DNA of 64,000 nucleotides from Escherichia coli. Its GTDB lineage: Bacteria > Pseudomonadota > Gammaproteobacteria > Enterobacterales > Enterobacteriaceae. The notes beneath the pieces were generated by a model. It had not been told where the DNA came from and searched no databases. It saw only the letters and a program-made list of their open reading frames with translations. The stretch lies in NCBI RefSeq assembly GCF_001677475.2, contig NZ_CP015229.1; one strand, 5' to 3'. Of this stretch, positions 1 through 64,000 are shown one piece after another; positions within the stretch are counted from its first letter, which is position 1; every line of letters starts with the position of its first letter. The translations under genes were made by a program, and so were the position numbers.

Positions 1-257
1 ATAGCATCAAAATAGCTGTAAACTCCATATGGAGAGTAAATCATTCTGGAAGTGAGTATAAATCCATTTACTGTGGTAAGAATATCATATAAGTCCTGAG
101 TTCTGTGTAGCTTATACACATTAATCAACTCCGGTCGTGGGTAAGCATCATATCTTAATGCACCATGCGCTGAGATAATATTCCTGTAATTTTGTATATT
201 ATATATAATCTGAGTACGTAGAAGAAAACTGTGCCACAATTCATTTTCATATATCAT
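1..257 (-). CDS. Hypothetical protein, N-terminal 85 codons only (continues past window start); first gene downstream of tnsD, candidate cargo or extra targeting gene
   Basis: ATG at 257 preceded by GAGG 5 nt upstream; frame stays open to position 1 (MIYENELWHSFLLRTQIIYNIQNYRN...); AT-rich; no recognisable similarity. Confidence 0.35.
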   Translation of the reverse strand, partial: MIYENELWHSFLLRTQIIYNIQNYRNIISAHGALRYDAYPRPELINVYKLHRTQDLYDILTTVNGFILTSRMIYSPYGVYSYFDA

Positions 258-272
258 ATCAACCTCATTCAA

Positions 273-1826
273 CTACTTAGATTTACTCATATTAATCAAA
301 GCCATAGTAACTGGAAGCTTATCTCTGTTTTTTAATAACCAGCCATGTCCCCCCAGTACAGAATCAAGTCTTGACAGTGACAGTGAGCACTGCCCCTGAG
401 CTAAAAAATTTTTTATTAATGATAATGAAAACTTATCCCTTTCATCCCAATTGACCCTTTTAACATTACAGCGCCGTGATTCCTTTGGTAAATAAAAATC
501 AAGCCATTGGCTTTCAAATCTGTTTAGCCAGAAAAAACTTGCATAACAATTCGCCCTGACTACTTTTCGAGTCACAGGACCAGTGAGGCCATGCATGAAC
601 CGCAGGATTTTTTGTTTATGACGTCGTCTTAAAGAGTCTCTTTTACATTTTTTACGCCATGAACATAATCCATAAAATGAAGAAATCACCGATGAAACAC
701 TCCCTTCCGATAAGGAGTTTTTCTTTGCTATTGATGCTAAACTAAACCCTCTCACAGCCATGGATTTAATAAGGAACTCAGTTAATATGTTTATTTTAAT
801 GCTACACTTATAATTCTTTACATACTTTTTATGGATTACTCCTTTAATAAAACATCTACTCTTGTTAAGTTCCTTAGCAAGAGAATTAATACTGTTATGT
901 TTTTCACTCAGGAGGCAAAACTGGGCTGTATCATCATCAAAAGCGATGCTCTTTGATTTTTTATGGATATCGGCATGTACTGGCCATGTTATTCTTAACA
1001 AACAATAGCACAGTAACAGATGCTTTGTTGGATGCTGGCATGATTGATTCCTGAGTAAAGGCTCCCAGTAGTGATAATCCGAAATGGATTCAGGCAAAAT
1101 TGCTGAAGAACCCGAATCTAATAACCTACATTTCGCATAAACATGTGAATAAAAAACCCCTTTTTTTATATTTCCTGATACTGATAATAAATTAAGTTGT
1201 TTCAGTATATCCATGTAATCAGGATGATTTGCATCTCCCCTTCGGATCATATTTATAAATTCGTAGCAAAATTTAGCAAAATCGAATTCAAACTCAGTAC
1301 TCAGATGTTCAATATATGAAACCGGGGGCATCAGCCCTTTGCGAATATGTGGCGAAGGAGGAACACAGATGCTTTCAAGTAATATCTGATGTCGATAGCA
1401 GGTCGTAATCCCCCGAAGTTGATGAAGAAGATGCCAGTATGTAACACCATGATGGTACGCATCTTCACGTGCACAAACCGGACAAAATTTTAAAACAGTC
1501 TGTAGCCCGGAGGAGAAATTACTAAGACGGCACAACCGATTTAGTCTGCCCGGTGTCGTTCTCAAATCCATAATTTCTTTGCGGCTGGATGGCAGGGCCC
1601 AGGAAAAAAGAGGGAGCAATGTCTGTTCATACAAGAGTTGCTCTGCACTCTCTGACGTATGAAGAGAAATATCGTTTAATCCGGAACTGAGTATTGGGTG
1701 TACGCTAACATCAGATTTTCCAAAAAGGATTTGTAACATGGTAGAAGGAGACATACCATACACAGTAACTGACCGACATATACGGCTAAACAAGGTTTCA
1801 TCAGGTAAAACAGGAAGTAGAATCAT
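273..1826 (-). CDS. tnsD: Tn7-like target-site selector TnsD/TniQ
   Basis: N-terminus aligns with Tn7 TnsD; CxxC...C..H zinc-finger-like segment (FCPVCAREDAYHHGVTYWH...CYRH). ATG at 1826 has a GAGGTGGG RBS; the ORF-track start at 1844 is a TTG. Confidence 0.8.
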   Translation of the reverse strand: MILLPVLPDETLFSRICRSVTVYGMSPSTMLQILFGKSDVSVHPILSSGLNDISLHTSESAEQLLYEQTLLPLFSWALPSSRKEIMDLRTTPGRLNRLCRLSNFSSGLQTVLKFCPVCAREDAYHHGVTYWHLLHQLRGITTCYRHQILLESICVPPSPHIRKGLMPPVSYIEHLSTEFEFDFAKFCYEFINMIRRGDANHPDYMDILKQLNLLSVSGNIKKGVFYSHVYAKCRLLDSGSSAILPESISDYHYWEPLLRNQSCQHPTKHLLLCYCLLRITWPVHADIHKKSKSIAFDDDTAQFCLLSEKHNSINSLAKELNKSRCFIKGVIHKKYVKNYKCSIKINILTEFLIKSMAVRGFSLASIAKKNSLSEGSVSSVISSFYGLCSWRKKCKRDSLRRRHKQKILRFMHGLTGPVTRKVVRANCYASFFWLNRFESQWLDFYLPKESRRCNVKRVNWDERDKFSLSLIKNFLAQGQCSLSLSRLDSVLGGHGWLLKNRDKLPVTMALINMSKSK

Positions 1827-1868
1827 TCGCCCACCTCTCAGCAACCACTCTGAACAATAAATTCAGTA

Positions 1869-3314
1869 TTACAATTCATTAAGTGGGTCTGTATTTAACA
1901 GACCGCAACGCTGAAGCGATGAGTAGGTTTCGTTGTTATCAGCAGCCCTGCTGATAATACGCTCCCGATCGAAAGATATGATTTTACTTTCGAAATTTTG
2001 CATAGCCTCATCAATTTTTTGTGCAAATTCTTTATGCTGTGGCCTGTCAATATCTCCAGGAATCAGAGCCTTCGCGTGCCTGTCGGCAGTAAAATCCGTT
2101 GAGGCTTCGCCTGCATGAGATACAGAGCAATATTTATCATCATACTCACCCACAGCTCCAGGTATCAAAGCCTCCTGATACTCCTCCGTATGACTGGCGA
2201 GCACCGGTACAGAAGACGACAACACTACACTACTGATCAGTTCATTGCCGCTTCCAATAACTTTTAATTGTGCCCTGCGATAAATCATCTGAGCCAGTCC
2301 GATGTTACCTTTAGATAAAACGAAAAGTTTTTCATTAAGCTCATCACTTAACGGAGTTTCAATATTTGTCCATTGTAATGGCCATAAATAATGAATAAAC
2401 GACTGCCAGTCCTGTGAGTCATACCTGACATTGAGAATATTCATATAACCACCCGATTCCGCTCGTCTGGCAATACGCATTTTTCTGGCCAGTGTTTCAT
2501 CAAAAGGGGGGTTTCCACAAAAAACCATTGATACACCCATTGAATCTACAATTTCATGAAGAAAATCAATGAGTTTATTTTCACCGCCCGTTCTGGAAAA
2601 TTTCAGCCGCTGCATTTCATCAATAACAAGAATACCCAAAAACGATGATTTAATTCTCTGCGCTATCTGCCTCGCCAGAGGACCATTCCTGATCTCTGAT
2701 GTAGTTCGTTCGATGCCGCTAGCATCATCTAACTTTAGAAGAATTTCTTCGCAAAGGTCTCTGACACTGGAGTTGTACGGACAATTAATCTTTAACCACA
2801 CGATTTGCTTGCTTAGCCCGGGAAAAGCACCTTTATAACTACTGTGCTCAATGACCTGGGGAAAGTAGTCCATAATTTGCTCAATCATGGTGGTTTTTCC
2901 GGAGCCACTCATCCCGACTATCGTAATAGTTTCAGCCTGAGACTTAAAATACCCGCTATCTGGCTCTATGTCAGGTCGCTCGTTACCATAGTAATGCAGG
3001 TACTGAACAGTACCACTTTTTAAAGGATTTCGGGCAGCATAACTTTCCCTCAAAGCCCGGTAAATCATTCTGTAAGCTTCGATAAGATTCGTTTGTGGAC
3101 ATCGAAATTTCTTTATCCGATCGACATACTGCTCCCTGATTTTAGCAGGAGCAGTCCAGCGAATATCTTCGTCAATTTCAGGAAAGTAACTCATTTCAAA
3201 AAACACTTCATCATCGGAAAGCGCTTCAGGAAGTGCCTCAATTAAGGGATTGCCCCGATATTCAGGCAAGCCCGGCTCTTTATAAATTGCTGAGACGCTC
3301 CGTAACATATTCAT
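1869..3314 (-). CDS. tnsC: Tn7-like transposition regulator TnsC (AAA+ ATPase)
   Basis: Walker A GMSGSGKTT; blocks matching Tn7 TnsC (YRGNPLIEALPE; LGILVIDEMQRL..SRTGG); ATGA overlap with tnsB stop. Confidence 0.9.
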   Translation of the reverse strand: MNMLRSVSAIYKEPGLPEYRGNPLIEALPEALSDDEVFFEMSYFPEIDEDIRWTAPAKIREQYVDRIKKFRCPQTNLIEAYRMIYRALRESYAARNPLKSGTVQYLHYYGNERPDIEPDSGYFKSQAETITIVGMSGSGKTTMIEQIMDYFPQVIEHSSYKGAFPGLSKQIVWLKINCPYNSSVRDLCEEILLKLDDASGIERTTSEIRNGPLARQIAQRIKSSFLGILVIDEMQRLKFSRTGGENKLIDFLHEIVDSMGVSMVFCGNPPFDETLARKMRIARRAESGGYMNILNVRYDSQDWQSFIHYLWPLQWTNIETPLSDELNEKLFVLSKGNIGLAQMIYRRAQLKVIGSGNELISSVVLSSSVPVLASHTEEYQEALIPGAVGEYDDKYCSVSHAGEASTDFTADRHAKALIPGDIDRPQHKEFAQKIDEAMQNFESKIISFDRERIISRAADNNETYSSLQRCGLLNTDPLNEL

Positions 3315-5437
3315 TTTTCTGCGTCCTCTTGTTTTTTCTTAGCGTTTAACCATCGCTGTTTTTCTTCACGGCCAGGCAAAAGCAGAATATTACTGGATGA
3401 AGGAAGTACAGGTTCATTTTTTTCATTAGGCAGATTTGTACGCCCTAATAGGTCCAGTTCAGCTTTTCTGTTCCGCCTGATATCTTTACCATGCACCCGG
3501 CGGGGATCAGAAATATCGTTCAGGCGTTCAATACCTTGCCTGTTGATTTTATCCTTAACTTTACTATTGTTAAAAACATTCAGTGTGAATGCATTTATTT
3601 CTTTTTGCGTATCTACCCAGTCGGCCATAACATCTGTATCAAGATGAGCTTTACCTTTAAATACATCTCTTTTTTTGAGTAGATAATGCTTTCTGAAGAC
3701 ACTATTTTTATCGAATCTTACGTACAAATAATCTACGCAATTATCATCAATTCTTGCTTCACAGGAGGTTCGTCCGAATACTCTTGCTGCTGAAGCAATG
3801 TCAGGATCGCATTCATAAAATAAATTATTATACTGAATTCCACCGGCTGTAATATTTGCTGTCACGGGGATTAACAAACGAGCAATGACTTCATCTGCTG
3901 TAACGACTCTTCCGCTGAACCGTCCTTGCTTTACGCTAATCATCCAGCTGTTTTTTGGCGAAATAATGAGATCATGTTCAATCAACAATGGATTAATATA
4001 AGCCAACTCCTCATACGTTCTTTGATTATGTGCAAGGATTTCCCGAATCAGCACTGAGGTGACCTCCTGAATCGTTAAACAGGCTCTGGATTGCGGTGTT
4101 GGTTCTCCTTTAACAATTTTGCCTCTTCGCGTTGCTCCTGTAAGCTCATGAATAGCTTCATCATTTAAAATCCCGAAACAACGCTCAACAATACTCTTTC
4201 TGTCCCCTCTGCCAACCGGTGCAAACTCAAGTTTAGTCAGAGGAGTCATCTTATCTTGAGGTTTAAGACCAATCATCTCTCCATTATCGCACATAAGTGT
4301 TAATGGTATATGAGAACAAGGCCATTCATCTTCATTAATAGAAACACCAAATATTCTACAGTATTCTTTTTTTGGCATAAAGCAATTTGCCAACGCTTGC
4401 CGGGCCGCTCGCCAGGAAGCATGATACAAAGAAACATGAAGACCAACAATCATCCTTGAAGCACGATCCACTACTGTATAAATAGTTGGTCGGCCAATAA
4501 CTTTACGCCTGTTTAAGCTTGAAACAAGGTGCACATCAGCTACAGTTGAGTCTATTTCAAAAACATCACCCGGCAATACGGTCGTATTAGCGGCACTCCC
4601 CAGAAGGCCACGCATCTTGAGGGCTATTTCTTTTTTAGAGTTTTTCTTATTTATAGAGAACTCTTTTGAAAACAACTTTCTATTCCAGTAAGTAAATTGT
4701 TTTAAAGAAGGAATGTAGGGAGCCCTGTTTTCAGCGTTTGCTTTCTTTATTTCATCCTTGAAATATAATTCAATGTGTCTTACCAGCGTTTTCTTTATCG
4801 TTTCCCCATGAGTTTTGTAATGAAACCTAGTTAGGGACTTTTTGATGTTTTCAATATCCCCTTCATTAAGGATATAAACTTTCGAACGTATATTGGGTAA
4901 TACTCTGTTTTTCTTTGCATTCCCGAGCTTAACTTCATGTCTGATTCTACTCTTACCTGCAGCACCGCAGTTCGGGTATGCGGGTAGCAAAGCATATATA
5001 TCCTGTCCATGTTTCCAGTAAAGAGTTAGAAGCGTCCTGATTGTACGTTGTGGGATTTGTTTTTTTCTGGAGTACTCTGTTAACAAATGTGATTTTTTAT
5101 GAATCGCATAATCAAATACGAATATTTTATCCTCTACAAGTTCTTTAATAATCTTATAGTTTACATCCCGTCGCTTTCTGTCTTCATTATTTATTTTTCT
5201 CTCATCAATCAACATATATGATGGGGGTGTATATTTCTTATGGGTTATTCTTTGCGAGTCCACACCATATGTAAATTGTGAAAGTGAGAATGGAATTGGT
5301 TTACTCGTTCTTTCTTTTTTTATTTCAAATAAAATCAACAAATCGGTATCTCTGTCAAAATCCAGAACGCGATAAAGCCCATCAGATAGCACGTCACTGT
5401 CGTGAGATTGCCATACTGAATTTCTAATAATATCCAT
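3311..5437 (-). CDS. tnsB: Tn7-like transposase TnsB (DDE/RNase H-fold)
   Basis: 708 aa; core similar to Tn7 TnsB (IGRPTIYTVVDRASRMIVG vs IGRPTLYIVIDVFSRMITG); overlaps tnsA 3' end by 14 nt. Confidence 0.9.
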   Translation of the reverse strand: MDIIRNSVWQSHDSDVLSDGLYRVLDFDRDTDLLILFEIKKERTSKPIPFSLSQFTYGVDSQRITHKKYTPPSYMLIDERKINNEDRKRRDVNYKIIKELVEDKIFVFDYAIHKKSHLLTEYSRKKQIPQRTIRTLLTLYWKHGQDIYALLPAYPNCGAAGKSRIRHEVKLGNAKKNRVLPNIRSKVYILNEGDIENIKKSLTRFHYKTHGETIKKTLVRHIELYFKDEIKKANAENRAPYIPSLKQFTYWNRKLFSKEFSINKKNSKKEIALKMRGLLGSAANTTVLPGDVFEIDSTVADVHLVSSLNRRKVIGRPTIYTVVDRASRMIVGLHVSLYHASWRAARQALANCFMPKKEYCRIFGVSINEDEWPCSHIPLTLMCDNGEMIGLKPQDKMTPLTKLEFAPVGRGDRKSIVERCFGILNDEAIHELTGATRRGKIVKGEPTPQSRACLTIQEVTSVLIREILAHNQRTYEELAYINPLLIEHDLIISPKNSWMISVKQGRFSGRVVTADEVIARLLIPVTANITAGGIQYNNLFYECDPDIASAARVFGRTSCEARIDDNCVDYLYVRFDKNSVFRKHYLLKKRDVFKGKAHLDTDVMADWVDTQKEINAFTLNVFNNSKVKDKINRQGIERLNDISDPRRVHGKDIRRNRKAELDLLGRTNLPNEKNEPVLPSSSNILLLPGREEKQRWLNAKKKQEDAEK

Positions 5438-6266
5438 TTGCGTTCAGCCCTATGCAGTAACCATTGGAAATTATTTTTATCAGACCTGTTTCGAGAATTG
5501 GATAAGATAGATCCACATTTATCATTTTTAACCCAATAATTGCCTGCAATAACATGATTGCTTCTTGTTCATCGACATCAAAGATTGATGAGATCATCGC
5601 GCGTAGTTCCACAATCGGATAAACATCCGGCTTAAGCCTCCATAAAATTTTATCAAGCGGATATTTATCAAAAAACTCAGACCCATTTCTCAGCACCGAG
5701 GTAGCCCAACATATGTTCTGCCCCGTGACATGATTCAGTTCCGAACCAGTATAGATTTGGAACTCAACATCAATCAGTTGCCAAAACATTCTCTCTATCT
5801 CAAGCTTTTCTGCTTCGCGTTTAGGTATGCTTTCGTTTTGCTTTACTGCAATTGCTTTATACCGAAGCCCCCCTCCCGGCATTCTCAGGGTCAGCAAGAA
5901 ATCAGTTGTCATAACATTCAGGACATCGGCTGGTACGCCTCTGACTCCCCTGACAAGCGGGTGCTGCACATCTAAGTGATTGGCTATCTGATGGGTGAGC
6001 AGTAGAGGTATGAGTGGGAATTGTTCGCGGATATCGATCACCAAGTCATTAAACTCAGCCAAGTAGAAAAAGTTACTTTCGACAGAAGAAAAGAAATGGT
6101 GATTCCGAAACGTCTTAAGGCCAAAGACTATCGAACGGTTTCCATGGGATCTAACGTCCTGAGCTCTAAGCCAGGGTTGATAACTTTGCCCATAGCCCAA
6201 CCCTATGCCGTCACCTAGCGCATTTTCATAATCCTGATAGGATTTAAGACGCCTGCCCCTAGCCAT
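5424..6266 (-). CDS. tnsA: Tn7-like transposase subunit TnsA (endonuclease-like)
   Basis: Matches Tn7 TnsA (YQPWLRAQDV...IDIREQFPLIP; KLEIERMFWQ). ATG at 6266 gives the same N-terminal length as Tn7 TnsA; the ORF-track start at 6278 is a GTG. Confidence 0.9.
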   Translation of the reverse strand: MARGRRLKSYQDYENALGDGIGLGYGQSYQPWLRAQDVRSHGNRSIVFGLKTFRNHHFFSSVESNFFYLAEFNDLVIDIREQFPLIPLLLTHQIANHLDVQHPLVRGVRGVPADVLNVMTTDFLLTLRMPGGGLRYKAIAVKQNESIPKREAEKLEIERMFWQLIDVEFQIYTGSELNHVTGQNICWATSVLRNGSEFFDKYPLDKILWRLKPDVYPIVELRAMISSIFDVDEQEAIMLLQAIIGLKMINVDLSYPILETGLIKIISNGYCIGLNANGYY

Positions 6267-6278
6267 GATCGTACCCAC

Positions 6279-6405
6279 AAAACATCATTGATACGTACCT
6301 GCATGAGTGTTTAATAGTCTACAACCCTATAACCACACATATAGTAAGTATACAACATTAGCGTCATTTTTTGAGAGTGGTTACAACTTTAGTGCTTAGG
6401 GCACA
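6279..6405 (-). repeat. Transposon right end: array of imperfect ~20-30 bp direct repeats carrying GTTGT(A) cores (putative TnsB-binding sites), terminus TGT at 6405 or 6385
   Basis: Minus-strand reading from the yhiN stop: AAAGTTGTGCC..AAAGTTGTAACC..AATGTTGTATAC..GGGTTGTAGAC..TTTTGTGGG; analogous to the Tn7-R site organisation. Confidence 0.55.
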
Positions 6406-6408
6406 ACT

Positions 6409-7611
6409 TTATTGTTTTTGAACAGCAATCAAATCCTGCGCACAAGCCCACGCACTCGACCACGCCCACTGGAAATTATAGCCCCCCAGCCAACCGGTGA
6501 CGTCCATCACTTCGCCGATGAAGTACAGCCCAGGCACTTTGCGCGCTTCCATCGTCCGTGAAGAGAGTTCGTTGGTGTCCACGCCGCCGAGCGTCACTTC
6601 GGCAGTGCGATAGCCTTCAGTGCCGTTGGGTTGTACGCGCCAGTCGGTCAATGTGCTAATCAGTGCCTGTTGGTCACGCACGTTGAGCTGTTTTAGCGAG
6701 ACATCCGGGATTTGCCCGAGTTGTTGTAAACGTTCAACCAACCGCTTCGGTAGATGAACCGCCAGTGTGTTTTTCAGGCTCTGATTCGGATGTGCATTAC
6801 GCTGCTCATTCAGGAAGGTTTCGAGGTCCACATCAGGTAGCAGATTGATACTGACAAATTCACCCGGTTGCCAGTAGCTGGAAATTTGCAACACCGCCGG
6901 TCCAGATAAACCGCGGTGGGTGAAGAGTAAGTTCTCACGGAAAACGGTGCCGTTTTCAGCGGTAATCACGGAAGGCACCGCCACGCCCGCCAGCACCTGT
7001 AACTCTTCGAGCAACGGTTTATGCAGAGTGAATGGCACCAGGCCCGCGCGGGTCGGCAGCACGTTGAGGCCAAATTGTTCGGCAATCTTATAACCAAACG
7101 GCGACGCGCCCAGCCCTGGCATTGACAGTCCACCGGTCGCGATGACCAGCTTTTCGCAACCGACAGTCATGCCGTTCAGTTCAAGCGTGAAGCCTGTTTC
7201 ATCCTTCGCCACACTCAGCACTTCGCTACGCAATCTGAAGGTCACATTGCCCTTCTCGCACTCATCCACCAGCATGTCGACAATCTGCTGCGCGGAGTCA
7301 TCGCAGAAGAGTTGTCCTAACGTTTTCTCGTGCCAGGCGATGCCGTGTTTATTGACCAGATCAATGAAATCCCACTGGGTAAAACGCGCGAGTGCAGATT
7401 TACAAAAATGCGGATTCTGGCTCAGATAAGCGCCCGGTTCGACATAAAGGTTGGTAAAGTTGCAGCGCCCACCGCCAGACATGAGGATTTTGCGCCCTGG
7501 TTTTTTACCATTATCGATCAGCAGAACCCGGCGTCCTGCCTGACCTGCCAGCGCAGAACAGAACATACCCGCCGCACCAGCGCCTATAATAATGGCATCA
7601 AACCTTTCCAC
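6409..7611 (-). CDS. yhiN: NAD(FAD)-utilising dehydrogenase YhiN (flavoprotein, HI0933 family)
   Basis: 400 aa, MERFDAIIIGAGAAG... dinucleotide-binding motif; GTG start with GGAG RBS. Confidence 0.9.
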   Translation of the reverse strand: MERFDAIIIGAGAAGMFCSALAGQAGRRVLLIDNGKKPGRKILMSGGGRCNFTNLYVEPGAYLSQNPHFCKSALARFTQWDFIDLVNKHGIAWHEKTLGQLFCDDSAQQIVDMLVDECEKGNVTFRLRSEVLSVAKDETGFTLELNGMTVGCEKLVIATGGLSMPGLGASPFGYKIAEQFGLNVLPTRAGLVPFTLHKPLLEELQVLAGVAVPSVITAENGTVFRENLLFTHRGLSGPAVLQISSYWQPGEFVSINLLPDVDLETFLNEQRNAHPNQSLKNTLAVHLPKRLVERLQQLGQIPDVSLKQLNVRDQQALISTLTDWRVQPNGTEGYRTAEVTLGGVDTNELSSRTMEARKVPGLYFIGEVMDVTGWLGGYNFQWAWSSAWACAQDLIAVQKQ

Positions 7612-7842
7612 GTTGCGCTCCTCTAAGAAAAAACGGGCGTGAATTGTAAAGATTCCTCAGTGGTCGCACCAGCATCAATATTACTAAAAGGAAGTATTTG
7701 CCTGAATTATATAAGATAATTATTTTTTGAGTGAAATCCATACAGGAGGCAAATCAAAAAAAGTCTATATTTCACTTTGCCCGCGCCGCGAAAGTCACTG
7801 ATAATGCGCCGCGTTCATGTCCTCAAAATGGCGTAACGTCCT

Positions 7843-9342
7843 ATGCTACATTTGTTTGCTGGCCTGGATTTGCATACCGGGCTGTTATTATTGCTTGCAC
7901 TGGCTTTTGTGCTGTTCTACGAAGCCATCAATGGTTTCCATGACACAGCCAACGCCGTGGCAACCGTTATCTATACCCGCGCGATGCGTTCTCAGCTCGC
8001 CGTGGTTATGGCGGCGGTGTTCAACTTTTTGGGTGTTTTGCTGGGTGGTCTGAGTGTTGCCTATGCCATTGTGCATATGCTGCCGACGGATCTGCTGCTT
8101 AATATGGGATCGTCTCATGGCCTTGCCATGGTGTTCTCTATGTTGCTGGCGGCGATTATCTGGAACCTGGGTACCTGGTACTTTGGTTTACCTGCATCCA
8201 GCTCTCATACGCTGATTGGCGCGATCATCGGGATTGGTTTAACCAATGCGTTGATGACCGGGACGTCAGTGGTGGATGCACTCAATATCCCGAAAGTATT
8301 AAGTATTTTCGGTTCTCTGATCGTTTCCCCTATTGTCGGCCTGGTGTTTGCTGGCGGTCTGATTTTCTTGCTGCGTCGCTACTGGAGCGGCACCAAGAAA
8401 CGCGCCCGTATCCACCTGACCCCAGCGGAGCGTGAAAAGAAAGACGGCAAGAAAAAGCCGCCGTTCTGGACGCGTATTGCGCTGATCCTTTCCGCTATCG
8501 GCGTGGCGTTTTCGCACGGCGCAAACGATGGTCAGAAAGGCATTGGTCTGGTTATGTTGGTATTGATTGGCGTCGCACCAGCAGGCTTCGTGGTGAACAT
8601 GAATGCCACTGGCTACGAAATCACCCGTACCCGTGATGCCATCAACAACGTGGAAGCTTACTTTGAGCAGCACCCTGCGCTGCTGAAACAGGCTACCGGT
8701 GCTGATCAGTTAGTACCGGCTCCGGAAGCTGGCGCAACGCAACCTGCGGAGTTCCATTGCCATCCGTCGAATACCATTAACGCGCTCAACCGCCTGAAAG
8801 GCATGTTGACTACCGATGTGGAAAGCTACGACAAGCTGTCGCTTGATCAACGTAGCCAGATGCGCCGCATTATGCTGTGCGTTTCTGACACTATCGACAA
8901 AGTGGTGAAGATGCCTGGCGTGAGTGCAGACGATCAGCGCCTGTTGAAGAAACTGAAGTCCGACATGCTTAGCACCATCGAGTATGCGCCGGTGTGGATC
9001 ATCATGGCGGTCGCGCTGGCGTTAGGTATCGGTACGATGATTGGCTGGCGTCGTGTGGCAACGACTATCGGTGAGAAAATCGGTAAGAAAGGCATGACCT
9101 ACGCTCAGGGGATGTCTGCCCAGATGACGGCGGCAGTGTCCATCGGCCTGGCGAGTTATACCGGGATGCCGGTTTCCACCACTCACGTACTCTCCTCTTC
9201 TGTCGCGGGGACGATGGTGGTAGATGGCGGCGGCTTACAGCGTAAAACCGTGACCAGTATTCTGATGGCCTGGGTGTTTACCCTTCCGGCTGCGGTACTG
9301 CTTTCCGGCGGGCTGTACTGGCTCTCCTTGCAGTTCCTGTAA
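7843..9342 (+). CDS. pitA: Low-affinity inorganic phosphate transporter PitA
   Basis: 499 aa, [18 protein letters not shown]..., PiT family. Confidence 0.95.
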
Positions 9343-9358
9343 TCGTACGCACCAAAAC

Positions 9359-9388
9359 AGCGGGTCAGTTTACTGGCCCGCTTTTTTT
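9359..9388 (+). terminator. Rho-independent terminator after pitA
   Basis: GC stem GCGGGTCAG-TTTA-CTGGCCCGC followed by T7. Confidence 0.55.
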
Positions 9389-9411
9389 ATGCGTCATTAT
9401 TGCTGAAGTGC

Positions 9412-9747
9412 TTAATGCCAAATCATCAATGCAATCAGGCTGATCACCACCAGACCACACAATGCGCTGGTCAGAATAAACTGCCGACGCACCCGCTCAC
9501 AGCGGCGAATAAACTCATCATCGTGATGATCGCGATAACGTTGGGCATAGATATACCAAACGAGACGCACCTGTTTGTTGGGTTGGCCATGTGAGGTAAA
9601 AAAGCCCCCTCCATCAACATATTGATAGAGCAATGGATCGCAGTTACGCAGTACCACTAACAACGCGCGTAGTGATGAGAAATAGCGCGCCATGTTAACA
9701 ATGCAAACGACACATAAAGCCCAAAATAATGCGACGGTGCTTATCAT
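9412..9747 (-). CDS. uspB: Universal stress protein B
   Basis: 111 aa membrane protein, [14 protein letters not shown]...; GGAGGA RBS. Confidence 0.95.
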
Positions 9748-10137
9748 ACCTCCTCCCCGGCGACCTGCCCGCGGAGTTCCACCCCGGGGCTACCGCTCCC
9801 GATACGCTGCCAATCAGTTAACACCAGGTCCTGGAGAAACCGCTTTTGTGGTGACCAACATCCGAGCGGCTCTATAGATAGTGTAGGAGATCAGGTTGTT
9901 TTTTTTCCAGAAGGTTAACCACTATCAATATATTCATGTCGAAAATTTGTTTATCTAACGAGTAAGCAAGGCGGATTGACGGATCATCCGGGTCGCTATA
10001 AGGTAAGGATGGTCTTAACACTGAATCTTTACGGCTGGGTTAGCCCCGCGCACGTAGTTCGCAGGACGCGGGTGACGTAACGGCACAAGAAACGCTAGCT
10101 GGCCAGTCATCGACAACTTTATGGAAGGAGTAACACT

Positions 10138-10572
10138 ATGGCTTATAAACACATTCTCATCGCGGTCGACCTCTCCCCGGAAAGCAAAGTTCTGGTAGAG
10201 AAAGCAGTCTCTATGGCTCGCCCCTACAATGCGAAAGTTTCTCTGATCCACGTAGATGTAAACTACTCTGACCTATACACCGGGCTTATTGATGTGAATC
10301 TGGGTGATATGCAGAAACGCATCTCTGAAGAGACACATCATGCGCTGACCGAGCTTTCCACTAATGCAGGCTACCCAATCACTGAAACCCTGAGCGGCAG
10401 CGGCGACCTGGGCCAGGTTCTGGTCGATGCAATCAAGAAATACGATATGGATTTGGTGGTTTGTGGTCACCACCAGGACTTCTGGAGCAAACTGATGTCT
10501 TCCGCACGTCAGCTGATCAACACCGTTCACGTTGATATGCTGATTGTTCCGCTGCGCGACGAAGAAGAATAA
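10138..10572 (+). CDS. uspA: Universal stress protein A
   Basis: 144 aa, [19 protein letters not shown]...; GGAAGGAG RBS. Confidence 0.95.
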
Positions 10573-10598
10573 TCTTCCCTCTACGACGTGTTCCTGAA

Positions 10599-10627
10599 CG
10601 CCCGCATATGCGGGCGTTTTGCTTTTT
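10599..10627 (+). terminator. Rho-independent terminator after uspA
   Basis: CGCCCGCATATGCGGGCG hairpin followed by a T-rich tract. Confidence 0.55.
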
Positions 10628-10887
10628 GGCGCGCCTTGTTACCTTGCAGCGTAAACACCTTATCTGGCCTACGGTCTGCGTACGCAATCAAAATCCCCTG
10701 CCAATACAACATTTAACACCATCATATTTTCCATCATTAGTGTGATCAGCTGGTTATTTTCTGTTGTAATAGTGTATTAATCTATTCACCGCATCAATAT
10801 TAAGAATCTCTGACAGATGTAAACTTTTTCGCGCGTTATCCCTTACGCGTTCATACTTTTCAGGATGGTATTGGAAGGTTAATAAAT

Positions 10888-12357
10888 ATGAATACAACAA
10901 CACCCATGGGGATGCTGCAGCAACCTCGCCCATTTTTCATGATCTTTTTTGTCGAGTTATGGGAGCGATTCGGCTACTACGGCGTGCAGGGCGTACTGGC
11001 GGTTTTCTTCGTTAAGCAGCTTGGATTCTCGCAAGAACAGGCTTTTGTCACTTTTGGTGCTTTTGCTGCGCTGGTCTATGGCCTCATTTCCATTGGCGGC
11101 TATGTCGGCGACCACCTGCTGGGGACCAAACGCACCATTGTCCTCGGAGCACTTGTGCTGGCGATTGGCTACTTCATGACCGGTCTGTCGCTACTTAAGC
11201 CTGACCTGATTTTCATCGCCCTGGGGACTATCGCTGTCGGTAACGGCCTGTTTAAAGCTAACCCAGCCAGCTTGCTTTCGAAGTGCTATCCGCCGAAAGA
11301 TCCACGGCTTGATGGCGCATTTACCCTGTTCTATATGTCGATCAACATCGGCTCGTTGATAGCGTTATCGCTGGCCCCTGTGATCGCTGATAGATTCGGC
11401 TATTCAGTCACCTACAACCTGTGCGGTGCGGGATTAATTATCGCGCTATTGGTTTACATCGCCTGTCGCGGAATGGTGAAAGACATTGGTTCTGAACCCG
11501 ACTTCCGGCCGATGAGCTTCAGCAAACTGTTGTACGTGTTACTTGGCAGCGTGGTGATGATCTTCGTCTGTGCATGGCTGATGCACAACGTAGAAGTCGC
11601 CAATCTGGTGCTGATTGTTCTCTCCATCGTCGTCACCATCATCTTCTTTCGTCAGGCATTCAAGCTGGATAAAACCGGGCGCAATAAAATGTTTGTCGCC
11701 TTTGTCCTGATGCTCGAAGCGGTGGTGTTTTACATTCTCTACGCCCAGATGCCAACGTCGCTGAACTTCTTTGCCATCAACAACGTGCATCATGAAATTC
11801 TCGGCTTTTCCATCAACCCGGTCAGCTTCCAGGCGCTTAACCCGTTCTGGGTAGTACTCGCCAGCCCAGTACTGGCAGGCATTTACACGCATCTGGGTAA
11901 CAAAGGCAAAGACCTCTCTATGCCGATGAAATTTACTCTCGGCATGTTTATGTGCTCGCTGGGCTTTCTTACAGCCGCCGCTGCGGGAATGTGGTTTGCG
12001 GATGCCCAGGGGCTGACATCGCCGTGGTTTATTGTGCTGGTTTACTTATTCCAGAGCCTGGGTGAACTGTTTATTAGCGCCCTTGGCCTGGCGATGATTG
12101 CTGCCCTGGTGCCGCAGCATTTGATGGGCTTTATTCTCGGGATGTGGTTCCTGACGCAGGCTGCCGCGTTCTTGCTGGGCGGCTATGTGGCAACATTTAC
12201 CGCAGTACCAGACAACATTACCGATCCGCTTGAGACGTTGCCCGTCTATACCAACGTGTTTGGTAAGATTGGCCTGGTTACGCTGGGCGTTGCGGTGGTG
12301 ATGCTGCTGATGGTGCCGTGGCTGAAACGAATGATTGCGACGCCCGAAAGCCATTAA
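10888..12357 (+). CDS. dtpB: Dipeptide/tripeptide:H+ symporter DtpB (POT family)
   Basis: 489 aa; ERFGYYG POT signature near the N-terminus. Confidence 0.95.
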
Positions 12358-12371
12358 TTATTCTTGCAGAA

Positions 12372-12400
12372 AGCAGGGTAGCGATAACGCTACCCTGCTT
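12372..12400. terminator. Hairpin between convergent dtpB and rsmJ (likely bidirectional terminator)
   Basis: AAGCAGGGTAGCG-ATAA-CGCTACCCTGCTT palindrome, T-rich on the + side. Confidence 0.5.
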
Positions 12401-12405
12401 TACTT

Positions 12406-13158
12406 TTACACCGGCGTTCCGGCATAAATATCAAAGCGATGCCCTTTGGTCACTACCGCGTTTGGCGTGGCGACATTCGCCAGCGGCGGCGCGTAGTCCG
12501 GGCGCTTTACCACCACGCGTTTGGTCGCCAGCAAGCGTGCAGGCTCCAGTAATCCATCGGCATCAAGATCCGGCCCCACCAGCGACTGAAAGACACGCAT
12601 CTCTTTTTTCACCAGCGCGCTTTTCTGCTTATGCGGGAACATCGGATCGAGATAGACCACCTGCGGGCGCGGAGTAATATCGGTTAGCGCCGTCAGGCTG
12701 GAAGCGTGAATTAACTGCAACCGCTCCTGCAACCAGCCGCCGATTTCCGCATCCGCATAACCACGCGCCAGGCCGTCGTCGAGCAATGCAGCAACCACCG
12801 GATTACGCTCCAGCATCCGCACGCGGCAGCCGACCGAAGCCAGCACAAAGGCATCGCGCCCCAGCCCTGCGGTGGCATCGACGACATCCGGCAAATAATC
12901 GCCTTTAATGCCCACCGCTTTTGCCACCGCCTCACCGCGACCACCGCCGAATTTGCGTCGGTGCGCCATCGCTCCGCCAACAAAATCAACAAAGATGCCA
13001 CCAAGTTTTGGCTCATCACGCTTGCGCAGTTCCAGATGCTCCGGTGTTAACACCAGCGCCATCAGGTTGTCTTCATCATGTTCCAGCCCCCAGCGAGCCG
13101 CCAGAACAGATAAGGCACCGTCTCCGGTGCCTGTTTCATCAATTAAGCAGATTTTCAC
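12406..13158 (-). CDS. rsmJ: 16S rRNA m2G1516 methyltransferase RsmJ
   Basis: 250 aa from GTG ([14 protein letters not shown]...); starts 8 nt after the prlC stop. Confidence 0.9.
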
Positions 13159-13165
13159 TGAATGA

Positions 13166-15208
13166 TCAGCCCTTAATGCCGTAATGCTCCAGCATCGCAT
13201 CCAGTTGCGGTTCACGACCACGGAAGCGTTTGAACAGATCCATCGGCTCTTCTGAACCACCACGGCTCAGAATGTTGTCGAGGAACGACTGTCCAGTATC
13301 ACGGTTGAAAATGCCCTCTTCCTCAAAGCGCGAGAAGGCATCTGCCGCCAGCACGTCGGCCCACAGGTAGCTGTAGTAACCTGCGGCATAACCACCGGCG
13401 AAAATATGGCTGAAAGCGTGCGGGAAGCGGCCCCAGGATGGAGACGGTACTACGGCAACCAGTTTCTTGATTTCTGCCAGGGTTTCGAGGATTTTCGCCC
13501 CCTGATCCGGGCGGAACTCGGCATGGAGGCGGAAATCGAACAGGCCGAACTCCAGCTGGCGCAGAATAAACAGCGCCGCCTGGTAGTTCTTCGCTGCCAG
13601 CATTTTATCCAGCAGCTCTTTCGGCAGCGGTTCGCCGGTTTCATAGTGACCGGAGATAAACGCCAGCGCCTCCGGCTCCCAGCACCAGTTTTCCATAAAC
13701 TGACTCGGCAGTTCGACCGCATCCCACGGCACCCCGCTGATACCAGACACACCAGCGGTTTCAATGCGGGTCAGCATATGATGCAGGCCGTGACCGAACT
13801 CATGGAACAGAGTGATCACCTCGTCGTGAGTGAACAGCGCCGGTTTACCATTCACCGGGCGGTTGAAGTTACAGGTCAGATACGCGACCGGTTTTTGCAG
13901 CGAACCGTCGGCTTTACGCATCTGGCCTACGCAGTCATCCATCCACGCCCCGCCGCGCTTGTTTTCACGGGCATACAGGTCGAGGTAGAAGCTGCCGCGC
14001 AGTTCGTTGTTCTCGTCATACAGTTCGAAGAAACGTACATCCGGATGCCAGACATCAACATCTTTACGCTCTTTAGCGGTGATGCCGTAAATACGTTTCA
14101 CCACTTCAAACAAGCCGTTAACCGCTTTGTTTTCCGGGAAGTACGGACGCAGTTGTTCGTCACTGATGCTGTAGAGGTGCTGTTTTTGTTTTTCGCTGTA
14201 GTACGCGATATCCCACGGCTGCAACTCATCCACGCCAAATTCGGCTTTAGCGAAGGCACGCAGTTGCGCCAGCTCTTTTTCACCTTGCGGACGCGCGCGT
14301 TTTGCCAGATCGGTTAAGAAATCCAGCACCTGCTGCGGATTTTCTGCCATTTTAGTGGCAAGGGATTTAAAGGCGTAGTTTTCAAAGCCCAGCAGTTGCG
14401 CCAGTTCGTGACGCAGCGCGAGGATCTCTTCCATCACCTTGCTGTTGTCCCACTTACCGGCGTTCGGACCTTGATCGGAGGCGCGGGTGCTGTAAGCGCG
14501 ATACATCTCTTCGCGCAGAGCCTGGTTGTCGCAGTAGGTCATTACCGGCAGGTAGCTTGGGATATCCAGCGTCAGCAGGTAGCCTTCAAGTTCTTTCGCT
14601 TCAGCCTGGGCTTTTGCCGCAGCCAGCGCGCTTTCTGGCATCCCCGCCAGTTCCGCTTCGTCGGTAACGAGTTTGGTCCAGCCCATTGTCGCATCGAGGA
14701 CGTTGTTGCTGTACTGGTTGCCCAGCTCGGAAAGACGAGTGGCAATCTCACCGTAACGCTGCTGTTTCTCTTTCGGCAGACCGATGCCAGAGAGTTCAAA
14801 GTCGCGCAGTGCGTTATCAACCGCTTTCTTCTGCGCCGTGTTCAGCGTGGCGTAATGATCGCCATCGCGCAGGTCGCGATACGCTTTATACAGCCCTTCA
14901 TGTTGCCCTACCCAGGTGCTGTATTCCGACAGCAGCGGCAGGGTTTGTTCGTAGGCTTCACGCAGTTCCGGGCTATTTTTCACCGAGTTCAGGTGGCTGA
15001 CCGGGGAGAAGATACGCCCCAGCACATCGTCCACTTCCGCCAGCGGCTGGCAGAGATTTTCCCAGGTGTACGGTGCTCCTTGCGCTACTACGCGCTCCAC
15101 ATTTTCGCGGCAGTCGTTCAGCGCCTTAGTCACGGCTGGAACGACATGTTCCGGGAGAATTTTAGAAAACGGAGGCAATTCAAAGGGAGTCAGTAACGGA
15201 TTCGTCAT
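13166..15208 (-). CDS. prlC: Oligopeptidase A (M3 family Zn metallopeptidase)
   Basis: 680 aa from [17 protein letters not shown]; HEFGH zinc motif present. Confidence 0.95.
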
Positions 15209-15410
15209 TAGCGCAGTCCTGGTTAAAGAGGTTAAGGAAGCGCTCAACAGGCGCTTTACATAATGTGTGTAGCATGGGGTTAAGTGTAGTGAATTTCAAT
15301 GAGAAACGTTACGCTTTCGCGGCGGCGGCCTCTTTTCGGTATACTGTCCTGATAGGCTTTTGTGCGCCCCGAATACGGGCCGATTTTTACTTACCGGAAC
15401 ACCTTTACCC

Positions 15411-16253
15411 ATGCTCAGTTATCGCCACAGCTTTCACGCTGGCAACCACGCCGACGTCCTTAAACATACCGTTCAGAGCCTGATCATCGAGTCGCTGAAA
15501 GAGAAAGATAAACCGTTTCTCTATCTCGATACCCACGCAGGGGCCGGGCGTTATCAGTTAGGCAGCGAACATGCCGAGCGTACCGGCGAATATCTCGAAG
15601 GTATCGCCCGTATCTGGCAGCAGGACGATTTGCCTGCGGAGCTGGAGGCGTACATCAATGTGGTAAAACACTTCAACCGTAGCGGTCAGTTGCGTTACTA
15701 CCCCGGTTCACCGTTGATTGCCCGTCAGTTACTGCGTGAACAGGACAGCCTGCAACTGACCGAACTGCACCCGAGCGATTACCCGTTGCTACGTTCTGAA
15801 TTTCAGAAAGACAGCCGTGCGCGCGTCGAAAAATCCGACGGTTTCCAGCAGCTTAAGGCCAAACTGCCGCCGGTTTCCCGCCGTGGTTTAATACTTATCG
15901 ACCCGCCGTATGAAATGAAAACCGACTATCAGGCGGTGGTCAGCGGGATAGCAGAAGGCTATAAACGTTTCGCCACTGGCACTTACGCACTGTGGTATCC
16001 GGTGGTTCTGCGCCAGCAAATTAAGCGCATGATCCACGACCTGGAAGCGACCGGCATTCGCAAAATTCTGCAAATTGAACTGGCGGTACTGCCAGACAGC
16101 GATCGCCGTGGCATGACCGCTTCCGGCATGATTGTGATTAATCCGCCGTGGAAGCTGGAACAGCAGATGAATAACGTGCTGCCGTGGCTGCACAGCAAAC
16201 TGGTTCCGGCTGGTACCGGGCACGCCACCGTAAGCTGGATCGTGCCGGAGTAA
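15411..16253 (+). CDS. rlmJ: 23S rRNA m6A2030 methyltransferase RlmJ
   Basis: 280 aa from MLSYRHSFHAGNHADVLKH. Confidence 0.9.
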   Translation: MLSYRHSFHAGNHADVLKHTVQSLIIESLKEKDKPFLYLDTHAGAGRYQLGSEHAERTGEYLEGIARIWQQDDLPAELEAYINVVKHFNRSGQLRYYPGSPLIARQLLREQDSLQLTELHPSDYPLLRSEFQKDSRARVEKSDGFQQLKAKLPPVSRRGLILIDPPYEMKTDYQAVVSGIAEGYKRFATGTYALWYPVVLRQQIKRMIHDLEATGIRKILQIELAVLPDSDRRGMTASGMIVINPPWKLEQQMNNVLPWLHSKLVPAGTGHATVSWIVPE

Positions 16254-16324
16254 TTGCAGCCATTGCTGGCACCTATTACGTCTCGCGCTACAATCGCGGT
16301 AATCAACGATAAGGACACTCTGTC

Positions 16325-17677
16325 ATGACTAAACACTATGATTACATCGCCATCGGCGGCGGCAGCGGCGGTATCGCCTCCATCAACCGCGCGGCTATGT
16401 ACGGCCAGAAATGTGCGCTGATTGAAGCCAAAGAACTGGGCGGCACCTGCGTGAACGTCGGCTGCGTACCGAAGAAAGTGATGTGGCACGCGGCGCAAAT
16501 CCGTGAAGCGATCCACATGTACGGTCCGGATTATGGTTTCGATACCACTATCAATAAATTCAACTGGGAAACGTTGATCGCCAGCCGTACCGCCTATATC
16601 GACCGTATTCATACTTCCTATGAAAACGTGCTCGGTAAAAATAACGTTGATGTAATCAAAGGCTTTGCCCGCTTCGTTGATGCCAAAACGCTGGAAGTTA
16701 ACGGTGAAACCATCACGGCCGATCATATTCTGATCGCCACCGGCGGTCGTCCGAGCCACCCGGATATTCCAGGCGTGGAATACGGTATTGATTCTGATGG
16801 CTTCTTCGCCCTTCCTGCTTTGCCAGAGCGCGTAGCAGTTGTTGGCGCGGGTTACATCGCCGTTGAACTGGCGGGCGTGATTAACGGCCTCGGCGCGAAA
16901 ACGCATCTGTTTGTGCGTAAACATGCGCCGCTGCGCAGCTTCGACCCGATGATCTCTGAAACGCTGGTCGAAGTGATGAACGCCGAAGGCCCACAGTTAC
17001 ATACCAACGCCATCCCGAAAGCGGTAGTGAAAAATGCCGATGGCAGCCTGACGCTGGAGCTGGAAGATGGTCGCAGTGAAACGGTGGATTGCCTGATTTG
17101 GGCGATTGGTCGCGAGCCTGCCAATGACAACATCAACCTGGAAGCCGCTGGCGTTAAAACTAACGAAAAAGGCTATATCGTCGTCGATAAATATCAAAAT
17201 ACCAACGTTGAAGGTATCTACGCGGTGGGCGATAACACGGGGGCAGTGGAACTGACACCGGTAGCAGTTGCAGCGGGTCGCCGTCTCTCTGAACGCCTGT
17301 TTAATAACAAGCCGGATGAGCATCTGGATTACAGCAACATTCCGACCGTGGTCTTCAGCCATCCGCCGATTGGGACTGTTGGTTTAACGGAACCGCAGGC
17401 GCGCGAGCAGTACGGCGACGATCAGGTGAAAGTGTATAAATCCTCTTTCACCGCGATGTATACCGCAGTCACCACTCACCGCCAGCCGTGCCGCATGAAA
17501 CTGGTATGCGTTGGACCGGAAGAGAAGATTGTCGGAATTCACGGCATTGGTTTTGGTATGGATGAAATGTTGCAGGGCTTCGCGGTGGCGCTGAAGATGG
17601 GGGCGACCAAAAAAGACTTCGACAATACCGTCGCCATTCACCCGACGGCGGCAGAAGAGTTCGTGACCATGCGTTAA
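16325..17677 (+). CDS. gor: Glutathione reductase
   Basis: 450 aa; GGGSGG FAD motif; redox-active [13 protein letters not shown]. Confidence 0.95.
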
Positions 17678-17683
17678 ATGTTA

Positions 17684-17714
17684 AAGGGCTAAGAGTAGTG
17701 TGCTCTTAGCCCTT
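17684..17714. terminator. Hairpin after gor (shared terminator with the convergent dinQ transcript)
   Basis: AAGGGCTAAGAG...CTCTTAGCCCTT inverted repeat. Confidence 0.4.
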
Positions 17715-17730
17715 AATTACGTTTCCGCTA

Positions 17731-17814
17731 TCAGTTCAGAAGCTGAAGCAGAAAGCGGATCAGTTCCAGCAGCGCAATTAACGCCCCAAGAACGATGATT
17801 GCTTTATCAATCAC
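17731..17814 (-). CDS. dinQ: DinQ, 27-aa membrane toxin peptide (type I toxin-antitoxin)
   Basis: Minus-strand ORF GTG-IDKAIIVLGALIALLELIRFLLQLLN-TGA matches the recalled DinQ peptide; below the ORF-track size cutoff. Confidence 0.75.
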   Translation of the reverse strand: MIDKAIIVLGALIALLELIRFLLQLLN

Positions 17815-18005
17815 CCGTTTTCTCCATGCGATGGAGTGAGAATGCATCCGCTTACTCATCCACTGCCTGTCACGGCGCATGTCTCATTGTTAGATAAGAA
17901 CTCTCTCACTCCGGCCAGAGCATCAGTTAACGGCACCACCCGTACTTCTGACCAGGACTTTGAAAGCGTTTATGCGCATTACCAGAGTGAAAATGCCTCA
18001 GAGCT

Positions 18006-18025
18006 AACTGGATAATCATACAGTA
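18006..18025. promoter_or_regulatory. LexA (SOS) box upstream of dinQ
   Basis: aaCTGgataatcataCAGta fits CTG-N10-CAG, about 190 nt upstream of the dinQ ORF on its coding strand. Confidence 0.5.
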
Positions 18026-18088
18026 CATGCAGGTTATAAAACCAGCACGTCCTTGCAATAGTTTCAGTATGGTATTAGCATTGATGCG

Positions 18089-18171
18089 TTAGATGATGGC
18101 TATCTCACTCCAGCCAGAGCCACCAACTCTGGGCTGAAGAGTAAAAAAACCGACGCAAAGTCGGTTTTTTT
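18089..18171 (+). ncRNA. agrA: agrA-like antisense sRNA (repeat unit 2 of the gor-arsR region)
   Basis: ~80-nt unit ending in a CCGACGCAAAGTCGG hairpin plus T7 on the + strand; shares the TCTCACTCCAGCCAGAGCC motif with the dinQ leader. 5' end not determined. Confidence 0.4.
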
Positions 18172-18323
18172 ACGTCCGGATTCGGACAAAGCTTGGTACG
18201 GCAGCGACCCGATGAAAGTATATAAATCCTCTTTCACCAACATGTATAGCAAACTGTCCCTTCTCCAGCTGAAGAAATCGCTAATTCTTGCAATGTTAGC
18301 CACTGGCTAATAGTATTGAACTG

Positions 18324-18405
18324 TTAGATAAGAGCTCTCTCACTCCAGCCAGAGCCACCAACTCTGGGCTGGAAAGTAAAAAACCGACGCAAAGTCGGTT
18401 TTTTT
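18324..18405 (+). ncRNA. agrB: agrB-like antisense sRNA (repeat unit 3)
   Basis: Near-identical copy of the unit at 18089..18171 with the same intrinsic terminator. 5' end not determined. Confidence 0.4.
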
Positions 18406-18557
18406 ACGTCCTGATTCAGACCTCCTTTCAAATGAATAGCCAACTCAAAATTCACACCTATTACCTTCCTCTGCACATACACATTCGTTAAGTCATATAT
18501 GTTTTTGACTTATCCGCTTCGCAGAGAGACACTACCTGCAGCAATCAGGAGCGCAAT

Positions 18558-18911
18558 ATGTCATTTCTGTTACCCATCCAACTGTTCAAAATTCTTGCCG
18601 ATGAAACCCGTCTGGGCATCGTTTTACTGCTCAGCGAGCTGGGTGAGTTATGCGTCTGCGATCTCTGTACCGCCCTCGACCAGTCGCAGCCCAAGATATC
18701 CCGCCATCTGGCATTGCTGCGTGAAAGCGGGCTATTGCTGGACCGCAAGCAAGGTAAGTGGGTTCATTACCGCCTATCGCCGCATATTCCAGCATGGGCG
18801 GCGAAAATTATTGAGCAGGCCTGGCGATGTGAACAGGAAAAGGTTCAGGCGATTGTCCGCAACCTGGCCCGACAAAACTGTTCCGTAGACAGTAAGAACA
18901 TTTGCAGTTAA
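18558..18911 (+). CDS. arsR: Arsenical resistance operon repressor ArsR
   Basis: 117 aa; ELCVCDLC As(III)-binding motif in the HTH region. Confidence 0.95.
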   Translation: MSFLLPIQLFKILADETRLGIVLLLSELGELCVCDLCTALDQSQPKISRHLALLRESGLLLDRKQGKWVHYRLSPHIPAWAAKIIEQAWRCEQEKVQAIVRNLARQNCSVDSKNICS

Positions 18912-18964
18912 AAAATTAGCTAAACACATATGGATTTTCGCATGTGTTTTATCCGGGAGGCATT

Positions 18965-20254
18965 ATGTTACTGGCAGGCGCTATCTTTGTCCTGACCATT
19001 GTATTGGTTATCTGGCAGCCGAAAGGTTTAGGCATCGGCTGGAGTGCAACGCTCGGCGCAGTACTGGCGTTAGTTACGGGCGTGGTACATCCGGGTGATA
19101 TTCCGGTGGTGTGGAATATCGTCTGGAACGCGACGGCGGCGTTTATTGCCGTTATTATCATCAGCCTGCTGCTGGATGAGTCCGGCTTTTTTGAATGGGC
19201 AGCGCTGCACGTCTCACGCTGGGGCAATGGACGCGGTCGCTTGCTGTTCACCTGGATTGTCCTGCTCGGTGCTGCCGTTGCAGCTCTGTTTGCCAATGAT
19301 GGTGCGGCGCTGATTTTAACGCCAATTGTCATCGCCATGCTGCTGGCTTTAGGGTTCAGTAAAGGCACGACGCTGGCGTTCGTGATGGCGGCCGGATTCA
19401 TTGCCGATACCGCCAGCCTGCCGCTTATTGTCTCCAACCTGGTGAATATCGTTTCCGCAGATTTCTTTGGCCTCGGCTTTCGCGAATACGCATCGGTGAT
19501 GGTGCCGGTGGATATCGCCGCGATTGTTGCCACGCTGGTGATGTTGCATCTCTATTTCCGCAAAGATATTCCGCAGAACTACGACATGGCGCTGCTGAAA
19601 TCTCCCGCAGAAGCGATTAAAGATCCTGCTACGTTCAAAACTGGCTGGGTTGTTTTACTGCTTCTGCTGGTGGGATTTTTCGTCCTGGAACCGCTCGGCA
19701 TTCCGGTCAGCGCCATTGCGGCAGTGGGCGCGTTGATATTATTTGTCGTCGCTAAACGCGGTCATGCGATTAATACGGGTAAGGTGCTACGCGGTGCACC
19801 CTGGCAGATTGTCATCTTCTCGCTCGGCATGTATCTGGTGGTTTATGGCCTGCGCAATGCCGGGTTAACGGAATATCTTTCTGGCGTACTCAACGTGCTG
19901 GCGGATAACGGCCTGTGGGCCGCGACGCTCGGCACCGGATTCCTCACCGCCTTCCTCTCTTCTATTATGAACAATATGCCGACGGTACTGGTTGGCGCGT
20001 TGTCCATTGATGGCAGCACGGCATCTGGCGTTATCAAAGAAGCGATGGTTTATGCCAACGTGATTGGCTGCGATTTGGGGCCGAAAATCACCCCAATTGG
20101 TAGCCTGGCTACGCTACTCTGGCTGCACGTTCTTTCGCAGAAGAATATGACTATCAGCTGGGGATATTACTTCCGTACAGGGATTATCATGACCCTGCCT
20201 GTGCTGTTTGTGACGCTGACTGCGCTGGCGCTACGTCTCTCTTTCACTTTGTAA
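18965..20254 (+). CDS. arsB: Arsenite efflux pump ArsB
   Basis: 429 aa from ATG ([11 protein letters not shown]...) with GGGAGG RBS; the ORF-track start at 18944 is a GTG. Confidence 0.95.
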
Positions 20255-20266
20255 TGAGATATTGAT

Positions 20267-20692
20267 ATGAGCAACATTACCATTTATCACAACCCGGCCT
20301 GCGGCACGTCGCGTAACACGCTGGAGATGATCCGCAACAGCGGCACAGAACCGACCATTGTCTATTATCTGGAAACCCCACCGACGCGTGATGAACTGGT
20401 CAAACTTATTGCCGATATGGGGATTTCCGTACGCGCGCTGCTGCGTAAAAACGTCGAGCCGTATGAGGAACTGGGCCTTGCAGAAGATAAATTTACTGAC
20501 GATCGGTTAATCGACTTTATGCTGCAACATCCTATCCTGATTAACCGTCCGATTGTGGTGACGCCGCTGGGAACTCGCCTGTGCCGCCCCTCGGAAGTGG
20601 TGCTGGAAATTCTGCCAGATGCGCAAAAAGGCGCGTTCACCAAGGAAGATGGCGAGAAAGTGGTTGATGAGGCGGGTAATCGCCTGAAATAG
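20267..20692 (+). CDS. arsC: Arsenate reductase ArsC (glutaredoxin-coupled)
   Basis: 141 aa; MSNITIYHNPACGTSRN with catalytic Cys. Confidence 0.95.
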   Translation: MSNITIYHNPACGTSRNTLEMIRNSGTEPTIVYYLETPPTRDELVKLIADMGISVRALLRKNVEPYEELGLAEDKFTDDRLIDFMLQHPILINRPIVVTPLGTRLCRPSEVVLEILPDAQKGAFTKEDGEKVVDEAGNRLK

Positions 20693-20712
20693 CTAAAGGG
20701 GGATATGCCCCC

Positions 20713-21033
20713 TTATTTGTTCTCCGCGGCTCCTTCGCCATTTGTTTTGCTATTTACGCAGCACTCCTCGCGTAAGAATTCAATTATCGCTTCCAGCATT
20801 GCGTATTGCGAAACACACATCAGCGTCCGACTCTCACGGTTTTGTTTGACCAGTCCTACCGATACCAGTGCTGATATATGGTGGCTGAGTGTGGAGCCAG
20901 GTATCCCAAGCTGCTTTTGCAACTCACCGACCGGCAACCCTTGTTCCCCAGCTTTGACAAGATGTTTAAATATGAACAAACGGGTCGGGTGACCTAGCTC
21001 TTTCAGCGCTTTAGCAACTTCTTCCAACTGCAT
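20713..21033 (-). CDS. ArsR/SmtB-family metalloregulator (second copy, non-K-12)
   Basis: 106 aa; winged-HTH core (LGHPTRLFIFKHL...PGSTLSHHISALVSVGLV); C-terminal vicinal Cys pair (REECCVN) rather than the ELCVC site. Confidence 0.8.
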   Translation of the reverse strand: MQLEEVAKALKELGHPTRLFIFKHLVKAGEQGLPVGELQKQLGIPGSTLSHHISALVSVGLVKQNRESRTLMCVSQYAMLEAIIEFLREECCVNSKTNGEGAAENK

Positions 21034-21140
21034 ATGACACCCCCTTTGTCTGGTTGATATTTCGATAATACCAGAAATATCTTGATCTGAATTTTATTTC
21101 GATTATTCTGGAAATATAGATTTATTCACTGAGGTTACGT

Positions 21141-22142
21141 ATGAGTAGTTGGCTTGCGATGCTGCAAGATGCCGCAGAGATGTTTGTGTTTCTCGCCGTC
21201 GAGCTTTCTTTGCTGTTTATAGTGATTAGTGCCGGTGTCAGCCTGATAAGACAAAAGGTGCCAGACCATAAAATCCAGCAGATGATGGGGGCCAGAAAAG
21301 GGAGAGGCTATCTCCTGGCTGCTCTGTTGGGAGCCGTTACCCCGTTCTGTAGTTGCTCGACAATCCCCATGTTACGTGGATTGTTATCAGCGAAAGCCGG
21401 GTTTGGTCCGACTCTCACTTTTTTATTTGTTTCCCCATTACTTAATCCCATTATCGTCGGGTTAATGTGGGTGACCTTTGGCTGGAAAGTTACCTTGTTG
21501 TACGCGATTATCGCCGCCGGCGTCTCCGTACTTGCCAGTATTATCCTGGATTCTCTGGGATTTGAACGTCATATCATTGCCAGTAAAAGCTCATCAGCAA
21601 ATTGTTGTGCTCAAGCCAAAACTTCGCCGGGGACGACATATACGCCAATAAAAGTGAGTTGCTGTAGTCCAGCGGCTAAAGCCATTGAGAAACCCGTAGT
21701 TACCTGTTGCAGTACCAAAGCTGTGGTAAGTATTAATCCCATAAAACTAGCCACCAAAGATGCGTTGCAACAGTTTAAAGATGTACTGCCATATCTTTTG
21801 TTGGGGGTATTAATAGGCTCTTTTATTTATGGCTTTATTCCCTCAGAGTGGATTGCCGCTCATGCAGGGGCAGATAATCCCTTCGCCATCCCATTGAGCG
21901 CCGTTGTCGGTATTCCGCTGTATATCCGGGCAGAGGCGGTTATCCCTCTGGCATCTGTTCTGATGACAAAAGGAATGGGTCTGGGAGCATTAATGGCATT
22001 AATCATCGGCAGTGCCGGAGCAAGCCTGACGGAAGTGATATTACTTAAATCAATGTTCAGAATGCCGATGATAGCTGCATTCCTGACGGTTATCTTAGGT
22101 ATGGCTATCTTGATGGGCTATTTGACTCAAATGCTATTTTAA
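21141..22142 (+). CDS. arsP: ArsP-like permease (putative organoarsenical efflux; DUF318 family)
   Basis: 333 aa polytopic membrane protein with TPFCSCSTIP motif (the ArsP signature as recalled); central loop with three Cys-Cys dyads. Confidence 0.65.
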   Translation: MSSWLAMLQDAAEMFVFLAVELSLLFIVISAGVSLIRQKVPDHKIQQMMGARKGRGYLLAALLGAVTPFCSCSTIPMLRGLLSAKAGFGPTLTFLFVSPLLNPIIVGLMWVTFGWKVTLLYAIIAAGVSVLASIILDSLGFERHIIASKSSSANCCAQAKTSPGTTYTPIKVSCCSPAAKAIEKPVVTCCSTKAVVSINPIKLATKDALQQFKDVLPYLLLGVLIGSFIYGFIPSEWIAAHAGADNPFAIPLSAVVGIPLYIRAEAVIPLASVLMTKGMGLGALMALIIGSAGASLTEVILLKSMFRMPMIAAFLTVILGMAILMGYLTQMLF

Positions 22143-22720
22143 ATAGATGCCAGCAGTAAACTATAAGGAGCATTGTGAGTGCCTTATCCTTCTGAGTAGA
22201 AAATCATAGATAGGATAATCCTTAAAAAGCACAAATAACTTAACTAATGCTTTGAGAATGATGACGGATCCATCAGTAAGTCATCAATCGACAATCACCA
22301 CGCAATCATGCTTCTCTTACATTTTATCGGAGAAGCAATGTCTCTTTGTCTCAGTGCTATCCCCCCTTTTAAAGGGCAGATTTCAGTCGCCAATACAACA
22401 CATTTTTAAATACACTTTAACCTGGTTCATTATTACACATCTAAAACATCACAAAAATATCACTTTACACACTATCGGAGAACATCATAACTTTTTAAAA
22501 TGAGCGCTTTTTGATAGTTATTAACGTATTCTTTTACGATACTATCACTGCCCTTTTTTATACACAAATATTACCGGGTGGAGATAAAAGGGAAGTCAAA
22601 GGTAATTATATCAGGAAGATATGACGCATTATATTTATTGTGTGTAGAAGAAAATCCATTCCTGTTCTAATTATCCAATTTAAAAATCCTAGCATAAACA
22701 GATGATGAATAAGGAATGTT

Positions 22721-23944
22721 ATGTCAATTGACTTTACCCCAGGTATAATAAATATTTATCACGGCGATATTTATAACTGCACAACAAATACCGATAATGC
22801 TAAAACGCCAGACACACCGAAGTGGCCTTGCGATAATTGGGAAGAACAACAACCCATTAATTCCACATTCTCTGGAGAAGGATATACCTCTGATCAATAT
22901 GATTTAGCGCAACACCAACTTCAACAAATTTATGCGTGCCGCACGAACACCACATATACAAATGCAGACTACTCCAAAGTTGTGGCTCAACTTGTAAGTC
23001 TTATTACTAACATTGAAACGATAAGTTCGACACCACTTACGCGGCAGGCACAGGGACTACTTAATCAAATTAATAACATTAGATACGAAAAGAACAAAAG
23101 TGCTGAATGTCGAATCATTGTTGTCGCTAATCCTAAACCCGACAAGGCAATCATAACTAAAATTAGCGTAGAAGAGGGAATCCCCATAACATTCAGTGTC
23201 CAAACCATGTTTTCAGATACTAATTTTATTGCTGAACAACGAGCTGACTTACCAACTAATATAAAAGATATTCAAAGCCTGTATCAAAAAATGACGAAGT
23301 TATATATTGCGCACAGTGAAAATAAAAACAGGATGAAAGTCTTTGCCGGAACCAACTTTATTGATTTCAATATGACAGGACAGAACCTGTCCGGGTTCGT
23401 TCTAACCTTGTCAAGGTTTTATTTCGAAGATCTACTTAATATAAATTTCACTGACGCAAATTTAGGTGACACTATTTTTTCACATAAAGAACACCCTACC
23501 CCCAAATTATATAAAGATGGACAATATCTTGACAAACAAATCGAAGGTTTATTTTCAACATTATTAACCATTAATGACAACTTTTTACGAGCAAAAGCGG
23601 AAATTGCTTCGACAATAATTAAATTTTTAGAGACCAGGATAACCAATCTTTCATACAACGACATATTAAAATATCAGCAAGAATTCAAAAAAGAATGTTA
23701 TAAGCAAGTTAAAGCCTTTACGACACTCTCTCGATACAATAAAATTCAAACATGGGCAGAAATGTCTGAATATCAATTCGAAGTATTTCAATACGAGACG
23801 CTTAACCCAAAAAAAATGTCACACACGCCTTATTTAAAGAGGCCACTTCCTAATGAAAAAGATATAAATTATGGGGTGGAAATAGAAATACCATCTGGCA
23901 AAAGAATTCGCTTATCAAATCATTATCAGAATATAATACCATAA
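22721..23944 (+). CDS. yhiS: YhiS-like protein, intact (407 aa), function unknown
   Basis: AT-rich ORF with AAGGA RBS at the K-12 yhiS position; no IS interruption. Confidence 0.7.
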
Positions 23945-24190
23945 TATTGATTATTAGCACTTTATAATCATTGAATAAAAATAGATTTTATGTAATTTTA
24001 AAACAAAGGGTTATATTATGGGGCGATGGATACTCATGCCACGCCCCAAAATAACGGAATTGAACTGAATCGAAGGGATATAAACATCAGACAGGTTTAC
24101 GTTACTATCAGGCATATCGCCTCAGAATCAGATGAAAACTATAAAGAAATATCTATTATGGCTTTAATATTTGTTGATAAGGATAGTAAC

Positions 24191-24757
24191 ATGAACATGA
24201 CAAAAGGTGCACTCATACTCAGCCTTTCATTTTTGCTTGCCGCATGTAGTTCAATTCCGCAAAATATCAAAGGCAATAACCAACCTGATATTCAAAAAAG
24301 TTTTGTTGCTGTTCATAACCAGCCGGGGTTATATGTTGGTCAACAAGCGCGCTTTGGTGGGAAGGTTATCAACGTTATCAATGGCAAAACGGATACGTTG
24401 TTAGAAATCGCTGTATTACCGTTGGATAGCTATGCGAAGCCTGATATTGAAGCCAACTATCAGGGCCGACTGCTCGCCAGACAAAGCGGCTTCCTTGATC
24501 CAGTGAACTATCGTAATCACTTTGTTACCATCCTCGGTACCATTCAGGGTGAACAACCAGGCTTTATCAATAAAGTCCCGTATAACTTCCTGGAAGTGAA
24601 TATGCAGGGCATCCAGGTGTGGCATTTGAGAGAAGTGGTTAATACCACCTATAACCTGTGGGATTACGGCTATGGTGCATTCTGGCCGGAACCGGGCTGG
24701 GGTGCGCCTTACTACACCAACGCGGTGAGTCAGGTAACACCTGAGCTGGTCAAATAA
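24191..24757 (+). CDS. slp: Starvation-inducible outer-membrane lipoprotein Slp
   Basis: 188 aa from MNMTKGALILSLSFLLAACSS (lipobox LAAC). Confidence 0.9.
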   Translation: MNMTKGALILSLSFLLAACSSIPQNIKGNNQPDIQKSFVAVHNQPGLYVGQQARFGGKVINVINGKTDTLLEIAVLPLDSYAKPDIEANYQGRLLARQSGFLDPVNYRNHFVTILGTIQGEQPGFINKVPYNFLEVNMQGIQVWHLREVVNTTYNLWDYGYGAFWPEPGWGAPYYTNAVSQVTPELVK

Positions 24758-24768
24758 CACCACCGAAA

Positions 24769-24797
24769 GATGCAGATGCTTTCTCAGCATCTGCATC
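24769..24797 (+). terminator. Hairpin after slp
   Basis: GATGCAGATGCT-TTCTC-AGCATCTGCATC perfect inverted repeat; weak T tract. Confidence 0.4.
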
Positions 24798-24912
24798 ATG
24801 CATTACATCAAATTAATACACAGTAAGCTAACTATTATTATTATAAGCCCTGTCCTGTTAATTACCTTTGGCAATCTGATTATAAAGTTAATGTCCGCAC
24901 CAGGAGTCGGTT

Positions 24913-25443
24913 ATGTTTCTTATAATTACCAGGGATACGATGTTCTTCACCGCGATGAAAAACATTCTGAGTAAAGGTAATGTCGTTCATATACAGAACG
25001 AAGAAGAGATCGACGTAATGTTGCATCAGAATGCCTTCGTCATTATTGATACATTAATGAATAATGTATTTCATTCTAATTTTCTCACTCAAATTGAACG
25101 ATTAAAACCTGTCCATGTGATTATTTTCTCCCCCTTTAATATTAAACGCTGCCTGGGGAAAGTGCCGGTGACCTTTGTTCCGCGGACTATCACTATCATT
25201 GATTTTGTCGCACTCATCAATGGCAGTTACTGCTCTGTGCCTGAAGCGGCTGTGTCCCTTTCGCGCAAGCAACATCAGGTTCTGAGCTGCATTGCGAATC
25301 AAATGACAACGGAAGATATTCTGGAGAAACTGAAAATATCGCTAAAAACGTTCTACTGCCATAAACACAATATCATGATGATCCTCAATCTTAAGCGGAT
25401 CAATGAGTTGGTACGCCATCAGCATATTGATTATCTGGTGTGA
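24913..25443 (+). CDS. dctR: LuxR-family regulator DctR (YhiF)
   Basis: 176 aa, MFLIITRDTMFFTAMKNIL...; C-terminal HTH. Confidence 0.9.
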   Translation: MFLIITRDTMFFTAMKNILSKGNVVHIQNEEEIDVMLHQNAFVIIDTLMNNVFHSNFLTQIERLKPVHVIIFSPFNIKRCLGKVPVTFVPRTITIIDFVALINGSYCSVPEAAVSLSRKQHQVLSCIANQMTTEDILEKLKISLKTFYCHKHNIMMILNLKRINELVRHQHIDYLV

Positions 25444-25503
25444 ACGATTGATCAATATAAAGAGGCCCAGCAATAAATAGCCAGACCTCCCGTTAATTAT
25501 ACG

Positions 25504-26532
25504 TTATGCAGTAACGCCTTCCGGTATCAGCGAAGCAATTTGCTTACGCCATTGCGCTTGCTCCTGTTCGCCTTCTGTACGTTGACCATAAAGTTGCGCT
25601 ATCTGCGTACCATCATGGGCAAACAATTCCAGACTGGTTACGTAGCCATCGCTGGTCGGTTTACGGGTAACCCAGGCTTCAGCAATGCTCTCTTCTAATA
25701 GATGAAGAGTAAACGTCGGGTTGAAAATATTCAGCCAACCTTTCATTGGCACCACTTTTTCTACCACACCCGTGAAAATCTGTACGCAGCCACGGTTGCC
25801 AACAAACACCATGATTTCATTGCCATCCTGCTGTGCAGATTCCAGAATCTGCGCCAGCGCACTACCAGATACTTTGCAGGCCAAATCGTCTGCCACCAGA
25901 TTGAACGCCTGTTGGCGCGTCAGATTGTGGCGCTTTAGCAACGTAAAAAACTGATGAACGTCGGTCATCGCCCGCCACTCTTGCTCGACCACAGTGGCAT
26001 CGGCTCGCGTTTGAACAACTGGCGCATCAACGGCTTTTAACTCAAGCGGCGTATTCTCATCGGTGATAAACCGTGCCAGAAGCTCATTCCATGCCGCCAT
26101 ATCGGTATTGTCGGTAGCATAAACTTTCAGTAATGCATCGCCCTGATGATCAAAGAACTGAATACTCTGACGTTCACCGCGAGCCGTGTTTTCTTTTATA
26201 TGGAAAACACTGGCCCACTGATTCAGAAACAGTCGCAAATCCAGCGCGCGCGGGTTGAGTATTAATCCGGCATGACCGTTCAAATGCTGGTTTGTGAACG
26301 AGCCAACTTGCTCATGGACTGCATATTCATTACGACAAATACATTTGGTTTCACCAACGCTTTCCAGCGCCGCCAGAATTTCACGGATATCGCCGCGCAT
26401 CCGCCACGCATCGTGCGTGACGCGTGCAAATGCCAGTTCTGCTTCGCTAATATTCATTAAACCTGCGATGTCACGCGCGTACTTTCCGGGATTTTGTTCT
26501 TTTAACTCAAGCCAGCGTGTGTAGTGGTTCAT
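25504..26532 (-). CDS. chuS: Haem-degrading/utilisation protein ChuS (HemS family)
   Basis: 342 aa, MNHYTRWLELKEQNPGKYARDIAGL... Confidence 0.9.
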   Translation of the reverse strand: MNHYTRWLELKEQNPGKYARDIAGLMNISEAELAFARVTHDAWRMRGDIREILAALESVGETKCICRNEYAVHEQVGSFTNQHLNGHAGLILNPRALDLRLFLNQWASVFHIKENTARGERQSIQFFDHQGDALLKVYATDNTDMAAWNELLARFITDENTPLELKAVDAPVVQTRADATVVEQEWRAMTDVHQFFTLLKRHNLTRQQAFNLVADDLACKVSGSALAQILESAQQDGNEIMVFVGNRGCVQIFTGVVEKVVPMKGWLNIFNPTFTLHLLEESIAEAWVTRKPTSDGYVTSLELFAHDGTQIAQLYGQRTEGEQEQAQWRKQIASLIPEGVTA

Positions 26533-26580
26533 TGTCTCTCTTCCTTCCAGATAAATGCCCCGAAATATCGGGGCAGATGA

Positions 26581-28563
26581 TTACCATTGATAACTCACGA
26601 AAATTTTTCCATTACGACCATCCTGTGGGATGCCTTGTGGCGACCAGTACTCTTTGTCGAAAGCGTTACCCAACACTAAAGTAGTGGTCATACCTTTGAG
26701 CGCCTGTTGTCCTTGATAACTGACGTAGAAATCATTCACGCCATAGCCTGGTTGTTTGCTGTAACTGCTGCTGATATGTGTTGAGCGATCGGCAAACGTA
26801 CCAACCCACCCAACAGAGAAGCCACTGTGAGCGATCGGAATATTCAGGGTGCTGGTAACGGTATCCGGGTTAATACTGGAGATATATTCGCCGGTATCGG
26901 TGTCTTTGCCGCGGGTACGGTTATAGGCCACATCAAGGCTAAACAGATCAGTGGTATATTTCGTCATCACATCCCAGCCCCAGATTTTGGCGTTCGGGAC
27001 GTTATACGACATAGTTGTCGCCGCCGCGAAATCGACGGTCGTGGAGATGTAATCCTTCGCTTTGGTATCAAAGTAGCTGGCTTTAAATTCCAGAGCATCA
27101 TTGGACAACATCAGATCATCAAAACGCAGCCCAAAACCGTACTCCTGAGTTTCGTTAGTTTCCGGACGTAAGTTCGGGTTTGGCACCCAATAGTTGGTAT
27201 AGAAGCGACCAATCGAGAAGTGCTTAGAATCGTTATACATTTCGCCCATCGTCGGGGCGCGGAATGCCTGGGCATATGAGCCAAATAACATCAGCCAGTT
27301 AGTCGGGTTGATAGTCATCCCCGCGCGAGATGACCATTTGTCGGCATCAACATCTTTGTAGCCGTCGCTGCTACCGCGATAACTGTCATAGCGGGTTCCG
27401 CCAAGCAGGGTAATCGGCAGATCGCGTAAGGTGATCTCATCCTGTAGCCAGCCGGAGCTAAAATCGATTTTTGCTTGCGGGAAGCCTGTCGTCGCGCCGC
27501 CCGGATGTTGTTCCTGACGATAATACTCACCGCCATATGTCAGTAAGTGAGAAGCGAAACTGTCGGCAAATAGAGTGGAACGGTTCTCCAGCCTGGCTCC
27601 TTTTGTTATCTGTTCACGATACTCGCCGGAACTCCCCGTGTTTTGCGCATTAATACGGACTTCCGACCAATAAATTTTTGCATCTGCATTTAACCAGTCG
27701 TTGCTCTGCGGGGCGAGTTTATAAGAAAGCTGCGCATCGCGTTGAATTGTTGAACGATCAACCATCGGATTGCTGCTTTCAGAAGCTTCAACGGTCTGCG
27801 GATTTTTTGGTTCACGCGCGTCGTTGTTGTAGTAACGCACTAAACCGCTCAGAGACTGGGCTGAATCAATTTGCCAGGTCCCCTTCGCCAGCATGTTATT
27901 AATGGACTCGTCATTCGGCGCGGTTTCACCATTGCTCTGGCGTAAATCACCCCGATCGCGACTGGACCAGGCCACAATACCATCCAGATTTTCAGTTCGC
28001 CCAAACGCGCTCGCGCCTAATCCCAGGCTATGGTCCCCCGTGCCGCCAGTACCAAAGACACGAAAACCACTGCTTTGTCCTTCCTGCAATAAATCTTTTG
28101 CATCGACCGTATCGTAGGAGATCACTCCACCCAGCGCGCCACTGCCATACAGTAATGCTGAAGGTCCACGAACAATCTCAACACGCTTGATCAGCGCCGG
28201 ATCGAGAAAAGTGCCATTCAGGTGTCCGGTATCCGTTCCCTGACGAACACCATCGACAAGAACCAGCACGCCGCGATGATCATAGCCACGCATATTTACA
28301 TCCTGACCGTTGGTTCGTCCGGTACCATCCAGAGTAATTCCAGGAACATGACGCAGCAGATCGGAGGCTGAAGTAGCCGTTTGATTTTCAGGAGCGGAAG
28401 TGTCGATGACGCTGACCATCATAGGCGCTTCGAAGGAACTACGGGCATTCCCCGTTGCCGTAACGGTTATGGTTTCAGTAGCAAAAGCAAACGTTGGCAA
28501 GGTGGCAGAAACAGCCAAAGCCAACAAACTCAAACGCAACGAGGTAAATTGCGGACGTGACAT
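26581..28563 (-). CDS. chuA: TonB-dependent outer-membrane haem receptor ChuA
   Basis: 660 aa; signal peptide, TonB box ETITVTA, C-terminal aromatic residue typical of a beta-barrel. Confidence 0.9.
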   Translation of the reverse strand: MSRPQFTSLRLSLLALAVSATLPTFAFATETITVTATGNARSSFEAPMMVSVIDTSAPENQTATSASDLLRHVPGITLDGTGRTNGQDVNMRGYDHRGVLVLVDGVRQGTDTGHLNGTFLDPALIKRVEIVRGPSALLYGSGALGGVISYDTVDAKDLLQEGQSSGFRVFGTGGTGDHSLGLGASAFGRTENLDGIVAWSSRDRGDLRQSNGETAPNDESINNMLAKGTWQIDSAQSLSGLVRYYNNDAREPKNPQTVEASESSNPMVDRSTIQRDAQLSYKLAPQSNDWLNADAKIYWSEVRINAQNTGSSGEYREQITKGARLENRSTLFADSFASHLLTYGGEYYRQEQHPGGATTGFPQAKIDFSSGWLQDEITLRDLPITLLGGTRYDSYRGSSDGYKDVDADKWSSRAGMTINPTNWLMLFGSYAQAFRAPTMGEMYNDSKHFSIGRFYTNYWVPNPNLRPETNETQEYGFGLRFDDLMLSNDALEFKASYFDTKAKDYISTTVDFAAATTMSYNVPNAKIWGWDVMTKYTTDLFSLDVAYNRTRGKDTDTGEYISSINPDTVTSTLNIPIAHSGFSVGWVGTFADRSTHISSSYSKQPGYGVNDFYVSYQGQQALKGMTTTLVLGNAFDKEYWSPQGIPQDGRNGKIFVSYQW

Positions 28564-28852
28564 AGCGATTCTCCATGAGGAAAATAAAAAATGCTGGCTG
28601 CCTGGGTTAATACCGGGGTGGCTGGCGAAAAATAAATTTATTTAAAATTCAGAGCGATAATATTCGCCGGGTGAATTTACAGGCGTTTATATCCCATGAA
28701 ATTGCCTGGTATCTCGGCAAATACGCAAAAGCACGCCCTCTTTGTCAGGCAAAACGATATGCCCCATCAGGAGTGAAGAGCGCTGTGCGTTATCCCTTGC
28801 AAATGCTATGGTTTTGTTATCCATATGGTCGTGATTTGTTAAGCTCAAACAT

Positions 28853-28871
28853 GATAATGAGAATTATTATC
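28853..28871. promoter_or_regulatory. Fur box in the chuA / chuT divergent promoter region
   Basis: GATAATGAGAATTATTATC vs consensus GATAATGATAATCATTATC. Confidence 0.5.
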
Positions 28872-29202
28872 GATCAATTTTTTATGATCAAGCTTTTTTT
28901 TAACCACCATTAACACAATAAACAGGGGGTTATGAAACCTATCCTGCGCCCTGTAAACCACCATGTTTTTATGGTTATTCCCCCATGCCTCATCACTAAA
29001 CTTTGTCGTTAACAGTGATAATTTTCTCTTCTCTTTGCTCTGCAAGCCTCGATATCTCTGGGTTCTCAGCTTTTTCCCGCGATGAAATTTAGTCGGTAAC
29101 AAGAACGTTAGCTGACGAAGCATCTTGATAAAAATCAAAAATAAATACGCTTGTAACGCCTTGCGTATTGAATCGACGGTTGTATTTCATATATAACTCA
29201 AA

Positions 29203-29223
29203 TGATAATCATGATCATTCTCA
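29203..29223. promoter_or_regulatory. Fur-box-like site upstream of chuT
   Basis: TGATAATCATGATCATTCTCA about 25 nt upstream of the chuT ATG. Confidence 0.45.
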
Positions 29224-29245
29224 ATTTGATAAGAGTTCTCATATT

Positions 29246-30160
29246 ATGCCAAGGATCATCACCAGGCCGTTTCTTTTTTCCCCACTGACGTTATGTATTT
29301 CAGCCGTGGCCTCTGCCGCGAAGACCGCGGTAAAACGAAAAAAATTGTTTACGGCAGTACTGGCTCTTAGCTGGGCTTTTAGCGTAACGGCTGCCGAACG
29401 TATCGTGGTCGCAGGAGGATCGCTGACGGAGCTAATCTACGCGATGGGCGCTGGCGAACGCGTGGTTGGTGTCGATGAAACGACATCTTATCCACCAGAA
29501 ACCGCCAAACTGCCGCATATTGGCTACTGGAAACAACTCAGCAGCGAAGGCATTTTGTCACTTCGCCCGGATAGCGTAATTACCTGGCAGGATGCTGGAC
29601 CGCAAATTGTGCTCGACCAACTACGGGCGCAGAAAGTCAACGTCGTTACCCTGCCGCGTGTGCCTGCCACCCTTGAGCAGATGTACGCCAACATTCGCCA
29701 ACTGGCAAAAACGTTACAGGTTCCTGAACAAGGGGACGCGCTGGTGACACAGATCAACCAACGCCTGGAGCGAGTACAGCAAAACGTGGCAGCCAAAAAA
29801 GCCCCGGTTAAAGCCATGTTTATTCTCTCCGCAGGCGGAAGTGCGCCACAAGTTGCCGGTAAAGGCAGCGTCGCGGACGCCATTCTTTCGCTTGCCGGAG
29901 CAGAAAACGTCGCTACCCACCAGCAGTACAAAAGCTACAGTGCAGAATCACTGATTGCGGCTAACCCTGAAGTGATTGTCGTAACCTCACAAATGGTCGA
30001 TGGCGATATTAATCGGCTACGTTCTATTGCCGGAATTACCCACACTGCCGCATGGAAAAACCAGCGCATTATCACCGTTGATCAAAACCTGATTCTGGGA
30101 ATGGGTCCGCGTATTGCTGATGTCGTTGAGTCTTTACACCAGCAGCTTTGGCCGCAATAA
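29246..30160 (+). CDS. chuT: Periplasmic haem-binding protein ChuT
   Basis: 304 aa from ATG 29246; the longer ORF-track start would lie inside the Fur box; signal peptide present. Confidence 0.85.
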   Translation: MPRIITRPFLFSPLTLCISAVASAAKTAVKRKKLFTAVLALSWAFSVTAAERIVVAGGSLTELIYAMGAGERVVGVDETTSYPPETAKLPHIGYWKQLSSEGILSLRPDSVITWQDAGPQIVLDQLRAQKVNVVTLPRVPATLEQMYANIRQLAKTLQVPEQGDALVTQINQRLERVQQNVAAKKAPVKAMFILSAGGSAPQVAGKGSVADAILSLAGAENVATHQQYKSYSAESLIAANPEVIVVTSQMVDGDINRLRSIAGITHTAAWKNQRIITVDQNLILGMGPRIADVVESLHQQLWPQ

Positions 30161-30179
30161 ATGGATTTAAATCAGACGA

Positions 30180-31517
30180 ATGAACGCAAATAACACCCTG
30201 GATCTCACGCCACATTTTGCTTTAGACGGTGATCAGCCATTTAAAGACAGGCGCGCCATGATGCCGTTTCGTGGAGCCATTCCAGTTGCCAAAGAGCAAC
30301 TGGCACAGACCTGGCAAGAGATGATCAATCAAACGGTATCACCACGTAAGCGACTGGTTTATCTACACATTCCTTTTTGTGCAACACACTGCACGTTTTG
30401 TGGTTTTTATCAGAACCGTTTTAATGAAGATGCGTGTGCTCATTATACCGACGCCCTGATTCGTGAAATAGAAATGGAAGCGGACAGCGTATTGCATCAG
30501 TCTGCCCCCATCCACGCGGTCTATTTCGGTGGCGGCACGCCTTCCGCGCTTTCGGCACACGATTTGGCCAGAATTATCACCACATTACGAGAAAAGCTGC
30601 CACTGGCCCCTGATTGTGAAATCACTATCGAAGGCCGGGTACTGAATTTTGACGCTGAGCGGATCGATGCTTGCCTTGATGCAGGAGCAAACCGCTTCTC
30701 AATTGGTATTCAGTCGTTTAACAGCAAAATCCGCAAGAAAATGGCCCGCACCTCGGATGGCCCAACCGCCATTGCGTTTATGGAAAGCCTGGTCAAACGC
30801 GACCGTGCAGCGGTGGTCTGTGACCTACTGTTTGGCCTGCCGGGTCAGGATGCGCAAACCTGGGGAGAAGATCTGGCTATTGCCCGCGATATCGGTCTCG
30901 ACGGCGTCGATCTTTATGCGCTCAATGTCCTGCCCAATACACCGCTGGGCAAAGCCGTGGAAAATGGGCGTACTACCGTGCCCTCTCCGGCAGAACGTCG
31001 CGATCTTTATCTGCAAGGGTGTGACTTCATGGACGAAGCCGGTTGGCGCTGTATTAGTAACAGCCACTGGGGCCGTACCACACGCGAACGCAATCTCTAC
31101 AACCTGCTGATTAAACAAGGTGCCGATTGTCTGGCCTTTGGTTCCGGAGCCGGCGGTTCGATTAATGGTTACTCCTGGATGAACGAACGCAATCTTCAGA
31201 CCTGGCATGAATCCGTCGCGGCAGGCAAAAAACCGCTGATGATGATCATGCGTAACGCCGAACGTAATGCGCAATGGCGTCATACCTTGCAGTCAGGTGT
31301 TGAAACAGCGCGTGTACCGCTGGATGAACTTACGCCACATGCCGAAAAACTCGCGCCGTTACTGGCTCAATGGCACCAAAAAGGCTTAAGCCGCGATGCG
31401 TCAACTTGCCTGCGGCTGACTAATGAAGGTCGTTTCTGGGCAAGCAATATTTTGCAGTCTCTTAATGAACTAATTCAGGCACTTAATGCGCCAGCGATTG
31501 TGCGTGAAAAACCATAA
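30180..31517 (+). CDS. chuW: Radical-SAM anaerobic haem-degrading enzyme ChuW (HemN-like)
   Basis: 445 aa; CxxxCxxC radical-SAM motif (CATHCTFCGF). Confidence 0.9.
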   Translation: MNANNTLDLTPHFALDGDQPFKDRRAMMPFRGAIPVAKEQLAQTWQEMINQTVSPRKRLVYLHIPFCATHCTFCGFYQNRFNEDACAHYTDALIREIEMEADSVLHQSAPIHAVYFGGGTPSALSAHDLARIITTLREKLPLAPDCEITIEGRVLNFDAERIDACLDAGANRFSIGIQSFNSKIRKKMARTSDGPTAIAFMESLVKRDRAAVVCDLLFGLPGQDAQTWGEDLAIARDIGLDGVDLYALNVLPNTPLGKAVENGRTTVPSPAERRDLYLQGCDFMDEAGWRCISNSHWGRTTRERNLYNLLIKQGADCLAFGSGAGGSINGYSWMNERNLQTWHESVAAGKKPLMMIMRNAERNAQWRHTLQSGVETARVPLDELTPHAEKLAPLLAQWHQKGLSRDASTCLRLTNEGRFWASNILQSLNELIQALNAPAIVREKP

Positions 31518-31529
31518 CAGGAGTGATTT

Positions 31530-32024
31530 ATGAGCCATGTCTCGTTACAAGAATTTTTGAAAACGGAGCCGGACGGTACGCTGGAGGTGGTAGCCGAACA
31601 ATACAACACCACACTGCTGGAGGTAGTGAGAAATCTACCCTCCTCTACCGTAGTGCCAGGCGATAAATTCGATACTGTCTGGGATACCGTCTGCGAATGG
31701 GGCAACGTCACCACGTTAGTACATACTGCCGATGTAATCCTCGAATTTAGCGGCGAACTGCCTTCGGGTTTCCACCGCCACGGCTATTTCAACCTACGCG
31801 GAAAGCACGGCATGTCCGGGCATATCAAAGCAGAAAACTGCACGCATATTGCCTTGATCGAACGTAAATTTATGGGCATGGACACCGCCTCTATTCTCTT
31901 TTTCAATAAGGAAGGCAGCGCCATGCTGAAAATCTTCCTCGGCAGGGATGACCATCGTCAGCTCCTGAGCGAACAAGTCAACGCCTTCCATGCTCTGGCG
32001 GCATCGTTAAAGGAACACGCCTGA
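31530..32024 (+). CDS. chuX: Haem-binding protein ChuX
   Basis: 164 aa; position and size in the chu operon. Confidence 0.85.
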   Translation: MSHVSLQEFLKTEPDGTLEVVAEQYNTTLLEVVRNLPSSTVVPGDKFDTVWDTVCEWGNVTTLVHTADVILEFSGELPSGFHRHGYFNLRGKHGMSGHIKAENCTHIALIERKFMGMDTASILFFNKEGSAMLKIFLGRDDHRQLLSEQVNAFHALAASLKEHA

Positions 32025-32647
32025 TGACGCCGTGGCTACTCTTTGGCGCAGGCGGAAAAGGTGTGGGTGCCAGAACGCTTGAACTGGCGCTGGCGGAACA
32101 ACGTCCGGTCGTTGCTGTCATTCGTCATGCCGATGCCGCCACGAAACTGACGCAACAAGGCGTACAGGTTTTTACAGGCGACGCCTGTGATGCCAGCGTA
32201 GTAGCGGCTGCTTGCCGCGCAGCTGGCCCGGATGCGCTTATCATCTCAACAATGGGAGGAGCTCAGGATTATCTGGCGCACAGAACAGTGATTGATGAGG
32301 CCGAAAAGGCCGGCATCAGTCGCATGATTCTGGTGACCTCTTTGGGATGCGGCGATAGCTGGCCGTTTTTATCGGAGCGGGCAAAGGCTGCGTTTGGTCA
32401 GGCGGTACGGGAAAAAACGCTGGCGGAAAGCTGGTTGCAAACCAGCCAGCTTGATTACGCCATTCTCCGCCCTGGCGGTCTGCTTGATGGGGCGGCAACG
32501 GGCAAAGCACAACGGATACAAAATCAGGAGTGTCATGGTTTTGTTCACCGTGCCGATGTCGCCGCACATATCCATAAACTGGCAAATGCGCCAGCACTTA
32601 ACCAGCAGGTCTACAGTCTGATTGAACCGGACCTGAAACCGGCGTGA
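32024..32647 (+). CDS. chuY: ChuY (NAD(P)H-dependent reductase-like)
   Basis: 207 aa; start overlaps the chuX stop; Rossmann-like N-terminus. Confidence 0.85.
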   Translation: MTPWLLFGAGGKGVGARTLELALAEQRPVVAVIRHADAATKLTQQGVQVFTGDACDASVVAAACRAAGPDALIISTMGGAQDYLAHRTVIDEAEKAGISRMILVTSLGCGDSWPFLSERAKAAFGQAVREKTLAESWLQTSQLDYAILRPGGLLDGAATGKAQRIQNQECHGFVHRADVAAHIHKLANAPALNQQVYSLIEPDLKPA

Positions 32648-32695
32648 TCCCCCGGCGCGGCATGTCCGCGCCGTAATGTCGTAACGGAGTTTTGC

Positions 32696-33688
32696 GTGCT
32701 CAAGGATTCACTCTCTTCCGCCAGGATCTTTATGGGGCTATCACTATTATTGCTAGCTCTGATGCTGTTCGGTGCCAGTCAGGGAGCGTTAAAGATCAGT
32801 TTTGATGCCCTTTTTGATGAGGAATACCGCGATATCTGGCTCAATATTCGTCTACCACGGGTTTTGCTGGCGGTGCTGGTAGGTGCAGCGTTGGCAACCG
32901 CAGGGGTAATTATGCAGGGGCTTTTTCGCAACCCAATGGCTGACCCTGGATTACTCGGCGTCAGTAGCGGTTCTGCATTAATGGTTGGCGTTGCTATTGT
33001 GCTGCCCTTCTCCTTCCCAGTGGTGCTGGTGCTCTATGAGCAAATGATGTTTGCCATTGCCGGAAGTTTAGTGGTCTGCACCATCATTTTTCTCATCACG
33101 CAGCGCCATCGCGATGGCAGCATGATGCAATTGTTACTCGCCGGTATCGCCATCAATGCCCTGTGCGGCGCAGCGATCGGCATCCTGAGCTATATCGGCG
33201 ATGAGCAGCAGCTACGACAACTCACATTGTGGATGATGGGCAATCTTGGACAGGCGCAATGGCCGACGTTATTGGTTGCCAGTTCATTCATCCTACCGGC
33301 CATTATCGCAACAACTTGTCTCGCCGGAACGCTGAATTTACTGCAGCTCGGTGATGAAGAAGCCCACTACCTCGGCGTGAACGTTAAGCGTAAACGCCAG
33401 CAATTACTGTTAGTGAGCTCACTGCTCGTTGGTGCTGCCGTATCGGTAAGCGGCATTATCGGCTTTATTGGCCTGGTGATCCCGCATCTGATTCGCATGA
33501 CTACCGGGGCAAATCACCGCTGGCTAATCCCTTGTTCCGCCCTCGCCGGAGCCTGTTTATTGCTGATGGCAGACACGCTTGCCCGCACGCTGGTACAGCC
33601 AGCAGAAATGCCCGTGGGATTATTAACCAGCCTGCTTGGTGGCCCTTATTTTATGTGGTTGATTCTGCGCAACCGGAGGATCACATGA
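32696..33688 (+). CDS. chuU: Haem ABC transporter permease ChuU
   Basis: 330 aa FecCD-family permease; GTG start with GGAG RBS. Confidence 0.85.
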
Positions 33689-34455
33689 TCAGCGCCCAGA
33701 ATCTGGTTTATAGCCTTCAGGGGCGGCGTCTGACTGACAATGTCTCGCTGACTTTTCCCGGTGGGGAAATTGTTGCCATTCTCGGCCCTAATGGTGCGGG
33801 AAAATCTACGCTGCTTCGCCAGTTAACCGGCTATCTTCAACCTGATAGCGGCGAATGTCGGTTGTTTAATAAGCCATTAAATGAATGGTCGATTACTGAA
33901 CTGGCGAAACACCGGGCCGTGATGCGTCAAAATAGCCACATGGCGTTTCCATTCAGCGTACAAGAAGTTATCCAGATGGGGCGGCATCCGCATCGTACTG
34001 GTAATCAGGATAATGAAACAGCACAAATAATGGCGTTATGTGACTGTCAGGCGTTAGCAAACCGCGACTATCGGCAATTATCCGGTGGTGAACAACAGCG
34101 CGTGCAATTAGCGCGCCTGCTGGTGCAACTCTGGGAACCTACTCCCTCACCGAAATGGTTATTTCTTGATGAACCAACTTCGGCGCTGGATATTCACCAT
34201 CAGCAGCACTTGTTCCGTTTATTACGCCAGTTAGTTCACGAACGGCAGTTCAATGTTTGCTGCGTATTGCACGATCTAAATCTTGCCGCACGTTATGCAG
34301 ACCGTATTGTATTAATGCAAAAAGGAAAGGTTATCGCAAATGGTAAACCGCAGGATGTATTGACACAGCAGGCGCTGACAATGCTCTACGGCGCGGATAT
34401 TACCGTACTTAAAGATCCTGCCAACCATTCACCACTGATCGTCCTCGATCATTAA
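33685..34455 (+). CDS. chuV: Haem ABC transporter ATPase ChuV/HmuV
   Basis: 256 aa from ATG overlapping the chuU stop (ATGA); Walker [10 protein letters not shown]; LSGGEQQR signature. Confidence 0.85.
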
Positions 34456-34506
34456 AAGCAACAGGAGTACCGCACTGGTACTCCTGCGAATAAATAACTA
34501 TACAGA

Positions 34507-35154
34507 TTAGCTAATTGAAACGCCTTTCACCCCTGCCATACCTTTTAATAATCGCAACAGATCTTCTATCGACGTTGTGGCATGAAGCTGGATATCAATG
34601 GCGACCACTTCATGATCTTCATTTTCCTGCAACGAAACTAAATCAGTTTTTATTTTTTGCTGCTTAAACCAGTCGAGCATTGATACCGTATTACCGTTCA
34701 CTAATGTCAGCTGTAAATGGTAATTTTTGTTCATCAGGCGGAAGGTTAATTGATGGAAGACTTCCAGCACCAGTAAGGTCATCACTGAACCATAAATGCC
34801 CAGTTCGTACATACCGCTGCCAATAACCATACCAATGGCGGCGGTCACCCAGATATCCGCTGCCGTCGTCAGACCTACAATATTTTGGTTACGAACGAGA
34901 ATGTTACCTGCACCGATAAACCCGACGCCCGTCACCACCTGAGCAGCAATACGGCTGGGGTCCAGTCCGACGTGATCTAAAGACAGCACGTCAGCAAAAC
35001 CATATTTCGAAACAATCATAAACAGGGCGCTTCCCATGCCAATTAATACATGTGTGCGTAACCCTGCTCCTTTGCCGCGCATTTGCCTTTCCATGCCAAT
35101 AGCGCCACAGGCAATTGCCGCGAGTATAAGACGTATAATAAATTCTGCTGTCAT
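34507..35154 (-). CDS. yhiD: MgtC-family inner-membrane protein YhiD
   Basis: 215 aa from MTAEFIIRLILAAIACGAIGMERQ. Confidence 0.85.
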   Translation of the reverse strand: MTAEFIIRLILAAIACGAIGMERQMRGKGAGLRTHVLIGMGSALFMIVSKYGFADVLSLDHVGLDPSRIAAQVVTGVGFIGAGNILVRNQNIVGLTTAADIWVTAAIGMVIGSGMYELGIYGSVMTLLVLEVFHQLTFRLMNKNYHLQLTLVNGNTVSMLDWFKQQKIKTDLVSLQENEDHEVVAIDIQLHATTSIEDLLRLLKGMAGVKGVSIS

Positions 35155-35217
35155 ATAAAAATGCAAAAAGGAGCAGCAAGATGGCTCAACTTGCTACTCC
35201 TTTTTACTTGTACCTCA

Positions 35218-35544
35218 TTAATTCGGCAAGTCATTAGATGCTTGATTTTTGAAGGTATACAAATTTTTCTGCGGGTTTTTCTTGCAGTATTCGATCACTT
35301 TAGGAATTTGAGTGAGATCGGTTTCATTTAAAGTAACGGTATCGCCACCTTTATATACTGTTTCTTCATGCAGCATCCACCATGCAACCGGTGTCATTGC
35401 TTTTGGATTCAGATCAATAAATTCCTGGCAGGTCATATCTTTAGCGGATTCATTGGCTGCCAGCGCAGATTGTGCGTTCACCAGTGACAAAGCCGCTACA
35501 GCGCCCATAAAAATAAACGCTTTACGGAGAGATGAAATGTTCAT
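35218..35544 (-). CDS. hdeB: Periplasmic acid-stress chaperone HdeB
   Basis: 108 aa from MNISSLRKAFIFMGAVAALS. Confidence 0.9.
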   Translation of the reverse strand: MNISSLRKAFIFMGAVAALSLVNAQSALAANESAKDMTCQEFIDLNPKAMTPVAWWMLHEETVYKGGDTVTLNETDLTQIPKVIEYCKKNPQKNLYTFKNQASNDLPN

Positions 35545-35659
35545 TTTGTAACCCATTCAATATAGAGATTATATACAAACAGGAGGAATAGCTGCTTTTA
35601 AAGAAGATATTCCGGCCTGTTCAATATGCAAGGAAATACAATGTAACGCATTCCCGGTA

Positions 35660-35992
35660 TTACATATCTTTCTTAATTTTGTCCCATTCGCCTTTAACTT
35701 TATCTTTAAAGCTGGCTTTTTTATCCTGAGTACAAGCCTGAACGATAGCTGGGGTTACGGTTGCAATACCCTGAACATCTAAAACCGCATCTTCTGGTTT
35801 ATCTTTGTTGTTCAGTGCTTCAGCAAAACCAACTGCAGTTGGCTGGAAGGATTCGTCCACAGCCAGGAAATCTTCACAGGTCCAGGAGTTGACCGGTTTT
35901 TTGTTATCAGCTGCTTTTTGTGCATCCGCTGCATTGCTCACTACTGGCAGAAGAAGCAGACCACCAAGAATAACGCCTAATACTTTTTTCAT
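35660..35992 (-). CDS. hdeA: Periplasmic acid-stress chaperone HdeA
   Basis: 110 aa, MKKVLGVILGGLLLLPVVSNA... Confidence 0.95.
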   Translation of the reverse strand: MKKVLGVILGGLLLLPVVSNAADAQKAADNKKPVNSWTCEDFLAVDESFQPTAVGFAEALNNKDKPEDAVLDVQGIATVTPAIVQACTQDKKASFKDKVKGEWDKIKKDM

Positions 35993-36246
35993 CGTAATAT
36001 CCTCAACTATAAAGTGAAAGAGCCGTCACGAATCAATTTCGACACTGAGGTTATAACCTGGTTTTCTGTATATGTCATGTTGATGGAAAATATCAAAATC
36101 AGATATTTTTATTTCAATACAATGAGTTACAGATACATCAGATACTGTAATTAGGAAATTTTTATTAAATCGCCTGCATTCTTAGACGCGTTTTTGGCAT
36201 AGATTGATAGCAGGGGATTTTCTTCTTAATTTTATAGGGTGGTTCT

Positions 36247-36819
36247 ATGTTATATATAGATAAGGCAACAATTTTGAAGTTTGATCTGGAGATGCTGAAA
36301 AAGCATCGCAGAGCAATCCAGTTTATTGCCGTGCTACTGTTTATCGTCGGGTTGCTGTGTATCAGTTTCCCGTTCGTCTCTGGCGATATTTTAAGCACAG
36401 TAGTGGGTGCATTATTAATCTGCTCGGGCATTGCGCTTATTGTCGGGTTATTCAGCAACCGCAGTCATAATTTCTGGCCGGTATTATCCGGTTTCCTCGT
36501 CGCAGTCGCCTATTTATTGATCGGCTATTTCTTCATCCGCGCACCGGAGCTGGGCATTTTTGCCATTGCGGCATTTATTGCCGGTTTGTTCTGTGTTGCA
36601 GGGGTTATTCGCCTGATGAGTTGGTATCGTCAGCGTTCAATGAAAGGCAGCTGGCTACAGCTCGTTATTGGTGTGCTGGATATCGTCATTGCCTGGATAT
36701 TCCTTGGTGCAACGCCGATGGTGTCTGTAACTTTGGTTTCCACACTGGTGGGTATTGAACTGATATTTAGCGCCGCCAGCCTGTTCAGCTTCGCCAGTTT
36801 GTTCGTTAAGCAGCAATAA
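36247..36819 (+). CDS. hdeD: Acid-resistance membrane protein HdeD
   Basis: 190 aa, multi-TM. Confidence 0.9.
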   Translation: MLYIDKATILKFDLEMLKKHRRAIQFIAVLLFIVGLLCISFPFVSGDILSTVVGALLICSGIALIVGLFSNRSHNFWPVLSGFLVAVAYLLIGYFFIRAPELGIFAIAAFIAGLFCVAGVIRLMSWYRQRSMKGSWLQLVIGVLDIVIAWIFLGATPMVSVTLVSTLVGIELIFSAASLFSFASLFVKQQ

Positions 36820-37617
36820 TTATCCCAGTTATCACCCGGATCATAGTCACTTGATGTGACTATGATCCGATTAATACTCTCTCCACTACACAGCGTTGTA
36901 GATCAATTGCGCACTATCATTGAAATAATTACCTGCTGATGATTATTTCAACCTACTGAATTTCATCTGATTTTTTTCACTCCATGGCAAATTAGCCATT
37001 TCAAACATTATCATGGCTGATATTTTCCGTAGTCAGGTTTAATGTTTTAAAAGTGCTGTGGGAAAGTGAACAAAGAGTTCCGTAAGCGTTGATGCTATGG
37101 GCGGTTAAATAAGTAATCCGGGTTCATTTTTTTGCAACAGGCGTTGATTACATTGCATAAATATCCGTGTCTCCAGACGCTATATAAAAACCTGAAGACA
37201 TGAATGAGTTATTTACTCAGGTAATTTCAATGCGTTAAAAGAAAGCTGGCAATCCAATTGCCAGCTTAAGTCGAAACAAGGAGACTCGATATTTAAATCG
37301 GATTACATTTTAACTTTAGTAATATTCTTCAGAGATCACAAACTGGTTATTGATAACTTATTCTTGGGCAGTAATCCGCAAACGTTAACTTTTTGTTTAC
37401 TATTTACAAACTGATAACAACCAGGAATCTTACTTAGGATCAATATATGGAGTGCGTGATGGAGAAATCTGAAGTATTGATTAGTGTTAATAGACGTATT
37501 AGTTCACGAAGGGCAAAGTTCTTATAGGCGTTTACTATATTGAACAACGATTCGGACAAGGATGTAAATAATGAAAAGGATGACATGTTCGAAACGATAA
37601 CGGCTAAGGAGCAAGTT
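36820..37617 (+). promoter_or_regulatory. Long AT-rich gadE upstream regulatory region
   Basis: About 800 bp non-coding AT-rich leader ahead of gadE; known in K-12 as a multi-promoter control region. Confidence 0.5.
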
Positions 37618-38145
37618 ATGATTTTTCTCATGACGAAAGATTCTTTTCTTTTACAGGGCTTTTGGCAGTTGAAAGATAATCACGAAATGATAAAAATCAA
37701 TTCCCTGTCAGAGATCAAAAAAGTAGGCAATAAACCCTTCAAGGTTATCATTGATACCTATCACAATCATATCCTTGATGAAGAAGCGATTAAATTTCTG
37801 GAGAAATTAGATGCCGAGAGAATTATTGTTTTGGCACCTTATCACATCAGTAAACTAAAAGCTAAAGCGCCTATTTATTTTGTCAGCCGCAAAGAAAGCA
37901 TCAAAAATCTTCTTGAGATTACTTATGGTAAACACTTGCCCCATAAGAATTCACAATTATGTTTTTCACATAATCAGTTCAAAATTATGCAACTGATTCT
38001 GAAAAATAAAAATGAAAGCAATATCACGTCGACGCTCAATATTTCGCAACAAACATTAAAGATTCAGAAATTCAACATTATGTACAAGCTGAAACTAAGA
38101 CGTATGAGCGACATCGTCACCCTGGGTATCACATCTTATTTTTAG
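37618..38145 (+). CDS. gadE: Acid-resistance transcriptional activator GadE (LuxR family)
   Basis: 175 aa from MIFLMTKDSFLLQGFWQL. Confidence 0.9.
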   Translation: MIFLMTKDSFLLQGFWQLKDNHEMIKINSLSEIKKVGNKPFKVIIDTYHNHILDEEAIKFLEKLDAERIIVLAPYHISKLKAKAPIYFVSRKESIKNLLEITYGKHLPHKNSQLCFSHNQFKIMQLILKNKNESNITSTLNISQQTLKIQKFNIMYKLKLRRMSDIVTLGITSYF

Positions 38146-38483
38146 TCAGGACATAAGCAACTGAAATTGATGGCTGGCATGACGAGGGATGCAGATGCTG
38201 ATTTCATTACCCCCGGTGATTACTAAAGGAGAGGTTAAAACGACTTTATTCCCCTGGTATGTGTATCCACCAGTAGAACCCTTCGTTGCCCGAATGCTGG
38301 CAGGAACTGTTGGCAGAACGGCAACATTTTTTTTGTCGTTGACCTCACCATGTCGATCACTATGCCTGTATCCCACCTTACTGGCTGACAACCCCACTAT
38401 GCCGCTGGTCTGTAAATCCCTCATATCTCTCCTCGCGCGCAATTTAAAGAACCGTTATTTCTCAAGAATTTTCAGGGACTAAA

Positions 38484-39641
38484 ATGAACAGAAGAAGAAA
38501 GCTGTTAATACCGTTGTTATTCTGCGGCGCGATGCTCACCGCCTGCGATGACAAATCGGCGGAAAACGCCGCCGCCATGACGCCTGAGGTCGGTGTCGTC
38601 ACACTCTCCCCCGGTTCGGTCAATGTATTGAGCGAATTGCCCGGTAGAACCGTTCCTTATGAAGTTGCCGAGATACGTCCCCAGGTGGGCGGTATTATCA
38701 TTAAACGCAACTTTATCGAAGGCGATAAAGTGAACCAGGGCGATTCGCTGTATCAGATTGATCCTGCACCTTTACAGGCCGAGCTGAACTCCGCCAAAGG
38801 CACGCTGGCGAAAGCGCTCTCTACCGCCAGCAATGCCCGCATCACCTTTAACCGCCAGGCATCGTTGCTGAAGACCAACTACGTTAGCCGTCAGGATTAC
38901 GACACCGCGCGCACCCAGTTGAATGAAGCAGAAGCCAATGTCACCGTCGCCAAAGCGGCTGTTGAACAGGCGACTATCAACCTGCAATACGCAAATGTCA
39001 CCTCGCCGATTACGGGCGTCAGCGGGAAATCGTCGGTGACCGTCGGCGCACTCGTTACCGCTAATCAGGCAGATTCGCTGGTTACCGTACAACGTCTGGA
39101 CCCGATTTATGTCGATCTCACGCAGTCGGTGCAGGATTTCTTGCGCATGAAAGAAGAGGTCGCCAGTGGGCAAATCAAACAGGTTCAGGGCAGTACGCCA
39201 GTACAGCTCAATCTGGAAAATGGTAAACGTTACAGCCAGACCGGCACGCTGAAATTCTCCGACCCAACGGTAGATGAAACCACGGGCTCCGTGACGTTAC
39301 GGGCGATTTTCCCCAACCCAAATGGTGACTTGCTGCCTGGCATGTATGTCACGGCATTAGTGGATGAAGGTAGCCGCCAGAATGTATTACTGGTGCCGCA
39401 GGAAGGCGTCACCCACAACGCCCAGGGTAAAGCAACGGCGCTCATTCTGGATAAAGACGATGTTGTGCAGCTACGCGAAATTGAAGCCAGCAAAGCCATC
39501 GGCGACCAGTGGGTCGTCACCTCTGGCTTGCAGGCTGGCGATCGGGTGATCGTTTCCGGTTTGCAACGCATTCGTCCGGGTATCAAAGCACGAGCAATTT
39601 CCTCCAGCCAGGAAAACGCCAGCACCGAATCGAAACAATAA
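38484..39641 (+). CDS. mdtE: RND efflux periplasmic adaptor MdtE
   Basis: 385 aa; lipoprotein signal LTAC. Confidence 0.95.
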   Translation: MNRRRKLLIPLLFCGAMLTACDDKSAENAAAMTPEVGVVTLSPGSVNVLSELPGRTVPYEVAEIRPQVGGIIIKRNFIEGDKVNQGDSLYQIDPAPLQAELNSAKGTLAKALSTASNARITFNRQASLLKTNYVSRQDYDTARTQLNEAEANVTVAKAAVEQATINLQYANVTSPITGVSGKSSVTVGALVTANQADSLVTVQRLDPIYVDLTQSVQDFLRMKEEVASGQIKQVQGSTPVQLNLENGKRYSQTGTLKFSDPTVDETTGSVTLRAIFPNPNGDLLPGMYVTALVDEGSRQNVLLVPQEGVTHNAQGKATALILDKDDVVQLREIEASKAIGDQWVVTSGLQAGDRVIVSGLQRIRPGIKARAISSSQENASTESKQ

Positions 39642-39665
39642 CGTTGCAGGCTTAAGGGGACTTTC

Positions 39666-42600
39666 ATGGCTAACTATTTTATTGATCGCCCGGTTTTTGC
39701 CTGGGTACTTGCCATTATTATGATGCTTGCAGGCGGTCTGGCGATCATGAACTTACCGGTTGCGCAGTATCCGCAGATTGCGCCACCGACCATTACCGTC
39801 AGCGCTACCTATCCTGGTGCCGATGCGCAAACAGTAGAAGACTCGGTCACTCAGGTGATTGAGCAAAATATGAATGGGCTTGATGGCCTGATGTACATGT
39901 CTTCAACCAGTGATGCGGCGGGTAATGCCTCTATCACTCTGACCTTCGAGACTGGGACATCGCCTGATATCGCACAGGTTCAGGTGCAAAATAAACTGCA
40001 ACTCGCTATGCCTTCATTACCTGAAGCGGTGCAGCAGCAGGGGATTAGCGTCGATAAGTCGAGCAGTAATATCCTGATGGTAGCGGCGTTCATTTCTGAT
40101 AACGGCAGCCTCAACCAGTACGATATCGCCGACTATGTCGCGTCTAATATCAAAGACCCGCTAAGCCGTACCGCGGGCGTTGGTAGCGTACAACTCTTTG
40201 GTTCCGAGTATGCCATGCGTATCTGGCTGGACCCGCAAAAACTCAATAAATATAACCTGGTACCTTCCGATGTTATTTCCCAGATTAAGGTGCAAAACAA
40301 CCAGATTTCCGGTGGTCAACTGGGTGGCATGCCACAGGCGGCAGACCAGCAACTGAACGCCTCGATCATTGTGCAGACTCGTCTGCAAACGCCGGAAGAA
40401 TTTGGCAAAATCCTGTTGAAAGTTCAGCAAGATGGTTCGCAAGTGCTGCTGCGTGATGTCGCCCGCGTCGAACTTGGGGCGGAAGATTATTCCACCGTGG
40501 CGCGCTATAACGGCAAACCTGCTGCCGGGATCGCCATCAAACTGGCTGCCGGAGCGAACGCCCTGGATACCTCGCGGGCAGTCAAAGAGGAGCTGAACCG
40601 CTTATCAGCCTATTTCCCCGCAAGTCTGAAGACGGTTTATCCTTACGACACCACGCCGTTTATCGAAATTTCTATTCAGGAAGTTTTCAAAACACTGGTT
40701 GAGGCTATCATCCTCGTCTTCCTGGTCATGTATCTGTTTTTGCAGAATTTCCGTGCCACAATCATCCCGACAATTGCCGTACCGGTGGTTATTCTCGGGA
40801 CGTTTGCGATCTTGTCGGCGGTCGGTTTTACCATCAACACGTTGACTATGTTCGGGATGGTGCTGGCGATAGGGTTACTGGTGGATGACGCCATCGTGGT
40901 GGTGGAGAACGTCGAGCGTGTCATTGCGGAAGATAAGCTACCGCCGAAGGAAGCGACGCATAAATCGATGGGGCAGATCCAACGTGCGCTGGTCGGTATT
41001 GCCGTTGTTCTTTCTGCAGTGTTTATGCCGATGGCCTTTATGAGCGGTGCAACCGGGGAGATCTACCGCCAGTTTTCCATCACGCTGATCTCCTCCATGC
41101 TGCTTTCAGTATTTGTGGCAATGAGCCTGACCCCTGCCCTGTGCGCCACCATTCTGAAAGCCGCGCCGGAAGGCGGTCACAAACCTAACGCCCTGTTCGC
41201 ACGCTTCAACACGCTGTTTGAAAAATCAACTCAGCACTATACCGACAGCACCCGCTCGCTATTGCGTTGTACCGGTCGCTACATGGTGGTCTACCTCCTG
41301 ATTTGCGCCGGGATGGCGGTGCTGTTCCTGCGCACGCCGACCTCTTTCTTACCAGAAGAGGATCAGGGGGTATTTATGACCACCGCGCAGTTACCGTCCG
41401 GTGCCACCATGGTTAACACCACGAAAGTGCTGCAACAGGTGACAGATTATTATCTGACTAAAGAGAAAGATAATGTTCAGTCGGTGTTTACCGTTGGCGG
41501 CTTTGGCTTCAGCGGCCAAGGGCAAAACAACGGTCTGGCGTTTATCAGTCTCAAACCGTGGTCTGAACGTGTCGGTGAGGAAAACTCGGTTACCGCGATC
41601 ATTCAGCGGGCAATGATCGCGCTAAGCAGTATCAATAAAGCCGTCGTCTTCCCGTTCAACTTACCCGCGGTGGCTGAACTGGGTACCGCGTCAGGTTTTG
41701 ATATGGAACTGCTGGACAACGGTAACCTGGGGCACGAAAAACTAACCCAGGCGCGAAACGAGCTGTTATCACTGGCAGCGCAATCACCGAATCAGGTCAC
41801 CGGGGTACGCCCGAACGGCCTGGAAGATACGCCGATGTTCAAAGTGAACGTCAACGCCGCGAAAGCTGAGGCAATGGGTGTGGCGCTGTCTGATATCAAC
41901 CAGACAATTTCCACCGCCTTCGGCAGCAGCTACGTGAACGACTTCCTCAACCAGGGGCGGGTGAAAAAAGTGTATGTCCAGGCAGGCACGCCGTTCCGTA
42001 TGTTGCCGGATAACATCAACCAGTGGTATGTACGCAACGCCTCTGGCACGATGGCACCGCTTTCGGCCTATTCGTCTACCGAATGGACCTATGGTTCACC
42101 GCGACTGGAACGCTACAACGGCATCCCGTCAATGGAGATTTTAGGTGAAGCGGCTGCCGGGAAAAGTACCGGTGACGCCATGAAATTTATGGCAGACCTG
42201 GTCGCTAAACTTCCGGCAGGCGTCGGCTACTCATGGACCGGACTGTCGTATCAGGAAGCGTTATCCTCAAACCAGGCTCCCGCGCTGTATGCCATTTCAC
42301 TGGTCGTGGTGTTCCTCGCCCTCGCCGCACTTTATGAGAGCTGGTCAATTCCGTTCTCGGTGATGTTGGTTGTACCGTTAGGCGTCGTTGGCGCATTACT
42401 GGCCACCGATCTACGTGGCTTAAGTAATGACGTCTACTTCCAGGTTGGTTTGCTGACCACCATCGGGCTTTCCGCCAAGAACGCCATCCTGATTGTCGAA
42501 TTTGCCGTTGAGATGATGCAGAAAGAAGGGAAAACGCCGATAGAGGCGATCATCGAAGCGGCGCGAATGCGTTTACGCCCAATCCTGATGACCTCTCTGG

Positions 42601-42779
42601 CCTTTATTCTCGGCGTGCTGCCGCTGGTAATCAGTCATGGTGCCGGTTCCGGCGCGCAAAACGCGGTAGGTACCGGCGTGATGGGCGGGATGTTTGCCGC
42701 AACAGTGCTGGCCATTTACTTCGTTCCAGTCTTTTTCGTTGTAGTGGAACATCTCTTTGCCCGCTTTAAAAAAGCGTAA
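39666..42779 (+). CDS. mdtF: RND efflux transporter MdtF
   Basis: 1037 aa, AcrB-like. Confidence 0.95.
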
Positions 42780-43141
42780 CGTGTAAATGAGAGTAAGGTT
42801 GAACGTGAGGGTTCAGCCTTACTCTTTCCTGCTAACCATTCACCACTCAACAACCAGCTAACCGTCAGGAATACCAGGCTTAGTACACAGCACTGAAAGT
42901 AAAAACCACTCCAGCCATTCGTCATCAATTTGAACAGCACAATACTGACCCACATTCCCGTAATCGTATGAATTGTCAGCTTAATAATCCCAAACATGCC
43001 GAGTCTTTTCCTCCTGAAAATACCTGTACCGCCTGGCAAACTGCGAAAGAGAACTAGCCGGTAGCCCGGCAGAAATCATCAGGGAAGAGTTTCACATGAA
43101 GCACGTGTGAGATCCTGACCAATATTCAAATGCGAAATATG

Positions 43142-43870
43142 TCAGGAAAAGGTACCTGGCGAATGTTGCGCAAACTGATGTGGCGTTACACCATAATATT
43201 GTCGAAATGTGTTTATAAAGTACGACGTACTGCTATATCCACATTTTTCCGCAATAGTATGCAGAGGAATTTGACGTAACTCGAGTAATCGTCTGGCCAT
43301 CGACATCCTGGAGGCGAGTAATATTTTACTGAAACAGGTATTTTCATCCTGCAACTTTTTTTTGATGAGACTCTCGCTGGTATACATTCTTTCCGCGATA
43401 TCGCGCAGATACCAACGTTTGGCGATATCAAAGCTAATAAGGCGTTCAACTTTTCCTGAAACAGTACTGATACTATTGAAAAGTAAGGGGATCAGTTCTT
43501 TCTTATGAGAAAACATCGATAAACAGGAAAGATAGAGCATTTTGCTCAGTATCGGCGAATTTACCCCGGAGTCATTGAAACTATCAAAAATCGCCGTCAC
43601 CAGAGGCATGGGGGGGGACTGGTTAATTAACAAACGGTCTTTGCTATGTAACCCTAAATTGCGTGGTAGCTGACGAATATTTTGTAAGTAATGGCAAATT
43701 GTCAGCTCATCGATATCCAGCCGTCGCGTATCCGGTGAACAAAACGCAAAATCGTCTGCCAAATTTTTATCCAGTAACAGGATACTCTCGTTGTGCAACG
43801 ATATTTTTTGCTGTTCATGATAAATATCGAATGAACGACGAACGAGGATCACCGAGCAGACATGAGTCAT
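43142..43870 (-). CDS. gadW: AraC-family acid-resistance regulator GadW
   Basis: 242 aa; C-terminal AraC HTH. Confidence 0.9.
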   Translation of the reverse strand: MTHVCSVILVRRSFDIYHEQQKISLHNESILLLDKNLADDFAFCSPDTRRLDIDELTICHYLQNIRQLPRNLGLHSKDRLLINQSPPMPLVTAIFDSFNDSGVNSPILSKMLYLSCLSMFSHKKELIPLLFNSISTVSGKVERLISFDIAKRWYLRDIAERMYTSESLIKKKLQDENTCFSKILLASRMSMARRLLELRQIPLHTIAEKCGYSSTSYFINTFRQYYGVTPHQFAQHSPGTFS

Positions 43871-44116
43871 GACTATCCCTTATATTTCATTACTGCGATT
43901 ATTTCAATTTCAGTATACTAATGAAATGATGCCAGACTGTTTCTTCGTGCAAAAACTGCCATATTTGGTAGGACCAAAATTTATCCACAAAGTAGTTTTG
44001 CATAACATTTAATTGATAATAAGTAAATGCAACACGAATATATTTTCACACGGCGTATAGCTTATGTTTATAAAAAAATGGCTGATCTTATTTCCAGTAA
44101 AAGTTATATTTAACTT

Positions 44117-44222
44117 ACTGAGAGCACAAAGTTTCCCGTGCCAACAGGGAGTGTTATAACGGTTTATTAGTCTGGAGACGGCAGACTATCCTCTTCCCGG
44201 TCCCCTATGCCGGGTTTTTTTT
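44117..44222 (+). ncRNA. gadY: GadY small RNA (antisense to the gadX 3' end)
   Basis: ACTGAGAGCACAAAGTTTCCC...CCGGTCCCCTATGCCGGG + T8 matches the recalled gadY; intrinsic terminator on + strand. Confidence 0.6.
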
Positions 44223-44238
44223 ATCTCTGAGTAAAACT

Positions 44239-45063
44239 CTACAATCTTATTCCTTCCGCAGAACGGTCAGTGCCGTAAAAATTCCCTTGTGCAACAATAC
44301 TTGCCGCCGAGTCACGGTTCGGCAATCCCTGCGCTGATCGCTCCTGATACTCTGTGGGCGTCATCCCATAATAATTTCGAAAAACGAAAATGAAATACGA
44401 CACGCTGTGATATCCACAGGACACTGCAACTCGCTTAATTGAAAAACCATGTATAACAATAAGTTGCAAAGCACGTTGCATTCTACACTCAGTAAGCAAC
44501 TGTGAATATGATGTCTCTTCTTCGCGCAATTTTTTCTTTAACAGGCTTGGACTCATCAACAGCTCGCTGGCGATTCGGGCTAGTGTCCACTCATGTGCGA
44601 TATTATTATTGATAACCGTACAAACTCGTGTTCGCATGTTCGGTTGCAAAACGTTCAGAAGTAGCGGTATAAACTGCTCATCCTCCAGAAAAACAGATAA
44701 CAGCGCAAAGATTAATGCTCTTTTACGTAGCGTTTCTGCATAGCGAAGATTCTTATTCTGCGATAGTTGCGCAACTTCCTGAAAAACAGGAATATCTCTG
44801 GTACAGTGATGAACGAGTAATGAAGGAACTTTTTTATGTGCATGAAGTTTTAATGCCTCCTCCTTGAGCATCGGGAGAAATAATGAAAGCGTATCCCTTG
44901 AAACTAATACGAAATGTTCAACACACTTATCTACTCGAATTTGGCTTGCATCCGCAAAAACCAGATCACCGCCATTAAAATAGCGATATTCACCATTAAC
45001 CATGGTGAGAATATATTTATGTCTTGCGTACGCAATTAGACAATTCCCATGTAGTGATTGCAT
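44239..45063 (-). CDS. gadX: AraC-family acid-resistance regulator GadX
   Basis: 274 aa, MQSLHGNCLIAYARHKYILTMVNGEY... Confidence 0.9.
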   Translation of the reverse strand: MQSLHGNCLIAYARHKYILTMVNGEYRYFNGGDLVFADASQIRVDKCVEHFVLVSRDTLSLFLPMLKEEALKLHAHKKVPSLLVHHCTRDIPVFQEVAQLSQNKNLRYAETLRKRALIFALLSVFLEDEQFIPLLLNVLQPNMRTRVCTVINNNIAHEWTLARIASELLMSPSLLKKKLREEETSYSQLLTECRMQRALQLIVIHGFSIKRVAVSCGYHSVSYFIFVFRNYYGMTPTEYQERSAQGLPNRDSAASIVAQGNFYGTDRSAEGIRL

Positions 45064-45422
45064 AGTTGGCTTAATATTACATAAACATATTACTGTTTAT
45101 TAATGTAGCACGCCGCCCTCTTAAGTCAAATTGATTGATAAATAAATTTAAACGAAGCGGGAAAACAGGATGATAATCTACGGGCAGGATGACTGGATTT
45201 ATAATACAAAAGGCGTGCTTAAGAACGCAGTGAAATTAATAGTAAGCAAATAATCTCTTACAGTGACATTAAAAACATCCGTTACATTGAATAAACATTC
45301 ATATAACATATATCTTATCAACACGATGAATAGACAGCCAATATATTATTGCTATTAATAAGCAACCGAATGCCCAACTGTTTTTTAAAGGTTGGGCATT
45401 CGGTTTTTACAACGTTATGTTA

Positions 45423-46823
45423 TCAGGTGTGTTTAAAGCTGTTCTGCTGGGCAATACCCTGTAGTTTCGGGTGATCGCTGAGATATTTCAGGGAGGCTTT
45501 GTAGTCTTCCAGCAACAGTTCAGCAAAGTCCATTTCGAAGCCGCGACGACACATAATGCGCATCACCACGATGTCAGTGGCTTCACCGCCGAGAGTGAAG
45601 GCCGGAACCTGCCAGCCGCGCAGACGCAGACGTTCAGAGAGGTCGTAGAGGGTGTATCCCGGATCTTCACCATCTTTCAGTTTGAAGCAAACCGCCGGGA
45701 TGCCTTCATCCGGGCGACCGGTACAGATAAACTCATACGGCCCCAGTTTGGCGATTTCATCCGCCAGATAAGCGGCAACCTGGTAGGAAGCGTTCTGTAC
45801 TTTGGTATAGCCTTCACGACCAAGGCGCAGGAATTCATAGTACTGTGCAATCACCTGACCCGCCGGGCGGGAGAAGTTGATGGCGAAAGTCCCAATCTGA
45901 CCACCGAGGTAGTCAACGTTGAACACCAGTTCCTGCGGCAGCGCTTCTTCATCACGCCAGATAACCCAGCCGCAGCCCAGCGGAGCCAGACCGAATTTAT
46001 GGCCTGAAGCACTGATCGATTTCACACGCGGCAGGCGGAAGTCCCAGACGATATCCGGGGCAACGAACGGTGCCAGGAAGCCACCGCTGGCAGCGTCGAT
46101 GTGCATGTCGATGTCGATACCGGTGTCGGCCTGGAATTTATCCAGTGCATCGTGCAGCGGTTGCGGGAACTCATAGTTACCGGTGTAGGTCACGCCGAAA
46201 GTCGGCACCACGCCGATGGTGTTTTCGTCGCAGGCTTCAATCATGCGTTTCGGGTCCATAAACAACTGACCGGGGCGCATAGGGATCTCACGCAGCTCCA
46301 CATCCCAGTAGCGGGCGAATTTATGCCAGCAGATTTGTACCGGACCGCACACCAGGTTTGGTTTATCCGTTGGTTTGCCTGCAGCTTCCATACGCTTGCG
46401 CCAACGCCATTTCATCGCCATCCCGCCGAGCATACAGGCCTCGGAAGAACCAATGGTGTTGGTGCCAACGGCCTGACCATTTTTCGGCGCAGGCGCATGC
46501 CACAGATCGGCAACCATATTTACGCAACGCAGGTCGATGGCTGCGGATTGCGGATATTCTTCTTTGTCGATCCAGTTTTTATTGATCGACAAATCCATCA
46601 ATTTATGGACGTTTTCGTCGTCCCAGGTCTGGCAAAAAGTGGCCAGGTTCTGACGAGCGTTGCCATCAAGATATAATTCGTCATTGATAATCTGGAATGC
46701 GACATCATCTCGCATTTCATGCAGCGGAAATCGTTTTGACTCCGCGATAGTAGAAATGGCCTTTGCGCCAAAACGTGAATCGAGTAGCTCTGAGCGGAAA
46801 TCCGTTAACAGCTTCTGGTCCAT
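45423..46823 (-). CDS. gadA: Glutamate decarboxylase alpha
   Basis: 466 aa from [21 protein letters not shown]; PLP-lysine region SISASGHKF; adjacent to gadX as for gadA. Confidence 0.95.
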
Positions 46824-47033
46824 TTCGAACTCCTTAAATTTATTTGAAGGCAATAAAAAAGTAGGATTTATCCGCAATGGAAGCAAGGCATTACAGGCTT
46901 AATTTAAATAACAAAATCCTAAGCAGAAAAACGACTTTTTATAATATAAACATTTAACATGATAATATTAAAAACAGACTTTATTATCGCAATAAAAATC
47001 ACCCGAACATTCCTGTTCGGGCGATTAAATTAA

Positions 47034-48431
47034 TTATTGTTTATCCTGCATATACGGCGTGTAAACCCCGTTCAGACTGTGCAGGAAAGCTACGATATCA
47101 TCCACATCCTCCTGCGGCAGCTCTTTGCCTACCTGATAGCGCAACATCAGTTTCACCGCCCCGTCCAGCGTCGGCACATCACCGCGATGGAAGTACGGTG
47201 CCGTTAGTGCAACGTTACGTAAACCGGGTACTTTCTGACGCAATTTATCGCGCTCTTCTTTAGTAACATTCATACGACCAATATCCGCCGCCGTAATTTC
47301 ACCAAAGTTAAAGTCTTTTTTCAGCCCCAACGGTTCGAAGGAACGTCCGCCGAGAATAATACCACCATGACAAGTTGCACATTTATTATCTTTAAATAAT
47401 TGATAACCTTTTTTCTGTTGTGCCGTCAGCGCATTCTCATCTCCACGCAACCATTTATCAAATGGGGAATCCGGCGTAATTAATGTTTTCTCAAATTCAG
47501 CAATGGCATCAGTAATATTTTCGCCACTGAAACCTTGCGGATAGACTTCAAGGAACTGCGCTTTAAGCTGCGGATCTTTTTCCAGCTTAGCAATAATTTC
47601 GTCCCAGGATTTCGACGCCATTTCAATCGGATTCAACGGCGGTCCACCAGCCTGATCCTGCAATGTTGCCGCACGACCATCCCAGAACTGCTCAACGTTA
47701 AATACTGAGTTAAATACCGTCGGCGCGTTAATCGGCCCCACTGCGCCACCAACACCAATCGATGTTTTTCTGCCATCGACGCCCCCCGCATTCAACGCAT
47801 GGCAATGAGCGCATGAAATGGTGCTATCAGCCGATAAACGGGGATCGTGATACAGCGCAAAGCCCAACGCCACTTTTTGCGCATCGGTAGGCAGTTTTTG
47901 CGGGATGGGCTGCACCGGTTCATTGCGATGCTCCGGAGCAGTGTCATTACTGGCGTAATATTCCGCGCGCTGTTTTGCAATCCAGGCCAGTATTTCCGCC
48001 CGCTCTTCATCACTCACCTTACCCGCCCAGTGTAGCGCGGTATAACGCGTTGGTGGCATAGTTTCATACTGCATCACCCATTCAATCTTATTCAGATCGC
48101 TTTGCGAAACGGGTTTATCAGCCAACAGAGCCGCACGCACGGCCTCAAGATTAAAAGATTTATATCCGAGCTTAATGTCGTAATCCATCAACTGTTTCGC
48201 GCCAGGAATATAATAATAGGCGGGTAATTCTGCCGAAGGCGTATGGCAATAGTCGCATCCCTTTTCGCGGAGAAAGCCTAAAACCTTATTATTTTCACTG
48301 ACAGCAGATGCCTGAACATCGGCCTGTTTACTGCGTTTATTATCGTGGTACCACACATAACCAGATAACCCTAAATAGCAAATCGCGACGCCAGCCAGGC
48401 CGATCGCGGTAATACGTGAGACCATTTTCAT
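47034..48431 (-). CDS. yhjA: Cytochrome c peroxidase YhjA (Ccp)
   Basis: 465 aa; three CxxCH haem motifs (CDYCH, CAHCH, CATCH). Confidence 0.9.
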   Translation of the reverse strand: MKMVSRITAIGLAGVAICYLGLSGYVWYHDNKRSKQADVQASAVSENNKVLGFLREKGCDYCHTPSAELPAYYYIPGAKQLMDYDIKLGYKSFNLEAVRAALLADKPVSQSDLNKIEWVMQYETMPPTRYTALHWAGKVSDEERAEILAWIAKQRAEYYASNDTAPEHRNEPVQPIPQKLPTDAQKVALGFALYHDPRLSADSTISCAHCHALNAGGVDGRKTSIGVGGAVGPINAPTVFNSVFNVEQFWDGRAATLQDQAGGPPLNPIEMASKSWDEIIAKLEKDPQLKAQFLEVYPQGFSGENITDAIAEFEKTLITPDSPFDKWLRGDENALTAQQKKGYQLFKDNKCATCHGGIILGGRSFEPLGLKKDFNFGEITAADIGRMNVTKEERDKLRQKVPGLRNVALTAPYFHRGDVPTLDGAVKLMLRYQVGKELPQEDVDDIVAFLHSLNGVYTPYMQDKQ

Positions 48432-48805
48432 TATTCTTCCCTCACGGTGGTGAGTTATTGTGACCCAGAAAATTTTCCAGAATGCTGCAAACGTCTCTGC
48501 GAGACAAAGCCATCATAAAAAACAGGGAGATACGCTTTTTGATAGGAATCAATCAATTACATGAATATAAACTATCAATAAGATAGCCTGTGCCTATTAC
48601 CCAGATCAGGAATGGCATATCATGATTGCGGCGAGAGCAGGATTGAATGTTCTGAAAATGAAAAACAACACGAAATCTGTATTTTTATAAATTCCATTGA
48701 TATTAGTGCGTTATATTTTTTGATAAGTTAATAAACGTGATCCACCGCACGCTTTGTCGCCCACCAGGCGGAGCGAATGACTACCCTTAAAGAAAAGCCC
48801 GATAA

Positions 48806-50485
<1,680 letters not shown>

Positions 50486-50492
50486 TATTTTT

Positions 50493-50522
50493 ACAGCCAG
50501 CCGCTAACTTCCTGCTGGCTGT
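50493..50522. terminator. Bidirectional hairpin between convergent treF and yhjB
   Basis: ACAGCCAGC-CGCTAACTTCCT-GCTGGCTGT flanked by T5 / A4. Confidence 0.5.
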
Positions 50523-50535
50523 AAAATTATCCTCT

Positions 50536-51138
50536 TCAGGAGGAGATATTTAACATCATTGCCGCCTGGGTGCGATTTTTCACTTCCAGACGGCGATACA
50601 GTGATTCCAGATGCGCTTTTACCGTTCCGGTACTGATATTCAGCGCCCTGCCGATCTCTTTATTTGATTCGCCCGCCGCTAACATGGTTAAAATCTCCCG
50701 CTGGCGGGCGCTTAACGATTTGAGATCTTTAATGTCCTTTTCCGGCGTCGTTCGCCAGTCTCCAGGCAGAAACATCATCCCCATCGCCGCACTATTTACC
50801 GCCAACGCAAATGTCTCAACGGTAGAATCACGAGGCACAATGGCCAGCACATTAAAATGGATAACTTCCTGTAACCACCGTTTATTGCAATCCGTCGCCG
50901 TGATTAACACCTTAACCTCAGGAAACTGCACCACGGTTTTTTGCAGCAACCAGTAGCAAAACTCACCATCCTGATCGCCATCGAGCATAACTAAGGCTTC
51001 AGGGTAACTTTCCAGCTTTTGCCATAACTCATCTGCCTGACTGGCCCCCTGAATACTCACTCCTGGAATACGTTGCTGTAAACTGATTTTCATTCCATGA
51101 ATAAATATTGACTGCCTGTCAAACATGACTATTTGCAT
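50536..51138 (-). CDS. yhjB: LuxR/FixJ-family response-regulator-like YhjB
   Basis: 200 aa; C-terminal LuxR HTH. Confidence 0.85.
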   Translation of the reverse strand: MQIVMFDRQSIFIHGMKISLQQRIPGVSIQGASQADELWQKLESYPEALVMLDGDQDGEFCYWLLQKTVVQFPEVKVLITATDCNKRWLQEVIHFNVLAIVPRDSTVETFALAVNSAAMGMMFLPGDWRTTPEKDIKDLKSLSARQREILTMLAAGESNKEIGRALNISTGTVKAHLESLYRRLEVKNRTQAAMMLNISS

Positions 51139-51658
51139 AACTGAATCTCCACCTGAATACGTTAAAAAGACTTAAGTAGTGGAAGGGTATTACCCGCGAG
51201 AAAAAATAAGAATTCGCCATTTGGCGGTGGCCATTCTACAGAGATGACGCGTAGAAAATAGTTACCGATATAAATAGTTACAGCTAAACGCCTGAAATTA
51301 CATGTCGAGGGCACTATTTAAAACAATTTTGAGGATTTCCTTATATTGGTGGTTAGTACGCATGCAATTAAAAAATGAAATTCCGCGACCACAAGCCAAA
51401 ATAACAAACGGCAATGAGACAAAAATAAGCACAAATAACCAATACGTCCTCTGTTCACTTTAAAGGGAATCGCTGAAAAATACGCTCTGTTTAGGGAAAT
51501 TCAGCTTTCTCATAAAGCTATTCCTCCCTTTTCCTGCTGAGAAATCGCCACATTCGTCACGACTACATTGTGAAACCCGGCATTAGATGTTAGAAAAAAT
51601 AATAAACAATGCGATATACGCGTTACTGTTTCGTTGTGAACAACAATCGGTCAAAGAA

Positions 51659-52558
51659 ATGGATAAAATTCACGCAATGCAGTTGTTCATCAAAGTCGCG
51701 GAGCTGGAAAGTTTTTCCCGCGCGGCGGATTTCTTTGCTTTGCCAAAGGGAAGTGTTTCGCGCCAGATACAGGCACTGGAACATCAACTTGGCACCCAGC
51801 TTCTCCAGCGCACCACGCGACGGGTCAAACTCACGCCAGAAGGCATGACCTATTATCAACGGGCAAAAGATGTGTTGAGTAATCTCAGCGAACTGGACGG
51901 TCTGTTTCAACAGGATGCCACCAGTATCAGTGGTAAATTACGCATCGACATCCCGCCAGGAATCGCGAAAAACCTGTTACTGCCGCGTCTGTCGGAATTT
52001 CTCTATCTGCATCCGGGAATTGAGCTGGAACTGAGTAGCCATGACCGTCCGGTAGATATTCTTCATGATGGTTTTGATTGCGTGATACGCACTGGCGCGT
52101 TACCGGAAGATGGCGTTATCGCCCGTCCCCTCGGCAAACTGACCATGGTCAACTGTGCCAGTCCGCACTATCTGACGCGCTTTGGTTATCCGCAAAGCCC
52201 CGATGATCTGACTTCACACGCAATAGTGCGTTATACACCGCACCTGGGTGTACATCCGTTAGGTTTTGAGGTTGCCAGCGTTAATGGCGTCCAGTGGTTT
52301 AAGTCTGGCGGCATGTTGACGGTAAACAGTAGCGAAAACTATCTCGCCGCCGGTCTTGCCGGTCTGGGGATTATTCAGATCCCGCGCATTGCCGTGCGCG
52401 AAGCCCTGCGTGCCGGGCGGCTTATTGAAGTATTACCTGGCTACCGTGCCGAGCCGCTCTCCCTTTCGCTGGTTTATCCGCAGCGTCGGGAGCTTTCCCG
52501 GCGTGTAAACCTGTTTATGCAGTGGCTGGCTGGCGTAATGAAAGAGCACCTGGACTGA
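51659..52558 (+). CDS. yhjC: LysR-family transcriptional regulator YhjC
   Basis: 299 aa from MDKIHAMQLFIKVAELESFSRAA (LysR HTH). Confidence 0.85.
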   Translation: MDKIHAMQLFIKVAELESFSRAADFFALPKGSVSRQIQALEHQLGTQLLQRTTRRVKLTPEGMTYYQRAKDVLSNLSELDGLFQQDATSISGKLRIDIPPGIAKNLLLPRLSEFLYLHPGIELELSSHDRPVDILHDGFDCVIRTGALPEDGVIARPLGKLTMVNCASPHYLTRFGYPQSPDDLTSHAIVRYTPHLGVHPLGFEVASVNGVQWFKSGGMLTVNSSENYLAAGLAGLGIIQIPRIAVREALRAGRLIEVLPGYRAEPLSLSLVYPQRRELSRRVNLFMQWLAGVMKEHLD

Positions 52559-52606
52559 CCGACTATACTTTTTAAGAATGACCACGACAGAAGGACAAAA
52601 GAGCGG

Positions 52607-53620
52607 ATGACGCAGGAAAACGAGATCAAACGTCCCACCCAGGATCTGGAGCACGAGCCGATTAAGCAGTTGGATAATAGCGAGAAAGGCGGCAAAGTTA
52701 GCCAGGCGCTGGAAACCGTCACCACCACTGCCGAAAAAGTCCAACGCCAACCGGTTATTGCGCACCTGATTCGCGCGACAGAACGCTTTAACGATCGGCT
52801 GGGTAACCAGTTTGGTGCGGCTATCACCTATTTCTCATTTTTGTCGATGATACCAATTTTGATGGTGTCGTTTGCCGCAGGGGGCTTTGTGCTGGCCTCC
52901 CATCCGATGTTGCTACAGGATATCTTCGACAAAATTCTACAAAACATCAGCGATCCGACGCTAGCCGCCACGTTGAAAAACACCATCAACACCGCCGTTC
53001 AGCAGCGTACGACTGTAGGGCTTGTCGGCCTGGCGGTGGCACTTTATTCCGGCATCAACTGGATGGGTAACCTGCGTGAAGCGATTCGTGCCCAGTCGCG
53101 CGATGTCTGGGAACGCTCGCCGCAAGATCAGGAGAAGTTCTGGGTAAAATATCTGCGTGATTTTATTTCGCTCATTGGTTTGTTGATTGCGCTGATTGTG
53201 ACGCTTTCGATCACCTCGGTTGCCGGTTCGGCGCAGCAAATGATTATTAGCGCCCTGCACCTGAACAGCATTGAGTGGCTGAAACCGACGTGGCGATTGA
53301 TTGGCCTGGCGATTTCCATCTTCGCCAACTATCTGCTTTTCTTCTGGATTTTCTGGCGGTTACCGCGCCACCGTCCGCGCAAAAAAGCCCTGATTCGCGG
53401 AACATTTCTGGCTGCTATTGGTTTTGAAGTGATTAAAATCGTGATGACCTACACCCTGCCATCGTTGATGAAATCCCCCTCTGGCGCAGCATTTGGTTCC
53501 GTGCTGGGGCTGATGGCATTTTTCTACTTCTTCGCCCGTTTGACGCTGTTTTGCGCGGCGTGGATTGCCACCGCCGAATATAAAGACGACCCGCGAATGC
53601 CGGGGAAAACGCAGCCTTAA
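52607..53620 (+). CDS. yhjD: Inner-membrane protein YhjD (YihY/virulence factor BrkB family)
   Basis: 337 aa multi-TM. Confidence 0.85.
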   Translation: MTQENEIKRPTQDLEHEPIKQLDNSEKGGKVSQALETVTTTAEKVQRQPVIAHLIRATERFNDRLGNQFGAAITYFSFLSMIPILMVSFAAGGFVLASHPMLLQDIFDKILQNISDPTLAATLKNTINTAVQQRTTVGLVGLAVALYSGINWMGNLREAIRAQSRDVWERSPQDQEKFWVKYLRDFISLIGLLIALIVTLSITSVAGSAQQMIISALHLNSIEWLKPTWRLIGLAISIFANYLLFFWIFWRLPRHRPRKKALIRGTFLAAIGFEVIKIVMTYTLPSLMKSPSGAAFGSVLGLMAFFYFFARLTLFCAAWIATAEYKDDPRMPGKTQP

Positions 53621-53624
53621 AATA

Positions 53625-53718
53625 GGCCGGATGCGGCGTAAACGCCTTATCCGGCATACGTTTTTATTCGGCCTGGCTCCCCGTAGGCCGGATAAGATGC
53701 GCCAGCATCGCATCCGGC
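53625..53718. repeat. REP/BIME elements
   Basis: GCCGGATGCGGCGTAAACGCCTTATCCGGC and GTAGGCCGGATAAGATGCGCCAGCATCGCATCCGGC palindromic units. Confidence 0.6.
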
Positions 53719-54030
53719 TATAATGCGCACATAACCTCTTGAAACTCTTCCCCAGAGCCTCTTCAGCCATCTATTTGGGAGCAAACAATTTCATACCAAC
53801 TCATAACCCCAGCATATAAATCCAGTTGGTAACTTTTATTTAACCTGAAACCAGTTTTATCCACTATTTATAAAATTATGTGAAGCATTTCATAGAAGAA
53901 AAATCACTGGCCTAAACATTATCCCCTTTTTGCCTGGTTTTTGACCATTTTCGCGATTTGTTACACATTGAAATATCACTTTTGCTGTGCGTAATATGGC
54001 TATTCGTTAGCCAAAAAATAAGAAAAGATT

Positions 54031-55353
54031 ATGCAAGCAACAGCCACAACACTCGACCACGAGCAAGAATACACGCCGATCAACTCGCGTAATAAAGTCC
54101 TTGTCGCCTCTCTCATTGGCACGGCCATTGAGTTCTTCGACTTTTACATTTACGCCACTGCGGCCGTTATTGTGTTTCCGCATATCTTCTTCCCGCAGGG
54201 CGATCCTACGGCAGCAACGCTACAGTCGCTCGCCACCTTCGCCATCGCCTTCGTCGCGCGCCCCATTGGCTCTGCCGTATTTGGTCATTTTGGCGATCGC
54301 GTTGGGCGTAAAGCGACGCTGGTCGCCTCGTTGCTAACGATGGGGATTTCGACCGTGGTGATTGGTCTGCTGCCGGGCTATGCCACGATTGGTATTTTCG
54401 CCCCGCTGCTGCTGGCACTGGCTCGATTTGGTCAGGGTCTGGGCTTAGGCGGTGAATGGGGCGGCGCGGCGCTGCTGGCGACTGAAAACGCCCCACCGCG
54501 CAAACGTGCACTGTATGGCTCCTTCCCACAGCTGGGCGCACCGATTGGCTTCTTCTTTGCCAACGGCACTTTCTTGCTGCTTTCCTGGCTACTGACCGAC
54601 GAGCAGTTTATGAGCTGGGGCTGGCGTGTGCCATTTATCTTCTCGGCGGTGCTGGTCATTATCGGCCTGTATGTTCGCGTGTCGCTGCATGAGTCGCCGG
54701 TGTTTGAGAAAGTCGCTAAAGCGAAAAAACAGGTGAAGATCCCGCTGGGTACGCTGCTGACCAAACATGTTCGCGTAACCGTACTGGGTACGTTCATTAT
54801 GCTGGCAACCTATACGCTGTTTTACATCATGACGGTCTACTCTATGACCTTTAGTACCGCCGCCGCGCCAGTTGGGCTTGGCCTGCCGCGTAACGAAGTG
54901 TTGTGGATGCTGATGATGGCAGTTATTGGTTTTGGCGTGATGGTGCCAGTCGCCGGATTACTGGCTGATGCCTTTGGTCGCCGTAAAAGCATGGTAATCA
55001 TCACCACGCTGATCATCCTGTTCGCGCTGTTCGCCTTTAACCCGCTGCTCGGTTCTGGCAACCCGATTCTGGTTTTTGCCTTCCTGCTGTTGGGGTTAAG
55101 TCTGATGGGGCTGACCTTCGGGCCAATGGGTGCGCTGTTACCGGAGCTGTTCCCGACAGAAGTGCGTTACACCGGAGCATCGTTCTCTTACAACGTATCG
55201 TCGATTCTCGGGGCTTCCGTTGCGCCGTATATCGCAGCCTGGTTGCAGACTAACTACGGGTTAGGTGCGGTGGGGTTATATCTGGCGGCGATGGCTGGCT
55301 TGACGTTAATCGCCCTGCTGCTGACCCATGAGACGCGACATCAGTCGTTGTAA
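54031..55353 (+). CDS. yhjE: MFS transporter YhjE (metabolite:H+ symporter family)
   Basis: 440 aa, 12-TM MFS. Confidence 0.9.
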   Translation: MQATATTLDHEQEYTPINSRNKVLVASLIGTAIEFFDFYIYATAAVIVFPHIFFPQGDPTAATLQSLATFAIAFVARPIGSAVFGHFGDRVGRKATLVASLLTMGISTVVIGLLPGYATIGIFAPLLLALARFGQGLGLGGEWGGAALLATENAPPRKRALYGSFPQLGAPIGFFFANGTFLLLSWLLTDEQFMSWGWRVPFIFSAVLVIIGLYVRVSLHESPVFEKVAKAKKQVKIPLGTLLTKHVRVTVLGTFIMLATYTLFYIMTVYSMTFSTAAAPVGLGLPRNEVLWMLMMAVIGFGVMVPVAGLLADAFGRRKSMVIITTLIILFALFAFNPLLGSGNPILVFAFLLLGLSLMGLTFGPMGALLPELFPTEVRYTGASFSYNVSSILGASVAPYIAAWLQTNYGLGAVGLYLAAMAGLTLIALLLTHETRHQSL

Positions 55354-55366
55354 TAAGAGTGAAAAG

Positions 55367-55529
55367 CCTGATGCGCTACGCTTATCAGGCCTGAATTTCC
55401 ATACAATATATTGAATTCGCAAGGATTTGTAGGCCGGATAAGGCGTTCACGCCGCATCCGGCATGAACAAAGCACACTTTGCCAACAATCTAAATCTGTT
55501 TAATTGCCGGATGTCAGACATCCGGCAAT
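55367..55529. repeat. REP-like palindromic units plus hairpin between yhjE and yhjG
   Basis: GCCTGATGCGCTACGCTTATCAGGC; GTAGGCCGGATAAGGCGTTCACGCCGCATCCGGC; ATTGCCGGATGTCAGACATCCGGCAAT. Confidence 0.55.
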
Positions 55530-55534
55530 TATCA

Positions 55535-57595
55535 TCACTTCTTCATCTGCGACAAAATCGTCCGACACTGATTAGCCTCCCCTTCGGAAGGTGAGATCAG
55601 CGCCAGTAACGCCGCCGCCGGTGTTACCAGCGTTGCCAGTGCCGCCGCAACGGCTCCGCGAGCAATCAGCGGTCCGGCTTTCACCCCAGCCTGCGGATTT
55701 TTAAACGTCCCACGCACATACAGCGGTGAACGCAGCGTGATAATGCGAATCCCTTTACTCTCCGGATCAATAGTCAAATCCAACTGTTCCGAAGCAAAAC
55801 TTGCCGTGCCGGTAACGTTAATCAACGCGTTCTCAGTATCGAAAGCAAAAATCTGCGGGCGTGCCACGCCGTTGGCAATATTCAGATTCGCCGCCGCGCA
55901 GTTCACCCGCACCTCATCGTCACCAAATATCGCACCGACAATGTAGTTGCCGACATTCAGCCCAACAATCTCCATCAGGTTGCGGCTCACCAGCCCGTCA
56001 TTCATCAACAGTTTCAGGTTGCCGTTACTGTTGCCTAAAAGCGCCGCCACCGAGTTACCGCTACCGCGTAGTTCCGCGTCACCGTTCATTTCCCCCAGCG
56101 TCTTCTGCATCAGTTCCACATCGGGCATCAGTTCTTTCAGTTTCAGTCGACGAGCCTGAATATCTGCCCGCCCCTGCATCGGCTTTTTATCGCCTTCCAG
56201 ATGAATATTCGCCGCAATGCTGCCGCCCGCCATGCCAAATTTCAGCGGTTGCAGGCGCAGGTCAGCATTTTTGAGGATAATATGAGTAGAAAGATCGCTA
56301 ATCGGCAGGCTACTGCCATGCTCGATACGTCGGCCTTTGAAGCGAACATCGGCATCCATAACGTCCCATTTATCGGTTTCGAAGCGGTCATAAGGCAGCA
56401 CTTTGCCCGCAGGCTGAACGCTTTTTTCGCCCTTCTTCTGTTCAGACCGTTTCGACTTTTCTGCCCCTTTCCCGGAATCAACGCCAATCAACGGTCCCAG
56501 GTCCGCCAGCCGCAATTGCCGCGACTCGACATCACCTTCCAGTTTTGGTCGTGGCTTGCCGGTGGTGTAGACCAGAGAACCGTGGATATCGCTATCGCCA
56601 ATTCGCCCATTAAAACCGCGATAATCAAAGGCCGACGATTTTTCAGTGTCGATTTTCGCTACCAGCCGACCATCTGTTTCAAACGGCGGCGTATCGGGCA
56701 GCAGAACGCCCGTCAGTTCATAGAGATCACCCAGCGAATCGCCAGAAAATTTAAGCCGTAAATCGACACCGCCCATCTTCATTGGGTCATTCACGACGCC
56801 ATCAAAAGCAACACGGGTATTACCTGAACGGAAATCAGCCTGTACCGGAAACGGCGTCCCTTCGCCACGCAGCGCCAGCATACCGCCTATTCTTCCCGTA
56901 CCAGTGAGCGGTTCACCGTTATAACGTCCCTGCGCCTTCAGGCCAAAAACGTAATCGCCCACCTTTTCTTTATCCGCTTTACCTTTCGATCCAGTAACTT
57001 CGCTGAACGGCAGCGGCTTGCCTAAGGGATCAACAAAAATCTCCAGATCCGCTTTGCTTACTTTGTCATCAATGGCGATCCGCCCTTGATCGAAAAGAAT
57101 ATTATCCAGCCGAAACGACCATGCCGACGGCTTTGCATTCGCGTCTTTGTTGTCATCGTTGGCAAGATTAAACGTCCAGTTATTGTTCTTTTCAGAGAGG
57201 CGAATCAGGCGCGCGTCGGGCTTTTCGAGCTTGATCCACGGCAGCCAGACCGTTTTGGTCAGCAGCGCCAGCGGGGCCAGCGTTGCCTCTACGCGTGGCA
57301 AATGCACCATCGTGACTTCGGGAATATCCGGTGGATTGCCAAGAATGATGTCTTCCGCGTGTACATGTGGCCACGGCACCCAGCTGCGCCAGCCAGTTTC
57401 TTGTTTTTGCCGCTCCCACACCACGCCCAGATCGCCACGGATAGCGAACGGACGATTCAACTCCGCAGAGACTTTCTGGTTGATGGTCGGTTTGAGTCGA
57501 TTCCAGTCAAAAGTTGCAATCAAAATGATCGCCACGACAATCAACAACAAGAAAGCCCCTGAAATCGCAGCGGTTATTTTGCCTGCCTTGCTCAT
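55535..57595 (-). CDS. yhjG: AsmA-family protein YhjG
   Basis: 686 aa from MSKAGKITAAISGAFLLLIVV. Confidence 0.85.
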   Translation of the reverse strand: MSKAGKITAAISGAFLLLIVVAIILIATFDWNRLKPTINQKVSAELNRPFAIRGDLGVVWERQKQETGWRSWVPWPHVHAEDIILGNPPDIPEVTMVHLPRVEATLAPLALLTKTVWLPWIKLEKPDARLIRLSEKNNNWTFNLANDDNKDANAKPSAWSFRLDNILFDQGRIAIDDKVSKADLEIFVDPLGKPLPFSEVTGSKGKADKEKVGDYVFGLKAQGRYNGEPLTGTGRIGGMLALRGEGTPFPVQADFRSGNTRVAFDGVVNDPMKMGGVDLRLKFSGDSLGDLYELTGVLLPDTPPFETDGRLVAKIDTEKSSAFDYRGFNGRIGDSDIHGSLVYTTGKPRPKLEGDVESRQLRLADLGPLIGVDSGKGAEKSKRSEQKKGEKSVQPAGKVLPYDRFETDKWDVMDADVRFKGRRIEHGSSLPISDLSTHIILKNADLRLQPLKFGMAGGSIAANIHLEGDKKPMQGRADIQARRLKLKELMPDVELMQKTLGEMNGDAELRGSGNSVAALLGNSNGNLKLLMNDGLVSRNLMEIVGLNVGNYIVGAIFGDDEVRVNCAAANLNIANGVARPQIFAFDTENALINVTGTASFASEQLDLTIDPESKGIRIITLRSPLYVRGTFKNPQAGVKAGPLIARGAVAAALATLVTPAAALLALISPSEGEANQCRTILSQMKK

Positions 57596-57664
57596 CGTTC
57601 GCTTCCTCATATTCTTCCTGTGCCAGTCCTAAAGATAGTCCAGCCAGGCGGAAAATGAGGCAGC

Positions 57665-58432
57665 TTATAGCGCCAGAACCGCCGTATTCAGCGTTTCTAT
57701 CGGTGCCGGGCGTGAAAGAAACCAGCCTTGTGCGGCGAATGCGGGCGAGTTCTGAACATCACGCCACTCTTCCGGCGTTTCTACGCCCTCGACGATCACC
57801 CCGCGACAATAGCGATTCATTAGATGTAAAAGCTGAGAAAAGAGTGTGCGGCCTTCCGGCGACTGACGCAGCATCACAAACAGTTCTCGCGCGATTTTGA
57901 TGTAATCATAACGCACTTCACTTAGTGCAGAGAAATTTGCCATCCCGGTACCAAAATCATCCAGCCACAGCGGGCCAAATTCACACATCGAGGCAAAGGT
58001 TGAATCTTTCGGCAGACGGATATGCTCCACCAGTTCGAAACGCAGCCAGGGAAGACGCTCGATTTGGCGCAGGATTTTTGGTTGCTGGCGCAGGGCGATG
58101 AGCGTAGGGCCATCAATATTGACCGATGCCAGCAGGCCGTGCTCTATAAAGAAGTCGGCTTTTTGCGCCAGTAAATCAATCTGCTCTTTCACAACCTCCA
58201 TCCGATGGCTGACGGTGATTTCAGTAAAATAACGATCCGGCGGCAGGCGTTGCGAAGGGTTCAAGGGATGCGTGACCACCGTTAATAGCTCCACGGCCAT
58301 TAACCGCCCGCATGTTTGATAGATCGGCTGCCAGGTGTAAGCACGCTCACACTGCAACCAAAAACGCCGTTCCTGCAAGCTCTCGATGCTTGCTTCAGGG
58401 TTGCTTATTCGCTGGATAACCTGCCTTATCAT
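57665..58432 (-). CDS. pdeH: c-di-GMP phosphodiesterase PdeH (YhjH), EAL domain
   Basis: 255 aa from MIRQVIQRISNPEASIESLQERRFWLQCE; contains the ELLTVV motif. Confidence 0.9.
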   Translation of the reverse strand: MIRQVIQRISNPEASIESLQERRFWLQCERAYTWQPIYQTCGRLMAVELLTVVTHPLNPSQRLPPDRYFTEITVSHRMEVVKEQIDLLAQKADFFIEHGLLASVNIDGPTLIALRQQPKILRQIERLPWLRFELVEHIRLPKDSTFASMCEFGPLWLDDFGTGMANFSALSEVRYDYIKIARELFVMLRQSPEGRTLFSQLLHLMNRYCRGVIVEGVETPEEWRDVQNSPAFAAQGWFLSRPAPIETLNTAVLAL

Positions 58433-58663
58433 CAAAGATGTCCTGTGTTTAAAAGTGATGCTGCCCGGACTCGACAAAGATTATCGGCGCGCAAGGGCAG
58501 AACTTTACCGCCTGGCCGGGGTAAATTTCCCCACTCCACAACGGAATCTTTCAGGAATACGTTCTGGCTCAAAAAAATAATGGAACACTGTTTTAATATG
58601 GTTGACCAGCAAACCACCACAGCGCAAACTAACGCTAATTTTTTACAGATCAGGTTCACGACT

Positions 58664-59593
58664 ATGTCCAAAAAGATTGCCGTGATTGGCGAATGCATGA
58701 TTGAGCTTTCCGAGAAAGGCGCGGACGTTAAGCGCGGTTTCGGCGGCGATACCCTGAACACTTCCGTCTATATCGCCCGTCAGGTCGATCCTGCGGCATT
58801 AACCGTTCATTACGTAACGGCGCTGGGAACGGACAGTTTTAGCCAGCAGATGCTGGACGCCTGGCACGGCGAGAACGTTGATACTTCCCTAACCCAACGG
58901 ATGGAAAACCGTCTGCCGGGCCTTTACTACATTGAAACCGACAGCACCGGTGAACGTACGTTCTACTACTGGCGTAACGAAGCCGCCGCCAAATTCTGGC
59001 TGGAGAGTGAGCAATCCGCGGCGATTTGCGAAGAGCTGGCGAATTTCGATTATCTCTACCTGAGCGGGATTAGCCTGGCGATCTTAAGCCCGACCAGCCG
59101 CGAGAAACTGCTTTCCCTGCTGCGCGAATGCCGCGCCAACGGCGGAAAAGTGATTTTCGACAATAACTATCGTCCGCGCCTGTGGGCCAGCAAAGAAGAG
59201 ACACAGCAGGTGTACCAGCAAATGCTGGAATGCACGGATATCGCCTTCCTGACGCTGGACGATGAAGACGCGCTGTGGGGTCAACAGCCGGTGGAAGACG
59301 TCATTGCGCGCACCCATAACGCGGGCGTGAAAGAAGTGGTGGTGAAACGCGGGGCGGATTCTTGCCTGGTGTCTATTGCTGGCGAAGGGTTAGTGGATGT
59401 TCCGGCGGTGAAACTGCCGAAAGAAAAAGTGATCGATACCACCGCAGCTGGCGACTCTTTCAGTGCCGGTTATCTGGCGGTACGTTTGACGGGCGGCAGT
59501 GCGGAAGACGCGGCGAAACGCGGGCACCTGACCGCAAGTACCGTTATTCAGTATCGCGGCGCGATTATCCCGCGTGAGGCGATGCCAGCGTAA
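58664..59593 (+). CDS. kdgK: 2-dehydro-3-deoxygluconokinase KdgK
   Basis: 309 aa from MSKKIAVIGECMIELSEKG; PfkB-family AAGDSF motif. Confidence 0.9.
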   Translation: MSKKIAVIGECMIELSEKGADVKRGFGGDTLNTSVYIARQVDPAALTVHYVTALGTDSFSQQMLDAWHGENVDTSLTQRMENRLPGLYYIETDSTGERTFYYWRNEAAAKFWLESEQSAAICEELANFDYLYLSGISLAILSPTSREKLLSLLRECRANGGKVIFDNNYRPRLWASKEETQQVYQQMLECTDIAFLTLDDEDALWGQQPVEDVIARTHNAGVKEVVVKRGADSCLVSIAGEGLVDVPAVKLPKEKVIDTTAAGDSFSAGYLAVRLTGGSAEDAAKRGHLTASTVIQYRGAIIPREAMPA

Positions 59594-59688
59594 AAGCAGC
59601 ATATGCAAAAGGCTGGATAAAGTGTTACCCCTCTATCCAGCTCATCCATAAATACCTGATGGTTGTGCTAACTCATCACCATCAGGCA

Positions 59689-61185
59689 TTACTGTGCAGG
59701 TGGAATATCCGTCACTTCAGGATGTACGTCATCCGTGGCGACAGAGGTGGTCGCAGCGGCGGTAGATGGGGCCATGATTTGATCCCAGGCCGCCTGCAAC
59801 GCTTTCATGTTAAATTCCGGCTCGCCTTTCGGCTGCAGCAGTATTAACGCCATATCATTCGACAACTGCTGACGCAGATCCTGATTTAACATCTCCACCG
59901 TCAGGCTGTTAAGGAAATCCTGCCGCAGTTTCTGATACTGCTCCGGCGCGATATCGACAACCTGATTTTGCAACGAACGCATCCGCTGGCCCATCAGAAT
60001 ATCGGTATCAGCCCGCGCATAGGCGGCAAACAGTTTCTGCAGCTCCAGTTTCTTTTGCGCCACTAACGCATTGAACTCTTCTTCCGGCAGACCTTTATCG
60101 CGAACCTTCGCCAGTTCACGCGCCACCAGATTAAGGTTGCTGTTCAGCTTGTCGTTTGGTGATTCGATGTTAATGGCACACTGCGCACGCAGATACAGCA
60201 CACGGCAGTCAAATCCAAGACCGATGTCTTTGCTGTTACTGGCGCTTAACGCTTGCTGAACATGCCAGAACAGCGCCTCACGGGCCAGGTCCGCACGCCA
60301 GTAGCGCAGCAGTGCGGCTGATTCACGAATCGGCTGCCACGGCGTATCCCACATGATAGATAACCGGTCCTGACGCACCGCGTCAGTCATAATACTCACC
60401 GCTTCCGCACGCAGCGGAGAAAGCGTCGGCACCGGAGCTGGCGTTTCACGTTTGCCTTTCAGTTCGCCAAACGTTTTGTTGATTTGGTCGACAACCGAGC
60501 GCGCATCCACGTTTCCCACCACCAGCAGCGTCATTGCATCCGGGGTGTACCATTTCTGATAGAAATCTTTAATCTTTTCCGCTTCAACGGGTTGTTTCAG
60601 CGGATCGGCAGGATCGTGACCTAACAAGGTTGATCCTTTCAAGCGATAGCGCCACCAGCCCTCTTTAGTATCGGCAGGCCAGGTTGCCACCATGTCCTGA
60701 CTTTGCAGCGCGTGGTTGATGGTTTCTGGTGTGATGGTCAGTTTGCCAGTGGCATTTGCCAGATAAGAGAGCGCTTCTTTCAGCAAGTCGTTACGGTTAT
60801 TGGGCAAACTCAGATTAAACAGCGTGGTGTCATAAGAGACAATTACCGGCGGCATCGGGCGTTTAGGGTCGATCCCCTGCTGCCACAATGAACGCGCCTG
60901 TGCTGCGTCAAGGCCACCGCTTTGCGTTAGCGCAATACGAGGGATGGCGTGACTGTAACCGCTCTGTTGTGTACTTTCGGCGAGCGAACCGGTATTAACC
61001 AGCAGGCGAATTTCAACACGATCGCTGGGACGCTGGGGCGTGGTCAGCACTTGCCACTGTAAACCGTTGGAAAGCGTCCCCTGTTGCCATGCTGGATCAG
61101 GCTGGAGCGCATCTGCCTGCACATAGCCAGCAGTGGCCATCATCAGCAAACCGCCCGCTAAAAGTCGAATTTTTGTGCCCTGCAT
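59689..61185 (-). CDS. yhjJ: M16-family peptidase-like protein YhjJ
   Basis: 498 aa with signal peptide. Confidence 0.85.
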   Translation of the reverse strand: MQGTKIRLLAGGLLMMATAGYVQADALQPDPAWQQGTLSNGLQWQVLTTPQRPSDRVEIRLLVNTGSLAESTQQSGYSHAIPRIALTQSGGLDAAQARSLWQQGIDPKRPMPPVIVSYDTTLFNLSLPNNRNDLLKEALSYLANATGKLTITPETINHALQSQDMVATWPADTKEGWWRYRLKGSTLLGHDPADPLKQPVEAEKIKDFYQKWYTPDAMTLLVVGNVDARSVVDQINKTFGELKGKRETPAPVPTLSPLRAEAVSIMTDAVRQDRLSIMWDTPWQPIRESAALLRYWRADLAREALFWHVQQALSASNSKDIGLGFDCRVLYLRAQCAINIESPNDKLNSNLNLVARELAKVRDKGLPEEEFNALVAQKKLELQKLFAAYARADTDILMGQRMRSLQNQVVDIAPEQYQKLRQDFLNSLTVEMLNQDLRQQLSNDMALILLQPKGEPEFNMKALQAAWDQIMAPSTAAATTSVATDDVHPEVTDIPPAQ

Positions 61186-61404
61186 GTGAACCCCTGATCA
61201 ACTATCCTGGTAATAAAAAACTGCCCGTTGTCGGTCAGTCTAAATGACGTTAAAAACACTTCGTGTTAGACCGCAAGAACATGAAAATGTCACGGAAGAA
61301 GTGAAATAAACCTGAACTCACCCAGGTGGTAAGTTCAGGCACAGGGGTCAATTATGCGCAAACACCCGCACTCGGGGAAGGGAGTGCGGGCATAAGTGGT
61401 GAGA

Positions 61405-62727
<1,323 letters not shown>

Positions 62728-62873
62728 TTATGGGGTACCTGCGGCCTTAAAATAACACCCAGACAACATCACAGAAATGTACCTGGATCATAATTGAAAC
62801 AAAAAGGTTAAAAAGTTTGAGCTGGCTCGCACAAACCAGCACTTTTTAAAGTTTTGTAATCAGTTTGGGGTAG

Positions 62874-64000
62874 CTACTTTTCTTCCAGGTAACTCTCTTC
62901 GAAGATTTCAATAGGGAGTGGGCGAGCAAAAAGGAAGCCCTGGGCAATACCAACGCCCGCTTTTGCCAGCCAGTCGCGTTGTGCTTCAGTCTCCACGCCT
63001 TCGGCAATCATTTGTAAGTTTAGGCTCTGCGCCAGCATGATAATTGCAGCAATCATGCTGCTATCTTCCGGCAAGCCTTCAACAAACATTTTGTCGATTT
63101 TTAGCACGTCGATTGGCAACGATTTCATATGCTGCAGCTGACGCAGCCCTGCGTAGCCCATGCCGAAATCATCCAGCGCCACCCGAACTCCGGCATTACG
63201 CAACGGACGGAGGATTGCCACCGCAGCATGAGGGTCGTCAATACGTCGGCTTTCTGTCACTTCCAGAATCAGTGTTCCCGGCTGAATGCGATAGCGGGTT
63301 AACAGTTCCAGCATATCCGCCACCATATTCGGGTGCATCAGTTGCAGCGCTGAGAGGTTTACCGACAAGGGCAGCATAATGCCGCGCTCTTGCCAGGCAG
63401 CCAGCAGTCGACAGGACTCTTCCAGCACCCAGTGACCAACGGTAACCATCAGCCCACAGCATTCAATGCGATCAATTAAGCCATCCGGCAGGTCCCAACT
63501 GCCATCCGGTTGCTGGATACGCAGTAACACTTCCGCACTGACCAGTTTACCGCTGGTCATCTCGACCTGTGGCTGTAACCAAATCGCAAACTGATGATTT
63601 TCCAGCGCATTAAGGATATCGCTCTCTTCCGTCAACCGCTTCTGGGCAGCTTCCATCTGCTGCGGATCAAAGAACTGAATCTGATTCTTGCCTTTATGGC
63701 GAGCGGTAAATGCCGCAGAAATAGCGCGACTGTAAAGCTGTTCGGCGGTGAGATCGCCGTAGAACATCGCCACGCCAATGCTACAGTGCGGACGGAGTTG
63801 AATACGTTCAATCGGCAGGCGCTCGCTCATGATGGTGAGCACTTGCTGACCCAAAGTGATTGCGTGCCACGGTTCCTGTACACCGTTGGCAATGACAGCA
63901 AAGTCATAACCGCTAATCTGCGCGAGGATCATACGTGGCGACAGTACCGATTTGAGTTTTTCCACCAGCGTCAGCAGCAGAATTTCTCGTTGCGCCTCTT
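62874..64000 (-). CDS. pdeK: c-di-GMP phosphodiesterase PdeK (YhjK), C-terminal EAL part only; 5' end beyond window
   Basis: Open frame runs to the window edge; EAL-domain region (ILEVTE) present. Confidence 0.85.

Follow-up and report, generated by a model that had tools for sequence, protein, structure and literature searches.

The first 6,424 positions of the window (the whole stretch of Escherichia coli DNA analysed, 64,000 nucleotides) are the right end of a Tn7-like transposon with tnsA, tnsB, tnsC and tnsD all on the minus strand, and with a probability of about 0.9 they form the right-hand 22% of a cut-and-paste element of ~29.6 kb, which belongs to the Tn6230 family and has the 3' end of yhiN as its fixed attachment site. 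The yhiN gene is listed as the attachment site of the Tn6230 family (PMC11406308, Table 1), and the yhiN site is E. coli defence-island hotspot #3 (PMC10121019). A preliminary description had placed a Tn7-like transposon at the yhiN 3' end, with its right end next to the target and tnsABCD reading inward, and this was borne out both by homology to the Tn7 proteins and by comparison with E. coli K-12. The description had also placed any undescribed system in the cargo; what was found is a type II CBASS and a tibDBCA locus, both of known kinds, in a transposon family that is already published (PMC11406308, PMC10121019). The element is real but ordinary and holds no new kind of system, and annotation of the region as a Tn6230-family transposon is now secure, with exact boundaries, an attachment site, a five-gene rather than a four-gene module, and a rebuilt cargo.

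Right end and transposition genes

The features of the right end and its target, in window coordinates, are:

1..257, minus strand: short TniQ-family protein, 308 aa, of which the first 85 codons are in the window; fifth gene of the module
273..1826, minus strand: tnsD, long TniQ/TnsD target selector, 517 aa (alternative TTG start at 1844)
1869..3314, minus strand: tnsC, AAA+ regulator, 481 aa
3311..5437, minus strand: tnsB, DDE transposase, 708 aa
5424..6266, minus strand: tnsA, endonuclease subunit, 280 aa (the reading frame reaches a GTG at 6278)
6279..6424: right (tnsA-proximal) transposon end, tip ending in ACAACTTTATTGTTTTTGAACA, reading inward TGTTCAAAAACAATAAAGTTGT (sequence, motif scan and K-12 comparison)
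6403-6424, 6383-6404, 6352-6373 and 6321-6342: four TnsB-type repeats (motif scan)
6279-6300: weak fifth TnsB-type repeat
6409..7611, minus strand: yhiN, the target gene, 400 codons (open reading frame list, TIGR00275 at 2e-128 and K-12 comparison)
6425..6429: right copy of the 5-bp target-site duplication, GCAAT (single copy in K-12)
6453..6530, minus strand: predicted target-selector recognition site, a conserved yhiN coding block ending in GEVMDVTGWLGGYNFQWAWSS, its near edge 28-29 bp from the insertion point

Homology to K-12 breaks off exactly at the right-end tip, so that the element boundary is at position 6424, directly followed by the GCAAT duplication, and not at 6405 as first described. 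As the same description stated, K-12 has no tns gene between yhiN and yhiM, the spacer being 314 bp long. The direct repeats of the right end are spaced 31, 31 and 20 nt apart, and the GC fraction drops from ~0.54 in yhiN to 0.34-0.44 in the element. The second GCAAT copy, which the description had predicted together with a left end, was found with that end in sibling genomes (L001 and L034-L043, including L043, a sibling from the lineage of the window). With the left side read from these siblings, the element has inverted ends which are both tipped by TGT, multiple TnsB repeats and an intact 5-bp duplication. A scan of window positions 1-8000 against Rfam gave no RNA family, and the counts from a promoter and terminator scan did not exceed those in shuffled sequence.

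All four Tns proteins are full-length homologues of Tn7 TnsA, TnsB, TnsC and TnsD in which the catalytic and zinc-finger residues are kept. The NCBIfam scan returned no family for TnsA, TnsB or TnsD and the Pfam scan no match for TnsB (no rve in Pfam-A), and identities were settled by aligning each protein to its solved Tn7 counterpart, which upheld the homologies proposed earlier at a level far above chance. TnsA matches Tn7 TnsA (1t0f, E 4e-30), and the alignment shows that the catalytic E, D and K are kept; the protein also matches Pfam Tn7_TnsA-like_N (PF08722, 1.4e-14). TnsB matches Tn7 TnsB (7pik, E 1.4e-46, residues 8-659), and its conserved D, D and E fall in the motifs EID, DNGE and IVE, which we take to be Tn7 D273, D361 and E396; a PF27135 HTH_TnsB domain is present in the precomputed annotation of the matching 708-aa gene on sibling contigs 99.99% identical in DNA to the window. 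TnsC matches Tn7 TnsC (7mbw, E 4e-39, residues 7-367), Pfam AAA_22 (2e-18) and TniB (4e-9), and its translation contains the Walker A motif GMSGSGKTT and the Walker B motif LVIDEMQ. TnsD, labelled in RefSeq as 'TnsD family Tn7-like transposition protein', has Pfam domains TniQ (5.3e-20, residues 10-156) and TnsD (PF15978, 4.9e-15, residues 361-516), and its CxxC...CxxH finger aligns with that of Tn7 TnsD (8glu, E 4e-5).

The claim that these genes are translationally coupled holds for the first part of the module, where tnsA and tnsB overlap by 14 nt and tnsB and tnsC by 4 nt, but not for the remainder, where gaps of 42 nt (24 nt with the TTG start) separate tnsC from tnsD and of 15 nt tnsD from the fifth gene. 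This fifth gene had been taken for the start of an undescribed cargo system at position 257. Its product shows the TniQ fold, with a helical N-terminal domain and a zinc finger of the CCCH type; it shares 60% identity with its counterpart in the sil/pco element, and was found in all relatives examined. The gene is a short second TniQ which is part of a conserved five-gene transposition module, not cargo.

Targeting of yhiN and the two TniQ-family proteins

The insertion lies within the last codons of the yhiN reading frame, at a point in E. coli four codons before the stop, so that the yhiN stop codon (6409-6411) is transposon DNA. The last four codons and the stop come from the transposon end, giving a C-terminus of VQKQ* versus AKSS* in K-12, and since a TAA in the terminal TnsB site (CAATAAAG) is in frame, the length of yhiN is kept at 400 codons.

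Junctions were compared for two E. coli elements, V. cholerae, a Vibrio metagenome contig and Pseudovibrio, all occupied, together with the empty K-12 site. At every occupied junction (5/5) the element starts 29-32 nt past the conserved yhiN block. By analogy with TnsD at glmS, the block at 6453-6530 is the predicted binding site of the selector, and on the same analogy we would assign it to TnsD, and not to the short TniQ or a combination of the two. In the proposed mechanism, the long selector TnsD would recognise the block, which encodes GGYNFQWAWSS, and recruit the AAA+ protein TnsC; TnsC would then activate the heteromeric TnsA+TnsB transposase on the repeated end sites, and the element would insert in a single orientation, at a point 29-32 bp downstream from the block, duplicating 5 bp of the target (GCAAT in E. 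coli). The block thereby offers a concrete candidate binding site for Tn6230 targeting, which reviews leave uncharacterised.

Alternatively, the short TniQ could recognise yhiN, alone or together with TnsD, which in the first case would serve another target. Both selector genes are kept in every yhiN-associated relative examined, so co-occurrence does not tell them apart; the molecular details of yhiN targeting are given as unknown in a review (PMC11406308), and there is a precedent in Tn6022, where TnsABC and TniQ are insufficient and a partner, TnsF, is needed for targeting comM (PMC11014353). On the other hand, the length of the short protein is close to that of the TniQ core, without any long extension, and this size has been linked to adaptor roles (Faure et al., PMC10293859). 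It is TnsD which bears the C-terminal TnsD domain PF15978. In Tn7 this domain contacts attTn7. We consider recognition of yhiN by the short TniQ unlikely, and recognition by TnsD the better reading.

If TnsD selects yhiN, the short TniQ would most likely provide a second targeting pathway or act as an adaptor. No cas genes or other obvious partners adjoin it. A 'TnsF' gene is mentioned in a Tn6230 element from Peters 2014 (PMC11014353), and we assume that this is the short TniQ. A tentative and somewhat doubtful possibility is that it acts as an independent second target selector in a TnsE-like role, directing the element to targets other than yhiN, such as conjugative plasmids, through a second cysteine cluster (C192, C288, C291 and C299) which is absent from characterised TniQ proteins. 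If true, this would account for the arrival of the sil/pco relative on IncHI2 plasmids and give molecular details which the field lacks for Tn6230. When the plasmid copies of the sil/pco form were checked for plasmid targeting, four IncHI2 copies (junction read in one) proved to share one backbone context; they therefore represent a single event and are not statistical evidence for a plasmid-targeting pathway.

Cargo, relatives and mobility

The cargo was read not from the window but from draft assemblies which are 99.99% identical to window positions 1-13314, flank included, and in these sibling assemblies the rebuilt element measures 29.6 kb. To the left of window position 1 we thus predict ~23.2 kb of further element, adjoining yhiM and ending, in the yhiN sense, in ACAACTTTATTGGTTCTACACA directly followed by ATTGC; on the plus strand of the window, the predicted left junction reads GCAAT directly followed by TGTGTAGAACC. 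The cargo comprises a type II CBASS, an orphan antitoxin-like gene, regulators, IS debris and the tibDBCA adhesin locus, all of which are known kinds. The suggestion that cargo lay to the left and might include defence genes was thereby confirmed, as the CBASS is present in the assemblies of this lineage. Its CD-NTase, Cap2 (E1/E2), Cap3 (JAB) and SAVED-nuclease effector are encoded in one operon (PADLOC: cyclase 1.5e-160, E1-E2 3.8e-241, JAB 6.4e-81, SAVED_PDDEXK 1.7e-195), with the effector gene split by a 1-bp insertion in assembly GCA_019135795.1. An earlier view of the cargo as a tib-only island, drawn from six complete genomes, was revised when assemblies with the backbone of the window turned out to carry an extra 8.4-kb segment with the CBASS; what the complete RefSeq genomes hold is only a derivative that is IS3-deleted and lacks the CBASS. 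A CBASS thus travels on the same site-specific transposon as tib, the adhesin/invasin locus of enterotoxigenic E. coli.

Two tyrosine recombinase/invertase genes lie close to the left end, and could have integrated the island with the tns genes as mere passengers. We regard this as extremely improbable, as the island is bounded not by att core repeats but by TGT ends of the Tn7 type, which carry TnsB-type repeats and are flanked by a 5-bp duplication, and the same site is occupied by relatives which have quite different cargo and no such recombinases. Moreover, RefSeq labels one of the two genes as a 'tyrosine-type DNA invertase'. Enzymes of this sort drive phase variation at adhesin loci.

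Relatives of the transposon were gathered via a protein database and exact-protein look-ups; a single-sequence TnsD scan of genome contigs found no relative. Two features of the Tn6230 subfamily are present, namely an attachment site at the yhiN 3' end with the right end facing yhiN, and tnsABCD with a conserved gene after tnsD. Tn6230 was reportedly named by Peters et al. in 2014. Its subfamily has been defined by the sil/cop region (PMC13049778), and since this metal-resistance region is absent from the cargo in the sibling assemblies, the element is a sibling lineage of the sil/pco Tn6230 and not Tn6230 itself. The sil/pco Tn6230 in E. coli NCTC11121 is inserted at the identical nucleotide. 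The duplication of Tn6230 was reported as GCTGC and its terminal repeat as TGTCCGAAGACAATAAAGTTGT (PMC13049778); an insertion 3 bp away from that of Tn6230, which the reported duplication would imply, was rejected, as the NCTC11121 sil/pco copy has the same junction and GCAAT. Among 5426 complete E. coli genomes the present element was found in 6 and the sil/pco form in 676, and distant relatives (34% TnsD identity) adjoin a yhiN homologue in V. cholerae, another Vibrio and the alphaproteobacterium Pseudovibrio.

From the sequence we infer that the element is probably active at present. It differs from that in strain JNEC-KY174 at 7 of 6424 bases, whereas divergence in the chromosome beside it is ~1% close to the junction and reaches 8% per kb further out, with the switch in identity starting within 51 bp of the junction; this change at the junction, with a near-identical element in a diverged backbone, argues for a recent independent arrival. 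The competing explanation is an immobilised relic, a fixed island passed on only by vertical inheritance or by homologous recombination in the flanks. The cargo is full of IS3, IS1 and IS256 fragments, the CBASS segment has disappeared from one derivative (L001) and the entire tns module from another (L027), and the sil/pco copy of NCTC11121 has TAT rather than TGT at its left tip, all as expected of a relic. The left end itself has two clear TnsB-type sites only, followed by an IS3 remnant 121 bp from the tip, which could lower activity. Against this, all five module genes are full length with lengths matching those in relatives, both tips are TGT with the duplication intact, the element is 99.9% identical in backbones which differ by 1-8% per kb, and the index of the assembly collection places the exact protein of the fifth gene in 2398 blocks. 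A relic is therefore an improbable reading, and we favour a mobile transposon.

Comparison with known systems

The element resembles Tn7, which inserts at attTn7 downstream of glmS, in its TnsA+TnsB heteromer, TnsC, TnsD with a CCCH finger and 5-bp duplication, in facing the target gene with its right end, and in inserting at a fixed distance from a conserved coding block. It differs in its target gene, in inserting within the last codons rather than past the stop, and in having a short second TniQ in place of TnsE; similarity between the TnsD proteins is modest, with a match in the N-terminal domain only (E 4e-5). A long TnsD (>400 aa) beside a short TniQ (~300 aa) is also the arrangement of the dual tniQ-tnsD Tn7-like transposons (Faure et al. 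2023), known from ~1000 loci (PMC10293859), although in the characterised CAST I-B, I-D and Tn7017 the short TniQ pairs with Cascade, whereas the present element has no cas neighbours. The V. cholerae yhiN elements (L006-L008) share the order yhiN homologue, tnsA, tnsB, tnsC, tnsD and a short TniQ-like gene, and likewise carry a type II CBASS (SMODS, ThiF, JAB, SAVED), but are inserted just past the yhiN stop, and their TnsD and short TniQ are only 34% and 18% identical to those described here.

The closest likeness is to Tn6230, a transposon for copper-silver resistance (sil/pco) whose prototype is on the IncHI2 plasmid R478 and which is common at yhiN in E. coli; it has the same five-gene module, gene order and attachment site. 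In E. coli the two share the insertion nucleotide and the GCAAT duplication, and both give yhiN an in-frame TAA. The Tn6230 terminal repeat matches the tnsA end of the element at 19/22 bases, the modules are 79% identical in DNA, and the proteins are identical at 87.5% (TnsA), 80% (TnsB), 80% (TnsC), 66% (TnsD) and 60% (short TniQ) of positions, while the cargo differs, being CBASS and tib in this element versus sil/pco in Tn6230.

The transposition module and its limits

Five co-directional genes on the minus strand occupy positions 1-6424 of the window and are followed by yhiN, also on the minus strand, and by pitA; the GC fraction of the five genes is 0.34-0.44, versus about 0.54 for yhiN. 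Profile and solved-structure comparisons identify all four complete genes as full-length homologues of Tn7 TnsA, TnsB, TnsC and TnsD, in agreement with the preliminary description.

Genes of the module and the target gene
6409-7611, minus strand: yhiN (ORF list)
5424-6266, minus strand: TnsA (Pfam PF08722, 1.4e-14; solved TnsA 1t0f, E 4e-30)
3311-5437, minus strand: TnsB (Tn7 TnsB 7pik, E 1.4e-46, residues 8-659)
1869-3314, minus strand: TnsC (AAA_22 and TniB matches; Tn7 TnsC, E 4e-39)
273-1826, minus strand: TnsD (N-terminal TniQ domain, 5e-20; C-terminal TnsD domain, 5e-15)

TnsA keeps the catalytic residues E, D and K in the alignment to 1t0f, the CCCH finger of TnsD aligns to Tn7 TnsD, and the DDE triad of TnsB aligns with 7pik, while TnsB had no matches in the Pfam and NCBIfam scans. 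The genes had been described as translationally coupled, which fits the tnsA/tnsB (14 nt) and tnsB/tnsC (4 nt) overlaps, but not the remaining junctions, which are short gaps.

Homology to K-12 picks up again at position 6425, and hence the element ends at 6424, 19 bp beyond the limit of 6405 first assigned to it. Its final bases (6403-6424) read ...ACAACTTTATTGTTTTTGAACA and are directly followed by GCAAT (6425-6429), with four TnsB-type repeats running inward from this right end (6403-6424, 6383-6404, 6352-6373 and 6321-6342). Over query 1-6498, which covers the tns module and 74 bp of adjacent flank, the JNEC-KY174 sequence is 99.9% identical to the window; the opposite end of its element, adjoining yhiM, reads GCAAT followed by TGTGTAGAACCAATAAAGTTGT. 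Since GCAAT is single-copy in K-12 and present at both element junctions, it represents the 5-bp target duplication; the left end and second GCAAT copy, which the preliminary description had proposed to look for, are seen next to yhiM in JNEC-KY174 as well as in loci of the window lineage. The target gene is indeed yhiN, but the insertion lies within the gene and not beside it, four codons upstream of the K-12 stop. YhiN still has 400 residues, because the transposon end supplies VQKQ and TAA in place of the AKSS and TGA of K-12.

Cargo of the element

The cargo predicted to lie off-window to the left is present in window-lineage assemblies, and includes a type II CBASS. In six complete genomes, with 98.7% identity to the window over 14 kb of chromosomal backbone, the element measures 22.5 kb and carries a tib locus (tibA adhesin/invasin, tibC heptosyltransferase, LuxR/CaiF regulators), an EAL protein, two tyrosine invertases and IS debris. 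Exact-protein look-ups also identified draft assemblies 99.99% identical to the window over 13.3 kb including flank, and joining two overlapping loci of this lineage gave a 29,623-bp element with left junction and GCAAT unchanged and 8.4 kb extra relative to the complete genomes. This segment contains an orphan Xre/ParS_C antitoxin-like gene, an IS256 remnant, a membrane protein of 218-223 aa and the CBASS, with Cap3, Cap2, CD-NTase and SAVED-endonuclease effector assigned by PADLOC; the tib-only form has lost it through an IS3-associated deletion.

Off-window cargo features in L026 (GCA_019135795.1, window lineage)
16297-16743 and 15100-16055: Xre-like/ParS_C antitoxin-type gene and IS256 fragments
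13749-14420, minus strand: predicted membrane protein, 218-223 aa, adjoining the CBASS Cap3 gene

The antitoxin-like gene has no toxin partner, and IS256 (Transposase_mut) fragments fill the expected toxin position. The membrane protein has no Pfam family in the precomputed annotation of the collection and no PADLOC match. At L026 9441, a 1-bp insertion relative to the comparison locus L022 divides the SAVED-endonuclease effector into ORFs of 338 and 191 aa, reflecting either genuine inactivation or an error in the assembly. In GCA_053209775.1 the CBASS and antitoxin-like cargo abuts yhiN, and tnsABCD and the short TniQ gene are missing; this is a fixed, tns-less remnant derived from the element.

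Among distant family members, those of V. cholerae (L006-L008) carry type II CBASS as defence-type cargo, and in those of Buttiauxella and a metagenome contig (L005, L033) a NERD/kinase/helicase protein (about 1600 aa) is paired with one of about 480 aa. ETEC H10407 (NC_017633.1) has the prototype tib locus, which shares only 91.5% identity with the tib cargo of this element, and its coordinate near 2.29 Mb, amid IS30/IS600, suggests a location other than yhiN.

The fifth gene and the attachment site

Cargo had been thought to start at position 257, but 257-1 is the start of a gene for a 308-aa protein common to relatives, which sequence comparisons identify as a divergent TniQ (Pfam TniQ, 1.6e-4; PADLOC TniQ, 3.7e-7). 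The gene comes after tnsD in the sil/pco element, Buttiauxella and two Vibrio lineages, and adjoins an inverted tnsD in the alphaproteobacterium Pseudovibrio. A profile search returned 339 cluster representatives, mostly of 300-400 aa, and 11/60 family members match Pfam TniQ (E<=0.001). Residues C111, C114, C137 and H140 are invariant in the family, and four further cysteines (C192, C288, C291, C299), invariant or nearly so, suggest a second metal site. The long TnsD next to a short TniQ is the 'dual tniQ-tnsD' arrangement known from about 1000 loci, where the short protein is thought to work via another selector or pathway (PMC10293859).

We aligned five occupied junctions (two E. coli elements, V. 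cholerae, a Vibrio metagenome contig and Pseudovibrio) with the K-12 site, which is empty. In every occupied junction the element starts 29-32 nt past a nearly invariant block coding for GGYNFQWAWSS (window about 6453-6530), proposed here, by analogy with TnsD at glmS, as a candidate binding site of the selector. The Vibrio and Pseudovibrio yhiN genes have their stop codon just ahead of the insertion point, and the E. coli insertion falls inside the gene because yhiN is four codons longer there.

Mobility and relation to Tn6230

The five genes of the module are intact, and TGT is present at both tips. The element differs from that of JNEC-KY174 at 7/6424 bases, whereas the adjoining chromosome, diverging from 51 bp beyond the junction, shows about 1% difference close to it and as much as 8% per kb farther out, a pattern that fits separate recent arrivals at one site. 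Elsewhere in the window, a 9-kb segment of the dctR-yhiD interval (25445-34501), missing in JNEC-KY174, carries genes for a TonB-dependent haem receptor, ChuW/HutW, HutX and a haem ABC transporter, and we take it to be the chu/shu haem-uptake island already known from non-A/B1 E. coli. At the left end of the element, an IS3 remnant 121 bp from the tip leaves two clear TnsB-type sites, making less than full activity plausible. This is a real and, from its sequence, apparently intact Tn7-like transposon, as was correctly recognised at first.

The family to which it belongs has already been described, and Tn6230 is listed with yhiN as its attachment site (PMC11406308). In a survey of E. coli defence islands, hotspot #3 is the yhiN/yhiM interval, with Tn6230 as its sole occupant (PMC10121019). 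The usual E. coli form is the sil/pco element, found in 676/5426 complete genomes with 78.6% DNA identity to the window, versus only 6 genomes of this set for the window's form. The sil/pco element also occurs outside yhiN, on IncHI2 plasmids (L028-L031), where homology stops exactly at the right tip; at the junction read in one of the four (L028 4079/4080) the flank is GGACACTATAAAACC..., unlike yhiN. Three of the plasmids have common downstream backbone genes, and in the fourth IS26 and resistance genes replace the flank. As the four inspected copies share one backbone site, they represent one non-att event and do not count as evidence for a second pathway.

The left end of the sil/pco element in E. 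coli NCTC11121 (L004 about 6838-6842) has the tip TATGTAG..., not TGT..., and both E. coli elements are flanked by GCAAT, versus the GCTGC duplication given for Tn6230-like elements (PMC13049778). Family, yhiN site and defence-cargo habit are already on record in the literature, and the cargo of this element consists of known kinds. The sil/pco form in NCTC11121 shares the insertion nucleotide and GCAAT with the window element; protein identities are 87.5% for TnsA, 80% for TnsB, 80% for TnsC, 66% for TnsD and 60% for the fifth gene. The window element belongs to a lineage that is sibling to Tn6230 rather than to Tn6230 proper.

Follow-up and report, generated by a model that had tools for sequence, protein, structure and literature searches.

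The open reading frame cut by the edge of the Escherichia coli sequence analysed here (64,000 nt of contig NZ_CP015229.1, hereafter the window) is very probably a core gene of a Tn7-like transposon and a member of the TniQ family. The window holds the core of a Tn6230-family element inserted in the 3′ end of the chromosomal gene yhiN, and this family inserts, precisely to the nucleotide, at two unrelated places: within the 3′ end of yhiN on chromosomes and at one intergenic site on IncHI1 and IncHI2 conjugative plasmids. Taken as a whole, we lean towards a reading in which this fifth core gene encodes a divergent TniQ that serves a second targeting pathway.

The start of the gene can be read directly. 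On the minus strand, the stop codon of tnsD (TAG, 275-273) is followed by a Shine-Dalgarno-like GAGG (263-266), which lies 5 nt upstream of an ATG at 257-255, leaving 15 nt between the tnsD stop and the ORF start and no terminator-like site in that gap. From the ATG, 85 codons run without a stop to position 1, so the window contains the 5′ part of the gene (1-257, minus strand; 85 of 308 codons) and the remainder lies past its edge. An earlier note on this DNA had proposed this GAGG-ATG start and a frame open to position 1; both are borne out, and the translation is identical to the one given there. At the local base composition, the probability of an 85-codon open frame arising by chance is about 0.0015, and that of the full 308-codon frame about 6e-11. 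With 34.5% GC over its full length, the ORF is the most AT-rich gene of the transposition module (tnsD 38.0, tnsB 38.1, tnsC 42.5 and tnsA 43.2%, against 54.4% for yhiN). The same note had called it AT-rich and unlike the backbone genes, which is right as to rank, but tnsA to tnsD are also low in GC and the difference is marginal; the composition carries on the transposon's own rather than departing from it.

The full gene was retrieved from a 100%-identical E. coli genome, NZ_AP045170.1, where it spans 308 codons (L001:21644-22570, WP_001371351.1); PGAP picks the same start there and names the product a hypothetical protein. Over its first 1900 bases the window matches six complete E. coli genomes at 99.9-100%; in one of them, NZ_CM129038.1, an IS3 element splits tnsD into pieces annotated as 'TnsD family' and 'TniQ family'. 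A relative that is roughly 73% identical in DNA over the same region occurs in about 678 other E. coli records. It is Tn6230, an element at yhiN-yhiM with the sil/pco genes for resistance to copper and silver, whose orthologue of the small TniQ is likewise 308 aa long, is 60% identical and starts 11 nt past tnsD. The 308-aa frame is therefore intact in elements whose small TniQ diverges by 40%. An exhaustive profile search returned 120 representative relatives, mostly of 300-420 aa and mostly matching end to end. A word-indexed protein search found close relatives only, every one of them 'hypothetical', and repeating it with the family alignment gave nothing further. At 308 aa and conserved, the complete frame is not the short, unconserved ORF that would have refuted the earlier note.

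Several comparisons place this protein in the TniQ family, if at its margins. Its only Pfam match is to TniQ (PF06527) and is weak (i-E 1.6e-4, 22.8 bits; residues 3-143 against model positions 7-141 of 142). The same model matches 9 of 48 family members at E≤1e-3 and 30 of 48 at E≤0.1 (best 8.3e-8); in the precomputed Pfam scans of the databases, family members carry no domain, and NCBIfam assigns no family to the ORF or to TnsD. Across 48 aligned sequences, whose identity to the query is 15-72%, residues E6, R14, C111, C114, G123, W131, C137, H140 and C192 are invariant, and C288, C291 and C299 nearly so. Four of the invariant positions (C111, C114, C137 and H140) form a CxxC...CxxH (CCCH) zinc finger that is placed after the N-terminal helical domain and aligns with the fingers of TnsD and VchTniQ. 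BLASTP aligns it directly with the finger of the adjacent TnsD. Searched against PDB sequences, the family profile has as its top matches Tn7 TnsD (8glu, E 0.003) and VchTniQ (6pif, E 0.067), with alignments that span an N-terminal (D/N)E-x3-S-x3-R motif and the zinc finger; phmmer with the single protein gave no match in PDB. Comparing the small TniQ family with the co-resident TnsD family by hhalign gave a probability of 92.6% (E 4.7e-7, 138 columns), the likeness being confined to the first ~150 residues.

The predicted structure tells a similar story. An AF2 model (pLDDT 81.6, pTM 0.71) runs from a helical domain through the zinc finger and a connector helix to a five-helix domain and a short beta/Cys tail, a fold like that of the solved TniQ and TnsD N-terminal regions. 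A Foldseek search of the model against PDB gave no match; against AFDB50, full-length matches extend down to 1e-13, several of them named TniQ and others TnsD-domain proteins. A tnsC/tniB gene lies in the neighbourhood in the window and in L001, L002, L004, L006-L008, L010, L020 and L022. The protein consists of an N-terminal TniQ domain with the E-x3-S-x3-R motif, a finger, a connector helix, a second helical domain and a Cys-rich tail (C192, C288, C291 and C299). Pfam did not find the TnsD C-terminal domain (PF15978) or a helix-turn-helix extension, and at 308 aa the protein falls below 400; neither an integrase-like domain nor a recognisable DNA-binding domain was found in it. Together with the lack of similarity to TnsE in sequence or fold (Pfam, PDB), these absences argue for a minimal and highly divergent TniQ-family protein, distinct from TnsD, TnsE and the TnsF of Tn6022. 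The earlier note's impression that the ORF resembles nothing recognisable thus holds for TnsE, an identity it had allowed for, but not for TnsD, whose finger aligns. With the full ORF, the structure prediction and the profile comparison in hand, the match to characterised proteins is at the level of the TniQ family, and the subfamily itself is uncharacterised.

The rest of the transposition module lies upstream on the same strand. In order from the ORF, all on the minus strand, these are tnsD (273-1826; 517 aa from the PGAP start, the longest ORF beginning at 1844), with TniQ and TnsD domains by Pfam on orthologues; tnsC, a TniB-like AAA+ regulator (1869-3314); tnsB, the transposase (3311-5437); and tnsA, the endonuclease subunit (5424-6266). 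The right end of the transposon (6310-6424, minus strand) carries the 22-bp inverted repeat TGTTCAAAAACAATAAAGTTGT at 6424-6403 and four GTTGT-containing repeats, putative TnsB sites, at 6407, 6387, 6356 and 6325. In the complete copy L001 the left end reads ...ACAACTTTATTGGTTCTACACA and the element is 22,546 bp long. The 5-bp target-site duplication ATTGC (6425-6429, minus strand) has its other copy past the left end, outside the window (L001:38023-38027); ATTGC flanks both ends and is single-copy in the empty K-12 site.

The attachment gene yhiN (6409-7611, minus strand), beyond which lies the host gene pitA, marking this DNA as E. coli chromosome, is interrupted within its 3′ end, inside the reading frame and 15 nt ahead of the native stop. 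The last four yhiN codons and the stop are supplied by the transposon terminal repeat (6409-6429), so that the K-12 C-terminus ...QDLIAAKSS is replaced by ...QDLIAVQKQ, each followed by a stop, and YhiN is still 400 aa long. The fixed yhiN 3′ position, the 5-bp duplication, terminal repeats of the form TGT...AATAAAGTTGT and tnsABCD are all those of the Tn6230 family, and the right-end inverted repeat agrees in type with those published for Tn6230 (PMC13049778). In right-end repeat type, yhiN position and gene order, the window element is like Tn6230, the prototype of which is on R478; unlike Tn6230, it belongs to a diverged lineage and carries different cargo. A yhiN junction of the Tn6230 type is present in 647 of 5426 complete E. 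coli genomes (~12%), and chromosomal matches to the tnsD region number 641, so essentially all chromosomal copies are at yhiN, a site at which such copies have been reported before (PMC10121019).

The earlier note had left open whether the ORF was a second target selector or the first gene of a cargo operon, and had described it as cargo-side. Comparison with Tn6230 decides against cargo. By blastn, homology extends from the first base of the right end over element positions 1-7022 (76.9%) and stops 72 nt short of the small TniQ stop codon, beyond which the cargo is wholly different. Since the homology block ends inside the 3′ end of this gene, the small TniQ is the last core gene and not cargo. 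Between the two lineages, dN/dS is about 0.15 for the small TniQ (306 aligned codons), 0.18 for tnsD and about 0.1 for tnsABC, ratios that are rough because dS is saturated, and protein identity is 60% for the small TniQ, 66% for TnsD and 80-88% for TnsABC. The small TniQ gene evolves under purifying selection. Its TniQ homology and its conservation with tnsABCD across differing cargo lend support to the selector alternative.

Among more distant relatives, the association with tnsD varies in form. In a relative at 29% identity (L004) the order tnsC-tnsD-ORF is kept. In one at 25% identity (L006-L008), which also sits in the 3′ end of a yhiN orthologue and whose TnsD is 33% identical, the gene adjoins tnsD but is inverted, so that the two are convergent (L006:10001-12581), which means that not every member of the family can be co-transcribed with tnsD. 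Still more distant members (18-22% identity; P0019, P0022 and P0028) are not all beside tnsABCD in the visible contigs.

On plasmids, the family occupies an IncHI site (L018:4237-4300; L020:2761-2832; L022:9020-9083) that has a DUF6884-gene cluster, or small hypothetical genes in IncHI2, on one side and a DUF4942-like gene opposite. Copies of Tn6230 in IncHI2 plasmids have a small hypothetical gene on one side and the DUF4942 gene on the other, and show the target-site duplication GGTCC. In an S. Derby IncHI1B plasmid the duplication is GGTGG, and the flanks rejoin exactly into the empty site of another IncHI1 plasmid. A window-type element is found in a Salmonella IncHI1A plasmid, with a core module that is 99.93% identical in DNA to that of the window element over 8457 bp; the TnsA, TnsD and ORF protein accessions are the same, and TnsB and TnsC are slightly different. 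Despite its different end sequence, its right junction falls at the identical nucleotide (...GGTGG/TGTTC). The left flank of this copy is rearranged and no duplication is visible, so that the copy may have arrived through replacement by recombination.

The IncHI1 and IncHI2 flanks are homologous (Smith-Waterman score 31, against 8.9±1.5 for shuffles), their insertion points coincide within 1 bp, and in every IncHI case the right end is beside the conserved flank. Small inverted repeats lie in this flank, with their centres about 47-49 bp away from where the element inserts. In IncHI1 these are TAGTAA/TTACTA, nested in GTCATT/AATGAC; in IncHI2 they are TAGTAAAG/CTTTACTA. Between the yhiN flank and the IncHI flanks there is no similarity, with Smith-Waterman scores of 6-8 against about 8±1.3 for shuffles. 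We considered whether the IncHI site might be a cryptic yhiN-like sequence and rejected this, as fixed-offset identity is 0.17-0.26 and local alignment is at the level of shuffles. The IncHI2-type junction is present in 595 plasmid records, and a roughly equal number have the flank but no element; in a spread sample of 60 rows, no transposon end was found in another context. Three or four junction types are documented on IncHI plasmids, and the plasmid insertions may represent few independent events. Laboratory stocks of E. coli J53 document movement between the two sites: in them, Tn7/sil/pco passed from an IncHI2 plasmid into yhiN-yhiM (PMC8417528), and this accounts for the match of J53 to the tnsD region.

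Two further features of these plasmids deserve mention. A longer, near-perfect palindrome, TTAGTCACTAGT...ACTAGAGACTAA (L021:260-320), is found some 300 bp upstream of the insertion site in IncHI2; it has a TTAGTCA motif in common with the att-proximal repeats and is possibly an operator set for one plasmid protein. Separately, fragmented remnants of a homologue of the small TniQ, 26-30% identical, lie beside ISKpn26 in an IncHI1A/IncQ1 plasmid (L011:11028-11627) and an IncFIA/IncQ1 plasmid (L012:11001-11917). They adjoin sucrose/fructan utilisation genes, with no tnsABCD nearby and no IncHI att motif beside them.

How one transposon might address both sites is suggested by its gene content. 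There are two unrelated, precise sites of fixed polarity and two TniQ proteins, with no other conserved gene, which argues for one selector each. TnsD (pI 9.55) is assigned to yhiN because of its long basic C-terminal region (pI 10.3), conserved along with yhiN targeting, and this leaves the small TniQ, mildly basic at pI 8.6, as the candidate for the IncHI site. We infer this division from analogy and from the unrelatedness of the sites, and regard the chances that the small TniQ is the selector specifically for the IncHI site as evenly balanced.

In the scheme that we propose, the small TniQ would be translated from the tnsABCD transcript, as is suggested by the 15-nt gap, its own Shine-Dalgarno sequence and the lack of a terminator-like site between the genes. 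It is predicted to bind TnsC through its TniQ domain, like TnsD and CAST TniQs. TnsABC with TnsD would direct insertion into yhiN, and TnsABC with the small TniQ would direct insertion into IncHI plasmids, ~47 bp to the side of the conserved palindrome and with the right end proximal. The conserved Cys-rich C-terminal domain of the small TniQ may read the IncHI site directly; another option is that the protein docks onto a plasmid- or host-encoded protein bound at the palindrome. A bolder form of this proposal, that a CRISPR-free minimal TniQ without a recognisable DNA-binding extension directs insertion at one fixed IncHI site, we hold only tentatively, as somewhat short of an even chance; recognition would then depend on a new C-terminal zinc domain or on a plasmid-encoded protein on the palindrome ~47 bp away.

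The same observations could be arranged differently. The small TniQ might work together with TnsD, which would need it or be stimulated by it, for example within a hetero-oligomeric TniQ/TnsD selector that acts at yhiN or at both sites; the IncHI site would then be read by TnsD or by the complex. TniQ can dimerise, as the two TniQ monomers in 6pif/6pig illustrate, and the gene accompanies a yhiN-targeting TnsD even where TnsD is 33% and the small TniQ 25% identical; moreover, small TniQ and tnsD evolve at similar rates and their 15-nt spacing suggests co-expression. However, the yhiN and IncHI att flanks lack similarity, which makes a single DNA-reading surface unlikely, and the inversion of the gene relative to tnsD in one relative indicates that strict translational coupling is dispensable. 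As the characterised dual TniQ-TnsD systems also all use separate pathways (PMC10293859, PMC11406308), we consider such a partnership unlikely.

Less likely still, and in our view improbable, is that the small TniQ is a regulatory decoy, deficient in DNA binding, that competes with TnsD for TnsC and thereby throttles or times transposition or adds to target immunity. Such a role would suit a protein that has retained the TniQ domain facing TnsC but not the C-terminal extension of TnsD, and that is no more than mildly basic. It would leave the precise second att site unexplained, however, and the C-terminal half, including C192, C288, C291 and C299, is conserved across the family, which argues for a specific binding function beyond the occupation of TnsC. 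That the gene is a decaying tnsD duplicate or a first cargo gene with no role in transposition fits its 'hypothetical' label in all annotation sources, its AT-richness and the distant homologues without visible tnsABC linkage, but is already largely refuted, and very improbable, given a dN/dS of ~0.15 and a 308-aa frame kept despite 40% divergence, a Tn6230 homology block that ends at the 3′ end of the gene with completely different cargo beyond, and invariant zinc-ligand residues.

Our preferred reading, of a fifth core gene that serves a second targeting pathway, has precedents among known systems. Dual TniQ-TnsD systems number ~1000 loci in which tandem TniQ-domain genes accompany tnsC, one product exceeding 400 aa and the other being much smaller; examples are type I-B1 AvCAST, type I-D CyCAST and Tn7017, and the smaller protein, expected to couple TnsC to a second mode of targeting, is taken to act in an indirect one (PMC10293859). 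For the small TniQs of such loci, action in a second mode has been proposed or shown (PMC10293859, PMC11406308). The module described here has the same arrangement, a TnsD of 517 aa and a small TniQ of 308 aa encoded 15 nt apart, the latter a ~300-aa core-only TniQ (helical domain, finger, connector, second helical domain) in tandem with TnsD. Unlike in the dual-TniQ CASTs, its second target is apparently a single fixed position in the DNA of one family of plasmids, and the annotation of the complete elements L001, L010 and L021 lists neither cas genes nor a CRISPR array. The dual TniQ-TnsD class is already known; this module adds the specific hypothesis of a second protein-guided homing site.

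Like tnsE of Tn7, the fifth gene directly follows tnsD, and its proposed role, transfer onto conjugative plasmids as part of a two-pathway lifestyle, is also similar. TnsE recognises replication structures and the beta-clamp, and its insertions are dispersed; unlike TnsE, to which it has no similarity in sequence or fold, the small TniQ belongs to elements whose plasmid insertions fall at one nucleotide position. The literature on Tn6230 treats the gene unevenly: some papers draw tnsABCDE, with the small TniQ labelled tnsE (as in PMC8417528), and most descriptions give tnsABCD and omit the fifth gene (PMC13049778). A passage in a further source ascribes to Peters et al. 2014 a TnsF-encoding gene of a Tn6230 element (PMC11014353). 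By position, this 'TnsF' gene is most likely the small TniQ gene. The name Tn6230 reportedly goes back to Peters et al. 2014 as well.

Recognition through a plasmid protein has a parallel in Tn5053/Tn402, the 'res-site hunters', in which targeting reportedly depends on the plasmid's own resolvase bound at the res site, a finding credited to Minakhina et al. in 1999. The TniQ of these elements offers a model for a minimal TniQ that reads the IncHI palindrome by way of a plasmid protein, although Tn5053/Tn402 elements, unlike the window element, have no TnsA or TnsD, and the IncHI site is not a known res site. Tn6022 likewise has a short TniQ, which requires a separate DNA-binding selector, TnsF (Orf3). 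Tn5053-type TniQs have been listed as thought to act at plasmid res sites (PMC11406308, Table 1).

The identity of this gene bears on how an abundant class of elements spreads. Elements of the Tn6230 type occupy yhiN in ~12% of complete E. coli genomes and occur on hundreds of IncHI plasmids; their cargo includes genes for resistance to silver and copper, mcr-9, genes for adhesins, and anti-phage systems. A 2024 review listed the molecular details of their targeting as unknown. Finding that the fifth gene is a TniQ paralogue makes this question experimentally tractable. If the proposed scheme is true, the family would have two protein-guided homing sites, yhiN via TnsD and attIncHI via the small TniQ, the latter a sequence-specific substitute for the TnsE pathway, and this would account for the shuttling of sil/pco and mcr-9 islands between IncHI plasmids and enterobacterial chromosomes. 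A small TniQ that reads the IncHI site would also be a compact protein-guided selector, relevant both to plasmid epidemiology and to Tn7-based insertion tools.

Finally, we note several features of the DNA beyond the core module. The 1.1 kb that follows the small TniQ gene contains no annotated gene, and ~1.1 kb downstream lies a gene for an Xre/MbcA/ParS-type antitoxin (L001:23692-23975; L010:13051-13494), intact in the plasmid copy L010 but interrupted in the chromosomal L001, where an IS3-family element has inserted. A conserved helix-turn-helix partner downstream was considered and rejected, since the Tn6230 helix-turn-helix protein and this antitoxin share no similarity; we found no conserved partner gene downstream of the small TniQ, the DNA homology already ending inside the ORF. 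The chromosomal cargo includes tibA, which encodes an autotransporter adhesin/invasin, and its heptosyltransferase gene (L001:27572-32507), so the ETEC-type tib adhesin locus is here the cargo of a Tn7-like transposon. Several IS elements are also part of this copy, along with genes for invertases, recombinases and regulators of the LuxR and CaiF/GrlA types. The IncHI1A plasmid copy instead carries SAVED-domain, ThiF-family adenylyltransferase and Mov34/MPN genes (L010:15386-21301), which look like a CBASS anti-phage system.

Follow-up and report, generated by a model that had tools for sequence, protein, structure and literature searches.

How a Tn7-like transposon couples TnsA to its regulator TnsC is in question when that TnsC is 74 aa shorter than the 555-aa protein of Tn7 (R721 copy). 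The case arises from a tns operon near the start of a 64,000-nucleotide stretch of Escherichia coli DNA (NZ_CP015229.1; the window), in which successive genes overlap and tnsC encodes 481 aa. A first-pass annotation had suggested that this element may use a different TnsA-TnsC interface from Tn7, and that the gene overlaps imply stoichiometric co-expression. We consider it probable that the region is an intact core operon, tnsA-tnsB-tnsC followed by tnsD, of a Tn6230-family Tn7-like transposon inserted at a dedicated site within the final codons of yhiN, and that its compact TnsC is normal for the family, the last ~35 residues being the counterpart of the TnsA-binding segment in Tn7 and AvCAST.

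A probable Tn6230-family element at yhiN

The core genes all lie on the minus strand in the order tnsA-tnsB-tnsC-tnsD (Table 1). Both overlaps reported by the first-pass annotation, as well as the TnsC length, were confirmed from the sequence, and RefSeq coordinates are identical in a 99.6% identical genome.

Table 1. Coordinates of tns genes, TnsC segments and the transposon end in the window.
Feature	Position	Strand	Evidence
Second short TniQ-like gene, 3′ part, cut by window start	1..257	-	RefSeq CDS L001 19331-20257
tnsD (TniQ + TnsD domains), 517 aa, target selector	273..1826	-	PF06527 E=2.4e-20; PF15978 E=7.1e-17
tnsC, 481 aa, AAA+ regulator	1869..3314	-	Tn7 TnsC structures 7MBW/8GLU E=4e-39; AAA_22 + TniB domains
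TnsC residues 447-481, proposed TnsA-binding peptide (...TYSSLQRCGLLNTDPLNEL)	1872..1976	-	hhalign
TnsC residues 420-430, family motif GD(I/L)(T/S)(R/K)P(Q/H)HPEF, here GDIDRPQHKEF	2025..2057	-	Homologue alignment
TnsC residues 368-419, length-variable, poorly conserved linker after AAA+ module	2058..2213	-	Majority-residue fraction
tnsB-stop/tnsC-start ATGA overlap, 4 nt	3311..3314	-	Sequence
tnsB, 708 aa, DDE transposase	3311..5437	-	Tn7 TnsB structure 7PIK E=1.4e-46, residues 8-659
tnsA/tnsB overlap, 14 nt, ATGGATATTATTAG	5424..5437	-	Sequence
tnsA, 280 aa, ATG start, endonuclease subunit of transposase	5424..6266	-	PF08722 E=8.9e-15; 1T0F/1F1Z E=8e-30
Transposon right end	6300..6424	-	Terminal TGT at 6424; alignment with empty K-12 site and O104:H4 element
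Four same-strand DGTTGTR repeats, putative TnsB-binding sites	6320, 6351, 6382, 6402	-	Repeat scan
5-bp target-site duplication ATTGC, right copy, within yhiN coding sequence	6425..6429	-	Window reads GATTTG-ATTGC-TGTTC

The region carries the components of a Tn7-like heteromeric transposase: a TnsA with catalytic E/D/K residues, a DDE transposase TnsB, an AAA+ TnsC, a TniQ/TnsD target selector and transposon ends. Alignment to Tn7 leaves all catalytic and ATPase residues of the core proteins intact, with TnsA E63/D122/K142 matching E63/D114/K132, TnsB D296/D384/E418 matching D273/D361/E396, and the TnsC Walker B residues D232/E233 conserved. The Pfam rve model found no match on TnsB at E≤0.01. 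The short gene beyond tnsD, which encodes a 308-aa product in the near-identical genome and is also present in the O104:H4 element, matches TniQ weakly (E=8.4e-5; 23.7 bits, below the 27-bit cut-off).

The element is flanked by the E. coli genes yhiN, pitA and uspA, and its insertion is site-specific, at the yhiN attachment site between yhiN and yhiM. The yhiN-targeting family is named Tn6230 in the literature (PMC11406308; PMC10121019); our assignment draws on the attachment site together with homologues from Shewanella, Vibrio and Enterobacteriaceae. The termini read TGT...ACA and are bordered by the 5-bp duplication ATTGC, the right end being taken from the window and the left end only from the 99.6% identical L001 element (...CTACACA-ATTGC-AGCGAAGTCGTCCTGA). 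Cargo lies outside the window; in L001 the tib adhesin locus takes the place of sil/pco. At the DNA level the element shares 99.6% identity with elements in E. coli chromosomes and 82% with the sil/pco element of O104:H4. Such elements are present in 673 of 5426 complete E. coli genomes (~12%), the 99.6%-identical lineage being rarer (six genomes among the matches listed). Element, attachment site and gene layout have all been documented before, and identical proteins are in RefSeq.

Layout of the TnsC C-terminal extension

The conserved blocks of TnsC had been placed in its N-terminal and central parts, and the alignments bear this out. Residues 7-393 are similar to residues 6-402 of Tn7 TnsC (31% identity), with 7-367 aligning to 6-373 in the structures 7MBW/8GLU. 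Because the N-terminal and AAA+ parts align, the length difference sits in the C-terminal extension.

This extension begins with the linker, whose mean majority-residue fraction is 0.32 versus 0.75 for the AAA+ core and in which about 80% of homologues have a gap at residues 394-401. The family motif follows, with D421, H427 and E429 invariant in the family and F430 nearly so; conservation across residues 420-437 is 0.71, and no significant counterpart of the 420-430 motif was found in Tn7. Where Tn7 has ~110 residues, the alignment gives ~45-55 in the window TnsC. In Tn7 TnsC, residues 426-503 bind TnsB and residues 504-555 bind TnsA (Shen et al. preprint). On this alignment the missing ~74 residues map upstream of the terminal segment, to the flexible Tn7 ~403-511 region with the TnsB-binding domain.

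The terminal segment and TnsA

Profiles of the last 62 aa were compared by hhalign with tails of other Tn7-like systems, giving P=7.3e-5 for cyanobacterial Tn7-like tails and 4.1e-4 for tails of the Tn7 clade, at probabilities of only 35-62%. The control pair, cyanobacterial versus Tn7 tails, gave P=1.4e-6. All three registers are mutually consistent and bring together the pattern L-(K/R)-x-x-G-hydrophobic-hydrophobic, and none of 200 column permutations reached the observed values of 24.5 and 20.4 (null 9 ± 2, maximum 18.2). The longer 114-residue tail gave a probability of only about 8%.

The strongest competing explanation, which we judge unlikely, is that the TnsC C-terminus of this family makes no TnsA contact, that TnsA is instead held by TnsB itself, as has been reported in type I-F CASTs, and that the tail motifs act on another partner, such as TnsB, DNA or the second TniQ-like protein. 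The TnsA-TnsC relationship would then truly differ from that of Tn7, in line with the first-pass annotation. It is favoured by the Pfam model PF11426 (Tn7_TnsC_Int), which matches the Tn7 tail at 2.3e-12 but, even at E≤10, neither the window tail nor any of four family tails. However, PF11426 also misses three TnsC tails from cyanobacteria that resemble in type the AvCAST tail, whose residues 513-556 bind TnsA as in Tn7 (PMC13251919). Because it misses tails of a type known to bind TnsA, the model is narrow, and its absence should not be taken as the absence of a TnsA-binding tail. Reviews describe the TnsA-binding domain of TnsC as missing in many Tn7-like elements (PMC11406308), and PseCAST, with a non-conserved C-tail, can do without TnsC for communication between TnsA and TnsB (PMC13174479). 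The lack of a Tn7 counterpart for the best-conserved tail element, GDITRPQHPEF, points the same way, as does a HMMER search of 1.84 billion proteins with the tail profile, which recovered only members of the ~480-aa family and nothing bridging to Tn7-type tails. Weighing against all this, the terminal segment matches two clades with experimental TnsA binding, in one register and beyond every permutation.

Structure prediction also argues against a tail that makes no TnsA contact. A tethered chain, TnsA-GS30-TnsC(405-481), was modelled in AlphaFold2 with 27 paired sequences and reached a pTM of 0.81 with tail pLDDT of 77-94, compared with a pTM of 0.39 for the tail-only control, 1T0F being part of the AlphaFold training data. 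If only TnsA 4-272 were confidently placed, the ceiling on pTM would be about 0.72-0.74; the tethered value exceeds it and so requires a tail confidently positioned relative to TnsA. The 420-430 motif has the top pLDDT of the tail (94), and only in the tethered model is the tail helix in three pieces and accompanied by an L473 beta-bridge. The pLDDT alone is not discriminating, as it is fairly high (78) in the tail-only control. The predicted TnsA fold matches 1t0f_A over 250 columns (TM 0.68) and keeps the two-domain arrangement; the Tn7 gain-of-function positions A65, S69 and E73 are not conserved, being N, L and N here.

The model thus implies that the TnsC tail packs on TnsA, and by profile comparison and prediction together TnsC appears to have kept its TnsA-binding end. 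For a different interface there speaks only the PF11426 non-match, whereas in the profile alignment the terminal segment appears conserved at the motif level with cyanobacterial and Tn7 tails. Full conservation of the TnsA-interaction region, which the first-pass annotation had named as grounds for rejecting its proposal, is seen in this alignment for motif and position but not for sequence.

Overlapping genes

The tnsB ATG at 5437 and the last base of the tnsA TAG at 5424 bound the first overlap. At the second, the tnsB TGA (3313..3311) lies inside ATGA (3314..3311), whose ATG is the tnsC start, with a GAGGA Shine-Dalgarno sequence 9 nt upstream of the ATG at 3314. A 42-nt gap separates tnsC from tnsD. 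Tn7 (R721 copy) likewise has a 14-nt tnsA/tnsB overlap (ATGTGGCAAATTAA) and a 4-nt ATGA tnsB/tnsC overlap. Among 31 related loci, tnsA and tnsB overlap by 14 nt in 14 cases and by 11 nt in 13 (27/31 together). Roughly 30 tnsB/tnsC junctions in these loci are intact, and all are overlapping or ≤22 nt apart: 12 overlap by 4 nt, and the others by 1-17 nt or are separated by gaps of 2-22 nt. Between tnsC and tnsD the related loci invariably have a gap, 8-165 nt long. As far as the compared loci go, the overlaps are not peculiar to this element; they are the ancestral Tn7 layout, conserved in relatives, and because of this conservation they are more than chance.

Overlaps of 4 nt are the commonest kind in bacterial operons, small tnsB/tnsC gaps occur in eleven family loci, and an in-frame ATG two codons into tnsC (3308) would replace the overlap with a 2-nt gap. 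It is nevertheless very improbable that the overlaps are artefacts of start-codon choice without regulatory meaning, since the 11- or 14-nt tnsA/tnsB overlap is kept in most family loci and Tn7, Shine-Dalgarno spacing favours the overlapping tnsC ATG and RefSeq starts are identical; the junction is tight with either start. Most likely, the overlaps coordinate the synthesis of TnsA, TnsB and TnsC on a single transcript through translational coupling. They fit the coupling that the first-pass annotation proposed, but "stoichiometric" over-reads them, because a solved Tn7-like strand-transfer complex contains two TnsA and five TnsB, and TnsC forms a heptamer (PMC13251919).

A family-normal TnsC

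More than 100 TnsC homologues are 470-490 aa long and align end to end, with 99% query coverage at identities down to 41%. Judged by these alignments, TnsC is not truncated and 481 aa is normal for its family, so the shortening noted earlier is real relative to Tn7 but not unusual. The idea of a truncated or decaying gene of a dead element, suggested by the residues lacking relative to Tn7, is ruled out by this family comparison and deserves next to no credence given the conserved tail motifs, the intact active sites and a relative with a 482-aa TnsC that transposed in laboratory stocks, from pMG101 into yhiN-yhiM (PMC8417528).

Proposed working of the element

TnsC comprises, by alignment, a Tn7-like N-terminal TnsD-interaction region and an AAA+ ring module, followed by the variable linker, the invariant family motif with a helix, and the terminal ~35 residues. 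Weak but consistent profile homology and the tethered AlphaFold2 model suggest that these last residues are the counterpart of the Tn7/AvCAST TnsA-binding segment. Most of the flexible Tn7 403-511 region is absent. TnsA probably still relies on the C-terminus of TnsC for its recruitment and activation, as it does in Tn7. For TnsB another route is probable, for example, speculatively, binding of the TnsC AAA+ body by the basic C-terminal hook of TnsB, as happens in CAST systems.

We tentatively raise a further possibility, which we would not favour at present: that the tail of Tn6230-type TnsC is a compact, two-part module for transposase recruitment, in which an invariant D-x5-H-x-E-F motif found only in the ~480-aa family joins the ancestral TnsA-binding peptide, without the separate TnsB-binding domain of Tn7. 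If true, the family would stand midway between Tn7, with its long tail and TnsC-dependent activation of TnsA, and the tail-less type I-F3 CASTs, and would activate TnsA/TnsB by a mechanism so far undescribed.

The Tn6230 family has been listed as "molecular details unknown" (PMC11406308), and a testable map of its TnsC tail has modest value for work on Tn7 and CAST mechanism. The map singles out the terminal ~35 residues as TnsA-binding candidates together with the three invariant motif residues, and indicates that a 481-aa TnsC has no room for Tn7's TnsB-binding domain.

Comparison with known systems

The closest systems are other Tn6230-family elements, including the O104:H4 sil/pco "Tn7-like" island and plasmid pMG101, which share the yhiN-yhiM site, the tnsABCD order and the downstream short TniQ-like gene, with a TnsC of 482 aa versus 481 aa here. 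Tn7 itself (tnsABCDE, attTn7 at glmS) has the same two overlaps, TGT termini, a 5-bp duplication and, in the profile alignment, the C-terminal L-K/R-x-x-G-hydrophobic-hydrophobic motif, and its TnsA, TnsB and TnsC are homologous in their catalytic and AAA+ parts (31-38% identity). The element is not Tn7 sensu stricto, however: it inserts inside the 3′ end of the yhiN coding sequence rather than at glmS, it has a second TniQ-like gene after tnsD in place of TnsE, its TnsC lacks most of the ~403-511 region and a PF11426 match, and its tnsC and tnsD are set apart by a gap.

In AvCAST (type I-B1 CAST) and cyanobacterial Tn7-like elements, TnsA is a separate protein, as here, and the cyanobacterial TnsC end ...Y-E-x-L-K-S-x-G-I-I-K-D-P-V-x-D-F aligns with ...Y-S-S-L-Q-R-C-G-L-L-N-T-D-P-L-N-E-L. 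Cyanobacterial TnsC differs in its ~560-aa length, with a long region ahead of the tail, and cyanobacterial tnsA and tnsB are separated by about 20-nt gaps rather than overlapping; the CRISPR module of type I-B1 CASTs is lacking here. The TnsC of type I-F3 CASTs (VchTnsC/PseTnsC, ~330 aa) has a distantly related AAA+ core (E=3.5e-5) and is likewise shorter than that of Tn7. Type I-F TnsC has no conserved C-tail, whereas the protein described here retains an extension of 114 residues in which motifs are conserved.

The tns operon and its overlapping genes

The four Tns proteins were identified by Pfam and solved-structure searches (see the table), and alignment places the catalytic residues of TnsA (E63/D122/K142) and TnsB (D296/D384/E418), as well as Walker B of TnsC (D232/E233), in line with their Tn7 counterparts. 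The Pfam rve (integrase core) model did not reach E≤0.01 on the window TnsB, and an NCBIfam scan of all four proteins gave no informative match; that library has no model for any of them. RefSeq labels TnsC only as "ATP-binding protein" and TnsB as "transposase".

Features of the element (window positions unless stated otherwise) and of TnsC, with conservation as the mean fraction of sequences having the majority residue in each segment
Feature	Position	Strand	Evidence or property
tnsA	5424..6266	minus	PF08722; Tn7 TnsA 1T0F/1F1Z, E=8e-30
tnsB	3311..5437	minus	Tn7 TnsB 7PIK, E=1.4e-46
tnsC	1869..3314	minus	AAA_22 and TniB; Tn7 TnsC 7MBW, E=4e-39
tnsD	273..1826	minus	TniQ and TnsD domains (Pfam)
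Short TniQ-like gene, 308 aa	1-257, cut by window start; full at L001 19331-20257	minus	weak TniQ match
TnsB C-terminus	3314-3400		ILLLPGREEKQRWL
Four DGTTGTR copies, same strand	6320-6408	minus	spacing 31, 31, 20 nt
New yhiN end	6409-6429		four codons and stop
TGT of transposon right end	6424		flanked by ATTGC
Cargo of the L001 element	L001 5400-17900, outside the window		tib locus and other genes
TnsC AAA+ core	residues 121-367		conservation 0.75
TnsC variable linker	residues 368-419		conservation 0.32
TnsC segment with GD(I/L)(T/S)(R/K)P(Q/H)HPEF	residues 420-437 (motif 420-430; window 2025-2057)		conservation 0.71; D421, H427, E429 invariant
TnsC C-terminal segment	residues 447-481		conservation 0.50

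The first-pass annotation described a 14-nt tnsA/tnsB overlap and an ATGA at the tnsB/tnsC junction, and both can be read directly in the sequence. The tnsB ATG lies 14 nt ahead of the tnsA end (ATGGATATTATTAG), and the tnsC start ATG falls inside the ATGA that also holds the tnsB TGA, with GAGGA 9 nt upstream. Tn7 (R721 copy) likewise has a 14-nt tnsA/tnsB overlap (ATGTGGCAAATTAA) and an ATGA shared by tnsB and tnsC. We compared 62 related loci from species-representative genomes, with gene starts set by homology. Within the window family (Tn6230-type loci with a TnsC of about 480 aa), the tnsA/tnsB overlap measures 14 nt at 14 and 11 nt at 13 of the 31 loci. The genes tnsB and tnsC share 4 nt at 12 loci; at the remaining intact junctions they overlap by 1-17 nt or stand 2-22 nt apart. 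A gap separates tnsC from tnsD at every locus (8-165 nt; 42 nt in the window). An annotation artefact is rejected by this comparison of family loci.

Judged from these junctions, the overlap pattern is conserved but inherited, being the ancestral Tn7 norm, and translational coupling of tnsA-tnsB-tnsC is plausible. The further claim that the overlaps imply stoichiometric co-expression does not follow, because a solved Tn7-like strand-transfer complex has unequal subunits, namely two TnsA, five TnsB and a TnsC heptamer (PMC13251919). A promoter and terminator scan of window positions 1700-6500 gave counts equal to those of shuffled sequences and no nameable tnsA promoter.

Directly after tnsD lies the 308-aa gene, which is conserved in both the window and O104:H4 lineages. 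Its match to the TniQ domain is weak (E=8.4e-5, under the Pfam cut-off), and its product may be a second target selector in place of TnsE.

Where TnsC is shorter

At 481 aa against 555 aa in Tn7, TnsC is indeed short, and its similarity to Tn7 lies, as first proposed, in the N-terminal and AAA+ parts (residues 7-393 versus 6-402, 31% identity). A truncated or pseudogene TnsC is rejected, since homologues and family loci have proteins of similar length. A search of 5.8 billion proteins found 374 homologues, and almost all of the 120 listed are 470-490 aa with 99% query coverage, down to 41% identity; the range at family loci is 471-487 aa. The GD(I/L)(T/S)(R/K)P(Q/H)HPEF motif matches the AAA+ core in its degree of conservation and, among 1.84 billion representative proteins, was found only in TnsC proteins of about 480 aa.

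According to a preprint by Shen et al., residues 1-406 of Tn7 TnsC form the ring, 426-503 the TnsB-binding domain (motifs at 451-494), 495-509 a basic patch and 504-555 the part that binds TnsA. The window protein aligns up to about Tn7 residue 402 (EYDD393 versus RYSD402), and alignment resumes from about residue 440-447, at Tn7 512-515. Between the aligned parts lie some 45-55 residues versus about 110 in Tn7, and the 74-aa shortfall therefore falls in the TnsB-binding region rather than the TnsA-binding end. Comparison of Tn7 426-503 with the window family by hhalign gave no match (P=0.035, spurious), but the control comparison with cyanobacterial proteins gave none either (P=0.43), which leaves only the length argument.

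TnsB proteins of the family (loci L004-L046 and the window) end in a short hydrophobic-basic stretch such as VISLLKRKK or YLPRRR, similar to the LDLLKRKR ending of cyanobacterial Tn7-like TnsB. Hooks of CAST TnsB bind the AAA+ body of TnsC (PMC13228271), and by analogy the family motif may be a TnsC-binding hook, which we offer as a lead and not as a result.

The probable TnsA-binding end of TnsC

In Tn7, the tail of TnsC markedly raises the thermal shift of TnsA. The shortened TnsC had been taken as a possible sign of a different TnsA-TnsC interface. In favor of this reading, PF11426, the Pfam model of the TnsA-interacting region that is present in Tn7-clade TnsC proteins, is unmatched in the window TnsC and its family even at E≤10. 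However, the model is too narrow to decide the matter, because it also missed the cyanobacterial Tn7-like control tails at E≤10, which are of the type found in AvCAST, where the tail binds TnsA as it does in Tn7 (PMC13251919). Also in favor, a HMMER profile of the 77-residue tail matched only 51 of 1.84 billion representatives, all of them family members or fragments (full-length ones 471-500 aa), with no intermediates to Tn7-type TnsC.

Read side by side, however, the tails share a terminal pattern: ...TMHERLKGKGVIVDMASLF in Tn7, ...SAYEGLKSxGIIKDPVxDF in cyanobacteria, ...DPxxYLRxxGxLCDDPLxEL in the window family and TYSSLQRCGLLNTDPLNEL in the window itself. Profiles of the last 62 residues aligned by hhalign in one register common to all three comparisons: window family with cyanobacteria (P=7.3e-5, probability 62%), window family with the Tn7 clade (P=4.1e-4, 35%) and, as a control, cyanobacteria with the Tn7 clade (P=1.4e-6, 90%). 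Column permutation of the query profile (200 permutations) gave null scores near 9 ± 2, none above 18.2, against observed scores of 24.5 and 20.4. Longer tails (114 versus 182 residues) returned the same top alignment (P=0.0045, probability 8%), and full-length alignment merely extended collinearly and was uninformative on the tail. From these profiles we read the terminal segment of the window family as probably a real but distant homologue of the TnsA-binding peptide of Tn7 and of the cyanobacterial tails.

We also modelled TnsA joined by a 30-residue GS linker to TnsC(405-481) with AlphaFold2, using 27 same-locus TnsA/TnsC pairs. The model has a mean pLDDT of 82.8 and a pTM of 0.81, with the linker below 40 and tail residues 415-481 at 77-94. 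If only TnsA 4-272 were confident, pTM could reach at most ~0.72-0.74 (N=387, d0 ~7.1 Å); the pTM therefore implies that the tail is placed confidently relative to TnsA. Modelled alone, the tail gave a pTM of 0.39 and a single long helix (tail residues 24-55), whereas in the fusion this helix is split in three and L473 of the G-L-L motif enters a beta-bridge. The tail modelled alone already reaches a fairly high pLDDT (78), so that this score by itself says little about docking. What speaks for packing of the tail on TnsA is the pTM argument and the secondary-structure change, and this evidence is suggestive only. The TnsA C-terminal domain shows no sequence similarity to that of Tn7, yet the modelled TnsA part aligns with 1t0f_A across 250 of 264 residues (TM 0.68), and both TnsA domains are therefore retained.

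A different interface is the less likely reading. More likely, the C-terminal TnsA-binding peptide of Tn7 type is retained and the TnsB-binding domain of Tn7 is absent.

Insertion in yhiN and related elements

Upstream of the tns genes lie yhiN (HI0933-like), pitA, uspB and uspA, which identifies the window as part of the E. coli chromosome. In alignment with the empty K-12 site, homology ends within the yhiN gene, 16 nt short of the stop codon. The right end begins with TGT beside an ATTGC target-site duplication; in genome locus L001, whose element is 99.6% identical, ATTGC is found again at the left end. Terminal transposon bases supply four codons and a stop, changing the YhiN C-terminus from ...DLIAAKSS* in K-12 to ...DLIAVQKQ* (...VRGQ* in O104:H4), so its length stays 400 aa. 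The DGTTGTR copies between this terminus and tnsA are probably TnsB-binding repeats; a simple promoter scan of the interval they span found no minus-strand tnsA promoter.

The window element is assigned to the Tn6230 family, which targets yhiN (PMC11406308) and for which yhiN-yhiM is E. coli hotspot #3 (PMC10121019). Among 5426 complete E. coli genomes, 673 have such an element with at least 80% of the query covered; in most of them it is of the sil/pco lineage known from O104:H4, at 82% identity. That lineage jumped from plasmid pMG101 to yhiN-yhiM in laboratory stocks (PMC8417528), and its O104:H4 copy has a 482-aa TnsC; short-TnsC systems are therefore functional.

L001 is 99.6% identical over window positions 1-7700, and its element spans about 22.5 kb. 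The cargo there includes the tib adhesin/invasin locus (tibA with a heptosyltransferase and regulators), together with tyrosine recombinase/invertase genes and IS copies, in contrast to the sil/pco cargo of the O104:H4 relative. As a whole, the feature is an ordinary one that was known before: the core operon of a Tn6230-family element, with ancestral Tn7 overlaps and a TnsC as long as is typical for the family.

Follow-up and report, generated by a model that had tools for sequence, protein, structure and literature searches.

The repeats between yhiN and the transposition gene tnsA in Escherichia coli NZ_CP015229.1 raise the question of where a mobile element stops and where the host gene begins. 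The window analyzed here is the whole stretch of 64,000 nucleotides from this contig, and positions are counted from its first letter. A first-pass annotation had taken the interval 6279-6411 as the right end of a Tn7-like element whose terminus lay just past the yhiN stop codon. The repeats it described are real and its comparison with the right end of Tn7 (Tn7-R) was right in kind, but the termini it proposed were wrong, because the end lies at 6424 and the interval was drawn too short. We are highly confident that positions 6267-6424 on the minus strand, which extend from the terminus as far as the base preceding the tnsA ATG, form the right end, on the tnsA side, of a Tn7-like transposon belonging to the Tn6230 family and inserted at the 3' attachment site of yhiN. 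This reading includes the minus-strand layout of the end, an array of putative TnsB sites and a model of Tn7-type, TnsD-directed insertion; the TnsB and TnsD contacts are predictions from homology and conservation. The segment is absent from empty sites, is about 89-90% identical to Tn6230-type right ends, and is 100% identical to the copy on plasmid NZ_CP039559.1.

Four transposition genes adjoin this end, all on the minus strand. TnsA (5424..6266) matched the Pfam Tn7_TnsA-like_N family (E = 1.3e-14) and the Tn7 TnsA structure 1t0f (E = 8e-30). TnsB, the DDE transposase (3311..5437), was not recognised by Pfam and was identified instead by a PDB sequence search, in which it aligned with the Tn7 TnsB structure 7pik over residues 8-659, nearly the full length (E = 1.4e-46). 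The AAA+ ATPase TnsC (1869..3314) matched the Tn7 TnsC structure 7mbw (E = 4e-39), and the TniQ-family target selector TnsD (273..1844) matched Pfam TniQ (5e-20), Pfam TnsD (5e-15) and the Tn7 TnsD structure 8glu_X (E = 4e-5). NCBIfam returned no useful matches for the four Tns proteins. The D-D-E triad of TnsB and the E/D/K residues of TnsA align with those of Tn7: the window residues are identical at positions D273/D361/E396 and E63/D114/K132, respectively, which we take to be the catalytic residues of Tn7. The heteromeric transposase is thus encoded beside the right end with these residues intact. A scan of our genome collection with TnsA gave a single locus, in Enterobacter asburiae; wider relatives were gathered through TnsD homologues and their contigs, two of which (L016 and L019) stop short of the right end.

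To locate the terminus, empty and occupied sites were compared. In K-12-like genomes and in strain 103, whose yhiN is uninterrupted, homology to the window starts only at 6425. The empty site sequence is ...GATTTGATTGCAGCAAAGTCGTCCTGA, and it reads GATTTGATTGCAGCAAAG where an occupied genome has ATTGC on both sides. Both junctions can be seen in NZ_CP045712.1 (locus L003), which is 98.9% identical to the window: the right junction is GATTTGATTGC|TGTTCAAAAACAATAAAGTTGTGCCC... and the left junction is ...GGATACAACTTTATTGGTTCTACACA|ATTGCAGCGAAGTCGTCCTGA. The left end of L003 finishes with ...ACA at 24065, and empty-site homology resumes exactly at ATTGC, at L003 24066. The five-base duplication therefore occupies 6425-6429, where the yhiN-side copy (ATTGC on the minus strand, gcaat on the plus strand) is host DNA, and the right terminus is 6424, with the terminal 5'-TGT at 6422..6424. 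On the minus strand the end of the element has the sequence 5'-TGTTCAAAAACAATAAAGTTGTGCCC. The matching inverted terminus that the first-pass annotation had proposed to seek was thus found in a related genome. The left end of the window's own copy lies outside the window and was read from relatives that are 98.9-100% identical at the right end.

Other copies agree with this terminus. Six further right ends were aligned. Two of them are chromosomal and join yhiN at the same point; the other four, on plasmids and in different surroundings, retain 6406-6424 and diverge exactly after ...ACA at 6424. The copy on the Salmonella IncHI1B plasmid NZ_CP039559.1 (L011), whose ends are 100% identical, is flanked on both sides by CCACC. 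The ends have the form expected of a Tn7-like element, 5'-TGT...ACA-3' with short terminal inverted repeats (right end TGTTCAAAAACAATAAAGTTGT, left end TGTGTAGAACCAATAAAGTTGT), and a 5-bp target-site duplication, ATTGC in the chromosome and CCACC in the plasmid. The two ends share the TGT tip and AATAAAGTTGT at offsets 12-22. Each carries several direct copies of a motif of about 20 bp, inverted between the ends and unequal in number and spacing. The published inverted repeats of the Tn6230 subfamily, TGTCCGAAGACAATAAAGTTGT and TGTACACAGACATTAAAGTTGT, are arranged alike: their terminal TGT lies 14 nt outside AAAGTTGT (PMC13049778).

A 1-kb query across the junction showed how common this arrangement is. 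It matched 5,422 of 5,426 complete E. coli genomes, and in most of those the match begins at query positions 523-531, which correspond to window 6422-6430. At least 80% of the query was covered in 646 of the 5,426, representing such an end joined to yhiN; rows sampled from these 646 (H1-H4) align across the joint in one piece. The interval 6279-6411 is accordingly missing from about 88% of complete E. coli genomes, and the chimeric YhiN C-terminus described below is present in about 12%. Such right ends also occur on hundreds of plasmids in other contexts.

These alignments bear on several other explanations of the junction. The termini proposed earlier placed the end at the TGT of one of two AAAGT|TGT copies (6405 or 6385), past an intact host stop codon and 3 or 23 bp from it, the larger distance resembling the Tn7/glmS arrangement. 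AAAGTTGT does occur twice, 20 bp apart, and Tn7 ends do start with TGT; yet in empty sites nothing up to 6424 is present and the gene ends in other codons, with TGA as its stop, both duplications border 6424, plasmid copies keep 6406-6424, and the published Tn6230 repeats begin 14 nt outside AAAGTTGT. Neither AAAGT copy is host DNA, since both lie within the element. The stop codon begins 13 nt within the element, and the real gap in Tn7 at glmS is 25 nt. Termini at 6405 and 6385 were rejected on the empty-site and plasmid alignments, and we give them practically no credence. We consider it just as implausible that the interval is immobile DNA native to the 3' side of yhiN, its repeats being regulatory or part of a terminator. 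A hairpin resembling a terminator was noted at 6392-6404, but the whole of 6279-6411 is missing from empty sites and from most genomes and turns up on the plasmids counted above, so that the empty-site and plasmid alignments refute this reading as well. An integrase-type island that recombined in the 3' part of yhiN, bringing along a copy of the gene end to restore it, would account for the open reading frame returning to exactly 400 aa, and tyrosine recombinase genes are indeed found in the cargo of the related L003. However, the tails VQKQ and VRGQ are not homologous to the native AKSS, the junctions consist of a 5-bp duplication and TGT...ACA ends with no shared att core, a plasmid copy has the unrelated duplication CCACC, and tnsABCD adjoin the end. 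An island of this type is very unlikely.

With the Tn7-like terminus at 6424, the element ends inside the yhiN reading frame. By the RefSeq annotation of matching genomes, the 400-aa yhiN ORF as read in the window spans 6409-7611 on the minus strand, of which 6425..7611 lies outside the element; beyond it, pitA is annotated at 7843-9342. The last four yhiN codons and the TAA are therefore transposon DNA. The transposon-encoded tail (6409..6424, minus strand), identified by comparing C-termini, reads T-GTT-CAA-AAA-CAA-TAA and gives ...A-VQKQ. The YhiN proteins end ...DLIAAKSS in K-12, ...DLIAVQKQ in the window and ...DLIAVRGQ in Tn6230-occupied genomes, and all are 400 aa long. The TAA at 6409-6411 was thus rightly named as the stop of the 400-aa ORF in the window, but it is not host DNA; it falls inside the first predicted TnsB site (CAATAAAG). 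Since insertion takes place 13 nt short of the native stop TGA in E. coli, as it does in Enterobacter, the element replaces the last four codons and the TAA in its first TnsB-type site restores the length. One might suspect that the enteric right end acts as a selected patch for yhiN, its in-frame TAA keeping the native length while four residues are changed, an idea we hold to be rather improbable.

The array of sites in this end was examined on the minus strand. AAAGTTGT is present at 6403-6410 and 6383-6390, AATGTTGTATAC at 6348-6359, GGGTTGTAGAC at 6317-6327 and TTTTGTGGG at 6274-6282, all at the places reported in the first-pass annotation, and a repeat search recovered direct repeats spaced by 20, 31 and 31 bp (families D2, D4 and D5). 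AAAGTTGT supplies the core of the first two predicted sites and is not the cut site. As an 8-mer it is found 6 times in the whole window where 2.6 occurrences are expected, and a count of 6 was attained in 8 of 100 shuffles; this count is not significant alone, so a matrix test was used instead. A 20-nt matrix was built from four left-end sites, taken from other genomes only, and scanned over both strands, about 128,000 window positions. It ranked 6398-6417 first, 6378-6397 second and 6347-6366 fourth, on one strand and within 70 nt, making the array significant. Together with the adjoining tnsABCD genes, these ranks uphold the proposal of a Tn7-R-like, TnsB-type array beside tnsA at yhiN.

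Three sites are predicted from these ranks. R1 (AAACAATAAAGTTGTGCCCT, 6398..6417, offset 10 from the terminus) contains ACAATAAAGT at the same offset as in Tn7-R and is conserved in six diverged elements. R2 (AAGCACTAAAGTTGTAACCA, 6378..6397, offset 30) includes a 17-nt site (offsets 30-46) that is identical in the Tn6230 lineage, and its position is conserved in Vibrio, Shewanella and marine relatives; the position of R3 (TGACGCTAATGTTGTATACT, 6347..6366, offset 61) is likewise conserved in relatives. A fourth site, R4 (TGGTTATAGGGTTGTAGACT, 6316..6335, offset 92), is weak: it keeps the 31-bp spacing, ranks 101st, and has its core changed from GTTGT to GTTGG in the Tn6230 lineage, and no counterpart was found in the distant relatives in an alignment of six yhiN-associated elements. 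The fifth repeat, R5 (TTTTGTGGG, site 6274-6291), fell outside the top 400 of the matrix and is not conserved in the Tn6230 lineage. Of the five repeats listed earlier, three are therefore well supported, R4 is doubtful and R5 is unsupported. It could be argued that all five are functional, R4 and R5 included, since R4 holds its spacing, Tn7-R has four sites and the end of the window's element is about 31 nt longer than in Vibrio relatives; with the rank and mutated core of R4, and with R5 unconserved and only 8 nt from the tnsA ATG, we regard this as unlikely.

The sites follow the consensus nnA(A/C)TAA(A/T)GTTGTnnCC at right-end offsets 10, 30, 61 and possibly 92, with six variable bases after the TGT, and the left end has three such sites, inverted, at offsets 10, 41 and 79. 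In an enteric comparison covering two close lineages, 4 of 68 columns vary inside R1-R4 between the window and the Tn6230 lineage, as against 32 of 90 outside them (about 19 of 90 by a hand count without one rearranged plasmid copy). The six-element alignment is wider (E. coli, Enterobacter, two Vibrio, Shewanella and a marine contig; TnsB about 44% and TnsD 32-35% identical), and in it the TGT, ACAAT(A/T)(A/T)AGTT at offset 10, and sites at about 30 and 61-63 stay in register. Within the right end, a promoter scan found no minus-strand sigma-70-like promoter for tnsA. The hairpin mentioned above, GTGCTTAGGGCAC at 6392-6404 on the plus strand between R1 and R2, is partly variable in Tn6230 (GGGC to GTGT) and is thus probably a chance feature. 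The matrix match ranked third, AAACAATAACGTTGCAGGCT at 39633-39652 on the plus strand (score 14.9), is isolated, with no neighboring sites or TGT terminus context, so it too is likely due to chance.

The position of the insertion relative to yhiN is informative about targeting. The sequence TTCCA, which encodes Phe-Gln in a conserved YhiN motif, lies 50-52 nt from the terminus in six taxa, irrespective of the position of the stop codon. The stop begins 13 nt within the element in E. coli and Enterobacter, and 6-7 nt ahead of the terminus in Vibrio, Shewanella and the marine contig. Enterobacter shares the E. coli insertion register, and the others fall within 50-52 nt. The duplicated sequence varies by host, being GCCGA, for example, in Enterobacter. 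A constant distance combined with a host-variable duplication indicates that the insertion point is measured from conserved upstream coding DNA, which fits TnsD-directed insertion. From this distance, we infer a TnsD recognition region at 6440..6500 on the minus strand, in the 3' coding part of yhiN, which includes GGTTGGCTGGGGGGCTATAATTTCCAGTGGGCGTGG and TTCCA at 6470-6474. Protein-coding constraint alone can explain the conservation of this region. The suggestion that TnsD recognizes the last yhiN codons was right only in outline: since the last four belong to the transposon, any recognition sequence has to sit upstream of them, within the coding sequence.

By homology to Tn7, we propose that TnsD would bind the conserved upstream yhiN coding sequence and recruit TnsC. 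TnsC would then direct the TnsA and TnsB transposase, assembled on the end sites, to insert the element about 50 nt downstream of the TTCCA codons. The right end would thereby face yhiN, and 5 bp (ATTGC, 6425-6429) would be duplicated. In Tn7 the distance from the TnsD anchor to the insertion point is shorter than about 50 nt. Were the enteric right end a selected patch for yhiN, which we hold to be rather improbable, the Tn6230 family would tolerate, or have adapted to, insertion within an ORF rather than downstream of it, and the constant spacing of about 50 nt would set the TnsD anchor further out than in Tn7, making the targeting step of Tn6230 directly testable. The 50-52 nt rule is a pointer to where the TnsD site should be sought. 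A review lists Tn6230 as targeting yhiN with "molecular details unknown" (PMC11406308).

The element at yhiN is of an already known kind, the Tn6230 family, at its usual E. coli site. Tn6230 is a Tn7-like element with sil/pco cargo and yhiN as attachment site, a description credited to Peters et al. (2014) in PMC11406308, PMC10121019 and PMC13049778. Its targeting of yhiN is stated in PMC11406308 and PMC10121019, it occupies E. coli hotspot #3 (PMC10121019), and the islands have been described, in genome annotations as well as in papers, as lying "between yhiN and yhiM" (PMC8417528, PMC10121019). The window's element shares with Tn6230 the attachment site, the fixed position and orientation of insertion at the yhiN 3' end, the ATTGC duplication, the tnsABCD order, the end layout TGTnnnnnnACA(A/T)TAAAGTTGT and closely related transposition proteins and ends (right end about 89-90%). 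It differs from Tn6230 in the six bases after the TGT and in its proteins: against the sil/pco element of strain 0H18, TnsA is 87.5%, TnsB 80.2% and TnsC 80.7% identical at the amino acid level, and TnsD is 66% identical to the common type. It also differs in cargo, as the closest complete copy of the window lineage has a tibA adhesin cluster instead of sil/pco. These comparisons make the window's element a sister lineage to the sil/pco Tn6230 rather than Tn6230 itself. The paper on pMG101 placed a Tn7/sil/pco element between yhiN and yhiM at a CCCGC site of the attTn7 (glmS) type (PMC8417528). In contrast, the sil/pco copies that we examined have ATTGC at the left junction (L012) and border on it again at the right junction (L004), which lies within the yhiN ORF.

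The window TnsD (273-1844), at 66% identity to the common Tn6230-type TnsD (P0002), stands apart from TnsA, TnsB and TnsC at 80-88%, and both lineages use the same ATTGC position. Either divergence has been faster in the target selector than in the other proteins, or the element has a mosaic origin. In the sil/pco Tn6230 of E. coli 0H18 (L022 6061-11194), tnsD is split by an IS3-family element carrying a group II intron (ltrA), and this copy has probably lost yhiN-directed mobility.

Compared with Tn7 itself, the window's element has homologous TnsA, TnsB, TnsC and TnsD, TGT...ACA ends, a 5-bp duplication, ACAATAAAGT at right-end offset 10-19, multiple sites that are more closely spaced at the right end than at the left, and a right end facing the target gene. 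Unlike Tn7, which at glmS leaves the ORF intact (TAA, then 25 nt including the GCGGG duplication, then TGTGGGCGGACAATAAAGTCTTAAACTGAA...), it goes in 13 nt short of the native yhiN stop and changes four codons. The Tn7 sites lie at offsets 10, 31, 51 and 72 in the right end (four, adjacent) and 10, 74 and 130 in the left end (three), so that right-end spacing is about 21/20/21 bp in Tn7 and 20/31/31 bp here. TnsB and TnsD are 27.5% and 26% identical, respectively, to those of Tn7, and tnsE was not seen beside tnsD in related copies of the window's element. The Vibrio, Shewanella and marine Tn7-like elements, such as that of Vibrio cidicii (PMC12671221), adjoin yhiN in the same orientation with the terminus 50-52 nt from TTCCA and three right-end sites at matching offsets. 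They differ in the site core (AAAGTTTG), in TnsD (32-35% identical) and in the stop codon, which lies 3-4 nt before the terminus; the YhiN tail is shorter in these hosts, so the stop precedes the terminus and the ORF is untouched. The right end of the Vibrio relatives is about 31 nt shorter.

Nothing here should surprise a Tn7 specialist, and the main value is in annotation: a corrected junction and a 50-nt spacing rule. To delimit the cargo islands of such elements, with their metal-resistance, adhesin and defence genes, and to build mini-transposons, one has to know the exact terminus, the duplication and the three conserved end sites. The most similar complete copy of the lineage (L003 7687-24065, E. 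coli FHI_NMBU_11, about 22.5 kb) carries the tibA autotransporter adhesin with its heptosyltransferase, and tyrosine invertase and recombinase genes, with no metal resistance. An IS3-family element sits about 102 nt inside its left terminus (L003 about 23946-23963), just past the third left-end site, and is also found in NZ_CP039559.1 (L011). The cargo next to tnsD varies widely in the Vibrio and metagenome relatives (L014, L018, L019 and L020), where it includes Cus-like RND metal efflux, type I restriction-modification, a HamA/helicase pair (Hachiman-like) and AAA_15/ABC-type ATPases.

Follow-up and report, generated by a model that had tools for sequence, protein, structure and literature searches.

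The dinQ-agrAB locus of Escherichia coli: a gor 3′ fragment that points to duplication and deletion, and a toxin leader that matches different Agr RNAs in different strains

The closest described relative of the locus considered here is dinQ/agrA/agrB of E. coli K-12 (Weel-Sneve et al. 2013, PMC3567139; Kristiansen et al. 2016, PMC5066626; RF02891; NF041472). In that strain, dinQ is repressed by LexA, its primary transcript remains untranslated until the first 44 nt are removed, and the small RNA AgrB pairs with the dinQ leader and counteracts toxicity (PMC3567139, PMC5066626). DinQ is an inner-membrane peptide whose overexpression affects nucleoid compaction and conjugal recombination (PMC3567139, PMC5066626). 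The dinQ promoter carries a LexA operator with a heterology index of 4.83, and the dinQ terminator has been placed directly after the gor stop codon (PMC3567139). The transcripts, the toxicity of the peptide and its rescue by the sRNA have been shown experimentally in K-12 only, and the published K-12 account describes an “agrAB repeat” without mention of a duplication or of a gor fragment (PMC3567139).

Related modules are also found on mobile elements. The dqlB/agrB addiction modules of plasmids and islands (pOXA-48, IncX3 pOXA-484; PMC12365149, PMC12317039) resemble the chromosomal locus in the divergent arrangement of the toxin and sRNA genes at a distance of about 200 nt, in the complementarity of the sRNA 5′ end to the toxin 5′ UTR, and in a conserved core, CTCACTCC.GCCAGAGC. 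They differ from it in having one agr gene and no gor fragment, and each has its own variable 5′ pairing block, which matches its own toxin leader (loci L028, L029 and L030, and L005 of Hafnia paralvei). The modules of IncX1, IncX3 and IncI plasmids and of the Hafnia island consist of one toxin and one agr gene each (PMC12317039, PMC12365149). Homologs of dinQ are present on 3148 PLSDB plasmids when searched at the DNA level in “distant” mode, which was used as tblastn of the 27-aa DinQ against plasmids gave 0 matches, probably through low-complexity filtering. Among other divergently encoded SOS or type I pairs, tisB/istR-1, zorO/orzO and shoB/ohsC likewise combine a small membrane toxin with a long structured 5′ UTR in need of processing, and the sRNA, trans-encoded yet adjacent, pairs well upstream of the ribosome-binding site (PMC8594479). 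This likeness is one of architecture, and among these systems only dinQ has two tandem antitoxin paralogs split by a fragment of a housekeeping gene.

The window analysed here, a stretch of 64,000 nt of E. coli DNA, contains such a locus in the 880-bp intergenic region (17678-18557) between gor, which codes for glutathione reductase (450 aa; 16325-17677, plus strand; from the ORF list and the annotation of the corresponding region in K-12 and RefSeq), and arsR, its right-hand flank (18558-18911, plus strand; from the ORF list and the annotation of aligned genomes). The first-pass annotation had recognised it as dinQ-agrAB, and comparison with K-12 bears this out: the order gor-dinQ-agrA-agrB-arsR is that of the aligned K-12 annotation, the mean column identity of the gor-arsR interval is about 98% in an alignment with K-12 and strain UTME-7, and the toxin and sRNAs match their NCBIfam and Rfam families. 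Of 5426 complete E. coli genomes searched with a 911-nt query, 5422 contain the region, the best identity being 98.1%. Besides the gene order, the window shares with K-12 an identical DinQ, the same LexA box and the same AgrB-type target block in the dinQ leader (AAGAACTCT), with about 98% identity outside the spacer between the agr genes. It differs from K-12 in that its gor fragment keeps CCTCTTTCACC, where K-12 has a 4-nt deletion, in that AgrB has one G-for-A change that yields a G-U pair, and in that AgrA has an extra A at its terminator and a few SNPs. The locus itself is already known and, taken alone, is nothing new, being a textbook SOS-regulated type I toxin-antitoxin system; its duplication history and the exchange of the matching sRNA are modest, testable additions. 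As a joint explanation of what follows, we consider it very probable that this is a chromosomal SOS-inducible type I toxin-antitoxin locus, dinQ/agrAB, that arose by duplication and deletion.

The toxin gene dinQ lies on the minus strand at 17731-17814, begins with GTG and codes for a 27-aa membrane peptide, VIDKAIIVLGALIALLELIRFLLQLLN. The reading frame, which had been noticed in the first pass, is intact and uninterrupted in the alignment; it differs from K-12 dinQ by one synonymous change, the two proteins being identical. The product is identical to WP_001295215.1 of the aligned genomes, where dinQ is annotated, and matches the NCBIfam equivalog NF041472 (toxin_DinQ) with 54 bits against a cut-off of 30, with no match in the copy of Pfam searched here. 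A hairpin terminator common to gor on the plus strand and dinQ on the minus strand occupies 17684-17714, with a 14-pair stem and a minus-strand fold of -21.3 kcal/mol (z -6.6). At the other end of the gene, a LexA-type box had been reported about 190 nt upstream and is found there, the start codon lying 194 nt downstream of it: the sequence CTGGATAATCATACAG (18008-18023) has the form CTG-N10-CAG, is identical to that of K-12 and forms an operator (18006-18025, minus strand) that overlaps the dinQ promoter. By this pattern, the sequence has what is expected of SOS control of dinQ through a predicted LexA operator. The agrA and divergent dinQ promoters are packed tightly back to back, and the agrA -35 hexamer, TTGCAA (18053-18058), is its own reverse complement and lies about 30 nt from the LexA box. 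An ORF of 57-59 aa runs antisense to the dinQ leader (17836-18015, plus strand; also in loci L012 and L021, 888-1061) and is listed as a “hypothetical protein” (WP_001296816.1, WP_001525864.1). Some RefSeq genomes annotate this ORF, a call that is probably spurious, while leaving agrA and agrB out.

Both sRNA genes are on the plus strand. A scan for consensus promoters and terminators missed those of the agr genes, and the agr elements were located instead by folding and with Rfam. The model RF02891 (AgrB) scores 92.7 bits at 18089-18173 (agrA) and 107 bits at 18324-18407 (agrB), against a gathering score of 40, and both positions agree with the K-12 annotation of the corresponding gene. In its fold, each of the two RNAs has a 5′ tail followed by a stem-loop and a terminator hairpin, the z-score being -5.6 for AgrA and -5.4 for AgrB. 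Read from the sequence, the agrA promoter (18053-18081) would consist of the above -35 element, a 17-nt spacer and the -10 element TAGCAT (18076-18081), and the agrB promoter (18288-18316) of TTGCAA (18288-18293), again a 17-nt spacer, and TAGTAT (18311-18316). The two promoters are homologous (p 0.003), and the homology of their regions reaches back to about 18030 and 18266. The agrA/agrB repeat, promoters included, is about 135 nt long (18052-18187 against 18287-18421; 84% identity, E 1e-32). The terminators had been described as identical, which is true of the stem-loop, CCGACGCAAAGTCGG, but not of the 5′ A-tract, where agrA has one extra A. It had also been remarked that the locus falls below the size cut-offs of ORF callers. 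This does not apply to dinQ, which is routinely called by PGAP, but agrA and agrB are indeed annotated in K-12 only, and pipelines outside K-12 still omit them.

A third copy of part of this repeat lies in the dinQ 5′ UTR and will be called U1 here. The first-pass annotation had proposed three units of about 80 nt; however, the stretch common to all three copies is only 32-34 nt long (17888-17921 in the dinQ 5′ UTR, 18087-18120 in agrA and 18322-18355 in agrB), and the flanks of the UTR copy are not significantly similar to those of the agr genes (p 0.19 to 0.99). The shared motif that it had quoted fits U1 and agrB, but the agrA copy, TTAGATGATGGCTATCTCACTCC, departs from it at 6 positions (79% identity). 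The U1 repeat was also considered as a decayed agr gene, promoter and sRNA, once encoded in cis. A BLAST alignment of 77 nt at 74% identity, which ran upstream into the agrB promoter, would fit such a gene, but the flanks without the core gave p 0.19 upstream and 0.94 downstream, and this candidate was rejected. As the flanks are not significant when tested alone, U1 is a target site of 32-34 nt rather than a third unit of about 80 nt.

The pairing of the sRNAs with this site is in agreement with such a role. The target site (17890-17921, minus strand), which is the “agrAB repeat” of the dinQ 5′ UTR and was delimited from the three-way repeat and from duplex energies, would form with AgrB 30 Watson-Crick pairs and one G-U pair, with one mismatch and an energy of -57.0 kcal/mol. 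AgrB shows, at its 5′ end, the complementarity of about 30 nt to the toxin 5′ UTR by which the family is recognised, and its duplex is the best one in this genome; AgrA leaves three mismatches and reaches -44.2 kcal/mol. Since the sequence is nearly identical to that of K-12 and the duplex between AgrB and U1 is this stable, we infer that the regulation described for K-12 also operates here. In such a scheme, dinQ would be transcribed from the minus strand under a LexA-repressed promoter, and its primary transcript would be translationally inert before processing of the 5′ end, after which the message would yield the 27-aa inner-membrane peptide. AgrB, presumably expressed constitutively from the plus strand, would use roughly its first 32 nt to pair with the dinQ 5′ UTR at 17890-17921 and so keep the toxin off, and AgrA would be a paralog whose pairing block has three mismatches in this genome.

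The variable part of the site is a 9-nt block after TTAGAT (Agr nt 7-15; 17896-17904 in U1, 18095-18103 in agrA and 18330-18338 in agrB), which differs between copies and between lineages and covaries between U1 and one of the Agr copies. In the window, as well as in strains UTME-7 and SC455, the block reads AAGAACTCT in U1, GATGGCTAT in agrA and AAGAGCTCT in agrB, and AgrB is the better match. The same sRNA is favoured in K-12 (U1 AAGAACTCT, agrA GATGGCTAT, agrB AAGAACTCT), in strain 4069 (U1 GTGGGCATT, agrA GATGGCATT, agrB GTGGGCATT) and in a genome labelled E. fergusonii (U1 GTGGGCAAT, agrA GATGGCTAT, agrB GTGGGCATT). By contrast, AgrA is the better match in E69 (U1 GACGACTAT, agrA GATGACTAT, agrB AAGAGCTCT), in strain 190, C2 and E2865 (U1 AATGGCATT, agrA AATGGCATT, agrB AAGAACTCT), in O157:H7 and O55:H7 (U1 AATGGTATT, agrA GATGGCATT, agrB GTGGGCATT) and in E. 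whittamii (U1 GACGACTAT, agrA GATGGCTAT, agrB GATGGCATT), where it leaves 1 non-pairing position against 2 for AgrB.

In every genome examined, one Agr copy matches its own U1. Across 21 Escherichia genomes (16 haplotypes), one copy always has 0-2 non-pairing positions; the best-pairing copy is AgrB in 6 of the two-copy haplotypes and AgrA in 4, and in the genomes with a single agr gene (among them ATCC 11775, PA45B, F11, ST70, E. albertii and E1V33) U1 pairs with the sole copy. Matching duplexes range from -50 to -62 kcal/mol and, in two-copy genomes with a clear best match, those of the other copy from -38 to -45 kcal/mol; E. whittamii is an exception, as both of its Agr copies pair about equally well (about -56 kcal/mol). 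When U1 was shuffled among the 16 haplotypes, the observed complementarity was reached in 0 of 10,000 trials, a figure that overstates independence, since the haplotypes are related by descent. The module-specific blocks of the plasmid systems fit the 9-nt block as the determinant of specificity.

To what extent each type of target is represented was estimated with a 91-nt U1 query in the 5426 complete E. coli genomes. About 1829 carry the K-12 target, about 2342 that of strain 190 or O157:H7 and about 441 that of the type strain; the total of about 4612 compares with about 4602 genomes that match the query over its full length. A longer query of 300 nt, comprising the target site and agrA, gave identity bands blurred by joined pieces, with at least 800 genomes at 99% identity or more to strain 190. 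The targets of strain 190, O157:H7 and the type strain match AgrA, or the only Agr copy, in 10 of 10 sampled genomes, and roughly 60% of the complete E. coli genomes have a target other than that of K-12. It is thus probably in only some 40% of E. coli that AgrB is the antitoxin, as assigned in K-12. We lean slightly towards a reading in which AgrA and AgrB are two antitoxins of alternative specificity, with the target in the dinQ 5′ UTR switching from one to the other, probably as the three repeats undergo gene conversion. If this is true, the rule that AgrB represses and AgrA does not would be limited to about 40% of strains, the spare Agr copy may be a reservoir of specificity and, more speculatively, it may protect against plasmid dqlB modules. 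In any case, the K-12 assignment should not be carried unchecked to O157:H7, phylogroup B2 or other lineages. The accessible parts of the literature on dinQ and agrA/agrB that deal with phylogroup or O157 do not describe this swap. In T1TAdb, the more stable of two predicted asRNAs was chosen (PMC8594479).

The spacer between agrA and agrB holds a second element with a counterpart nearby. Positions 18196-18248 match 17410-17462, in the 3′ coding region of gor, with 83% identity over 53 nt (E 1.2e-10 against the whole 64-kb window), and the match is unique within the 64 kb, the next best having E 0.7. The pseudo-copy of gor that had been reported at this place is therefore real, although the coordinates given for it were off by about 4-5 nt. 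In other alleles of this pseudo-gor, the homology extends over about 80 nt, up to about 17490 of gor in the K-12-type and E. whittamii alleles, so that the donor segment is taken as 17409-17490 and the pseudo-copy of the window-type allele, at the start of the second duplication copy, as 18196-18270 (both on the plus strand); its position is kept in other Escherichia species. The two alleles found in E. coli share only 67% similarity, although their flanks are nearly identical. The window-type allele is present in 810 complete E. coli genomes (at least 95% identity) and the K-12-type allele, with its 4-nt deletion, in 3029, the spacer being kept in 3841 of 5426 genomes. An ATG-initiated ORF of 32 aa (18212-18310, plus strand) runs across the pseudo-copy and opens with the Gor-derived residues KVYKSSFT.

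The boundaries of this fragment suggest how it arose. Pseudo-gor, from 18196, begins within 8 nt of the end of the agrA/agrB homology (18187), and the gor fragment and agrB follow each other in the same order and orientation as gor and agrA, that is, as two collinear segments of which the second starts where the first ends, with the gor′-agr order kept. Pseudo-gor is offset by 786 bp from its source in gor, and agrB by 235 bp from agrA, so that copy 2 corresponds to copy 1 minus about 551 bp, a length that accounts exactly for the remainder of gor′ together with the terminator, dinQ′, the UTR of dinQ′ and the LexA promoter. The same junction is found in sister species, and the module is absent from outgroups. 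The survey of species, which relied on one genome per species and on look-ups by Gor protein sequence, recovered the gor fragment at this junction in E. whittamii (76 nt, 82%), in the genome labelled E. fergusonii (96% identity to the window allele), in E. albertii, which has preserved the beginning of the fragment as well as roughly the final 30 nt of gor, stop codon included, and in the lineage SCPM-O-B-8794, where it is followed by a deletion from the agrB -35 region into arsB. In Salmonella and Citrobacter farmeri, gor is present, whereas dinQ, agr and pseudo-gor are all missing. Taken together, the abutting boundaries, the offsets and the common junction support the earlier suggestion that the locus grew by segmental duplication of the gor terminus.

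According to this model, gor would first have gained, on its downstream side, a module with one toxin and one sRNA, as in plasmids and Hafnia. Some 786 bp, beginning within the 3′ coding part of gor (about 17405) and ending shortly after the agr terminator (18187), would next have been duplicated in tandem. Copy 2 would afterwards have lost about 551 bp, namely what was left of gor′ along with the terminator, dinQ′, the dinQ′ UTR and the LexA promoter. What remained of copy 2 would be a gor fragment of about 75 nt fused to an agr promoter, the present agrB. As E. albertii retains both the start of the fragment and the end of gor with its stop codon, the original gor copy must have reached the gor end. 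Acquisition, tandem duplication and then loss of the second toxin, all before the Escherichia species diverged, are the most economical sequence of events. The gor fragment would thus record the birth of a second antitoxin gene without a toxin, through duplication followed by loss of the toxin copy, and would date the duplication to before the Escherichia species split. Downstream of any pseudo-gor, no significant similarity to a second dinQ or terminator was detected beyond the gor pieces and the agr promoter, and the deletion step is consequently inferred rather than seen; none of the loci sampled contains an intact 786-bp tandem repeat. Moreover, Escherichia sp. E1V33 has one agr gene and no pseudo-gor, for which the duplication model needs a secondary loss, and the 67% similarity of the two E. 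coli alleles makes the dating harder and would allow for gene conversion or introgression.

Three other explanations of the gor-like patch have to be weighed against these observations. The similarity to gor might be due to chance or convergence and be silent on the history of the locus, a reading encouraged by the shortness of the patch (53 nt at 83% in the window) and by the strong difference between the two E. coli alleles. Nevertheless, the E value holds against the whole window, far from that of the next best match, and different species retain different collinear parts of one gor segment at the same junction; the comparative data have effectively refuted this possibility, to which we give practically no credence. 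Hardly more credible, and still very improbable, is that the patch has been kept for a function, either as the 32-aa ORF at 18212-18310 or as a regulatory element for agrB. An ATG-initiated ORF does span it in the window and the spacer between the agr genes persists in most genomes, but the 4-nt deletion in the commoner K-12-type allele breaks the frame, the alleles have diverged to 67% between flanks that have stayed nearly identical, and the spacer has been wholly lost in many E. coli lineages by recombination between agrA and agrB. The ORF has no match in Pfam and, as it is broken in the K-12-type allele, it is probably an accident of the pseudo-copy and not a gene.

The third explanation we regard as unlikely, though less so than the other two. 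It holds that pseudo-gor is the original 3′ end of gor, displaced by a mobile dinQ-agr block that carried its own gor 3′ end and entered by a Campbell-type single crossover within gor, with agrB arising later by a separate duplication. Modules of the dinQ type are indeed mobile, as indicated by their plasmid homologs and by the Hafnia copy, which has a recombinase gene as its neighbour; the module is absent at gor in Salmonella and Citrobacter, and the pseudo-copy of E. albertii retains the gor stop codon and is then followed by unrelated DNA. However, such a displacement requires a second, independent event for agrB and does not predict the coincidence between the end of the agrA/agrB homology and the start of the gor fragment. 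Additionally, the sequence after the E. albertii pseudo-stop is not similar to the regions downstream of gor in Salmonella (p 0.79) or Citrobacter (p 0.42), and none of the plasmid modules examined contains a gor fragment. Because no informative sequence survives after this pseudo-stop, E. albertii does not separate displacement from tandem duplication.

Apart from the duplication and deletion that we favour, several later rearrangements have been observed at the locus. In E. albertii (L003, 4123-5217), the DNA after pseudo-gor is unrelated and has a 100-aa ORF (4631-4933); as neither agrB nor ars genes follow, other DNA has taken the place of the right-hand side of the locus in this species. 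Many E. coli strains, for instance PA45B (L010), the type strain ATCC 11775 (L017), F11 (L022) and those of loci L018 and L020, have a single hybrid agr gene, with an agrA-like 5′ end and the downstream flank of agrB, which derives from recombination between agrA and agrB and removes pseudo-gor. In such genomes, arsR and arsB have often been lost as well, so that arsC adjoins the locus. Finally, in E. coli D8 (L014, 929-1010), recombination between the UTR repeat and an agr gene has deleted the dinQ promoter and the LexA box, leaving the dinQ leader fused to the agr body and dinQ with no obvious promoter; about 259 genomes with 73-74% query coverage were grouped with this recombinant.
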